Positions 1-64,000 of a DNA stretch of 64,000 nucleotides are shown one piece after another. This stretch comes from Heptranchias perlo (Eukaryota). The notes under the pieces were generated by a model. It saw only the letters and a list, made by a program, of their open reading frames with translations, had not been told where the DNA came from and made no database searches. Location of the stretch: contig NC_090348.1 of the NCBI RefSeq assembly GCF_035084215.1, positions 23,932,001 through 23,996,000 of the forward strand. Direction: 5' to 3'. The position numbers and the translations under genes are program-made. Position 1 is the stretch's first letter, and every line of letters starts with the position of its first letter.

Positions 1-161
1 ACACTGCATGAAAAGGTAAAATATCCAGTTTCACAAAATGAAGGCTAAATTGACTTAAATCAAAGTCATTGCTACATTTTTATTTTAAATTCAGCATCAA
101 ATGAATAATTCCTCTGCCCCTCCATAAAAAAGCCTTTTGGTTCATATAGTAATATACTTAC

Positions 162-294
162 CTTGCATGATTGGAAACCACACTGACACTGGTGCATATA
201 CTCGATTCTGAAGCACAGCGACGACGCAGGTGATCAACTGGATTGGTTTGTGTGGTTTCTGGTTTCTCCTCATTACCAAATCCATTAGATAATG
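162..294 (-). CDS. BRD1: BRD1 coding exon 8 (LSNGFG...RRRCASESSI); gene continues beyond the left edge
   Basis: 133 nt between a ttttccAG acceptor and a GTAAGT donor; phase fits the preceding exon; RRRCASESS motif of BRD1. Confidence 0.9.
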
Positions 295-1927
295 CTGGAA
301 AATTAAAATGCAGTTAATTGCAAAATTAACAACATTTTGTTCAATACCTTGAAAAGCTTTCAGAACTTCCAGGATTTAATTTTTTATTGATCCAACAGTA
401 AGAGACCCAAGTGATCTGACAAATTAACCCAATGGAGAGATCTTACTTGAACTCTCACCAAAGATTTGGTATCCACAGTTAGCGCATTATAAAATTTGTG
501 GCTTCATACAGGATTGATTTTATTTTTAAGAAATGGAATAAGGTCATTATGTCCAATAAACCTTTCCCTTTTCCACAGATCTCAACCCCACCTAACTACT
601 CGTTTCGCACAATTCCTTTGGTTTCCACAAAAATATCTAGTTGCCTTTTCAAACTAATTATGTATCAATTCATATTAACAGTAAAGGAAGTCAGGTTTGC
701 AACTAAAAAGGTTTTGGGACAAATTAGGAAATAGGGCCGGCAAGAGGCAGATACTGTTTAACGTTGGTATCAGCAGATTAATGAGTGTGAAGAAGGGGAA
801 TAAGCAATGGAATATAAGTTAAACCATATTAGTTTGCACGATATGGATCTAAGGGTACTCATGTATACTCAGTAAAACTATCACTACAATGTGCAACATC
901 ATGGCTAGCTCACAAAAACTAATTGTACCATGTGAAACAGCAGTAAACAAAGCAAACAAGTCTTAGAAAGTAATATTAAGCTTGTACAAAGGATTGGTCT
1001 GGCCCCAGCTGGAGGACAGCGTACTGGTCACTGCGGGCCACTGCCAGCATGCTCTCGACCTCTTCCAAGCTGGCCTCCCCTCCCCGGACTTACCAGTGAG
1101 CCTTGGCACGGGGCGAAATTGGTAAGGCTGCAACAGGCGAGCTGCTCGCCTGAATTACGATGAGGTCCAAGGACAAATTTAGGATAGTTCTTGGGCCTTT
1201 CTGTTCCGTGCGCCGTCGCTGCAAGCAGCTGGAATTACACCCGTTATTTGGTGCTACACCCATTATAAGGGCTGATGTCTCTAAAATCAAGGCCTGCAAT
1301 ATGCCCAGCAGTCTTACATGAAATGCCTACCAAATAAATTTTACGAAATCATGCATGCTATACTAGCTTCAGTGTTTGAGTATTGTTTTTCAAAGCTAAT
1401 AAGTTGGTTTACGACCACTACCTTTGGGATCAACTTAGGGCAACTATTTCACATGGCAAGTCTACTTTATAAAATAACTGATATTGGACTTGTAGAACAA
1501 TGTTACCAAGGAAGGTTGCAGGGTTACAAAGAGCCAGCATGGGCTCGATTGGCCAAATGGCCTCCTCCTGCGTTGTAACTATTCTATGATTCTGTGTGAA
1601 TAGTATAAATGGGATCCAACTAAATGGGTTTTTGGAAAGTGAAGGAATTGAGGGATATAGTTAGAAAGGTGCCAGTTGGAAATACTTGTTGGCCCCAAGG
1701 ATCTTTGCCTGTTCCTGGGCAGACATTACAAACAATTGGCCCTTAAGGGGTTATAGAAATCTTTTTTAAATGGTCAAGAAGCTGCTTTTCTAAAAGTAAA
1801 TCAATTGTAAGCAATAGTTGTGTACATATACTGTAATGTTGCAAAAAGCCCTGGTCTTAGATTGAAATAATCCCTCTTTTAAAATATTCAAATAGCAAGA
1901 ATTCTTAAAAGATTTTCAGGTATTTAC

Positions 1928-2428
1928 CCAGGTCAGGTTTTTTGAGGGGCAATTTTTCACCATCTGCTTCAGAGTCACCACACAAGCTACGTGACCTCTT
2001 CCTTGGCTGCAACAGTGTCTCCAGTCTGGGAATCACCACGGATAAGAAGGTTTTCGTTCCCAGCTGCCCCTGAAGTGGTTGAGTTTCTGCATTTTTTGCT
2101 GGTTTTTGAGGGCTCACACTTTTGGCTTTTCGGAAAAGAACAGAGGTGCATCTACCAACGTCAACTGACAAATCAACGACAGTAGTTTTTGAGCTACTGA
2201 CATCACCATTACTCAGGTCATCTGCAGTATGTCCATTCATTGTCACATTGTGCAGGGAAGTGTTACTCACTTCACTGTCAAACTTAACTCTTTTGTGTAG
2301 TCTACTCTGGTCAGTGCTAGGTTCTATTGGCTTGAGGGTAGGTGGTTCTGATGGAGTCTCTGAAGATGGCAGAAGAGGCAAAGAATCAGATGGCTCAAGA
2401 GTAGGTGGCACTGACGATTTTGAATCTC
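1928..2428 (-). CDS. BRD1: BRD1 coding exon 7, long form (PPTLEPSD...PRLETLLQPRKRSRS)
   Basis: ORF 1905-2411; 501 nt with tttcAG acceptor and GTAAAT donor; resembles the BRD1 long-isoform segment. Confidence 0.9.
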
Positions 2429-3023
2429 CTGAAACAGTATGTACAATAATTTACAAAATCTTTAAAATAACTGCATTATTGGTTTAATAATACTAGCTGA
2501 AACAGTTTGTCCTCTACTTTTCTACTATACAAAGCCTGCATCAGGTATTTGGTTAACTAGTATTTGCGCATGTTAAACAGCACCGTCACAAAATAGTTAC
2601 ATTGAAAGCGTGGGTTAAGAAAACCTGGCACTATTGAAGTGTTGTTTTACTCTGTATAAATCTGTACTTAATTCACTTCCCGGTTTTGAAATGCCTAAAC
2701 ACAACTAAAGTTTAAACTGCAGAATAGAAACATGCTGAATTTTGGTGCTAACTAGGCATAAATATCCTTTAGCACTTCTGGGTACTGACTTTAGCACTTG
2801 CGTGACTGCTTTCTATGGAGCTTTTGTATAAGATAAACTAAGAACAGCTCAAGTGGAGGATACAGTCCAACAATTCGAGCTTTTTTTTAATATATGGGGG
2901 TTCTTTCTCATCCCCATGTGGTAATATTTCACTTTAAGAAGCATAAAGGTGGCATTTGGCAATCATGCTGCCTGAAAAGCATTAAAACCAATTGCATCAA
3001 ATGTATTCAATAATGATATTCAC

Positions 3024-3281
3024 CGTATTCCTCACCATCTTGTTCTGATTTTGTTCCATCTTCAACTACATTGTTTTCAGTCTGTGCCTGTTCATTCTGA
3101 GCCTTCTGTTGGCTTAACCGCAAGCGGATGTTATTAATTTCTTTTCGCAGTAACTTGGCACGTCTAGATCTGGCACCACAGGATTTCATTGCACATGTCA
3201 TGTCCAGTTTGTCCAGCAACTCCTTAAGCTGCATTTCCAAGGACATGTGCTCTCTATTTGCAGGTACCAGTAATCTATCCA
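3024..3281 (-). CDS. BRD1: BRD1 coding exon 6 (VDRLLVPANREHMSLEMQLKELLDKLD...RAKLLRKEI)
   Basis: ORF 3007-3282; TAG acceptor; GTGAAT donor after 3024, with an alternative in-phase GTGAGG donor after 3036. Confidence 0.88.
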
Positions 3282-3388
3282 CTATAAGGAAGCAAAAGGA
3301 TCAATTAACAGATTTCTATTTTAAGTCAAGAGCTCCAGGCTTCCTAAAATTACTACCATGAAAATAACCACCATTACATGACAAATAT

Positions 3389-4085
3389 GGGGTAGAGTTT
3401 CCGCTAGTTTTGTGCCCAGATTCCAGCGCAATTGGCTGAAGCACGCAAAAGATTGGGGAATTTAGAACGTAAGCGAGTTTCGCTCAAGAACACTTATGTT
3501 CGTGTTTTCCGCATCTTTTACGCTGGTTCAAGATTCAGTTTGCCTGAATCAGGCCCCGCCCGCAGGTCAAAATTGCAAGGTTACGCTGGTTCGGGAAAGC
3601 TCTTCAAATTGCACTTATTTTCTTAGGTGCACAGGGATTAGTCGGCACATTTTAAAAGCTTTATCATATCAAAAAATATTTAATTTATTAAGAAACTGAC
3701 TATGTACACCAATGAAACTGTTAAATGGTTCAGTATAGTTCTTTTAAGTCATTTTCAATGATTTTAAATCAGGTTACTCACAGGTGGAGGACTGGACACC
3801 CTTATTAAAATTTTAATTTTTGGTGATAAACCCATTTTCAGCTATGTTAATAAAACTGCACCAGGATACAACTCAAATACATCAAGGAATACTTTGTTCA
3901 TGGAAAGAAAAAGAAACCATTATGTTCTATTACGCTGCCCGATTGGGCTGGCTCATGGAAGATTTTACGTTTGTGACTGTGCAAATTCATTTTTGCGGAA
4001 ACTTGACCTGTAACCTAACTAGCCCAATTTCAAGCGCATTTTGGGCACAATCGGGAAATTATGCCCAAAGCAGAAACTCTACCCC
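3389..4085. mobile_element. Non-autonomous DNA transposon (PIF/Harbinger-like MITE)
   Basis: Terminal inverted repeats GGGGTAGAGTTTCCGCT and AGCAGAAACTCTACCCC (16/17 match); no coding capacity. Confidence 0.7.
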
Positions 4086-4182
4086 ATGGAGTTTAATTAA
4101 AGGCTGGCATCAATACATCAACATTGATATCTTCTGTTTTTTCATAATTGTAACAAATAGAACATTGTTTTAACAGCAAAGC

Positions 4183-5630
4183 TTTATCTACAGGTGAGGT
4201 GCCTGAAGATTGGAGGGTAGCAAATGTTGTGCCTTTGTTTAAGAAGGGCGGCAGGGAAAAGCCTGGGAACTACAGACCAGTGAGCCTGACATCTGTAGTG
4301 GGTAAGTTGTTAGAGGGTATTCTGAGGGACAGGATCGACAGGCATTTGGAGAGGCAGGGACTAATTAGGAACAGTCAGCATGGTTTTGTGAGAGGAAAAT
4401 TATCTCACGAATTTGATTGAGTTTTTTGAAGGGGTAACCAAGAAGATAGATGAGGGCTGTGCAGTAGACGTGGTCTACATGGACTTCAGCAAAGCATTTG
4501 ACAAGGTACCGCATGGTAGGTTGTTACATAAGGTTAAATCTCATGGGATCCAAGGTGAGGTAGCCAATTGGATACAAAATTGGCTTGACGACATAAGACA
4601 GAGGGTGGTTGTAGAGGGTTGTTTTTCAAACTGGAGGCCTGTGTCCAGCGGTGTGCCTCAGGGATCGGTGCTGGGTCCGCTGTTATTTGTTATTTATATT
4701 AATGATTTGGATGAGAATTTAGAAGGCATGGTTAGTAAGTTTGCAGATGACACCAAGATTGGTGGCATTGTGGACAGTGAAGAAGGTTATCTAGGATTGC
4801 AACGGGATCTTGATAAATTGGGCCAGTGGGCCGAGGAATGGCAGATGGAGTTTAATTTAGATAAATGTGAGGTGATGCATTTTGGTAGATCGAATCGGGC
4901 CAGGACCTACTCCGTTAATGGTAGGGCGTTGGGGAGAGTTATGGAACAAAGAGATCTGGGAGTACAGATTCATAGCTCCTTGAAAGTGGAGTCACAGGTG
5001 GATAGGGTGGTGAAGAAGGCATTCAGCATGCTTGGTTTCATTGGTCAGAACATTGAATGCAGGAGTTGTACAGGGCATTGGTGAGGCCACACTTGGAGTA
5101 CTGTGTACAGTTCTGGTCACCCTATTATAGAAAGGATATTATTAAACTAGAAAGAGTGCAGAAAAGATTTACTAGGATGCTACTGGGACTTGATGGTTTG
5201 ACTTACAGGGAGAGGTTAGACAGACTGGGACTTTTTTCCCTGGAGAGTAGGAGGTTAAGGGGTGATCTTATAGAAGTCTATAAAATAATGAGGGGCATAG
5301 ATAAGGTCGATAGTCAAAATCTTTTCCCAAAGGTAGGGGAGTCTATAACGAGGGGGCACAGATTTAAGGTGAGAGGGGAGAGATACAAAAGGGTCCAGAG
5401 GAGCAATTTTTTCACTCAAAGGGTGGTGAGTGTCTGGAACGAGCTGCCAGAGGCAGTAGTAGAGGCGGGTACAATTTTGTCTTTTAAAAAGCATTTGGAC
5501 AGTTACATGGGTAAGATGGGTATAGAGGGATACGGGCCAAGTGCAGGCAATTGGGACTAGCTTAGTGGTATAAACTGGGCGACATGGACATGTCGGGCCG
5601 AAGGGCCTGTTTCCATGTTGTAACTTCTAT
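4183..5630 (+). mobile_element. CR1 LINE, 5'-truncated; reverse transcriptase and 3' UTR, frameshifted
   Basis: ORFs 4199-4420, 4413-5084 and 5057-5560 carry YRPVSLTS, DFSKAFDKV, GVPQGSVLGP, FADD and RLRGDLIEVYK; GGGCCGAAGGGCC 3' tail. Confidence 0.95.
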
Positions 5631-5959
5631 AAATAGGGCATTGTTATATTTTCTGTGTGATAGGATCTGAATTTTTTTTATTTCATGCATATTTTTATTT
5701 ACTAAACATATTAGCATTTGGATCGCATGTTACCTAAAGTAAAACTATTAGCAAAATATAATCCCTCAATACTGCTGTGATACTACCAGTTGAAGTGAAT
5801 CATGAAGTACAGGATGTATAAACTATCACATCCTACCTTGAAGCTGCTCAGCCAGAACTTTGTTTTATTTTGGATTTTATTAAAATAATTGGTTTCTAGT
5901 ATTGTTCAAAACAAATTGCTCTTTTGTCAACATACCCACATGTAAAATTAGACATTGAT

Positions 5960-6037
5960 ACATTTAACCTGGACTGGCAAAATCCAAATCCCTTTCCCAC
6001 ATTTAACCTGGACTGGTAAAATCCAAATCCCTTTCCC
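5960..6037. repeat. Tandem duplication, 2 x 39 bp
   Basis: ACATTTAACCTGGACTGG(C/T)AAAATCCAAATCCCTTTCCC occurs twice with one mismatch. Confidence 0.9.
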
Positions 6038-7940
6038 ATCGAAAGTAAAAACAAGTGTCTCGGATTTTTGCAGGGCTTCTCCCGATTGTTCACACATATC
6101 TCTGGGGAGACAACCAGGCCATTTCTCAAGGGTTTCTGTCACAATTACGGCAGACGAGCGGGAGAACCCTTGTGGAAATTCCAAGCAAATTAGTTAATTT
6201 TTAATGCTTGACTAGGTTTGTTTCTAGGTTAGTGCTCCAGAAATATTGCTGGTATCTAAAATTTTTTTAAAAATGAACAAAGTGAATTATTGTCCTCATT
6301 AAGGTGAGGAACGTGAGCTTAGGGCAAGAAGAGAAAATGTTCTCACTTCATTTTGCCTTCTGTAGCAGCATCAAGCCTCTCAGTTCTATGTCACTTATGA
6401 CACATGCTAGATGTAGCGTAAACCTCTCTCCACACTGCTCTAAAAATCTATTTTTGTCTTAATCTCAGAAGGGTGCCTTGTTACAAGCTGAAACTTTCAG
6501 CCTCGTAGAAGGTTACCTTGTGGTTTCTGCTCCAAACTGCAGGTCGTTTTGTGTTGTGGCTTTATACCGTTAGTAGGTGAATTGAGCCTACTCACACTTA
6601 TTTCACTCAGGAGCCTTAATTTACAGAAATATTTCATCTAACAGTTTCAGCTAGATTTTAAAAAGGCTCCAGGACGAAAGGACAGTGGGTGAACTCAATT
6701 TAGTAGCCGATGCATGCCATTTATATGGTATAACTTTTTACAATTATTATTGAATCCGTTTTACATGCTGACAACTGGTGTTCTAGACCCAGAGAAAACA
6801 CACAAATGGGTACCTTGCTGGGCTTCTTCTGGCCCTGGATCCATCCACCACCTGCTTTCCTGGGAATGCTCGACATGTGCAGCCTGGGGTTAAATTCATG
6901 TCAGGGTCGGAATGACATCAGACCCCCACTTTTGAATATTTGAGGCCTTTGCCTGCCTGCAGTGTGAATGGGGAGGCAAGTCCTCTGTCCATATTTTAAC
7001 CCCCAGCATGCCCGTTCTCATTAGGCATGGGGGCTGGAGGGGTTTAAAAATCGGGGCTTATATGTAAATTAGGGTCCTGTTCCTGGTCAAGAACCCCTCT
7101 GCCAAATTGAACTTTGGGAGCGCTGCATTCGTTCATTCTAAAACCCACCCACCAATCCTTGGTGGCAACAGTCGGGAAGGAGGCTGCATCAGTGTTAGTC
7201 ATTTTAAACTGCTTGTGACTTTTAGATTTTTGGACCGGCAGGACAATCTCTGCCCAGGGGCTTGTGCACAAAATTACTCTGCCAGCATGAATGTGCTGCT
7301 CAGTCTGCCATTGGGGCTGGAAGATAAGGAGGAGAAAAAGCAGCATGTCACATTGGAGAGACCTGGAACTGCTGGGAGAACTTCTCCTAGCCACCATCTT
7401 CACTTTACAGCAATGACAGAGCTATGATTAAAAACAGCCAAAGTCCATCTCCCCATTAAGAGGTGCAGGCTGCCTTTAAAAGGCATCACTTGCTGCCCGA
7501 TTGTCTCCTCTCTCTTCCCCACACCTTGCACTCAATGAGCTGCCAATAAACAGCTCACTGAAGCGCTAGCAGCTCACCAATAATCAAAGGAGGCATGAGT
7601 ACCAATTTGGTCCATGCCTCTCGCCGACATCATCGGGCATATGTATCAGCCACCATGCCCATTTCACACCTGTTTTCAACTCAAGTTGAATTTCACCCTC
7701 AGAGAAATTGTGATCACACATCTCCAGGAAAAATCAGCTGTTGACCAGGGAACAATCATATGCTGGGAGTTATTTGTCCAAGGAAATAAAAGCACACACA
7801 GAATAATATCCATAATTCTACATGCTCTATCCAAATCAAGTTGGTAAATTTTGTTTTGTTGATCAGCCTACAAAATAATAGGCAAAGTATTGCAGCAGTG
7901 GATCAATACAGTCCTAGGAAGCAAAAATAAAAATAAATAC

Positions 7941-8253
7941 CTTCTTCCCATGTCAAAGCTTTAGTTGTTTCACTCTTTGGTGGTTCAGGCAAATGCATTG
8001 TAGTTTCATAGTCATAACCAATTCTGTCAGCTTCGCGGCGAGCCTGTCTTAGTATGACACCTCCCTGATCTCTCAATCGCACAGCTGCTCGGTAAAATAT
8101 GGTGTCCTTTGCATTATATTTCATACAGTTATCTATAATGAGGTTAACATCAGCTTCAAACTCATCCAGATTATTATAACCATGATCTTCTATCCTCTTT
8201 CTCATTGTGGAGAAGTCCATAGCGTGTGTTATATGATCTAAATAGTCCGGAAC
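7941..8253 (-). CDS. BRD1: BRD1 coding exon 5, bromodomain C-terminal part ([20 protein letters not shown]...[24 protein letters not shown])
   Basis: ORF 7903-8220; 313 nt with AG/GT boundaries; bromodomain YN motif. Confidence 0.95.
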
Positions 8254-9026
8254 CTGAAAAATAAAAACATTTTTAGTTAATAATGGGTTTTTCTTAAGTG
8301 TCTCAAGTACAAATATTAGCTGACTGCAAAAGATGCTAAAAATATTTTAAAGACATGTACATCTCTGGCAAACTAAAACTGGTTTCACAAACCAAGTTTT
8401 AGAATATACAAGCATGAGGCACAGAATTTGTAGATTTTCTAGAAAGAGAGCCAGGAGGACTACTACATGGTCTACTTGCCCTGTGCCCAGCTGCCTTACA
8501 GATGATCACTTAAATCCAGTCAAGAATACATTTATTACTGCCATCAACTATGGAGAATGCTGTGGGAAGTAGGACATTGTCCTCCTATCACCAGTATGTA
8601 AGGTTTAAGAGTCGAGGCCTGGTCAATCCTTATGGTTTGGGACAGGGGGAGTGGGAAAAGAACACTGAGTGAACAGACTCAGCTGAAGTGGTTGCATAAA
8701 CAGTATCTGTGTCATTGTCCTACACTGCCCATGAAAAGAGTCAGCCTGGAGATGGAGGTATAGTCTAGGGATGTCAATTAAAACTCCAGTGCACATGAAG
8801 GAACAAGATAGCTACTCCATTTCTTTTCATTGGCCTTTTGTTGATAGTAGAATTGTAATTTTTTTTTGCGAAGAGAATTCTACTACCTCTAGTTTTTTTC
8901 CCTCCTCTTGCCACTTATAGAAATCATAAAATAACCACTCAACAAATTACAACATATAAAAGTAATCAGGTAACAAAAACTCATTTTGGGGGTGGGGATG
9001 TTCAACTTGCATCCAAAATGGTACCT

Positions 9027-9390
9027 AAATGGTACCAGGGATGCAGGACTTCAGTTACATGGAGAGACTAGAGCAGAGAAGGTTAAGAGGAGATTTAATA
9101 GAGGTGTTCAAAATCATGAAGGGTTTTGATAGTTTCTCCTTATTTACTCTGTTTCCAGTGGCAGAAGTGTTGGTAATCAGTGGACACAGATTTAAAGTAA
9201 TTGGCCAAAAAACCAGAGGCGACATGGAGATTTTTTTTTAGGCAGCAAGTTATGATCTGGAATGCACTGCCTGAAAGGGTGGTGGAATCAGATTCAATAA
9301 CAACATTCAAAAGGCAATTGGATAAATACTTGAAGGGGAAATATTTGCAGGGCTATGGGGAAAAGGCAGGGGAATTGGACAGCTCTAAGT
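9027..9390 (+). mobile_element. CR1 LINE 3' fragment
   Basis: RRLRGDLIEVFKIMKG and WNALPERVV remnants. Confidence 0.85.
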
Positions 9391-9559
9391 GGGCAAGGCA
9401 TCGCCGATGCCCACCTAATGATGTTGGCGAGAGGCACAGACCATTTTCAGGTTTGTGCCTCAACTCCATGTGATGGCAAGCTGTCAGCATTATTTGGGCT
9501 GGTTATTGACAGCTCACCCATTCTGGGGTGGGGTTGAAGGAGGGCAGGAGAAACACCAT

Positions 9560-9830
9560 TTAAAGGCAGCTGTACCACTTAAAAGGGAGGTGGACTTTGC
9601 TTGTGCTGCATGTTTCTGTACCTGAACATGGAGAATACAGTCAGAATGAGTACTGCAAGGGCCCCAAGATTTTCAGACAGCACCATGAAGGTCCTTGTAG
9701 AGGAAATCAGCAGGGGGAAGGAGGTCCTGTTTTCTGCTGATGAAAGATGGGTGCCAAGGCAAATTGCCCAGCAACAGTGATCAGAGGTGGCTGAGCAAAT
9801 GAATGTGCATAGCGTCCTCAAACAGCTCTT
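9560..9830 (+). mobile_element. Harbinger transposon remnant with decayed Myb/SANT-like ORF
   Basis: From ATG 9628 reads ...RAPRFSDSTMKVLVEEISRGKEVLF...QQQ*SEVAEQMN; similar to the copy near 37900. Confidence 0.65.
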
Positions 9831-10041
9831 ATTGTGGGGTAACCAGCTTCCCTTCCCCATCTGAAAGTATACAGCAATTCATTCAGGAAAATGTATGAAT
9901 TCTATTACTCATAATTCTATTATGAATTCTATTACTCATAAGAAGCCATATTAAAAGCAATCTTGAGTGCTTAAATGGAAATAACATGATTATGGCCAAA
10001 ACAAAGAACGGACTCTTGTAATAAAGTAGGGAGATCCTCAC

Positions 10042-10170
10042 CTCTTTCAAACTCACTGGCTGAGCAAATATATGTGCTGTGTCCTTCTCCTGAAGCTGCT
10101 CCAAAATTGAGCGCAACATAACTGTCAATGGTGTTAGCTGAAGCTCCATAGCAACCTGCTGAACTTTGAC
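10042..10170 (-). CDS. BRD1: BRD1 coding exon 4 ([43 protein letters not shown]), start of bromodomain
   Basis: 129 nt, CAG acceptor, GTGAGG donor; ORF 9883-10149. Confidence 0.95.
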
Positions 10171-10305
10171 CTGCCAATATTTAATTACACAGATTTAAAA
10201 GAAAATCACCAAGAGCTAAAATATAAATCACAAACAAAAATTGAGTAGCATCCATTAAACCAAAATGATCCTTTGAATTTGACAAGAATGGATATTACAC
10301 AATAC

Positions 10306-10437
10306 CTGTTCACGTTTTAGTTTTTCACGTTTGCGAATAAGTTCAACCAGTAATCGTGCTCTTTCTAGGTCGTGGCGTAGCCTCTGCCAGTACTTCAGCT
10401 GCTCTTTCAAGCCATTTTTCTGTTCGTCATTTGTTCT
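10306..10437 (-). CDS. BRD1: BRD1 coding exon 3 (RTNDEQ...[29 protein letters not shown])
   Basis: 132 nt; BRPF EPC-II-type motif [10 protein letters not shown]; AAG acceptor, GT donor; possible upstream acceptor at 10500. Confidence 0.92.
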
Positions 10438-11595
10438 CTTTTCCAATCCAGGAGGAAGGAGAAGGGGGGAAAAAGTTAAGAATTCAGAAAAGAATTTTCT
10501 CTGTAAAAAAAATAATTGACGAATAACTATGGTAACAGTAATGGATTCAATGTATATGAAAATCATGATTGTTTGTTACTAATTCTCCCTTCGTTCCTAC
10601 ACGTGAAGTACTTTCTTTCACAAAACTGTCTTAGAACAAAATCTACAATCCCTTCCATCACAAGATCTGATTCCTCAAGGAAAGAAAAACTATTATATAT
10701 CTCACTGTAGAAATACTCTTAGGGCTCAATAGTCATGAAAATAATCAAAAATGCATCAGAGTTTAGTTTTCTACAGAGATCAAGAAAAAAACTTATGCTT
10801 AAGAAACAGTTGGATGAAATCCAACTGTAAGATTAAGTTTTATTTATCTAGTGGCCAGCATTAACTAAAAATTAATACAAGCTCAATGAGTTGGTAATCA
10901 ATTTCCTGGTCTCATTTTGGCTACTGCTCCAGACCCCAGCCCATTACTTCTATCTTCCTTTCTCATTCTTTTCTTTTTACACCTCTTGGGACCTCCTCTC
11001 TTGTCTCCTCCCTTTCTTGTTACCGTCATGCCTCCATTCATTTCTCCCCTCTCGGATACTTCGCCCCCACCCAAAACCATACCCTAACCAGTTATAATTT
11101 CTCTACCTTCTTACTCCTGCCTGCCCTCCCAGGCTTGATTCCCTCTTGGAAGCCCACAGCTTCCTGTGTCTCACTGTGCATTCTCTAAAGAGCCCATCGA
11201 GGCATTTGTTGCTTCCTGCTTACCAGCAGCAGTCCCAAGTGCCCCATTCTCTTCTTTCGCCAACCTTCCTACCCAGCTAACTTTGCCAACCTCTTTCCCG
11301 CCCTGCTCACCACAGCACACTTCAAACATGCTGTGCCAAAGCAACCACATCTTTTAAAAATCTTGCTATTTTGTAATATTAGCATATACAGCTTGCGTTG
11401 GAGTATTGAATATCTTTACAGTTTAAACTCAAAATGGACCCTGTGGGAGTCAGCCAAAACAGGAAACAAAAAAGTGCAACTTTCTAGATCAACTACCATC
11501 CCAAATCAGATGTATCTGTACTTTTTCCAAAAACAGCCTGTTTGACAAGTCTCAGTAGTGAGGGAAAGGATAGAAAAACAATGCATAATCTATAC

Positions 11596-11752
11596 CTGTT
11601 GTGTATTTCTCGGAGACTGCAAGTGTGACTGTAAACGTCGAAGTAGAGGTACACCATTTCTTGATTGTCGTTTAAGTGTCCAGTAAACATACAACCTCTG
11701 TATAAACTGTTTTTTTCGTGGCAATGACACCTGACTCATTATTTTGTTTAGC
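11596..11752 (-). CDS. BRD1: BRD1 coding exon 2 ([43 protein letters not shown])
   Basis: 157 nt translated by hand (absent from the ORF track); ttgcAG acceptor, GT donor; [19 protein letters not shown] is diagnostic of BRPF proteins. Confidence 0.93.
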
Positions 11753-12699
11753 CTGCAAAGAAAAGAACTTGTTTTAAAGTAGTTATTTCAGACAATATAA
11801 CAGTCATTAAGATGTCTTGGGAAACTAAGTCCAAGTGGTGAAGATGCTTTATTTAATACTGCACCCTATTTTCTCTTTACTAATTATTTTAGATTCCTTT
11901 TAGTCAGAGCACATTCCCCAGTATTTTATTCTGTGTGGGCAAAATATATTTTGTAAATGTTTATGGATTCATTTAAACTAATAGGAAAGTACTGGAGACT
12001 ATAGTGACCATTTTGGTAATCTTTTGTACTACAAATCCTTTCTCTTACTAGCAGAAATAAAAAAAAAGCCGTGGACAACTAATAGTTTTCGTATAAATGT
12101 ATCCAATAGAACCATGAAGGAAAATGTGAATATGAGGGGGGAAAAAGGAGGTAGAATGAAAAAAAGATGCTTTTTGCATGTTACGTTTAACTCAAAAATG
12201 TAATTTGAATGTTCTTGTACACATACTTGTTTAAAGTAGGGCTCTTAAGGAAAACCAGACTGTGCAATAAAGTTTCTTACTCTACAGCCCAGGTCTGGGC
12301 ACAGCACAATACTGGGAACACAATTATTAATGCACAAATCATAAGAATAAAGCATGCAATATTTTACATGTTCAGACTCATGCAGTAAAGCCACTAGTGA
12401 CCACATAACATGACCAGGTTTGCTTAGGAAAAATACTGCTCAGTAATGCAAGACAGATGTGACTGCTATATGCCAGCTAATTAGAAAGATTCACTAAGGT
12501 CCCAATATAAATCAATTAAAATTTACTTATAACCAGTTCGACTTTATATCTATAACATAGTCCTGTGTGCTATGAGATTACTTATCTGACATCCAGTCTT
12601 GGATGAGCCGCAAATTTCTTCCAGCTAAACATTCAGTAGACTAAAACCATAGTCATTGGCCCACAGCACAAACCCAGTACCCTTACCACCAACTCCATG

Positions 12700-13135
12700 C
12701 CCATTACCCAGCCACTATCTCAGGCCACAACATCCTAATCAAATGTGAGCTGAGCTTCCAACCCCAAATTCCCTCCGTCACAAAGACTGTGAACTTCCAC
12801 CTCTAACATGGACAGTCTCCTCCCCTACATCGGCAAATCTGCTGCTGAAACCCTCATCCACGCCTTTTGTCACCTCTGGACTTGATTACTCCAATGCTCT
12901 GCTGCTTGGCCTCCCATCCTCCACCCTTTGAAAACTACAGCTCATCCAAAACACTGCTGTCCATATTCTATCCCTCACCATGCTCATCTTCTCTTTAAGA
13001 CCCCCTTAAAACCCACCTCCTTGACCAAGTTTTGGTCACTGCTCAGCATCAATTTATTTATTTTTTTTAAACATGTCTGTGAAGCACCTTGGGATGTTTT
13101 TCTACATTAAAGGCCCTATATAAATGCAAGTTGTA
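12700..13135 (+). mobile_element. L2 LINE 3' fragment
   Basis: GAAACCCTCATCCACGCC...GATTACTCCAATGC motif and L2-type tail CTATATAAATGCAAGTTG. Confidence 0.75.
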
Positions 13136-25984: not shown

Positions 25985-27735
25985 GTAAATGATTCCTTCT
26001 CCTCAGGTACTGTCCACTCTCCCATTCAAAACTGCCATCATTAATCCCTCCTCAAACCCAGCCTAGACTCCTCTGTCCTTGCAAACCATCTCCAATCTTC
26101 CTTTCTGCTTCAAAGTCCTTTGAATTTGTTATTGCCTCCCAATACCATGTTCATCTCTCTTGCAACTCTTGAATCTCTCCAATCAGGTTTCTGCCCTTGC
26201 CACAGCACTGACAGGAGTTTAACCAAAGTTACAAACTACATTTTATGTGACTGTACCTGTGATGCATTATCCCTCTTAATCATCCTCTATCTCTGTGCAG
26301 ACTTTGACACAGTGACCATGTCTCTCCTGTTTTCCACCTTGTTGGGCTTGCCTAGTTTGGTTCCATTCTTACCTTTCCAATTGTAGCGAGAGCACCTCCA
26401 GCAATGGCTTCTCATCCTGTCTTTGTGCAGTTACCTTTGGAGTTCCCCAAGGATCTATCCTTGGCACGTCCTGTTCCTCATCTATACACTTCCGCATGGT
26501 GATGCCATCTGCAGAAATGGTGTCAGCTACCATACACAAGCTGTGCCCCTCCACTGTCTGTGTTATCAGATTGTTTGACATCAAGTCTTGAGCTCCAGTT
26601 TTCTACAGCTAAACATTGGGAAAAGCAAAGTCATTTGTCTTTGATCCCTGTCATAAATTCAATTCCCTTGCCACCAATTCCATCCCAGCCACTGTCCCAG
26701 CTGAGACAGACTATTTGCAACTTCAACGTCCTATTTGACTCAGCTGAGCTTCTGACCCCAGGGGTTGTATTCTCTAGAGTTTCGAAGGTTAAGGGGTGAT
26801 CTGATCGAAGTTTATAAGATATTAAGGGGAACAGATAGGGTGGATACAGAGAAACTATTTCCGCTGGTTGGGGATTCTAGGAGTAGGGGGCACAGTCTAA
26901 AAATTAGAGCCAGACCTTTCAGGAGTGAGATTAGAAAACATTTCTACACGCAAAGGGTGGTAGAAGTTTGGAACTCTCTCTCGCAAACGGCAATTGATAC
27001 TAGCTCAATTGCTAAATTTAAATCGGAGATAGATAGCTTTTTGGCAACCAAGGGTATTAAGGGATATGGGCCAAAGGCAGGTATATGGAGTTAGATCACA
27101 GATCAGCCATGATCTTATCAAATGGCGGAGCAGGCACGAGGGGCTGAATGGCCTATTCCTGTTCCTGTGTTCCTATATCCTTTACATCACAAACACCGCC
27201 TAATTTTACACCCATATTGCCCACCTCTACCCCTAACTCAGCTTGTCTGCTGATGAAACCCTCATCCATGCCACTGTTGCTTCCAGCATCAATTATTCCA
27301 ATTCTCGTTTGGCTGGCCTCCTATCCTCCACCCTTCAACTTCAGCTCATCCAAACCTTGCTGCCTGTATCCTGTCCTCGTTGACCTACATTGGCTTCCAG
27401 CACCCCAACTCCTTGCATTTAAATCCCTTCATGGCATTGCCCCTCCTATTTCTGTAAGTTCCTCCAGCTCTACGACCACGCCCTGAACTCTCTGTTCCTC
27501 GACTCTGGCCTCTTGTGTACTCGCCCCACTATTAGCGGCCATACCTTCAGCTGCCTAGACCTCAAGCTCTGGCATTCCCTCCCTGAACCGTGTTCCTCCT
27601 CCCAAAAACCTACTTTTTTGACCAAGCTTTTGGTCACCTATCCTAATATCTTCTTTGGATCGCATTTTTTGATCAGGACTCTGAAGTGCTTTGAGATATT
27701 TTCTTACATTAAGAGCACTATATAAATGCAAGTTA
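25985..27735 (+). mobile_element. Decayed L2 LINE (RT region to 3' tail), split by a CR1 insertion
   Basis: LQSGFCPCHSTD, LCADFDTV, GVPQGSILG and DLHWLP remnants; L2 tail near 27720. Confidence 0.8.
26763..27172 (+). mobile_element. CR1 LINE 3' fragment nested in L2
   Basis: ORF 26765-27094 (SLEFRRLRGDLIEVYKIL...VWNSL) and CR1 3' UTR. Confidence 0.9.
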
Positions 27736-28674
27736 TTCTTATATGTAATTTAAAAGCAATGATAAATTTAAGTCCAAAGAAATTACTGTCTGAAACAACT
27801 GCACTTTCAGTTGCGTATTTTGAATTTTGTTATAGGATGATCATAATTGGAGTTGGTAAAAGGTTTTCTTTCTTTCTCTTTTAGGTTAGAAAGGAAGATT
27901 ATCCAAATATTTCACCATAATGACCTAATTAACTCTCTTCTGTTCTGAAGATCTCCATATATTTTTGAACATAACTCTAGACGTTTGGCAACTGAAGGAT
28001 GTGGCTGGCCATGCAGCATTGTACTGTTTTACTACTTGAAACTGAAAACTGCTTGCTCTACAGTTGAAAAGTTGCAAATCCTGCATCGAGTTTACAATCC
28101 AGCCTGCAGTATATGCTTGTTTCCACATACCCAGTGATGGATCATAAATATGTTTAGTCAAATGTCCTGCTTTTCACCTTACACTAGGGAAACTCATAAA
28201 TTACATACTGCTTACATTTTACATCATGATACAGAACAGTGGTGGAATCACTATAACTATTAAGATAAACATCTGTTAAAGGAATGGGAAGGTTGTATTA
28301 CTTTATTTACATTAAATTTCAGGAAGTTGCTTAATCTAGATTTTAACGTAAATAACCTGGAATTTGTGAAGGCCTTGAGATTTATTTCTGTTTGAATAAT
28401 GTTATAAAACAAAGAATCTGATAGTGATAGAATTTACATTACAGTGCATAACCATAATTATTGTGGAAATGTGATTTTAAGTTGCAGTTATTTTGACAAT
28501 GGGGGCGTGGATAGTGGAATCTTAATATATGGTTGAAGTACTGAGGATTGTGCTTTACTTCTGTTTCAAGAAACTTAAAATAGTATTGTCTTAATGCTTT
28601 TAAAAGTAGACAAGTGAAATTACTTTATCTTTGATACAGTATTAAACTATTTCTATTGTAATAGTGCAAAAGTC

Positions 28675-31324
28675 ATGACTAGCCAAAGCGATTGGGAAAA
28701 TTTCACTAACAGTAAAAGCAGCGATGAGAGACATCAGAAGGAAGAAAGTTATAGAACTATTGGTGACAAACAAAGTGATTCTTCATTTACAATGTTCACA
28801 AGCCCTCTTCATGCCGATACTGATATTGATACAGTTGTTATTTCTCTTCCATCTATTAGTGGTGGAGGTTCCAGAAGAAAATCAGCTGTTTGGAATCATT
28901 TTATTATGTCCACTACAGATATTGCCAAGACGATTTGCGTGCATTGCAATCAAGGATTTAGCAGAGGTAAGAAATGGTACAAGTTGTCTAATGAGGCATT
29001 TGCGCGGTCTCATCCATCTGTACTTGTACATGATTGTGGCCATGCTGCAAGTTCATGGTCTCAGCTTTACCAACATTTTTGTCTTCCCTGCGATCTCTAG
29101 CATTTCAGCGGACAATTGAAACTACTACTCAAAAAAAAATATCAAGACGACAAACCTCAGAAGCATTGAATCATTTTACTGTGTGTCCATTAGACTGCAC
29201 AAAGGTGCATTGTCACCGTGTGATAAGCAGAGGAAAGAAAAGGGATAATCTTGGTACCAGTTGTTTGATGAAACACCTATATCGGTATCATGCTTCTGTA
29301 CTTTAGCATAGGAAGGTTCTTGCATTGAGAACATCTCTCGCATATACCCACTCTATGTCCTCCTTACCATCCTGTTCACAAAATTTGGCTACAAATAAAC
29401 CCAGTCTTAGGTTGCCATCTATGGATAATACAGCTGAATACCTTTCATCTGCTGCAACAATTAAACAAGTTGTCACACCTATTAAAAAAAGTCAGAATTA
29501 TGGAAGCATTTTTCTGTATGTTCTTCAGATCTAACCAAAATAGTGTGCATCCACTGTAACTATAAAATAAGTTCAGGAAAGCAAACATCTCACTTGACTA
29601 CGTTGTTTGCTTCGACATCTTCAACAGTCTCATTGTTTTCTTGTGCAAATGTTTCATTTTCACCACTTACATTTCTATCTCATCCCTCTGTTTCAGAGCT
29701 GCCATTTAGAACACAACTTAGAGCAGCAGCCTCTGAGAGCAATAATGAATGGACTTCTCTACTAAGTGCCAAAAAAAATTACAAGCCTAGTTGCTGAAAT
29801 GATAGCACTAGGCCTCCAGCCATTTTCTGTTGTGGAGAATGTTGGATTCAATAGGTTGCTATCATATTTACAGCCACAATATTCCTTACCATCTCCATCT
29901 TCTCCAGGATTGCTGTGCCAAGAATGTATGAGTGTGTGAAGGAAACTATAGCTTTACATCTGAAAGAAGCAGAGGGTAGAGTAGTGCATTTTACAATTGA
30001 CGTATGGATAAGCAACCAAACTAGGGCATACATGACACTAACTGCTCAATGGGTAACGTTTGATTCTTCTATATGTCCACCAAATCAGAAAGATTATCAC
30101 TTCTGCTTTACTAAATGTATTACAGATTGACTGTGACTACAATGGTATAAGCATCCAGAAGCGTCTGGAATCTTTGTGGGCAGCTTGGATTGCCTCACCT
30201 GGCCTTGAGATTGGTTTCACTGTTGCTCATAATGAGCAATAGGTACTGAAAACACTGAGGAAAGTGGGCGTGCAGTTATTCACTGTTTTGCTCATAGTAT
30301 TAATATAATTGTCAGTGAAGCCATCAAGACTCAGTGAATCATTCAAAATCTTCTCAGTGTTGCATGGTAAGTGTGTGAACAAATTTGTCACTCACCAGAA
30401 GCAAAAGAAAGGCTAGATGAACTACAAAAAAATATAATTTGCCTCGTTGCCGACTGATTCAAGACATTCCAGTTAAGTGGGCCACCTCATTTTACATGCT
30501 CGAACGTCTTATTGAGCAAAAGGCTGTTGAAGAGTTATCCCTGGAGTACAGTTTTGGAGAACTTATCCACCATGATCATTAGCAATTAATGGAATCTATT
30601 TGCCACATGCTGAAACCTTTTTGAAGTTGCAAGTAAAGAAATGAGCATCCTGATTGCAGCACTTAGTCAAGTAATCCCACTAGTTCAAATTCTGATGCAC
30701 AAGATAGGTAATTTATTTGAGGAGACCGTAGGCATTGACTATGTTAAAGTCTCTGAGGGAAGCAATGGTCTGCTGCTTTTCACCTGCACTTCACGGCCCA
30801 AAGCGTATCTTCATTATAAGACATCCATCTTTGTAGGGAAGAAAGCTGAGCAGTATAGGCAGGAACTGATTAATGAGGTTGAAACTTTTTATTATACCTT
30901 GAAATGGGATGATAACTTAGATGCTACTAGCGGTATCTCTGAATCCTCTTCAAATAAGACATTTGATGATTGTGAGGATGATTTGTGGTCACTCGTGTCT
31001 AATATAAAAATGGCAGCAGTGGAACAGGTTACCATACAAAAGTCGCCAGAGAGAATGGTATTAGAGTATTTTGAGGAACAGATATTTGATCAAAGCGGTG
31101 ACCCTCTACTTTATTGGAAGCTGAAAAAGACTGTCTGGCCAGCGCTTGCAATGGTTGCGGATATTTTCCTTGGGTGTCCTCCTTGTGCTCTTGCTCCTGA
31201 AAGAATATTTAATACTACTACTGACAATTCCAGTCTAAATTATTCAAGGCCACTGCCAGAAAATGTGGAAAGACTCCTTTTTTTGAAAATGAACCTGCTA
31301 TTTATATTTCAATATCAACACTGA
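28675..31324 (+). pseudogene. ZBED4: ZBED4 unitary pseudogene (three recognisable BED fingers plus hAT transposase-derived body and C-terminal dimerisation domain)
   Basis: [78 protein letters not shown] and FLKMNL spread across shifting frames; nonsense codons at 30335, 30368 and 30580; syntenic position. Confidence 0.92.
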
Positions 31325-32162
31325 TACATCAAGTTGGCAAAATTGCAAATATATTCTGGAAACTGAGAAGCAATGTAAGATGATGCTAAAATTGTGCGTA
31401 GTTACTGAGCCGTGCAGTCTTCATTTGTGGATACTGTGCTAATCCAAGACTGAAATTAGTGCTGTAACATGTTTGTTCAGTGGGTGTTTTAAGCCATCGA
31501 GGATAGCTTCAGTGGTTATACTTCAATTCATTGTGCCTTATTTAGCGTTAATTAGGTATGTTTGTTTAAAGTTAACATTCGCAAAGTACAGCAAAGGGTA
31601 AGCAAGATTTGTTTATGCAGCTCCACAAAATAGCACTTTTCTACATCAATTTAAAATTGTGTGAAAATAAATACTATAGTGGTAAAAGTTTGAACACTAA
31701 ACAGTAAATAGTTATGTTAAAGAATAAATAAAAAGAGATGTTTGCAAACCATTAGTTGTGTTCCAATGAAGGAAAATACATTGTAAACATAATAAAAGGC
31801 TTTCACCTACAATATTTATCTGTACCAATGGTGAAGCTTTTCTTGTTTGTATGGTAATAAAAAATTAAAGTTAGTGTACAAATCTCAATCAATTTAAAAA
31901 TCAAGCTGTGTACTTACTTTAAATATAGTAAATATACAGTGTTCAGAATGATTTAGTGAAATTGTCTTTAGTATAAGTTCAACCTTATGAGCTTCAAAAC
32001 ATATATCAGTAGATAAATTAATTGTAATTAGTTTCAACATTGGAAGCGTTCAATTAAAATTGCATCAGAATGATGTCTCCTATATTGTTCCATCAGAATA
32101 TAGCACCTGCTGTTATGGATTTGCCACTTACTGGGGAAAAAATAACTGACTTGAATAAAGTC

Positions 32163-32900
32163 AATGAATGGGAGGACCCTAGGCAAGACAGAGGGTCAGA
32201 GGGATCTTGGTGTGCAAGTTCACAGATCCCTGAAGGCGGCGGAACAGGTAGATAAGGTGGTAAAGAAGGCAAATGGGATACTTGCCTTTATTAGCCGAGG
32301 CATAGAATATAAGAGCAAGGAGGTTATGATGGAGCTGTATAAAACACTGGTTAGGCCACAGCTGGAGTACTGTGTGCAGTTCTGGTCGCCGCACTACAGG
32401 AAGGATGTGATCGCTTTGGAGAGGGTGCAGAGGAGATTCACCAGGATGTTACCAGGGCTGGAGCGCTTCAGCTATGAAGAGAGACTGGGAAGATTGGGTT
32501 TGTTTTCCTTGGAGCAGTGGAGGCTGAGGGGGGACATGATTGAGGTGTACAAAATTATGAGGGGCACAGATAGGATGGATACTAAGGAGCTTTTTCCCTT
32601 CGTTGAGGGTTCCATAACAAGGGGACATAGATTCAAGGTAAAAGGCGGGAGGTTTAGAGGGGATTTGAGAAAGAACTTTTTCACCCAGAGGGTGGTTGGA
32701 GTCTGGAACTCACTGCCTGAAAGGGTTGTGGAGGCAGGAACCCTCACAACATTCAAGAAGCATTTGGATGAGCACTTGAAATGCCATAGCGTACAAGGCT
32801 ACGGACCAAATGCTGGAATATGGGATTAGAGTATACAGGGCTTGATGGCCGGCGCGGACACGATGGGCCGAAGGGCCTCTATCCGTGCCGTATGACTCTA
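32163..32900 (+). mobile_element. Young CR1 LINE 3' fragment with uninterrupted ORF2 C-terminus
   Basis: ORF 32164-32829 (RDLGV, LVRPQLEYCVQFWSP, RLRGDMIEVYK) plus 3' UTR. Confidence 0.95.
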
Positions 32901-33708
32901 TAGTCTTGTCAATCCAATGTGCTAATCTAATTTACGGGCTGAAAATTAGATGGCGATAGGGGATTGTTGGATACACTGACCACCAATAAAACCTGATTTG
33001 TAAGAATACACACACCAACCAACAGCCATTGGTAGAGATGCTCTTGCTATAATTGGGTAGGTAAGAGTGGACCCTAGTAAGGACATTCCCATCGAGGTAG
33101 ACAACAGATGCAAGGGGTTGGAGTAGGATGATGTGGTTGTCAGTGTCAAAGGCTGCAGAGAGGTCATAATCACAGAATACTGTTTGTGACTATGGTTGGG
33201 GCCATTTCTGTGCTGTGGGAGTGATGGAAACCTGACTAAAGGGATTTAATCAGGGAGTTGCTGGAGATACAAGCATGGATCTGGGAAGGGAAATTGGAGA
33301 TTGGGTTTGTAGGACCTTTTATGGTGCATAAATTGCTATGTTTACCCACATTACAACAATGACTACAGTTCAAAAGTACTTCAATGGCTGTGAAATGCTT
33401 TGGGATGTCAGATCATGAAAGGTGCTAAGTTTTTCCTTCTTTCCTCAGAGGACAATTAAACTGCCCTTCAAGTAAACACATTTGTGTGAAACTACATTGA
33501 GTCGTAAAGTAGTTCCAGTTGCCTTAAGGGTAATTTGATGGGCAAGTAAATTGACCGTAAACGAGGAAGTTATAACACTTTTAATATTCAAAAGAGGAAG
33601 TGTAAAAATGCACATCATGTTCTGTAGATCATTATCATAGCTGTTATGCAAACTGGATCGAGTCTAATACTAAACTGCTAGTTCTTGTTTCTGTTTTATA
33701 AGCTACAA

Positions 33709-34310
33709 TGGCCCAGAATTTGCAGGGAAAATAATGGCGATTTCAAGGCGTTCACTGTTATTAGTGCATAAAAAATGCAGCAATTAATGGTGAGGAAGAT
33801 AGGAAGATATACACAGTGAGTTGTGAATCGTCACAAATTGCTGGACGATTTGGGCCGCTCTGCCGTTAGCCTCGCAAAAATGGGATCTCCTCATGACTTT
33901 CAAGAAATTGCTAGATTTGCGCTGTAAATATGAATTAAACTCACTGCAGAAAGTTAGGGCTGGTATTTAACAATGTAAGGACCCTTTTAATAACTAGATT
34001 TATGTTCCTGCAATGCCACTCAACCGCGGAGGCCCAGAAAGGGAACAATTGAAACCGTGGAGTCGCCTGCAGGTAGTAAATTGTTCCTAGAGGTTTTAAT
34101 CTTTCTTTTCCTTTGTCTCTTTTTCTCCCTCAATCGAATCTTTCTTTCGCCCTCTTTGTTTCTCTTTCTGTATCTAATTTGACTGTTCTTCTGTATCCTT
34201 AAATTTAATTGGCTAAGGAGATAGACTGTTGGTCTGGTCGTTCACCAAGGTTAACTTCGTCGCACTGTTATCAACTCGTACTTCCAGCAAAAAGGACCAA
34301 TTTCAGGGCA
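33709..34310. mobile_element. Degenerate Harbinger-like non-autonomous element
   Basis: Imperfect termini GGCCCAGAATTT and AATTTCAGGGC; interior resembles the other MITE-like elements in the window. Confidence 0.45.
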
Positions 34311-34629
34311 CAATGTCCCATGCCGTATTCATTAAGGCAAGTTTGCAGACGTCTCGGATGGCCGCCTAAAACGGCTGCATCTAGGGCTACTGGTGTTGGC
34401 CGCAGTGGCTCCACGTAATGGCAGTAGGACATTCTTGTAATGCCACTGACAGGATGTGGGAGGAGACTACTCACCCAAGTTTTGGAATGTGTAATTTGAT
34501 CCAGTCATTGGCAGGCAGGCTACAGAGTTTAGACAAGGCACAGTGCCAACAGTACAGATTTCAGAAAATGCATGGCGCTGACACTGCCGAGTTCAGAGAA
34601 CGCACGGTGCTGACACTGCCGAGTTTAGA

Positions 34630-35002
34630 TAGGAAGGGGTGAGGCCATGGAGGAATTTCAACATGAGGATGAGAATTTTAAAATTAAGGTGTTGGTGGAC
34701 TGGGAGCCAATGTAGGTCAGCGAGCACAGGGGCGATGGGTGAACAAGACTTGCTCCAAGTTAGGATACATGCAGCAGAGTTTTGGATGAGCTCAAGTATA
34801 TTGAGGGTGGAAGATGGGAGGCCAGGAGAGCATTAGAACAGTCAAGTCTAGAGATCACAAAGGCTTGGATGAGGGTTTGAGCAGCAGATGAGCTGAGGCA
34901 GGGGCGGAGAAAGGCAATATTACAGAGGTGGAAGTAGATGGAATGGATATGTGGTCGGAAGCTCATTTCAGAGTCAAATAGGACACCAAGGTTGCGAACA
35001 GT
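34630..35002 (-). mobile_element. L2 LINE ORF2 fragment
   Basis: ORF 34760-35014: TVRNLGVLFDSEMSF...LIQAFVISRLDCSNALLA. Confidence 0.85.
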
Positions 35003-36892
35003 CATGCGCGACACAACTGCACATGCGCGAACCGGAGAGTCCGGTCACGAGCGTTGCAGCGTCTGCACATGCGCAACCAAATATCGATTGCACACATGCG
35101 ACGCAGAGGCACATAGGCAGTTTGTGGTTATCGCGGGTGGCACTATTCACAGCGATGATATTGAGCTGCTTCCTAAAATTGGAGAGGATAGCCTTGCAGG
35201 AAGTTCTAGAAGTAATGAGTTGTGGATTCGTTGGTTAGGATTGAAGAGACGATGCTACAACTGTACAAATATGTCCACTTTTAATAGCCTGGTTGTATAT
35301 GTGGATCTGCGGAAAAGATCCATATTATAAATACTGGTATTATAGTCTGGTATGGAGAACGTTCTTTTGAAAGTTTCAATTTAAAATAAATACAAGCACT
35401 GCAATCAATGTGCACATAAATACAATGAATTTATCATTGTGAGAATATTCATTTATGTTGATCCCATATTAGATGAACAATAGATAACTTAAGCAACTCT
35501 CACCAGGAGATTTAGTTTTCTTGGAAATGGACCAAGGCTGCTTCACAACTGTAAAAATGGTAATGAAATAGAAATGCCATTCTTTTAAAAACTAACCTGG
35601 ATGCTCATAATCTTTTCTCCCCCATTTGAAGGTAACAAAACTTTTGCAAACGCCAGTGATTTTCTGAGAGATTATGGCGCCTTTGGAAGTGATTGATTTC
35701 TATTCAAGTGGCTCTTTTTAAGATAAAACTTATTACAGATCCAGATTGTCAAAATGATTTGCTGTGTGTACCTGCAACAAGGCTACTGTCTCAGATTTAA
35801 ACAAATGTATAGTATTGAATTCCCCTAGTAGTATCGAATACAGCCATAAATGATCAACCATAGAGTTCAGAGGTATGAATTGGACATTCCAATATGCCAA
35901 GTTGTCTTTTTATACCACGTGGAATAATTTTATATTTACTGATGCATGTCAGAGGTGCATACGATGGCATCTCAAGGGCTATGTATGAAGTTTAAATCTA
36001 TGTTCCCATTAACTTTGCAAAAATCTCAAGTTACTAATGCTAACAGTATTTTGATTTAGAATTTATCCGCCAAGATAACAAGCCCTTTCCAAACCTCTAG
36101 ACTCTCAAAATGCAAACAGGACAAAGCAACAAATAAGAAATATATAAGCTCAAATAGAAATGAGTTGACAGAGGTTGAGGCTTGCTTTTGCAACCCAGGT
36201 CTATGCTGCATTTATCAAAAATTTCAGTTCAAAATATGAATAACTTTACCAGTAAATCAGAGGACCAGTATAATATTTAGTCCTATGACTCAAAAACAAC
36301 TTTAAAATGTTCCAGTTACTATAGACTACACTGAAATAGTTGTTTTTATTGTTTCAATTCCATCCAATAGGCCATGAGTGTGATTTACTGCTGCTTTTTG
36401 GCAGACGAATGTGGAAAAGAGATTGGACAGCTATACAAATCAACCTGTCTTATGTGCAATACAATTTGTATTACAGCAATGCATAATTATCATGAAATCA
36501 TGTTGTGCAATAAATGCTGCACTTCTGAAAGACATACAGGGAATAAAATTCCACTTCTGCACTCGTCAATATGTGATTTTCTGCCCATTCACTTCAATAG
36601 ATGGAAAATTATAGGCTGGCAAACGCAGAAGCGGAAATTTTATCCCATGCAGTTTATTGTAAAACTGAGGAAGACACGATGCAGGTTTTAAAATCAGGAA
36701 GGAAACTGGATAGGTGTGGAAACGCTAAGTAGAACTAGAAGTAATTGTGCAATTAGACTATGTCTCATGTTTTTTAGCTTGACAAGTTAAGGAGCAACAT
36801 CCTCACACATGTAGTTACCTTATTTCATAGGCGCCCACTTAGCACGGTGAATTAAGATTTTGTGCAAGCACTGAAAAAGCAAATAGTCCCTG

Positions 36893-36898
36893 TTTATT
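36893..36898 (-). terminator. Candidate ALG12 polyadenylation signal AATAAA
   Basis: AATAAA on the minus strand about 70 nt after the ALG12 stop codon; other candidates lie further downstream. Confidence 0.4.
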
Positions 36899-36968
36899 CA
36901 AGAATCTATCAGGATTTTGTCTGCGAGTCTTAAATATTGAACAGAATGACAAAATGGGCTGGATATTT

Positions 36969-37218
36969 TTATCCTTTTCTCATATTCTCATGATGTGTGT
37001 ATATTTTTTCTAATGCCACTAATTTTATTTCAATTTTAATGTAAAATGGAGGTAGTTGAGATATGTTAAATCCAATTCCACTAAAGCCAGAAATATTAAA
37101 CATTATTCTATGGGTGTTTCTGTACCGCGATACATAGGTTGGGTTCATTTCCATTAGGTAGTGTGTATGTGCATTACTTTCAACATCTCCCGGCTTAAGA
37201 TCTTCCCTCTTATCATAC
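36969..37218 (-). CDS. ALG12: ALG12 last coding exon (YDKREDL...HTHYLME...stop)
   Basis: ORF 36969-37229; TAG acceptor; YDKRED motif of ALG12. Confidence 0.92.
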
Positions 37219-37432
37219 CTATATACCAAAAGGAAAAAAAAAAATCAAAATTACAGAATCTTTTCATAGTAAAACACTAAAACAAATTTAAGCCAGATTT
37301 TTTGAATTTCTTTATAACGCAATATCAAATTTAGAGATTTTAAAACTACTAGTCCTGAACCATTTTTTTCTTCCCAGTAAAGACAGTTATGTCCTATTTA
37401 TGGGTGGAATTCTTGAATACTCATGGACGTCA

Positions 37433-38125
37433 TGGGGGAAAAGTTCGATAGGCCTATTATTAGGCACAGGTAGCGTGATCCGCTATTAACCCGCGCCCAA
37501 TGGCCCCTGCGCAGGCAGGACAAGAACTTTGTCCTGCCTCAGTACTCACAGTCAATCTGCATTGAAACCTAGGCCTTGCATGTCGATTCAATGCAATTTG
37601 CACTTTCCACTAGCAGGGGGAGCCCCAATCACTTAAAAGGGAGGATGTCTCTTCAAATCTCAAAGATAGCCGGTACATGTTATTTGCTAAAATAAAAATG
37701 GTCTGCTGTCTGCACAGAGTTTGAACGGAGATCAGACATCGCACACGTAAAACACAGATGCAGGTCCCGTCCTTGTATTTACACAATGATGAGTTATGTT
37801 AAGACATTGAATAAAGGTTGCGCATTACTAAATCCCAATCCTCCAATCTGCATGCCAGACCTTGCCAATCTGAGTTGGTATCAGGCCTGCAAGAGTGCGT
37901 GCACCAAGGTTCTCTGCTGATGCACTACAGGCCTTGGTGCAAGAGGTGGACAGAAGGAGGGACATCCTATATCTGCGGGTTGGGGGGGCAAATGGCCCTC
38001 CAGACATATGCCCAAAAGGCAGTGGAAGGCAGCAGGGGACGAAGTCAATGTCAGGCGCACAGCACCACAAAAATGGATACAGTGCAGGAAGAAGTTCAAT
38101 GCTTTGACACGAGTGGTCAATGAGT
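37433..38125 (+). mobile_element. Harbinger transposon 5' portion with Myb/SANT-like DNA-binding ORF remnant
   Basis: RAPRFSADALQALVQEVDRRRDILY, then after a frameshift QWKAAGDEVN...WIQCRKKFNAL; G-rich left terminus. Confidence 0.75.
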
Positions 38126-38544
38126 GGGAACCCATGCTGATTCTCCTTTCCCCCCACCCCAAAATTAGGGACGTTGATGCTAATTGCATCTTCACTGCCA
38201 CCCAGGATTTGAACCTTTAATTTTCTACTGAAAACATTGGTATAAAATTTTCATTTGCAACATCATACAAAACAAATGTTTACTGATTCTGATATGGACA
38301 GTAACATTATACATTTGTTCGATGGTTGGTCTGAGCTGTATCATTAAAAGATAAAGAAAAATGGACAAAATAGAATACAAATGAAATGAATGGAGGGGAA
38401 CTGGAGAACAAAAGGATGGGAGGGTGTGGGGGTATTAAGCAACAAACATGGCAGATTATTCCAAGCAAGAGAAGGCATTTGCTTCATTGGAAAATTCTGG
38501 TTACTATTAAAAAAGTGTTGAATATCCATTAGGAAATAACTCAC

Positions 38545-38620
38545 CTCCAACTTCGATTGAGTTCAAGAAATCGGGAAACACCGGTCTGTGCAGAAGCCAC
38601 ATCAATATGCACTGAAACAG
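38545..38620 (-). CDS. ALG12: ALG12 coding exon 8 ([24 protein letters not shown])
   Basis: 76 nt, CAG acceptor, GTGAGT donor; [14 protein letters not shown] motif. Confidence 0.95.
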
Positions 38621-38934
38621 CTGCAGGGAAAGATGAAGGTGAGAGTGATGCTAGGAAAAATCCCCTCATCAAACATTCACTTGACAATAATTTCAGAACC
38701 ATCATTAAGCAACATTCTGCTTTCAATATGATCATTTAATGAAATCAGAATGTATAGGATATAGAACATACTGTGTTTTAAAAACAATCGAAGCCACCAA
38801 GAGTTAGTCATAAAAAACAGGTGACAAGAGGCAAAATAATTTAAGACTAAGGAAATATTATGAAAAATGTAGAGATATTGACTGTAAGATAAGTGGAATG
38901 ATCATGTTATACTATTATTTTGTTTACATCAAAG

Positions 38935-39222
38935 TCCTACAAACAGCAAATGAATGATAATCTGTTTTTTGTGGTGTCAGGTGAAAGAGGAACATTAACC
39001 AGGACCAGGACACTGGGAGAACATTTTTTTTAATATCCACCTATACAGGCAAACAGGGCTTTGAATTAGTTTTTCACCTGAAAGAAGGCTATTCAGACAG
39101 TGCAATACTTCCTCAATACTACACTGAAAGGTCAGCCCAGATTATGTGCTCAAGTCCTTAGTGTGGCTTGAACCCACATCATCTGATTCAGAGGCAAGAG
39201 TACCAACTGAGACAAGTTGACA
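38935..39222 (-). mobile_element. DeuSINE / SacSINE1-like SINE
   Basis: Reverse complement resembles the 44709 copy; tRNA-like head with GGTTCAAGCC B box. Confidence 0.7.
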
Positions 39223-39755
39223 CTTGTTAAATCTGTAATGAGCTACTTACAATAAGCAGAATATTTGGACAGGCATGTACAGAGCACAATTCATGTAAAT
39301 GCAGCATTTCCTTTCTTTAATGTTGTTATATCAATCTCACTGCAGTCAAACCTATGATCTTGGTTTGCCTATATCTTAATTTGCAAAGGCTGACATTAGG
39401 CATCCCCTAAAAGGAAGACACCACTAATAGTAAATGGACAACCTGTCCAAACTAAAAGTTGTTACCCCTGAATTTATTTTTACACAATTGTAAAATTGGT
39501 GTCGATAAAAGATTCAATATCCTGCGGTGCCCGCTGATCGTGGGAAACTTGTAATGAACCAGTGGATACCACATGCTCGTATACCACAGTCACCTGGGCA
39601 TGTACTAAAGATCAAAACATGGGTAAGCAGTTGTAGCAACCTCCCCAGTCACCTTCCACATCCTGCATCTGTGTACAATGGATTTCACTAGGTGGTTGGA
39701 TTTCACTAGGCGGTTTGCCTATATCAAGGTTTGTTATCATAGCAGGGTTACAGAC

Positions 39756-39925
39756 CTGTTGTTGGAGGCAGAGTTTCATGTAGCTTTTGCATAGCGACTC
39801 CACCAGGGTAGTTGTAGTGGGATATATACAGTAGCATCCCAGTGTAGCAGGCATTTGCTACTAGATGTGCAATCACAGCAAAGGATCCTAATTTGTACAG
39901 AAAGGATTTACGGTAATTGATCATT
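39756..39925 (-). CDS. ALG12: ALG12 coding exon 7 ([14 protein letters not shown]...[15 protein letters not shown])
   Basis: 170 nt, CAG acceptor, GT donor; NYPGG motif. Confidence 0.95.
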
Positions 39926-39984
39926 CTGTGCAACAAAAGAAACATGAGTAATTAGTGATGTGCTTTTACTACTCATTACACTTA

Positions 39985-41060
39985 GGAACACAAGCACAGG
40001 AGTAGGCCATTCAGGTCCTCGAACCCATTCCAACATTTAATCAGATCTTGGCTGATCTGTACCTCAACTCCAATTACCCGCCTTTCTTTCAAGTCCCTTC
40101 ATACCCTTACCCAAAAAAATTCTATCGGTCTCAGTCTTGAAAATTTCAATTGACCCTACCATCCATAGCCTTTTGGGGGAGCGAGTTCTGGATTTCCACT
40201 GCCCTTTGTGTGACAAAGTACTTCCTGATTTAACTCCAAAATGGCCTAACTCTAATTTTAAGATTATGCCATCTTGTTCTGGATTCCCCCACTGGAGGAA
40301 ATAGTTTCTCTGCATCTACCCTATCGAATCTCTATCATTTTAAGAACACAAAGAGATCACCCCCTAACCTTCTAAACTCAAAGGAATAAAAGCCAAGTTT
40401 ATGCAACCAGCCCTCATAATTTAACTCTTTAAGCCTTGATATCATTTTAGTGAATCGGCGCTGTATCCCTTCCAAGGCTAGTATATCTTTCCTGAGGTTG
40501 TGCCCAAAACTCAATGCAATACCCCAGACGGAGTCTGACCAAGGCTCTGTACAACTGAAGCATCACTCCTTCACTTTTAAATTCCAACATTCCATTAGCC
40601 TTTTTGATTACTTTTTGTACCTGTGCACTAGCTTTTACTGATTTATGTACATGGACACCTAGATCCCTTTGCTTCTCCACAGCTCCTAGTCTCTCACCGT
40701 TAAGAAAATATTGTTTTGATTTTCTCAGATCCAAAGAGGATGACCTCACACTTTCCCCCCCCCCTGTTGAACCTCATCTGCCATAGTTTTGCCCACTCAC
40801 TTAGTCTGTCTATGTCCCCTTGTAACTTCCTGCTCCTATCCATGCAACTTACTGTGTCTCCTAACTTAGTGTCATCTGCAAACTTGGATATACAACTCTC
40901 TATTCCTTCATCCAAGCCATTAATATATAGGGTGAAAAGCTGAGGCCCCAGTACAGATCCTGGAGAACGCCACTTGTCACATCTCACCAATCAGAGAATG
41001 AACCCTTTATCCTTACTCTCTGTCTCGTATCTCCCAACCTTTTGTACCGGCCCATGTCAT
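39985..41060 (-). mobile_element. Decayed CR1 LINE
   Basis: ORFs 40064-40990: GSVLGPQLF, KFADDTKLG, RDLGVHVH; CR1 3' tail near 39990. Confidence 0.9.
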
Positions 41061-41688
41061 AAGGCTACCTCCAATTCCGTGCACTCTTTTGCGCCCTTAT
41101 ACAACAATAGTTCATAGATACTGGGTATCATTCCAGTTCATCCACAAGCACAAAACGGGTAATTTTTTCTTCGACTGCACTAGGTTTTTATAAAGACTGG
41201 AGCTCAGAAATTTGTTTCTCATTTCTCTCTATATAATATAAAAAGTTAGAGCACTTTGCCATCCTGATTGAAACTAATGCTGCAATAGAATATAAATTAT
41301 GCAACAAGGGTATAAATAAAATATTGTACATTCCCATACAAGGTCTTTGCTTTTTTTTCTTTATCCATCTCAGTCTTTTCCAAAAGTAATTAAATGGGCA
41401 CCTATCTGCCCCTTTGGTTGGGGAATAATATTTGGAGCAGGATTATTATGAGGGAAATAATAATGAGAACAAATTAACGCATACTTATTCAGTGTTGCAC
41501 AGCTAGATAGAAATCCTTACAGCATATGCCAATGCGGCCTTAACGATCCTAATAAAACATGCTAGTAATGCAAGACTAATTTTATTGCACTATAAATGTC
41601 TAAAATCACCTATATAACATTCGCTTTACAAAAAGTGCAGTCAACTTAAACTCTTGACTTTTTAAGGACAATGTAATTGAATACTTAC

Positions 41689-41912
41689 AGGTATGAACAC
41701 CCTATTGCTGCAACGACATTCAAGACAGGAAAAGTGTAGATTATGAAGCGCAACTCCTTGTGAGGTAGGAACGAATACAAGAAGATGAAACCAAGTGTCG
41801 GAAAGAGTAGCCTCCAGCTCCTCCGGTCCCGAGCCCCAAGAGGCAGAAAAATTATACTGCAACCAAGAGCACGAGGCAGTACCGAATAAAAATACCAGAA
41901 AAAGGGTGATGT
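41689..41912 (-). CDS. ALG12: ALG12 coding exon 6 ([17 protein letters not shown]...[21 protein letters not shown])
   Basis: 224 nt translated by hand; PHKELRF motif of ALG9/ALG12/PIGB mannosyltransferases; preceded by a U12-type branch point; GTAAGT donor. Confidence 0.95.
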
Positions 41913-42619
41913 CTAAAAACATTCTCAGTCAAGGAAACACAAAAAATTGTAATCTGTTACTTCAGCCATTAAACTCAAAAAAAAATCATAGCATCTTATA
42001 GCACAGGAAGCAATTCGGCCCGTTGTGCCTTTAACGGCTCTTTGAAAGAGCTGTCCAATTTAGTCCCACACCCTAGCTTTTTCCTCATAACCCTGCAAAT
42101 TAGTTCTTTTCAAGTACGTGTCAAATTACCTTTTGAAAGTTCCTATGGAATCTGCTTCCACCACCCTTTCAGGTAATGCGTTCCAGATCTTAACAACCCT
42201 CTGTGTGACATGTATCTACATTTGAGGAGCCAGCAAGTAACACTGCAACTATTATTGTGCAAATTTACAGTCTATCTAATGGAAATCAATTAAAATTAGC
42301 CAAGTATACTGCAGGATTATCAAGCCCATAGAACTGAATTTAGCCTCAAACTTGAAATAGTCACCTTTTCAAATTTCCTTCCAGTGACAACTTCCAAGTA
42401 CTCCCAGGTCAGATATGGTATGGATTAGATGCAGAGAAAAGCTCCCTCGTCTCTGTTCCAAAAATGTGTTTTTTTCCCCACAGGAAGTAGTAGGCAGAGT
42501 GACATTTCCCAGATCTGCCATACTTGTGGCTCCCTGAAGTCAGATTGCCAGTGAGTGCCAAATTATGGAAAGTTTTATGCTGTGGATTCATGCCCATTAG
42601 CAATTAGAATGATTGCACA

Positions 42620-42742
42620 GGCGCTTATGGCCAGAAGGCAACAGAGATTTTTGTAACATCGGTCGGTCTGCACTGGATTTGAACCCCCACCCAAGAGGTA
42701 AAAGGACAGGGCGTTTAACTCATGGCACCAACTAGTTCCACT
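42620..42742 (-). mobile_element. tRNA-derived SINE head fragment
   Basis: Minus strand has an A-box-like TGGTGCCATGAGTTA and B box GGTTCAAATCC; no complete cloverleaf seen. Confidence 0.45.
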
Positions 42743-43354
42743 AACATCACTGCTAAATTTAAACATTTTTTTTTTAAAAAAGCAATCTGTATCTCAAAGC
42801 AATTCGGTACTGAGAAGCACAACACTTTGTTGAGTAATTCACACTTCTCTGAATGAATCAGAACGCCACAGTTAGCACCTTGATAAATGCAGTGAGGCCA
42901 CCATTTTTAAGGGTAAATTTTACGATTACGCATTCCCGGCACATAGCTTCATCTGCCAGAAATTGCATATAAGGAATCATGCACTTCTAGCTCATGATTT
43001 TTGGCTTACTAATTTTAATGGATGGAAAATCATGGACTGCACACACCCAATTTCCTAAAATGTGTTCCCAGCAGGCGAGGCCATTTCAGATGCATGCAGT
43101 TAGAAAATTTACTCTTAAAGGTTTATCAAAAATCTTAAAATGTGACAAAACTTTGTAAACACTGAGTTACAATTGGGGTGAAATTGCTGCCTTCATTAAT
43201 TTTAGGGTAATGCTGGTGTAAAGTGGTAGAAAGTGGTAGAAAGTGACTCCACCCACATAGCTTTATAATTACTGATTATCCTCAAAGTCATATGGGAAGT
43301 AAGAGCCCAATAATTTTTTTCTCTTGAACCTAATACTGACAATATAGAGATAAT

Positions 43355-43597
43355 GGGGGTGATTTTAAACCCCAAGAATGGGCGGGTTGGGGGCGGGTGG
43401 GAGTTGAAAATAGTTGTTTTTTGACTCGCGACCGCAACCCGGCTTTATTTCCGGGTTTAACGTCTGCGCGGAAAAGTACAGGCTTCCCACCGGGAATGCA
43501 AAGTCCGAACATTTTGCGGTCGTGACCCAAAAAGACAACTATTTTCAACTCCCATCCGCCCCCAACCCACCCGTTCTTGGGGTTTAAAATCACCCCC
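43355..43597. mobile_element. MITE (PIF/Harbinger/Tourist-like), 243 bp, with long terminal inverted repeats and 3-bp TSD
   Basis: GGGGGTGATTTTAAACCCCAAGAA... / ...TTCTTGGGGTTTAAAATCACCCCC; arms about 80 bp; AAT on both flanks. Confidence 0.9.
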
Positions 43598-44050
43598 AAT
43601 GAATGTCTGGGAGTAATCATAAAGGCAATAATCTGATTGCACGGATGAGGTGGTATCATACAAGCTCTCGTGATTTATAACCTTCAGTTAAACTCCAAGA
43701 TAAGATTTTAGTCTGGAAATCATTCTAGTTCGTGTTGATTTTTTTTTTGCTGGCAACTGCTGTTATGGTGACGCCAACAGCCTTTGCTCTTCATGTCAAT
43801 GTGTGATTACACTCGCATTGATGGATGAACCATTATTAAGTTGCAAGTTATCGAGAGATAATCATCGATTGCATGGAAATAAGACAGTCAGCGTATCTCA
43901 TATTTAGCCTAATATGTAGTAGGACTGTATTTTGTTTAAACTATATATTCCCAGTGAAGTCAATCACATTTAAAATAAACATTTTCCACTTTTTCTGAAT
44001 TTGCTTTTGAGTTCTTCTATAGTGTAATCTGAAGGCTGCAAAAAGGATAG

Positions 44051-44154
44051 TCCCCATTTGGAGCTCTTATTCAAGACTGTGTTGTACCAAAGTACTTCTC
44101 CCTCAGGCCATAGGAGGCGTCTCCAAAATATAGAATCCACACACACAGTTAGAC
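44051..44154 (-). CDS. ALG12: ALG12 coding exon 5 ([34 protein letters not shown])
   Basis: 104 nt translated by hand; WPEGxVLWYN motif; tttcAG acceptor; followed by a U12-like donor. Confidence 0.93.
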
Positions 44155-44258
44155 CTGAAAGGAAACATGCTGGAATGTTAATAGATGTGTTTATTTAGTT
44201 GCATGGACAAGTCTTTAAATTCAAGTCCCTGTCCAAGAACAAACAGTATGTTACTTAC

Positions 44259-44453
44259 CCAACCACACTAAACCAGCTGGTACTGCATGGCACAGACTTC
44301 TGAAAACAGAAATATGATGGTTCACTAATGATAGCAGCAGCATGAGGCCCAGGAAAATGCAAAGTTCGGATCGGAACACAATGATAGATAAAGCAGAAAG
44401 CCAGATAAAGGTGCCATGGTTCTGCTGCATCCAGGCAGTAAAAGCCAAGAGAA
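44259..44453 (-). CDS. ALG12: ALG12 coding exon 4 (LLAFTAW...[13 protein letters not shown])
   Basis: 195 nt, CAG acceptor, GTAAGT donor; ORF 44251-44484. Confidence 0.95.
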
Positions 44454-44708
44454 CTGCAACAAAGATGAAATATACAACTGTCAAATTAGTGTGCTCCTTA
44501 CAGGCTACATGCCTATAAAAATGTTACAAGAATTTTTTTAAACCTTCGCTTAATTTGCACATCAACATTTAATCCATTAGAGCAATTTAAAATTTTTATT
44601 TAGTCCAGCATAGTTCCATTGTTACATGTACGGGCTCGATGGGCTGAATGGCCTCCTTCTGTGCTGTAACCATTCTATGTATGTATAATCTCACTCACCA
44701 CCTTCAGG

Positions 44709-45160
44709 TGTCAGCCTTGGCTCAGTGATAGCACCTTCTCTGAGTCAGAAGGTTGTGGTTCAAACTCCACTCCAGCACTTGAGCACATAATGTAGGCTGA
44801 CACTATGCTGCAGTACTGAGGGAGTGCTGCACTGTCAGAGCTTCCGACTTTCTCGGATGAGACGTTAAACCGATGCCCTCTCTGCTCTGTCGTGGAAATA
44901 AAAGATAGCATGGCACTATTCAAAGAAGTTTTTCTAGTTTTCTGGCCAATATTTATCCCTCAACCAATGTTACTAAAAACAGGTTATCTGGTCATTTATC
45001 TCATTACTGTTTGTGGGACCTTGATGTGTGCAGATTGGCTGCCATGCTTCCCTACATTACAACAGTTACTATGCTTCAAAATAATTTAATTGTCTATTAA
45101 GTGCTTTGGGGCGTCCTGAGGTTGTGAAAGGCACTATATAAATGAAAGTTCTTTCTTTTT
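44709..45160 (+). mobile_element. Near full-length tRNA-headed DeuSINE (SacSINE1-like) with L2 tail
   Basis: A box TGGCTCAGTGATAG; B box GGTTCAAACTCC; Deu-like core CAGTACTGAGGGAGTGCTGCACTGTC; tail CACTATATAAATG. Confidence 0.8.
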
Positions 45161-45660
45161 GTAATATATTGGATTTCAGTCTATTAAGCTTCTAATTTCA
45201 GGTGATACTGTATAGTAGGTGTAAAAAATGGAGTCTGCTCCAATCTGAGCCTTCTGTATCCCCCCCACCCCCGGTTCTGCTAAGGTTTGAGCCATATGAT
45301 AGAAACCACTTCAATTTCATACGTTCCATTATTTTACTGTGTTTCTATGAAATGTCAAGAAGCACTAGGAAAGATTATGAATGGTGCAAAATAAATATAT
45401 TTCCATCACTACACTGTTTCACTGTATTTAAAGAGATTGTTAATAAATATATTATAAAAGCGCTCTCAACTTATTGCCAAAATGGAATTATATACACTCA
45501 TATTTCAGAATTCATGCTATTTTCTGGACATTACTATCCCCACTATAAATATGAAATATAGTTCATACACTTCCAAGTTTATTGTAGTGGCAAACCAGGT
45601 TACAGTAGACCCCATCTCCACAAAAGAATAAACAGTAAAGAATTACGAAGCTACACTCAC

Positions 45661-45834
45661 CAATAGGAAATGCAAATATATTTGGGAGGGTTCTTGAGCA
45701 GTAGAAGAGAAGATGAAACTGAGTTGCTGAGATCCAACAGTAGAAACAAGCTACTGTTGAGCCAAACTGTTTCCTAACTTCTTTCTGAAGCTTCCACAGT
45801 GCATAAATCACACAGAGACCCAGGCATCCTCGGA
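45661..45834 (-). CDS. ALG12: ALG12 coding exon 3 ([13 protein letters not shown]...[18 protein letters not shown])
   Basis: 174 nt, CAG acceptor, GTGAGT donor; FYxSRTLPN motif. Confidence 0.95.
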
Positions 45835-45927
45835 CTGTTTAAAAAAAAAACAAAGGAAGGAAGCTGAACACAATTAAATATGCTTTTGTTAATAGCAATT
45901 ACATCTCTGGTAGATTTAGAACACTTC

Positions 45928-46160
45928 AACGACAACTCGTACTTATATAGTGCCTTTAACATAGTGAAAGGTCCCAAGGCTCCTCACAGGAGCAATTATC
46001 AAACAAAATTTGACACCGAGCCACATAAGGAGGTATGAGGACAGGTGACCAAGAGCTTGGTCAAATTGATAAGTTTTAATGAGTGTCTTAAAGGAGAGGG
46101 GTAGAGAGATGGAGAGGTTTATGGAGGGAATTCCAGAGCTTGGGGCCTAGGCAGCTGAAG
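45928..46160 (-). mobile_element. L2 LINE 3' tail
   Basis: Matches the L2 3' ends at 25456 and 47010. Confidence 0.75.
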
Positions 46161-47009
46161 ATCAAAATAAATGGAGCACATAGTCCAGTTAACCCCCTAT
46201 TTGTCAACTGGAACTACTCATTAACAAGAAATTCTATCAATTCTTCCACTTTCAATTCTCTGGTACCCACTGACTTCCAGATTATACTTGTTAATAGAAG
46301 AGAGGCCATGTCGAAAAATAGGAGCAAGGCCATTAAGATAGCATAGGGTTAAAACTCAATTTTGTGTCAATATTATGCAATTCTTAAAAGGCGAGAATTT
46401 TTGTGATTTGAAAGTACAAGCCACGAAAGGTGCTTTAAATGATCCTCCATAGCCCATGAAAATAAATAGCATCCTTTTTACTAGGTCAGTGGCTGATTGA
46501 CACTTATAAGGAAATGTTTCCTCCAACAGCCTCTTCGATTGACAAGTTTTGCAACATGTAATTATTTGATCACAGTTGGGTACCTAGATATATTATCACT
46601 ACAAACCTCATCAATAAACATTCCAAAAGCCTGGAAAGGAATATTTTTTCACAAGTTAAAAGAAAAAGCAAAGCCCAAATCTTGAAATAGGTACATGAGG
46701 TAAACAACATAGCTTTTGATGTCTGATGTGAAAAAGGCATTACTTTATCCCATTTTGTAAGTTGAGTTAATTTGGGAAAAGATTAGTTGGAGAAAGTAAA
46801 CAAGAGAAAGAGAGCTTTCTGTCTTACTCTATTCAGAGAAAGAATCAGTTAGCCAGAGGCTCAAGCTAAGGTTGAAAGGAAAGGAGTCTAAAGTTACTTA
46901 GTTTAGTTGAGAGAGAAAGAGAAGTCGATCTTGCAGAACTGATCAGCTAATTCCGTAATATATGGTACAAAAGATATAGAATAAATGTATAAATACATGA
47001 ATTAGATAA

Positions 47010-47500
47010 ACAACAACAAACAACAACTTGCATTTATATAGCGCCTTTAACGTAGTAAAACGTCCCAAGGCACTTCACAGGAATGTTATCAAACAAAATT
47101 TTGACACTGAGCCACATAAGGACAGGTGATCAAAAGCTTGGTCAGAGGTAGGTTTTAAGGAGCGTCTTAAAGGAGGAGAGAGAGATAGAGAGGTGGAGAG
47201 GTTTAGGGAGGGAATTCCAGAGTTTAGGGTCTAGGCAGCTGAAAGCACAGCGCCAATGGTGCTGCGATAAAAATCGAGGATACGCAAGAGGCCAGAATTG
47301 GAGGAGCTCAAAGATCTCGGAGGGTTGTAAGGCTGGAGGTGGTTACAGAGATAGGGAGGGGTGAGGCCATGGAAGGATTTGAAAACAAGGATGAGAATTT
47401 TAAAATCGAGGCATAGCCGGACCGGGAGCCAATGTAGGTCAGTGAGCACAGGGACTTGGTGCAAGTTAGGATTCGGGTGATAGAGTTTTGGATGAGTTCA
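47010..47500 (-). mobile_element. L2 LINE 3' fragment with (TTG)n tail
   Basis: ORF 47231-47464: VLTDLHWLPV...FKILILVFK. Confidence 0.88.
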
Positions 47501-47717
47501 AATTTACAGAAGAGAGAGACAGAAGACCAGGAATAACTGATGATTCTGGAAGACTCGCAGAAGGCATAACCTAGATGACATAGCCAGCCCACTGTAAGAA
47601 AAAACAACCGCAGATTGGTGTAGGAGAGGATTCAACTTTGACTCAATGGTGTAACCACTTCCAGACAAGGAAGTCATAAGCCTTTTTACTGATACCACAG
47701 ACTTAAAAAAAAGACAG

Positions 47718-48722
47718 CTTTTTTTTTTATTCGTTCATGGGATCTGGGCATCGCTGGCAAGGCCAGCATTTATTGCCCATCCCTAATTGCCCTTGAGAAG
47801 GTGGTGGTGAGCCACCTTCTTGAACTGCTGCAGTCTGTATGGTGAAGGTTCTCCCACAGTGCTGTTAGGTAGGGAGTTCCAGGATTTTGACTCAGTGACG
47901 ATGAAGGAACGCCAATATATTTCCAAGTCGGGATGGTGTGTGACTTGGAGGGGAACGTGCAGGTGGTGTTGTTCCCATGCGCCTGCTGCCCTTGTCCTTC
48001 TAGGTGGTAGAGGTCGCAGGTTTGGGAGGTGCTGTCGAAGAACCCTTGGCGAGTTGCTGCAGTGCATCCTGTGGATGGTACACACTGCAGCCACGGTGCG
48101 CCGGTGGTGAAGGGAGTGAATGTTTAGGGTGGTGGAAGGGGTTTCAATCAAGCGGGCTGCTTAGTCCTGGATGGTGTCGAGCTTCTTGGGTGTTGTTGGA
48201 GCTGCACTCATCCAGGCAAGTGGAGAGACTTCCATCACACTCCTGACTTGTGCCTTGTAGATGGTGGAAAGGCTTTGGGGAGTCAGGAGGCGAGTCACTC
48301 ACCGCAGAATAGCCAGCCTCTGACCTGCTCTTGTAGCCACAGTATTTATGCGGCTGGTCCAGTTAAGTTTCTGGTCAATGGTGCCTCCCAGAATGTTGAT
48401 GGTGGGGGATTCGGCGATGGTAATGCCGTTGAATGTCAAGGGGAAGTGGTTAGACTCTCTCTTGTTGGAGGTGGTCATTGCCTGTCATTTGTCTGGCACA
48501 AATGTTACTTGCCACTTATCAGCCCAAGCCTAGATGTTGTCCAGGTCTTGCTGCATGCGGGCACAGACCACGTCATTATCTGAGGGGTTGCGAATGGAAC
48601 TGCACAATGTGCAATCGTCAGCGAACATCCCCATTTCTGACCTGATAATGGAGGGTAGTTCATTGATGAAGCAGCTGAAGATGGTTGGGCATAGGACGCT
48701 GCCTTGAGGAACTCCTGCAGCA
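47718..48722 (-). mobile_element. Non-LTR retrotransposon (CR1/L2 clade) 3' kilobase with poly(A) tail
   Basis: GVPQGSVLCP, FADDCT, HSLHHRRTVAAVC; ends AATAAAAAAAAA. Confidence 0.85.
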
Positions 48723-49624
48723 ATATAAATGCTATTGTTTGCTTGATTATTCAACTACAAAAGACTATACAAAGTGTAATCCTTCAAACTGAAATTCTAA
48801 AACCGAGCAATGTTACCTTATGTTAAATTAAACTGTACTCTTGCAATTTCAAAACCAAGTTTTTGTACTATTTGCGATGGTCACACCGATAACCATGATG
48901 TCTTTGCACACATAGAGTTAAGAAAATAAGTGATGGTACAAAAACAACGTTGTGCGCCATTCATTCCTTCATCTCTGGTAAGCCAACAATTAAACTGTTT
49001 CCAATCAATGCTGAACTTTCTTCAGGTGACTGGCAGAATATTTCCTTATCATTCAGGTTGGCAATTTAAGACAACCCAATAAGCCACATTTGGCACCACA
49101 CATTAAACTCTAGACATACAAGATAAATTCCAATATATTTTGTTTATTGATTGTGGCTATTGGGAAATTAGAATTTTCCTAATCATCCTCATCTTAATGT
49201 GTAGTTGATTCCCAAAAAATGAATATCCAGTCCTAACACAGGCAAAAAGAGCATTTCTACAGAGACGGTGCAGTACAACCTACTACTCTTCATGCATGTG
49301 CCAATATTAACAGTTTTCTTGGGCCACAAACAGGATTAGGAAGTGAAAGCCATGCCCCGATGAGCTGAACCAACAATATTCAGGAATCATTTCCATTTGA
49401 TTAGAATAGGATTTTTGACAAGATGTTCAGTTACTATAATGATTTACACACTTAAATAATAAACTAGATCAAATATTGAAAGTATTTTCAGTGAGGCAGA
49501 AGCAGAGGGTGCAGAGAGATTCCTGATGTGGTATCAATAAGATCACAGCACTAGCTTTATACTCCATGGGGTGTTAGTCAAATTGGAGTGAGAGTGCCTC
49601 CTTCAGCGGGTCTCACATACTGTT

Positions 49625-49795
49625 AGGAACATAGGAACAGGAGTAGGCCATTCAGCCCCTCATGCCTGCTCTGCCATTTGATAAGATCATGGCTGATCTG
49701 TGATCTAACTCCATATACCTGCCTTTGGCCCATATCCCAAAAAGCTATCTATCTCAGATTTAAATTTAGCAATTGAGCGAGTATCAATTGCCGCT
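49625..49795 (-). mobile_element. CR1 3' tail fragment, same family as 26763-27172
   Basis: Reverse complement is close to 26990-27170, with an internal deletion. Confidence 0.8.
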
Positions 49796-49902
49796 TTTGC
49801 TGTTCACTACAAAAGTGGCAGCATAACTGCAACCTATAACAGATCACTTAAAGAAATGTATATTCTTAGTTATAGTAAAAATAGATGCCTATATTCTATA
49901 CA

Positions 49903-50039
49903 TGATGTGGAGATGCCGGTGATGGACTGGGGTTGACAATTGTAAACAATTTTACAACACCAAGTTATAGTCCAACGAGTTTTATTTGAAATCTACAAGC
50001 TTTCGGAGGCTGAGGAAGGAGGAAGCCTCCGAAAGCTTG
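49903..50039 (-). mobile_element. Penelope-derived mini-element with hammerhead-ribozyme core and 13-bp TSD
   Basis: Same terminus as the 25574 element; TSD TATATTCTATACA at 49890-49902 and 50040-50052; CTGAGGA-A-GGAGG-AAG-CCTCC-GAAA at 50010-50034 on the + strand. Confidence 0.75.
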
Positions 50040-50232
50040 TATATTCTATACAGCATATAAAGGGTTCTAATCAAACTATTCCTTGTCTGGTTTAATGCAA
50101 AAAAAAAACTAATTATAGTTTTTGCAGAATGTGCTTCGATCATTTTTCCCCTCCAAGATTTTTTTCTCACTTTCGAACCCAACTGCATTGACTGCAGTGC
50201 ACGACGATTTAACCTGAATTAGACAGTCATAC

Positions 50233-50365
50233 CTAGAAGCTGCGAGTAAAACTTGGACACGTCAAGAGCCGAGAAGATGGAAGCTGCTGGTGCAGATAGC
50301 AAGGAAATAAAAAGCGGCCCCACGAAGGTCCTTGGAACAACACCGGGAAACTCGTGGTGATCGTA
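50233..50365 (-). CDS. ALG12: ALG12 coding exon 2 ([17 protein letters not shown])
   Basis: 133 nt; poly-T plus TAG acceptor; GTATGA donor; [14 protein letters not shown] motif. Confidence 0.95.
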
Positions 50366-50499
50366 CTACAAAAAAAAAAATGCCAACGAAAGAGCTTCAC
50401 ATCTTTCTCAGGGAGAATCAGAAATTGAAATAATAAAAACAGGAAGAGACGCAATGCGCCCAGAGGAGCTGGTGAACAGCCTCTGGACCCAAGGCCTAC

Positions 50500-50664
50500 C
50501 TTCTCCAGGTGCAGGCGGTGGTAGAGCAGATCGTGCGCCGCTTGCAGGTTGAAGCTTTCCTCCACTTTAGTAAAAGGACAGCTCAGCAGGTGGATGGAAG
50601 CGGCCAGAGTGACGAGCGCCAGAAGCAGCAGCTCCCTCTGCACAGCCCCGCTCCTCTCAGCCAT
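50500..50664 (-). CDS. ALG12: ALG12 first coding exon (Dol-P-Man alpha-1,6-mannosyltransferase; [14 protein letters not shown])
   Basis: GCC-adjacent ATG at 50664 opening ORF 50233-50664; [10 protein letters not shown] motif; GTAGGC donor; the nine exons total 1491 nt. Confidence 0.95.
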
Positions 50665-51196
50665 GTTGTGTTCACGTGGAGAGTCAAGGGGTCAGAGGCG
50701 AGTAAAGGACAGGACAGGAGTCAAAGTGATGTAACAGCAAATGCAAACCCAAAGTTATCACCACCGCGCTGCACTTCATAATTAGAACATTGGACACTTG
50801 CAAAATCGCTGCCTGAAACAGACTGTGTTCAGCAAATATTTCAGAAGGAATACTGTCGTATTTGGTCTGTGTGTTCATTGCAGAGGCACTTAGTATCCGA
50901 ATATCCCACAATTCTCCTCGTGCTGGAGATGAGTTCAGGCAGAGTGCTGCACGAAGCAATAAAAGAAAACAAAGCAAATGCAGAACATGACATCCCCCAC
51001 GTGCAAATACCCAGCGCAGGCCCCCGGAGACTGGTAACAACATCCAGTTCAAAGGAGACCTACACAGGATGTCACTACCCCAGTGTGCATTAACTGCGAT
51101 TGAGTCCCGAGCTCTCAGTATTTAAAAGCCCGGGCTCCTTTTATGTCATGTTTCTGCATTATCAGCAATAACTCAGTCTGCTTGTTGACTGTACTC

Positions 51197-51435
51197 ATTG
51201 TGTTTATGCATTGACTTGCGTTTATGCATGAACTTGTTTGTCTGTATTTATGCATTGACTTGCGTTTGTCTGTATTTATGCATTGACTTGCGTTTGTTTG
51301 CGTTTATGCATTGACTTGCGTTTGCCTGTGCTTATGCATTGACTTGCGTTTGTCTGTATTTATGCATTGACTTGCGTTTGTCTGCGTTTATGCATTGACT
51401 TGCGTTTGCCTGTGCTTATGCATTGACTGTCTGCA
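51197..51435. repeat. Minisatellite, about 28-bp unit, roughly 8 copies
   Basis: Consensus TTTATGCATTGACTTGCGTTTGTCTGTA with variant units. Confidence 0.9.
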
Positions 51436-51449
51436 TATACTGCTGCATT

Positions 51450-51720
51450 AATTCACGCTATCCCTGTTCCAGCAGAGCTCACACGAGCTACACGTGGGTT
51501 ATTGATCGCTCTGAGCGTGTCGTAACCGGGTTGGTGGTTTCCGTGATGGACAGTGACATGGACCAATCGTGTTGCACATCGTCGGTCGGTAGGGCGGACC
51601 TGTGAGCCGGAATGTCCGGATTCTGCACGCGATGGGACGGCAGTGCCTGCGGACCGTGATCTAGCGGGTCAGAGTCACTCGGACCCCGGGGACGGCTACT
51701 TGTAATTAAAGAACTGCATC
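51450..51720. promoter_or_regulatory. CpG-rich bidirectional promoter of ALG12 and CRELD2 with ERSE-like element
   Basis: CACGTGG at 51491; CGTGT-N9-GTTGG at 51516-51534; CCAAT at 51563; GGGCGG near 51592; lies between divergent genes. Confidence 0.7.
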
Positions 51721-52113
51721 AGATCACAGCTACTTGTCCTAAGGGGATTACTTCGAGTCACAGTAAAGAGACACCGTTACCTGTATCCTGAGCACTGCAA
51801 TCATTGCTAGCTACAGTTTGGGACTGTGCAGTTGTAAGAAAGAGGCACTGCTATCTGCTTACGACTTCCTGACACCCCTAGCACGCCTGCATACTGGCAC
51901 ATAAATCCAGTGTAAACGAAACACTAAATTACATGTTTTACACTGGTGTTTGAGTTTGCACTTCAGAGTTTAGTCACTGTTATAATTAAACAGTACTACT
52001 GGCATTTCATCTGTTGGCTTTTCATACCCAGTGTTACATGCTGGCTCTCACATTCATGTTTTCAACCTAGTTTTTTTTTAAAGTGAGAATTGTATTATAT
52101 ACATAGTAAGGAA

Positions 52114-52242
52114 ATGGATCACTCCAGCAAAAGTCTCCGTTCTTTGCTGTTACTTGGATTGCTGCTGTTATGTCGTCTTTCATCGGGGTATGACAAGTTG
52201 TCTTGTCCCACTTGCAAAAAAATAGTTAGCAATTTCTTAAAG
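52114..52242 (+). CDS. CRELD2: CRELD2 first coding exon: signal peptide and CXXC motif (CPTC)
   Basis: MDHSSKSLRSLLLLGLLLLCRLSSG...CPTCKKIVSNFLK; 129 nt ending at GTGAGT; head-to-head with ALG12. Confidence 0.9.
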
Positions 52243-54227
52243 GTGAGTACTCGTAATCATATTGATGGTTTTGCGTGCTATTTGAATTTCACAGCAGTTG
52301 TAACGCCCACCTTCTGGACTAGGGGTCACTATCAGGGACTTATTTGAACTATCTGATATAACATTAGGGTCAGTAGATGCTGGATAGTTGCAGTTTTCAT
52401 CTGGTCTATAGACATAGCTAATCTAGAATGTCCTAATTGTAAAGAATTAGGAATGACTAATTAAGTACTGAACAAAGTAAAAATGTACTGGTATCAGAAA
52501 ATTCTCGTATTTAAGAAATCCATAGATGTGCATCTGAACTGGGAGTGTTTGATGGGATGGTGTAGAGGGAACTTTACTCTGTGGGGGGGAGTCCAGAACA
52601 AGGGGGCATAACCTTAATTAGAGCTAGGCTGCCTGGGGATGATATTAGGAAGCATTTCTTCACACACAGGGTTATGGAAATCTGGAACTCTTTCTCTTAC
52701 CCCCCCCAGCCCCCCCCCCCCCCAAAAATGCTGTTGAGGCTAGATCAATTGAAAAATTTAAAACTAAGTGATAGATTTTTGTTAGGTAGGGGTATGGAAC
52801 CAAGGCTTTGAGCTACAGATCAATGGCAGAATAGGCTTGAGGAGCTGAATGGCCTATTCCTGTTCCTAACTCTTTGTAAATCAAGTTTCACAAGTGTAGA
52901 AGACTGTAGCTTATAAGCATCAAAATGAATTATACATGTCTCATTCACTGTGGAGTAACAGGGGATTCAGCAATACTACATTGACCATTCTCTTTGTGAT
53001 GTGTATGTGCAAATTTGTCTCTCTGAAAATTAAAACTCAACTAATGTGTTTGAGTTTTGACCTGAAGTAGTTTAAGGCTCAACATTAGTGAGTGCCTCCC
53101 TGCCCTGGACATCCAGATGGAGTTTCTTGGAACTAAAAGTAGCCTACTTGCATCACTGGAGTCCAGTCAGTAGAATTCTGTTTAAATGGCTGTTGCACAG
53201 GTAAATATCAAAGACTCAATACCACTTTAACTTGTTTCCAAATATTGGCTATTCATATAGGTGCATAACAATATATACTCTGTATTTTCTAGAATTAGAT
53301 TTTAGTGTTTATACAAGATTTGAATTTAACACATGGTGTTTAATGGCTTTTTGGGCAGTTGGCCAGTAGCTTTGTATTCCATGGTATATGGTTAACTGAT
53401 TACCTACTTAATGGGATCTCAACTGTTTGAAAGTTGTGGAGTCCATTTGTTTTCTAGGCACTTGTATCTAGAGTAGGATTGTTGAATAATTCAGAAGAGA
53501 AAATGCAAATGTGCTAAACTCAGTGGCATACCTGATTACTGCATTTTATCAGATTTATCATGAATAGATATGAAAGGAAAAGAGGCATCTTTGAATATAA
53601 TCTTTCAGCTTCTATGTATCATATCCAGAACCAGAGAGCTCATACTAATCTGTCTCCACATCATGTCTAGAGTAGCATTTAAGAGTCAGGGCTGTCAACC
53701 TTTTAAAAAAAAATCCTCTCTTTGGGGTGGGGGGGAACCCTTTCAAATGGAATAAATTCCAGAAAATTCATTGGGTAAGACATATTTAGTGTCATTAACT
53801 TAACTTTGAATTGAAACATGTAAGTTGAGCTTTCCTTATATCTAGAGTTCTTTAGGAGCACAAATATCTGGGAATTTTTGTAGATAGTGAACTATTAAAA
53901 CGAAAGCTAGATAGAGGTTTAATGGCTGTGGGCAATTGAATATATGCTTCCTCTTAATTTTGAGCTGGTCAAGAATATGTGTATGGTTGTCTGGCTGAGG
54001 ATTTTTTTTTTGGGGGGGGGAGGGGGGGGACAGGGAAGGAAAGACACTGGGGAAAGAGATGCAGACACTCCTGCCTTGCACAGTGATTTGTGATGTGCCA
54101 AATAATGAACTCTCCCAATGTGTATTGATAAACTAGAATGTAGTGTTTCCAGCTAAATGCTTGTGTCTATTGTAACTGGGTTAAGTACAAATTAATGCAA
54201 GTGATCAAAATAATTTTTCAAAATTAG

Positions 54228-54310
54228 GGTGTAGAAGATACTTCCAGAAAGAATTTTGGTGGTGGAAATACAGAGTGGGAAGAAAGGAAATTGTCAAAAT
54301 ATGAATTCAG
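54228..54310 (+). CDS. CRELD2: CRELD2 coding exon 2 (GVEDTSRKNFGGGNTEWEERKLSKYEF)
   Basis: 83 nt, TAG acceptor, GTATGT donor; NFGGGNTxWEE motif of the CRELD WE domain. Confidence 0.95.
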
Positions 54311-54889
54311 GTATGTATGTGGTTTGTAATACAGCTTGCCCTGGTTGTATCTTGCCTTTTAAATACCAATGTATGAAATTGATGGGCAGGAAAAGACCAG
54401 CTGGTCCATCAAGCCTGCCCCACACATGATGGCTGGAGCATTAGACACGCACAGAGCACCTGTCCCATCTCTTTGTCCATCCAAGGATGATTATTATCCG
54501 GACCTAGAGCCCTATCAATCTTGTGCTTTCCTAATCTATCAAAGATGATGTTACTATGCACTTTAATAATACTTTTTAAAAATGGAACAACCCCCATCTG
54601 AAACATAAGCATTGTCTACAGGAGTATAAATGTCTACAGGAGTATAAATGAATGCAAAATAGTCATTTAGCAGCTCTGCCATTCTGTGCATACAACAATA
54701 GATATATAGTCTCGCATAGTGATTTAAAATGGATTGTAAACAAGATAAGAAAGGAAATGGATTATGTATGAAATTGTTGTTCTACTATATAATAGCTCTG
54801 ATTTGATGTGTTTCTATGATCAAGCTTTGCAATACCGTTGAAACGGGAATTGAATTTCTGTGTTTTAGAAATGACAATTTTCTCCTGCA

Positions 54890-56110
54890 TTAATAGTCAC
54901 TTGAACAAATGTGGATTAATAAAGGAAAGCCAGCACGGATTTGTTAAAGGCAAATCGTGTTTAACTTGAGTTTTTTGATGAGTAACAGAGAGGGTTGATG
55001 TATATATGGACTTTTAAAAGGTGTTTGATAAAGTGCCACATAATAGGCTTGTCAGCAGAATTGAAGCCCATGGAATAAAAGAGACAGTGGCAGCATGGAT
55101 ACGAAATTGGCTAAGTGACAAAAAAACAGTAGTGGTGACCGGTTGTTTTTTGGACTGGAGGATGGTATATCGTGGTGTTCCCCAGGGGTCGGTACTATAT
55201 TAATGACTTGGGTGTACAGGGCACAATTTCCAAATTTGCAGATGACACAAAACTTGGAAATGTAGTGAACAGTGAGGAGGATAGTGATAGACTTCAAGAA
55301 GACATAGACAGGCTGGTGGAATGGGCAGATACGTGAAATTTAATGCAGAGAAGTGTGAAGTGATACATTTCGGTGGGAAGGATGAGGAGAGACAATATAA
55401 ACTAAATGGTACAATTCTAAAGGGGATCCAGGAACAGACCTGGGGGTATATTTGCACAAATTTTTGAAGGTGGCAGGACAGATTGAGAAATCAGTTTTTA
55501 AAAAAGCATATGGGATCCTGAGCTTTATAAATGAGGCATAGAGTACAAAAGCAAAGAAGTTATGTTGAATCTTTATAAAACACTAGTTCAGCCACAACTG
55601 AAGTATTGTCCAATTCTGGGCACTGCACTTTTTAGGAAGGTTGTGAAGGCCTTAGAGAGGGTGCAGAAAAGATTTACTAGAATGGTTCCAGGGATACAGT
55701 GACGTGGATAGACTGGAGAAGCTGGGCTTGATCTCCTTAGAGGAGATTTGACTGAATTGTTCAAAATAGTGAAGGGTTTAGAAAAAGTAAACCCATTGGT
55801 GGAAGAGTTGAGAACCAGATACACAAATTTTAAGGTGATTGGCAAAAGAACCAAAGGTGACATAAGGAAAAACTTTTTTATGCAGCGAGTAATTATGATC
55901 TGGAATGCACTGCCTGAAAAGATGATGGAAGCAGATTTAAGCGTGGCTTTCAAAAAGGAATTGGATAAATACTTGAAGGGGGGAATTTGCAGGGATATGG
56001 GGAAGGAGCAGGGGAATGGGACTAACTGGATTGCTCTTACAAAGATCCGGCATGGGATCGATGGGCCAAATGGCCTCCTACGCTGTCACCATTCTGTGAT
56101 TCTAATGACA
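54890..56110 (+). mobile_element. Decayed CR1 LINE (RT to 3' end)
   Basis: QHGFVKGKSC, FDKVPHNRL, GVPQGSVL, FADDTKLG and WNALPEK remnants with frameshifts. Confidence 0.9.
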
Positions 56111-56384
56111 TTAGTCTGTGCTGTAAGAATAACTGTAGGAACTCTCTTCTTATGCCTGTCCATTACTGCAAAATGTGAATAACCAGGTTTTGACTGTTAA
56201 TGGAAGAACCAGTGTAGTAAATTAAAAACTAAATGTGCCAAAATGGTCGAGCAATTTAAGCACTAATTTCATAGTCAATCCTTTTTTTAATAGTTCTGTA
56301 ATAAGTGTAATCTATTTACTATTTGCTGCTGATCTAGCCATTCATATACACTTGATGAATTTAACAGGAAATGGCAAATTAGAT

Positions 56385-57280
56385 TATAACAACTTGCATT
56401 TATATAGTTCTCCCCACGTGTAGGAAGATGTCTAGAGTGCTTTACAATAAGGAAGATAAATATATAATGACATCAAGCATGGAAAAAGGGGGAAGGAAAA
56501 AATGAATGGGGAATTGAAGACACAGTTGAAGAAGATTTTTGAAACAGAGGGTGGTGATGAGGTGGAGGCAACTGGGTAGAAATTTCTAGAGGGCTGGAGC
56601 ATAGTAGCTGAAAGAATGGCTGCCATTGGTGGAGTGGAGGGAACAAGGGATTTGGGAAGTCTAGTGTTAGAGGAGCTGATAAGGTATGTGGACAAATAAG
56701 ACAGGACAAGATCAAAAGAAACCATGGGTGGGGCCATAGAGAGACTGGAAAACGAGGATGAGAATTTTGAAATCGACCTGCTGAGGCACAGGAAGCCAGT
56801 GGAGCGGTTGGGAGTGGAGGATTTGGTGTGGATGAGGATGCCGGCTTGAGCCAGTGAGCCCACCAAACAGGTTGTTAGAGAAGCCGAGGCTTGAGATGAA
56901 GACACGGACTATATTTGTAAGAGTGGAGGTAGAAGAAAGCAGTATTGGTAGTGGAGTGACCATATGGTAGAAAAGCTGAGCTTGGGGTTGAGCAGGATGC
57001 CAGGGTTCAACATTGCTTTGTTGAGCTTCAGATGGCAGCCAGTGAAGTTGATGGAATTGAGGCCAGAGACACAAAGTTGCTGAAAGGGATGGTGTTGATT
57101 TTGCCAATGTTCAGTGGGAAGACCGTCTAATTCATCCAGGTTTTAATATTAGTCAGGCAGTTTGAGACTGGCAACAACCTTTGGGTCAGTGAAGGGGCAT
57201 CAAGGTAAGGCCATGTGTCGTCATCAACTTCCAGATAATTCACTAAGGGTGCCATGTAGATAGGGAAGAGGAGTATGTTA
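56385..57280 (-). mobile_element. Old L2 LINE fragment
   Basis: LHWLPVPQQVDFKILILVFQSL in ORF 56712-57107; L2 tail near 56390. Confidence 0.75.
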
Positions 57281-58317
57281 CTGAATTACAGAACTTTGCC
57301 TTTTACAGCACATGTCAAGGGTTCTGGAATGTGTTTGATGCCCTGGGCAGTGATAACTAACAGTAGTACTAGCCAGTTGTGTGTTATGGATTGCAATGCA
57401 TGATGTAATGTAATATAGAGGTGTCCAAACTTATTGTCCATGGGCCCAGTGAGGCCTCTAAACCCTAAGCTGTTGGGCCTGTAATGTCTTGGTGACTTGT
57501 CCTCCTGCATTATCTCAGAGCACTTCACATACAATGAATTGCTCTGAAGTGCAGTGACTGTGTTCTTGTGCAGGCAAATTGGTTGGTTTGTTTTCTCAGA
57601 TTTTTTGTCAAGGAATTGAATTAATTTCCCTTAGTTGGAATCTCATTAATGGAAAATTGGGCTACTGTAGATGAGGAGACATGACAAAAACAGGCCACAA
57701 ATTAAGTAGCCACAGTGCTTCAGGAAATGCACTTTAACCTCATTGGGTAGGTAGTGTGTATTTGAGATTTAATGCAATCATTCTGTTCTGAATACATCAT
57801 TAAACTTTGGAATTGGGAAACAGACTCCATATTATTTTTAGTTTAGTAAGGAGCACAGCTACCCAAACCCAGACCTGTCCCGTATCAGTCCTTGAGTTAG
57901 TCATTTTGGTTTTAAAAAAATGAGCTATTTGACTTGATATATTAGAAATGAACATTATTCTTTTTTACTTTTAAATGGGTTTGCAAGCTAAGTTACTCCA
58001 TATTATTCCTAAATGTCACTCCTAGCTATTACCAATGTTGGCAGAACTGATATGAACAGTTTAGTCCTGGGAGTTTGGATCAGGAACAACACTGACATTA
58101 CAAAAGGAATTGCCGCACATACTTGTGCGAAAGGCAGATTGCATTGCAAAAATCACCCTATGTGTAGCTGTTTAGCTATTATGTCAGTATATATGAAGAG
58201 TTATGAATTTTGAAATGTTACTAATTAAAATCATATATTTGAGAAGATTTTGAATTAGGTGCTACAGTTTTTGTAGTACACAGACTTTCTCAACTGTTTT
58301 AACTGTGTTTAATTTAG

Positions 58318-58428
58318 TGAGATTCGTCTTGTGGAAATTATTGAATCCCTGTGTGAGAATGCTGAGTTTGAATGTAATCTCATGGTGGAAACCAATGAAG
58401 ATCATATTGAGAACTGGTGGTTCACAAT
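58318..58428 (+). CDS. CRELD2: CRELD2 coding exon 3 (EIRLVEIIESLCENAEFECNLMVETNEDHIENWWF)
   Basis: 111 nt, TAG acceptor, GTAAGT donor; translated by hand. Confidence 0.95.
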
Positions 58429-59619
58429 GTAAGTGTCTTTTATATCTAATTATCGCTAAATCTATGATATAACAACAAACCCAATAATTTTTGAGTTTGT
58501 AACATTCATGTCCACACATTCCACTCCTCTAATACAAAACGTCCCCTTATTCTGCACTCCCTTTTGTTATCAGTAGTTGCATGTACAACCATTACATCCC
58601 ACTCTCAGGAATTACCTGCATAGCTCCCTCTGCCTTGACACTTTCTTCCCTGCCTTATGCTGTGCCTTTGGCCCCTTTTGCCCCCTCTCCAACTCAGCAT
58701 ACACCATTTCTTCCAATTATAAAGTATTTTGAAACACATTCCAGCACATGAGCACTGTAGAACTGTATTTTGATGTGAGCCTACACTGTCAGCAAGCTAC
58801 ATGGGCAGGAAGGCATCACTGCTGACCTGACCCCGTCTTTGCCTGATATCTACATGCACTCACTTTCCAATAGGAGTTGCTGACTAGGGTTCAGGAGCAG
58901 GAATTTTGGATGATCTGTTTTGTTTCTTCCCTCTCTAGCCCAGGAAGGCTGAGGCTAATTATAGTACCCTACACTTGGCCTAACTGAGATCAGGAAACTC
59001 AAAACAGATTGGGAATAGAACCTCCAGACCTTGGTTGTCTTAGCATAATAATATACCCTTGCTTCTTATAGAGATCTTGGATGTCTTGGTGCTGGTTTCC
59101 TTACTTTTAACCAAGGTCACCAGTGTCATTTCTTTTGTAGATCTAAAATATCCCATTTTGATTAAATACAAAGACTGTAACTCATTTTGTAAGTCCTCAG
59201 AAATTCCTTTATAGTCTACTACATACATTGAGTGGACTTCATACCAGATGTGTTTGCATATTCAAACTGGTTCAAAAGCAAATTAATTCCTCCAAACCAA
59301 TTTAATGTTTAATTAAAATTGAACAGATAATGTTTTCACCTGAAGGATTAATGATTGTGTTGTAATTGCTGCAAGTCTATTGATTGTTTACCAGAAAACA
59401 GCATTCAAAAGGGAATTAGATATATATTTGAAAAGGAAAAATCTGTAGGGCTATGGGGAAAAAGCAGGACTAATTGGATAGCTCTTTCAAAAAGCCAGCA
59501 TAGACACAATGGGCCAAATGGTCTGCTTCTGTTCTGTAAAATTCTATTAACATGATCAGTTTGTGTTGCATTCAAATTTAAATACGTGGAAGATAAATTT
59601 AATTTTTTTTTAATTGCAG

Positions 59620-59711
59620 GCAGAAAAATCATCCTAATTTCTTCCTCTGGTTCTGTGTGGATATGATTAAAGTTTGCTGCCCTGATGGAACCTTTGGTGT
59701 GGACTGTGTTG
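59620..59711 (+). CDS. CRELD2: CRELD2 coding exon 4 (QKNHPNFFLWFCVDMIKVCCPDGTFGVDC)
   Basis: 92 nt, ttgcAG acceptor, GT donor; WFC...CCPxGTxGxDC motif. Confidence 0.95.
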
Positions 59712-59854
59712 GTACTGTAATTACTTTTTGTGACCATTATGAACTTCAGTGTATGAAACACAGTATAACTGTTGACACAATAATTTTGATGGCTGTGTTA
59801 CACGATGCACTTAATTTGGTCAAATTCTGTATATTTGGTTTGTTGGGAGGTATT

Positions 59855-61620
59855 TAGAAATCAGCAAAGGATGTCCAAGAAATTGATAGAGGGGGAAAAT
59901 TGAATAAGAGCAAACTAGCAAGAAATATAAACTGATCATAAGAGCTTCTAGAAGTATGTAAAAAGGAAGAGATTAGCAAAAGTAAATGTGGGTCCCTTAG
60001 AGGCAGAGACGGAGAAATTGTAATGGGAAATAAGGAAACGACAAAGACGTTAAACAAATATTTTGTATCTGTCTTCACCGTAGAAGACACAAAAAACATA
60101 CTGGAAATAGTGGGGAGCCAAGGGTCTAATGAGAGGGAGGACTTAAAGTAATTAAAATTGGTAAAGATAAAGTACTGGAGAAATTAATGGGACTAAAAGC
60201 TGACAAATCCCCTGGACCTGATGGGCTACATCCTAGGGTTTTAAGAGGTGGCTGCAGAGATAGTGGATGCATTGGTTTTGATTTTCCAGCATTCCCTAGA
60301 TTCTAGAACAGTCCCTGTGGATTGGAAGGTAGCAAATGTAATTGCACTATTTAAGAAAGGAGGGAGCAAGAAAACAGGGAACGAGAGGCCAGTTAGCCTG
60401 ACGTCGGTAGTAGGGAAACGGCTAGACTCTATTAAGGACATAGTAACAGGGCACTCAATGATTTTAGGCAGAGTCAATATAGTTTTATGAAAGGGAAATA
60501 GTGTTTGATAAATCTTAGTTTTTTGAGGGGTAGATAAGGGGGAACCCTTTATATTTGGATTTTTAAAAGGCATTTGATAAGTTGTTACACAAGATTAGGG
60601 CTCATGGAATTAGGAGTAATATATTATATCGATTTAAGGATTGGTTAACGGACAGAAAAGAGAGTAGGAATAAACAGGTCACTTTCGGGTTGGCAGATTG
60701 TAACTAGTGGGGTGCCGCAAGGATCAGTGCTTGGGCCTCAGCTGTTAACAATATATATCAATGACTTAGATGAGGGGATCGAGTGTAATGTATCCAAGTT
60801 TGCTGACGATGCAAAGCTAGGTGGGAAAGTAAGCTGTGAGGAGGACGTAAAGAGGTTGCAAAGGGATATGGACGGGTTAAGTGAGTAGGCAGGCGAGAAG
60901 TTGGCAGAGTATAATGTGGGGAAATGTGAAATTATTCACTTTGGTAGGAAGAATAGAAAAGCAGAATATTTTTTTTTAAAAGGTGAGACTAAGAAATGTT
61001 GGTGTTCAGGGAGATTTGGGTGTTCTTGTTCACGACTCTTAAAGTGGACATGCAGGCACAGCAAGCAATTAGAAAGGCAAATGTTATGTTGGCCTTTAAT
61101 GAAGTATAAGAGTAAGGAGGTCTTGCTGTAAATAAACAGGGCTCTTTTGAGACCACACCTGGAGTACTGTGTACAGTTTTGATCTCCTTACCTAAGGAAG
61201 GATATACTTGCCTTAGAAGGGGGTACATCGAAGGTTCACTAGCTTGATTCCTGGGATGAGATTGAGTAAAATGGACCTATATTCTCTGGAGTTTAGAAGA
61301 ATGAGAGGTGATCTCATTGAAACATAAGATTCTTAGAGGGCTTGACAGGATCAATACTGAGAGATTGTTTCCCCTGGCTGGAGAGTCTAGAACTAGAGGT
61401 CATAGTCTCAAGATAAGAGACTGGCCATTTAGGACCAAGATGAGGAAATATTTCTTCACTCAGAATTGTGAATCTTTGGCATTCTGTACTGTAGATGCTC
61501 AGTCGTTGAGTAGATTCAAGGTTAAGATTGATAGATTTTTGAACACTAAGGGATATGGGGATAGGGCAGTAAAGTGGAGTTGAGGTAGATCAGCTTAATT
61601 CTCCTATTTCTTATGTTCCC
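59855..61620 (+). mobile_element. Decayed CR1 LINE ORF2 (tether, RT and 3' end)
   Basis: LNKYFVSVFT, KSPGPDGLHPRVL, DWKVANV, GVPQGSVLGP and FADD remnants. Confidence 0.9.
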
Positions 61621-63747
61621 AATGTAAAAAGCTTGCATGTTACATTTTAACAAAATGATTTCTTTTACAGTGTTAATGCATTAACTAACCTGTTAATAGT
61701 TTAGTGGGCCCCTTGTATAATGTAATAGTGTTACCAAGAGCCATTTGATTATGTTGAGCTGTGTGCAAAGCATGACATTGACTGGCAGACACTGCACTAG
61801 AGGTAGATTAATTCCAGGGTGAAGACCACACATTATTAAAGGCAACCTGAGTGTAGTCCTTGAAACATGAAATTCTTGGCAGTCAAATGAGGTTTCAGTG
61901 AAACCCAGGAGCAAAATTCCTCTGAACAAAATACTAAATGGTTATTTTCCCCCAGAATGAGTGGTCTGGAAAAGACCAGCTGGTCCATCAAGCATCATTC
62001 TCCGAAACCACTTGTTTCAAAGCCTTATTTTCCTACAAATCTATTAGGGGGTGATTTATGGAGAAAAATTAGCATTCTTCCACTTTTTCTTAAAAGAAGT
62101 TTTCCTGCAACCCCCCACCCCAAAATCACTTGATCTACTGATAAATTAAACTGACAAAAGAATTGAGAATGAGAGCAAAGCATTACAAAGCCAACCAGAG
62201 CAAAACTGAGGTAGATACAACATTGCAGACCAGGCCTACGGATCAATTTAGGAGTTAGTATTCAATTCAAAATAATGTATAACTTCTCTGTACTTTCATC
62301 CACTTCTTCCTCAATCCAAATTCTAATATGCCACCCAAGTCCCTCCTAAACAGCTATGGAAGGCCTCCTAGTATGAAATTTTGACATACAGCATGCTTTT
62401 GATGTATCAAAACGAGATCACTTCAACACGCGATCATTGAAAGTGAGTAGAATTTAAAATGGGGTGTAGGCCACCTGTAAGGTCATACCCCCTGAATAAA
62501 TAGAAGCTGATTACAGTTCTCACTATTGAACTGTATTCAACTAGTTGGAGCAGGCTTGCTGAAGTGACTGGGGAGGGAGATTCCTTTTGCTGTGTTGTCT
62601 TTTTCCATAACTATGAAGACTGGTCACACTTGTTATGAATGAACTCTTTTTTTCCTCTCACTTCAATTTTCTGACATCCTCTCCAGGGGGCATTGGTTCA
62701 TGCTGGGGTACGGTTTCACAGGTGCAGGCTGCCCTCAGTACCTCATCCATGTGGCCATTTTTTCAGGTATGAGCCTCAATGGTGAGTGTCAGCTTGGCCG
62801 TTTGATCCTCTTAGCCGTACGCACTTGCACACTTTCCAGCAGGGGTCACCGGATAGTAATTAGCAGCAGTGTTTCCCACCCCTTCCCTATCCAAGGGGCA
62901 TTGATGCCAATTGAAACACTCCTATTGCACTCATCACCCTCCTCAGCAGACAGATCTGTATGCTCAAATGTCATATTTTCCTAAATGAGGTATCAGTGGA
63001 GCTGCTTCTATGTTTTATGCATTTAGAATCTTTATAGTCATAAATGTACATTGCTAACAATCTGCAGAACTAAAACATATCTGCAATATCTAAATATTGG
63101 CATGGAAAATATTTTTATTGCCTAAATTACCCTGTATGATCTTCATATTTGCTGCAACTTCAGAAATGGGAATCCTAAAATTAGGACTTGAGCAGAAACA
63201 TTTGTGATTTTCCTGTCTATTGATGCAAGTACAGTAGACATTCCTGAGCTTTACTGTGGAACAGTTCCATGTTCTTTAGATGGGATTGAGTGAGCCTTCC
63301 TGATGGCTGTGGATAAATGCAGTGTGTTGTAGTACTGAGTGATATGGATCAAGTAACCCTTTCTGTGTGCTAAGCTGATTTCAGCTAGGATAGCCATGGG
63401 AGCCCAGTACATTTAGCTTCAGTGTGCATGGGCAATAACCTGGGTTTCTGCTTTTGATCACTGTCTAGTGGCCTCTGCTGGTAACTGCATGTGTGTGCAT
63501 GTTAAGTAATGAGGATCAGGTTCAGTTGTAATATTTCCCACAGTCAAACAAAAAAGTTGCCACTACTCCTCTTGTGAACTCAAAGACTAGTCACTAGGAG
63601 GGGGTATTAAAAAAAAAAAAAATCTGTCATTAGCTGGAACTATACCCCACTCTGCAGAGCTTAAAATTATGGCAAAGGGTAATTTGATGGATCCAACCTG
63701 TGTTTCTGAAGTGACTACTTGTCTAATACAGCTACCTATTATTTTAG

Positions 63748-63924
63748 GATGTCCTGGTGGTGCAGATAGGCCCTGCAATGGGCATGGTTCATGCGATGGT
63801 GATGGTACACGGACTGGTGATGGCTCTTGCAGCTGTACAAATGAGTACAAAGGAGAAGAATGTTTAGACTGTGCTGCTGGCTACTACAGTGAATTCCGGA
63901 ATGAAACCGATTCAGTCTGCACAG
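63748..63924 (+). CDS. CRELD2: CRELD2 coding exon 5, EGF-like/furin-like Cys-rich region; gene continues beyond the right edge
   Basis: ORF 63669-63941 (CPGGADRPCNGHGSCDGDGTRTGDGSCSC); 177 nt, TAG acceptor, GTAAGT donor. Confidence 0.95.
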
Positions 63925-64000
63925 GTAAGTTTCTGAGCTGAAAATGAAAGTTCTTTCACATACTCAATGGCTGCCAGGCACTTTTTTGATTTGTCGTTAC

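Follow-up and report, generated by a model that had tools for sequence, protein, structure and literature searches.

Among bony vertebrates, in which zbed4 has been called present (PMC7786948), ZBED4 is described as a domesticated transposase of the Ac family of hAT elements (PMC3606216). The latter study inferred an early jawed vertebrate origin of the gene and found that every ZBED4 orthologue which it examined adjoins ALG12 (its Table 1); cartilaginous fishes are mentioned neither in its text nor in any of its four supplementary files.

We examined 64,000 bases of the genome of the shark Heptranchias perlo (the window, contig NC_090348.1, positions 23,932,001 to 23,996,000), which carry a single-exon coding relic of ZBED4 on the plus strand at 28675..31324. 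Transcribed unitary pseudogenes are genes disabled in place, with no working paralogue, that are still spliced; the ZBED4 locus is a transcribed unitary pseudogene, that is, a case of a known kind of event that differs from the usual ones in its unusual parent gene, itself a domesticated transposase. We hold it to be highly probable that the relic is the shark's own ZBED4, broken yet transcribed and spliced, which served the host as a protein through most of the history of sharks before it decayed. A preliminary description, made from the sequence alone, had regarded the gene as dead in place, and it is indeed dead as a protein, although still transcribed and spliced.

Like bony ZBED4, the relic has an ALG12 neighbor, BED fingers followed first by a catalytic and helical region and then by the dimerisation domain, and an uninterrupted coding stretch placed behind a non-coding first exon, as in human ZBED4. 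Unlike bony ZBED4, it lacks an open frame and has three fingers rather than four, with far shorter linkers; it also carries Asp and His at the first and second catalytic positions, respectively, and an extra spliced intron. With Hermes and other active hAT elements it has in common the T-I-D-x-W context and the CxxH, Trp and Glu positions, but, unlike them, it is a single-copy sequence with several fingers and a broken frame, and with no terminal inverted repeat (TIR) found.

ZBED1 (L003) and three other hAT-derived frames of the same assembly (L005, L006 and L007) resemble the relic in their hAT origin, BED finger and dimerisation domain; the four frames, in contrast to it, are intact, contain one finger each, are 21-28% identical to the ZBED4 query and are distant from it in the tree. 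L003 is identical to a ZBED1-like protein of Heptranchias perlo and falls into the same cluster as two catshark proteins. The other three, encoded on the minus strand in single frames (L005:1468-3465, L006:967-2937 and L007:1483-3492; 656-669 residues), also combine one BED finger with a dimerisation domain, and their exact sequences are missing from the protein collection; L005 and L007 may represent further domesticated hAT genes, because they are without the catalytic Glu. Short hAT-like fragments with stop codons on other contigs (L009, L011, L012 and L013) are probably old transposon relics.

Lesions of the coding relic and their verification

As had been proposed, ZBED4-like peptides run colinearly through the relic but are broken. 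Frameshift-aware alignment to 10 bony-vertebrate ZBED4 references covered 773-853 codons at 49-54% identity, with coelacanth ZBED4 scoring 1657 on the relic strand versus 41 on the reverse strand. Against each of the 10 references the relic displays 14 frameshifts (near 28973, 29002, 29052-61, 29489, 29601, 29636-69, 29757, 29897, 30099, 30242-57, 30430, 30617-20, 30738 and 30806); all seven regions listed in the preliminary description are among them, some 10-20 bases off, and seven had been overlooked. Stop codons number six with eight of the references and five with the other two, and are found at 29304, 29763, 30240, 30335 (TGA), 30368 (TAA) and 30580 (TAG), the last three being those already reported, while 29763 and 30240 adjoin frameshifts and may hinge on the placement of the break. 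There are also several in-frame deletions, including one of 7 codons near 30812 that takes out most of the second LDPRY region, in agreement with the multi-codon loss seen earlier near 30800.

A functional ZBED4 needs a continuous frame of ~1,150-1,270 codons, and the relic has none: the longest stop-free frame in a six-frame listing of 28600-31400 comprises 236 codons. The relic frame is open from 30614 to 31324, and the best matches of its last 236-codon frame, with 1.84 billion representatives searched, were ZBED4-named proteins of two bony fishes and a frog, at 44-45% identity and E values near 1e-42. Translation likely once started at the ATG at 28675, and the old stop appears to be read through by two codons.

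We estimate as practically negligible the probability that these breaks are assembly errors in an intact gene. Eight sequencing runs are listed, all from one sample, which may be the assembly's own source and would to that extent leave room for such errors; the lesions are thus known from one sample. Contigs were examined from two DNA runs (X1 and X2) and two RNA-type runs (X5 and X6), the presumed RNA nature of which rests on splice joints missing from the DNA runs. These separately assembled contigs nevertheless carry every lesion: those of X1 and X2 each run uninterrupted through 27700-32050, without differences or gaps relative to the assembly, those of X5 and X6 span 28858-31779 and 28858-31854, respectively, with the same lesions and one substitution, at 29309, and in no run contig is any frame repaired. 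Moreover, indel errors do not typically look like point nonsense changes, losses of several codons or radical replacements at invariant positions, and only 2 of the 14 frameshifts adjoin runs of 7 equal bases. Frames are open in four neighboring exons (the 469-codon BRD1-type exon, a bromodomain exon, the first ALG12-type exon and one EGF-type exon), as they are in the four other single-exon hAT-derived frames of the assembly, for 667-693 codons. The earlier remark that all neighboring BRD1, ALG12 and CRELD2 exons are clean thus holds for the four exons examined.

Position 29309 is T in both DNA runs and C in both RNA-type runs, and may be a heterozygous site masked in the DNA contigs or a site of antisense RNA editing. 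Three extra bases near 31306 in the X6 contig, missing from the assembly, X1, X2 and X5, restore the bony-like length of the conserved C-terminal end. This variant is likely a segregating in-frame deletion, and the decay of the relic may therefore be ongoing.

Orthology, genomic position and transcription

A tree of the catalytic and C-terminal regions of 66 proteins, including 16 ZBED4, coelacanth ZBED6, two shark ZBED1, three other frames of this genome and 43 other hAT proteins (matches of at least 520 residues), joins the relic to ZBED4 (SH-aLRT 100, stem 0.63) as sister to all bony ZBED4 (support 92), which is the position predicted by the species tree. A mixture-model tree of 25 of the same rows yielded 100/99 for the relic with ZBED4 and 91/85 for its sister position, and in both trees a stem of 0.63-0.85 common to the relic and bony ZBED4 sets them apart from other hAT proteins. 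The relic thus groups with ZBED4, and not with free hAT transposases (100; 100/99), as its earlier identification would require.

The relic is located between two genes of the minus strand: a BRPF-family gene read as BRD1, with a large first coding exon at 18826..20235 (EPL1 and PHD, 469 codons open), and a GT22 mannosyltransferase gene read as ALG12 at 41613..50667 (first exon near 50509-50667, family match at 41613-41990), beyond which there is an EGF-type exon on the plus strand. The names BRD1, ALG12 and CRELD2 are those which we presume from family matches and gene order; a search for the CRELD2 N-terminal family gave no match within the 64-kb window, and this presumed name relies on one EGF-type exon and gene order. 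The syntenic position claimed for the relic agrees with Table 1 of PMC3606216 in that it adjoins an ALG12-type gene. Two single-exon GT22 frames of 558 and 608 codons are also present ~38 kb apart on the same strand (G000:C13:21821415-21822689 and 21859900-21861186), possibly as a tandem duplicate.

The relic DNA has a single match in the genome of 3.25 billion bases, and the next-best protein match of the ZBED4 query elsewhere in it is only 28% identical. Neither DNA nor protein searches revealed another ZBED4-like copy, as judged from the best candidates scored in an assembly that may be incomplete. Between 27500-28700 and 31324-32150 there is no inverted match of at least 12 bases, so that the hallmarks of an active or recent hAT transposon, TIRs and many copies, are replaced here by a single copy with no TIR in the tested flanks. 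A crude self-comparison, which masked 17% of the window, found no repeat in the 4.5 kb around the relic (27741-32196), the second longest repeat-free gap in the window, with LINE-type fragments on both flanks.

The relic could in principle have never been a shark host gene, and would then be either an immobile transposon decaying since about the time of the shark/bony split or a separate free hAT landing. We judge this to be very improbable: it is at odds with the long stem common with bony ZBED4 and apart from other hAT proteins, with the same site adjoining ALG12, and with the single copy in the genome.

A CpG island at 23300..24800 (GC 0.57, CpG observed/expected 0.91) lies between BRD1 and the relic, and contains, beside the BRD1 5′ region, the 3′ end of a non-coding exon 1 on the plus strand (24737..24768, GT donor at 24769). 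In X5 and X6, a loose end at 27883 maps exactly onto 24737-24766, yielding a GT-AG intron from 24769 to 27884, followed by non-coding exon 2 at 27885..28291 (AG acceptor 27883-27884, GT donor at 28292). In the same two runs, a GT-AG joint missing from the DNA runs connects 28291 to 28860; the corresponding intron of 568 bases (28292..28859) ends inside the old coding sequence, takes out the likely old ATG and is spliced in part of the transcripts, with unspliced contigs across 28262-28887 present too. The 3′ untranslated tail (31325..31860) has AATAAA at 31666, 31723, 31791 and 31856, and the RNA-type contigs end within it, at 31779 and 31854. The island likely serves as a two-way promoter common to BRD1 and the relic, and transcription of the relic likely persists because exon 1 lies in the island, which would be kept for BRD1. 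No full-length protein product would be expected from this RNA.

In our estimate, it is improbable that the locus, its full protein gone, has been retained in a new role, be it through a non-coding RNA or through a short C-terminal product that includes the dimerisation domain. While such a role would fit the spliced RNA-type contigs in both such runs examined, a 227-codon ATG frame covering the dimerisation domain, the absence of lesions from the last 515 bases (chance 0.015 for the last gap) and the repeat-free surroundings in the crude self-comparison, a lesion-free gap that long would arise anywhere with a chance of 0.27, and changes affect 7 of 37 invariant positions of the last segment and 7 of 14 just before it, which is no better than elsewhere. 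Furthermore, the open frame includes ~23 wrong-frame codons between two cancelling shifts, lies, with other ATG frames ahead of it, more than 2 kb along the RNA, and varies in its last codons between contigs. Selection on the C-terminal frame (30614-31324) was considered and found unsupported.

BED fingers and the catalytic region

Three BED fingers and the hAT dimerisation domain are recognized by Pfam in pieces of the relic, all on the plus strand. Finger a (28867..29020), with two frameshifts and a 4-codon deletion, corresponds to the bony I/II pair, its flanks being closer to I; finger b (29142..29295), in the place of bony III, has lost a zinc-binding cysteine to a 3-codon deletion; and finger c (29483..29630), with two frameshifts, is bony finger IV. 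No further BED finger relic was found at 24800-28700 (best scores 26-40), and a single relic finger takes the place of bony I and II. Finger a groups with these two (85/85). A first finger tree, without most finger IV rows, had placed it outside of I and II (90/74), whereas the complete finger set gives 72/0, with neither a+I nor a+II rejected; AU tests are compatible both with a lost finger and with one that was never duplicated (p 0.50 and 0.47). The flanks of finger a favor unit I in five of six references, with most single flank scores within the shuffled range. In the complete set, finger b is nearer to IV than to III, but III is not rejected (p 0.26). The contrast drawn earlier between three recognizable fingers and the four of mammalian ZBED4 is borne out as to their number and does not imply that a finger was lost, as an ancestral state fits it too; the three fingers of the relic may be ancestral or a product of deletion.

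The first catalytic position of the relic, an Asp codon at 29999..30001, aligns with the Hermes motif, and Asp is found here in 34 of 49 other hAT proteins as well. Bony ZBED4 has Gly, Ser or Ala at this position: the 16 ZBED4 rows show Gly (12), Ser (3) or a gap, and all 129 bony ZBED4 proteins compared carry a residue other than Asp. The simpler reading would be that the Asp of the relic is a retained ancestral residue, although it could also be derived from a Gly codon by one transition. Its presence, as in free hAT elements, is a point in favor of a relic that never was a host gene. At the second position (30228..30230), where 16 of 16 aligned ZBED4 have Asp, the relic has a His codon one base away from it, and this His likely arose after gene loss. 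The catalytic Glu is kept, at 31199 inside the C-terminal dimerisation domain (31064..31297); the triad thus reads Asp, His, Glu, and a complete DDE is absent. The DDE domain or triad is described in PMC3606216 and PMC7786948 as kept across ZBED genes, unlike what is seen in the 129 ZBED4 proteins without the first Asp. Searches with a 66-residue core piece of the relic in the PDB gave no matches, and the ESM Atlas returned only generic hAT clusters.

Divergence, age of the loss and other cartilaginous fishes

Sharks and bony vertebrates separated more than 400 million years ago. At 198 comparable positions that are invariant in 24 bony ZBED4, the relic has changed at 38 (19%). Coelacanth or lungfish, when left out, are changed at 2% of the corresponding invariant set, as compared with 19% for the relic, and left-out teleosts at 14%, as compared with 24.5%. 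We fitted divergence at the protein level as two parts, one scaled by site rate and one uniform. For the relic, the constrained part was 0.51 and the uniform part 0.20 (0.12-0.30); the two teleosts gave 0.49 and 0.06 (0.01-0.12), and 0.41 and 0.085 (0.02-0.15). For the uniform part, the relic and the teleosts thus have overlapping bootstrap intervals. Differences in the relic range from 21% at the slowest sites to 76% at the fastest. Such a pattern likely results from long constraint and later drift. By simulation, the excess corresponds to ~0.05-0.07, and to no more than 0.09, nucleotide substitutions per site, and the 3-5 stops in the relic core are consistent with 0.05-0.09.

Between whale and zebra sharks, dS is 0.061-0.111 over about 50 million years (PMC13100897), from which we calculate 0.6-1.1 per billion years. 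With rates thus borrowed from other sharks, ZBED4 would have been lost roughly 45-150 million years ago. The loss could be 2-3 times older, because the ZBED1 branch is short in this genome (0.027 versus 0.069 in catshark, in the 66-protein tree) and lower rates are expected in cold-water sharks (PMC10587355). Slow shark clocks (PMC13100897, PMC10587355) would also be convenient for a transposon decaying in place since the shark/bony split, as would the failure of a suggestive search to find an intact cartilaginous-fish ZBED4 protein. The differences, however, track the site-rate profile of functional ZBED4, and at the rates of PMC13100897, drift over the >400 million years since the split would have produced ~0.25-0.5 substitutions per site, against the 0.05-0.09 estimated here.

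With the 236-residue relic frame as a query, none of 954 candidates obtained a score. No intact ZBED4 of a cartilaginous fish was encountered among 120 of the 368 matches of frog ZBED4 or among 91 matches of a 44-residue relic query, none of which is named from a cartilaginous fish: 82 are named from tetrapods, and the 9 unnamed ones resemble tetrapod or lungfish proteins at 77-99.9%. The protein collection searched does include cartilaginous-fish proteomes. Teleost, coelacanth and most mammalian ZBED4 escaped the 44-residue search as well, since ~14 of 40 common words were needed, and an intact orthologue would pass this word filter with a chance of 0.94, 0.71 or 0.44 at 10, 15 or 20% difference. 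A metagenome scan gave 384 pattern matches, none of them confirmed. A wider absence of ZBED4 among cartilaginous fishes is therefore suggestive only. The main shark splits are older than the clock estimate of the loss at published rates and, for this reason, a clade-wide absence would imply that losses occurred independently, that genes are unannotated or that the clock is slow. The loss itself, earlier ascribed to this lineage, holds, but "this lineage" may be too narrow. The literature searched, which covered few subscription papers, yielded no report of a shark ZBED4 or of its loss.

The tree, the ALG12 site, the lesions, the single copy and the divergence pattern agree with the proposal that domestication predated the shark/bony split and was followed by loss. 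On the favored reading, that of a former host gene, an early jawed vertebrate would have acquired a hAT transposon between BRD1 and ALG12; having become immobile, the element would have been retained as a DNA-binding protein that had three BED fingers and probably a full catalytic DDE triad. Selection would have lapsed later in the Heptranchias perlo lineage, with ~0.05-0.09 neutral substitutions per site since then.

ZBED4 has been linked to cones and Muller cells in the human retina and to Muller cells only in mouse, where its mRNA is reported in all tissues analysed (PMC3154125, PMC3365051); a connection between the loss of ZBED4 and shark vision is at this point no more than a question raised.

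A broader scenario, in which ZBED4 was domesticated before the jawed-vertebrate split with three fingers and a complete active site, and later disappeared from most cartilaginous fishes or from all of them, is offered tentatively, and we incline to doubt it. If it were true, the slowly evolving genome of this shark would keep a still-transcribed fossil of an early ZBED4 stage, and the loss of the first Asp and the duplication giving fingers I and II would be bony-vertebrate innovations, which may explain why ZBED4 became fixed in bony vertebrates and was dispensable in sharks. The relic provides direct evidence for insertion before the shark/bony split, shows that an old transposase domestication can be undone, and serves as an outgroup for ordering the steps of domestication, such as finger duplication and loss of the catalytic aspartate.

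Follow-up and report, generated by a model that had tools for sequence, protein, structure and literature searches.

An accurately excised CT-AG intron with U12-type signals in ALG12 of the shark Heptranchias perlo

Introduction

Minor introns are described as splicing productively with a restricted set of terminal pairs, namely GT-AG, AT-AC, AT-AN and GT-AT, and the combination of a first C with a last G is absent from the pairs given in the passages available to us (PMC1557818, PMC4176328). For human minor introns, the part of PMC13602164 that holds its Table 1 gives ten pair types, none of which starts with C, and all nine human +1 variants in the available part of PMC7507305 are G>A or A>G. 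A natural U12-type intron with CT-AC ends was described in Trappc9 of mouse and rat (Lin et al., 2010; PMC2831892), and CU-AC was found to splice correctly at lower efficiency (PMC2831892, repeated in PMC8199999; both cited from excerpts). The survey of animal minor introns by Larue and Roy (2023), as far as its Table S1 and neighboring passages go, counts 54,669 GT-AG, 16,044 AT-AC, 658 AT-AG, 24 CT-AC and 2 CT-AG introns, the last amounting to 0.003% (PMC10639083); we derived a total of about 73,700 from its statement that 54,669 represents 74.207%. ALG12 is absent from the supplement of that survey, and its two CT-AG entries could be the shark ALG12 intron that we report here.

Human ALG12 is listed among minor-intron genes, as a preliminary description of the shark locus had stated, and its minor intron was retained at 8% in controls and 38.5% in Roifman syndrome, minor introns being commonly retained (Merico et al., 2015; PMC4667643, in part). 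How the first intron base is read, and why A-start introns behave differently from G-start introns upon loss of CENATAC, are treated as unresolved in the passages of a 2025 review (PMC11874965).

No publication that names a CT-AG U12 intron, or a shark ALG12 intron, emerged from our literature search. No CT-AG minor intron appears in the excerpts of PMC7367187, PMC11347168 and PMC13149111, nor in the passages of a preprint that had been chosen on other terms (bioRxiv 10.1101/2023.12.22.573053), and CT-AG pairs of human SNPs and transcripts are given without a U12 label in PMC2882926. Per-intron databases and supplements outside this search may already hold the shark intron.

Here, we analyzed a stretch of 64,000 nucleotides from Heptranchias perlo (NC_090348.1, positions 23,932,001 to 23,996,000; hereafter the window), in which the preliminary description had proposed a natural CT-AG minor intron in ALG12.

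Results

ALG12 occupies positions 36969..50664 on the minus strand of the window as nine coding exons, located by tblastn of two stored proteins (P0001 and P0121), and no in-exon stop was seen. These exons match letter for letter the NCBI protein of Heptranchias perlo (P0121), apart from alignment overhangs at exon edges, and P0121 in turn matches PDB entry 9s6t_A with an E value of 7.7e-226. The two exons that flank the fifth coding intron match Pfam PF03901 at adjoining profile positions (222-253 and 254-332), the match of the upstream exon, which is short, scoring under the curated cut-off. The gene is a full-length ALG12 orthologue (GT22, PF03901) in which the junction peptide is conserved. 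No retrocopy was found, since the downstream exon has a single match in the 3.25-Gb genome. GT..AG candidates are available for the other seven coding introns.

The neighbors of ALG12 in the window appear in an order that we take to be that of human chr22q13. BRD1-like exons (EPL1, PHD and bromodomain) lie on the minus strand at about 1900-20235, and an EGF-laminin exon, probably of CRELD2, lies at 63591-63938 on the plus strand. Separate short frames at 28618-31321 (plus strand), located between ALG12 and the BRD1-like gene, encode two BED zinc-finger pieces and a hAT dimerisation domain. This copy looks fragmented; the corresponding place in humans presumably carries an intact ZBED4.

The fifth coding intron of ALG12 runs over 2138 nt on the minus strand, from 44050 to 41913, and is laid out as CTATCCTTT...TTCCTTGAC...TAG. 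The upstream exon (44051..44154), which has contig cover in all three RNA-type runs described below (records 20 of X5, 26 of X9 and 8 of X23), ends in phase 0 with the peptide NKSSKWG, its last codons AAA TGG GGA closing at 44051 and being followed by CTATCCTTTTTG; the first letters of the intron, read from 44050, are CTATCCTTTT. The 5' splice site CTATCCTTT (44042..44050) is, as had been claimed, the U12 donor consensus RTATCCTTT in every letter except for the C at +1, positions +2 to +9 (TATCCTTT) being exact. The U12-type branch site TTCCTTGAC lies at 41936-41928, also where it had been described, with a predicted branch A at 41929 (-17). It is followed by 12 nt, by the 3' splice site TAG (41913..41915), and by ACA TCA CCC, with which the downstream exon (41689..41912, starting TSPFFWY) opens; an AC is thus located 2 nt downstream of the TAG (41912-41911). 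Given the base composition of the intron, the probability of finding TATCCTTT at its fixed position is 2.8e-5 and that of finding TTCCTTRAY over 15 allowed positions is 3.5e-4, and the presence of both motifs at these places is far beyond chance. A second donor-like and branch-like pair in the window (61205 and 60438) was taken as chance: all three frames of its upstream flank are interrupted by stops within 120 nt, and the pair falls in no recognised gene.

The assembly and an unspliced contig (record 19 of run X5) both have C, not a purine, at +1, which places the intron outside the GT-AG and AT-AC subtypes. Termini do not define the U12-type class (PMC3584512, in part). The junction, GGA/CTATCC, shows no U2-type (GTRAGT-like) donor and no GTRAG nearby, the only GTRAG in the exon and intron being at 43009. 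Removal by the major spliceosome or by a hybrid U2/U12 route could draw on the short T run and TAG at the 3' end, and cross-talk between the two spliceosomes appears in titles of the literature. With a donor devoid of GTRAG, and U12 donor and branch motifs that are near-perfect and common to the orthologues described below, we consider such a route very improbable, and dependence of this intron on the minor spliceosome is what we infer.

The reading frame leaves little choice of splice sites, in agreement with the preliminary description. Read-through from the upstream exon meets a stop after 26 codons. The GTs of this extension (43989 and 43980) are out of phase with 41913, so that no in-phase GT rescues the frame there, and use of the in-phase GTs of the exon (44095 and 44077) would remove 15 or 9 codons. 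An acceptor anywhere upstream of 41913 would keep the TAG in frame as a stop.

Evidence for splicing comes from contigs. Four of the 24 listed runs were compared: X5, X9 and X23, which come from three studies and from organisms A, B and D respectively, and X17, also from organism D. The first three were guessed to be RNA by the tool and X17 to be DNA, none of the 24 runs being recorded as RNA. The sample of X5 is that of the best-matching DNA runs and is not an independent animal. In all three RNA-type runs, contigs join 44051 directly to 41912, skipping 2138 letters with CT..AG ends and no letters shared between the two sides; this is the in-frame WG/TSP junction that had been predicted, with both ends of the joint exactly where expected. 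One contig of X23, 1769 nt long, spans three exons. The adjoining ordinary GT-AG intron (44155..44258, minus strand, 104 nt), which served as an internal control, is likewise bridged in the three runs. Of the 20 joints in X5, X9, X23 and X17, the 15 that are listed include neither an AT-AC nor a CT-AC joint. Run X17 is unspliced across the acceptor (41600-41985), without a joint, the upstream exon and the donor being uncovered. These results confirm that the CT-AG intron is real and accurately excised at the ends defined by its motifs, and that it carries all the U12 features that could be tested except a purine at +1.

Non-canonical junctions are often artefacts (PMC4176328, in part), and the joint could in principle reflect an assembly error or template switching by reverse transcriptase. 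The same base is found in a separate library, the joint has no direct repeat, and three studies agree on a position that is orthologous to that of other introns, leaving this explanation with a negligible probability.

An alternative placement that the preliminary description had missed is the same intron shifted by 2 nt (44048-41911), which has AT..AC ends, equal length and equal phase, and of which the product reads WG-L-SP. In its favor are the canonical terminal letters, reached with the phase unchanged, and the NCBI protein P0121, identical to the exons of the window, which reads WGLSP as the shift predicts. Judging from this protein, the public model most likely follows the AT-AC placement, and the expectation that standard annotation would mis-model the intron was borne out. 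The two placements give different mRNAs and transcripts can therefore decide between them: in the spliced contigs of all three runs, 44051 is connected to 41912 without any letter common to the two sides, and X5 lists no further letters at the joint. In addition, the shifted donor ATCCTTTTT lacks the RTATCC motif, and the junction residue is T in chicken ALG12 (PDB 9s6t) and in 221 of 248 protein entries. It is close to impossible that the intron is truly AT-AC.

The identity of the first base is supported by unspliced contigs. Record 19 of X5 (43572-44080), a contig of the same organism as the window, spans the donor, shows 0 differences and thus carries G on the plus strand at 44050 (C in the donor). 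The C or T on the plus strand that would have spoken against the preliminary description was not seen there, and the C of the donor is neither an assembly error nor mainly edited. C-to-U editing before splicing would create a TT-AG intron. Conversion of AT-AG minor introns to GT-AG by A-to-I editing has been published for NUP210 and CRYZL1 (PMC4176328, in part), and TT-AG is counted 10 times among animal minor introns (PMC10639083, in part). Editing is nonetheless most unlikely here, because the unspliced contig reads C without any difference and U at +1 would still be non-canonical.

In organism B, record 25 of X9 (43733-44080) crosses the donor with 11 differences. The only G>C change in the whole of X9 is at 43186, and the +1 base of organism B is therefore not G. 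The same contig stops exactly 30 nt into the exon, which fits a +1 base that differs from the first A of the next exon and so argues against A. From these change counts and this contig end, +1 in organism B would be C or T. The exons of organism B differ from the window at 13 of 524 letters (2.5%) and those of organism D at 26 of 515.

These observations also bear on the idea that the animal is heterozygous, a GT (or AT) allele making the spliced mRNA while the C allele is splice-dead. The +1 base was read from the assembly and from contigs; contigs drop rare variants, and unspliced ones would contain too little of an allele that is spliced fast. On the other hand, X5 shows no G>C change at all and its record 19 no difference, organism B, which is 2.5% diverged in exons, is also not G, and protein models of three further genera show the same signature (see below). 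We hold a heterozygous animal to be very unlikely, and the C donor is presumably homozygous.

Contigs lying within the CT-AG intron were found at 42179-43383 and 43572-44080 in X5, at 43138-44080 in pieces in X9, and at 42226-43057 in X23, whereas the 104-nt GT-AG neighbor has no contig depth beyond the share of its exons, a difference that hints at slower removal of the CT-AG intron. In X5, the intron has a contig depth of 12.6-17 and the upstream exons have one of 26, contig depth being no measure of expression. The intron may be rate-limiting for the expression of ALG12, as the preliminary description had suggested. The final ~75 nt of the intron (41913-41987) have zero contig depth in X5, X9 and X23, much of the rest being covered; this gap may stem from simplification of the assembly beside the repeat described below, from lariat RNA, or from cleavage inside the intron, and the only AATAAA is at 43449.

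Two elements have inserted into the intron. A high-copy repeat (41986..42213; depth >1e4 in all runs) is located upstream of the branch site, at a distance of only about 50 nt, and is missing in organism D, where record 1 of X17 joins 41985 to 42214. A MITE-like element with inverted arms of 69 nt (43351..43596) is missing from a contig of organism B (record 22 of X9), which aligns on either side of it. The two mobile-element insertions are lineage-specific.

The ancestry of the intron was addressed by a metagenome search with a pattern made of the exon end followed by N-TATCCT, which leaves +1 free and in which orthologues that lack the motif or have been converted to the U2 type cannot appear. 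It found 57 loci (35 distinct), every one of which starts with GT and none of which is shark-like. All 28 distinct loci that have the next exon in reach carry, at the same junction, a U12-type intron with GT-AG ends whose U12-like branch site lies between -12 and -17, the next exon being 42-67% identical to the shark protein where readable. Because distant eukaryotes carry GT-AG at the same position, GT-AG is the ancestral state and the C is derived.

Protein models provide a view of other vertebrates. Among the 248 of 262 stored proteins that are readable at the junction residue, L follows WG in 4 of the 41 entries of cartilaginous fish (4 of 23 species, from the genera Heptranchias, Cetorhinus, Mustelus and Narcine) and in none of the 207 others, and V (12 entries) and I (11 entries) occur only outside cartilaginous fish. 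The other 19 cartilaginous-fish species read T, which fits a correctly modelled CT-AG intron and a canonical one alike. An L produced by the 2-nt shift needs C or T at +1, and a true change from Thr to Leu would take two substitutions in a residue that hardly varies at all; as far as protein models can tell, the L of these four species suggests that a pyrimidine start is more widespread in cartilaginous fishes. The four genera belong, we assume, to four separate orders, a distribution that favors an old change.

Many of the V and I entries come from models that read through the donor and thereby reveal the first intron base. VSF (GTATCCTTT), implying GT, is found in models of Lerista and Castor, and ISF (ATATCCTTT), implying AT, in Gymnothorax, Liparis, Polyodon, Acipenser and Huso; the ray-finned fish models that read through ATATCCTTT are P0039, P0152, P0161, P0162, P0163, P0166 and P0168. 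Two models of Polyodon differ here, with HQE-V in P0168 and HQE-TSP in P0039. The Thr codon would thus be immediately preceded by AG, and the orthologous intron of the paddlefish is probably AT-AG. Models of Sphaerodactylus (P0045), Euleptes (P0054) and Haliotis (P0241) have WG-V-SP and WG-I-SP junctions, which may come from the same 2-nt shift, hinting at non-canonical ends, or be true substitutions.

The genome contains U11, U12 and U6atac above Rfam cut-offs, and the 5' recognition stretches of U11 and U6atac match the Rfam consensus. U6atac has at least three near-identical full-length copies (L003, L004 and L005) among 11 matches, and U11 and U12 have one match each; copy L004 carries a G-to-U change in its AAGGUUAG stretch. 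Base pairing of donor positions +2 to +12 with the U11 and U6atac of this genome is predicted, as is pairing of the branch site. By the same calculation, which is a crude test in that shark snRNAs are placed on foreign introns, the predicted pairing of the shark intron is equalled or exceeded by only 5 of 28 orthologues for U11, 5 of 28 for U12 and 9 of 28 for U6atac. The zinc-finger exon of SNRNP48, the one exon of this gene that was checked, matches human 48K (E 1.5e-12) with several substitutions. No change in the recognition machinery was found in the 5' regions of U11 and U6atac.

Discussion

Our results indicate that the fifth intron of ALG12 in Heptranchias perlo is removed precisely with CT-AG ends, likely by the minor spliceosome, and that the C at its start was probably fixed in place of the G of an ancestral GT-AG minor intron. 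We give this reading a probability of roughly 0.87.

A mechanism can be proposed from what is known about recognition of the donor. The first three bases of the intron are not paired by U11 and are read by 48K (PMC3584512, in part); recognition of positions -1 to +4 falls to SNRNP48, SNRNP35 and stem-loop III of U11, whereas +5 to +10 are recognised through base pairing (PMC11874965, in part). U11/U12 would jointly recognise the intact donor from +2 to +11 and the branch site, the +1 base being sensed through protein and non-canonical contacts and not through pairing with an snRNA (PMC3584512, PMC11874965). We propose that C at +1 is tolerated because this position is not base-paired and the remaining signals are near-optimal. 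The first AG past the branch point would close the intron. Splicing would then be accurate and probably slower than with G, and a fraction of transcripts may keep the intron, meet the stop after 26 codons and be degraded.

The preliminary description had called U12 introns relatively tolerant of changes in their terminal nucleotides. For position +1 this was an overstatement: the pairs described as productive are AT-AN, GT-AG and GT-AT, and CU-AC splices with lower efficiency. Dietrich et al. in 2005 reportedly found a C or U at the 5' end to be highly deleterious.

A broader hypothesis is that sharks and rays all inherited from their common ancestor a fixed minor intron that starts with C and ends with G, in a glycosylation gene present as a single copy. 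The first base would then be G, A or C across vertebrates with AG constant, and either the context would dispense with the first-base check and with pairing of the first and last bases, or elasmobranch spliceosomes would have relaxed the check, making this a third, C-type subtype that throttles ALG12 output. We advance this tentatively and regard it as possible, if on balance doubtful.

Being spliced accurately although its first base is C and its last is G, this intron is a ready-made natural substrate for the question of how the first base is recognised, and it has a bearing on the way in which +1 variants in human minor introns are judged. The finding also matters for annotation. A false Thr-to-Leu is present in public ALG12 models of Heptranchias perlo and probably of three other elasmobranchs, and any survey that relies on such models would score the intron as AT-AC. 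Minor introns with a first C may for this reason be missing from current counts.

How does the shark intron compare with known systems? Human ALG12 provides the same gene with a minor intron. The AT-AG and other RT-RN U12 introns of Sheth et al. (2006), in the passages available, resemble it in their non-canonical ends, their frequent automated mis-mapping and their one-base subtype switching, but all start with a purine and were collected by a screen built around purine starts (PMC1557818). The intron of Trappc9 shares U12 motifs, C at +1 and orthologues with canonical ends; it differs, in the part of the report that we consulted, in ending in AC and in being known from database inspection in two rodents. 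The shark ALG12 intron instead has G as its last base, a junction in contigs of three organisms and GT-AG as its ancestral form. The two CT-AG entries of Larue and Roy have the same terminal pair and are, in the available tables, counts given without gene, species or RNA support. Although it is still one intron, and minor introns starting with C are already known, the shark CT-AG intron is rarer and better supported than the C-start precedents cited here.
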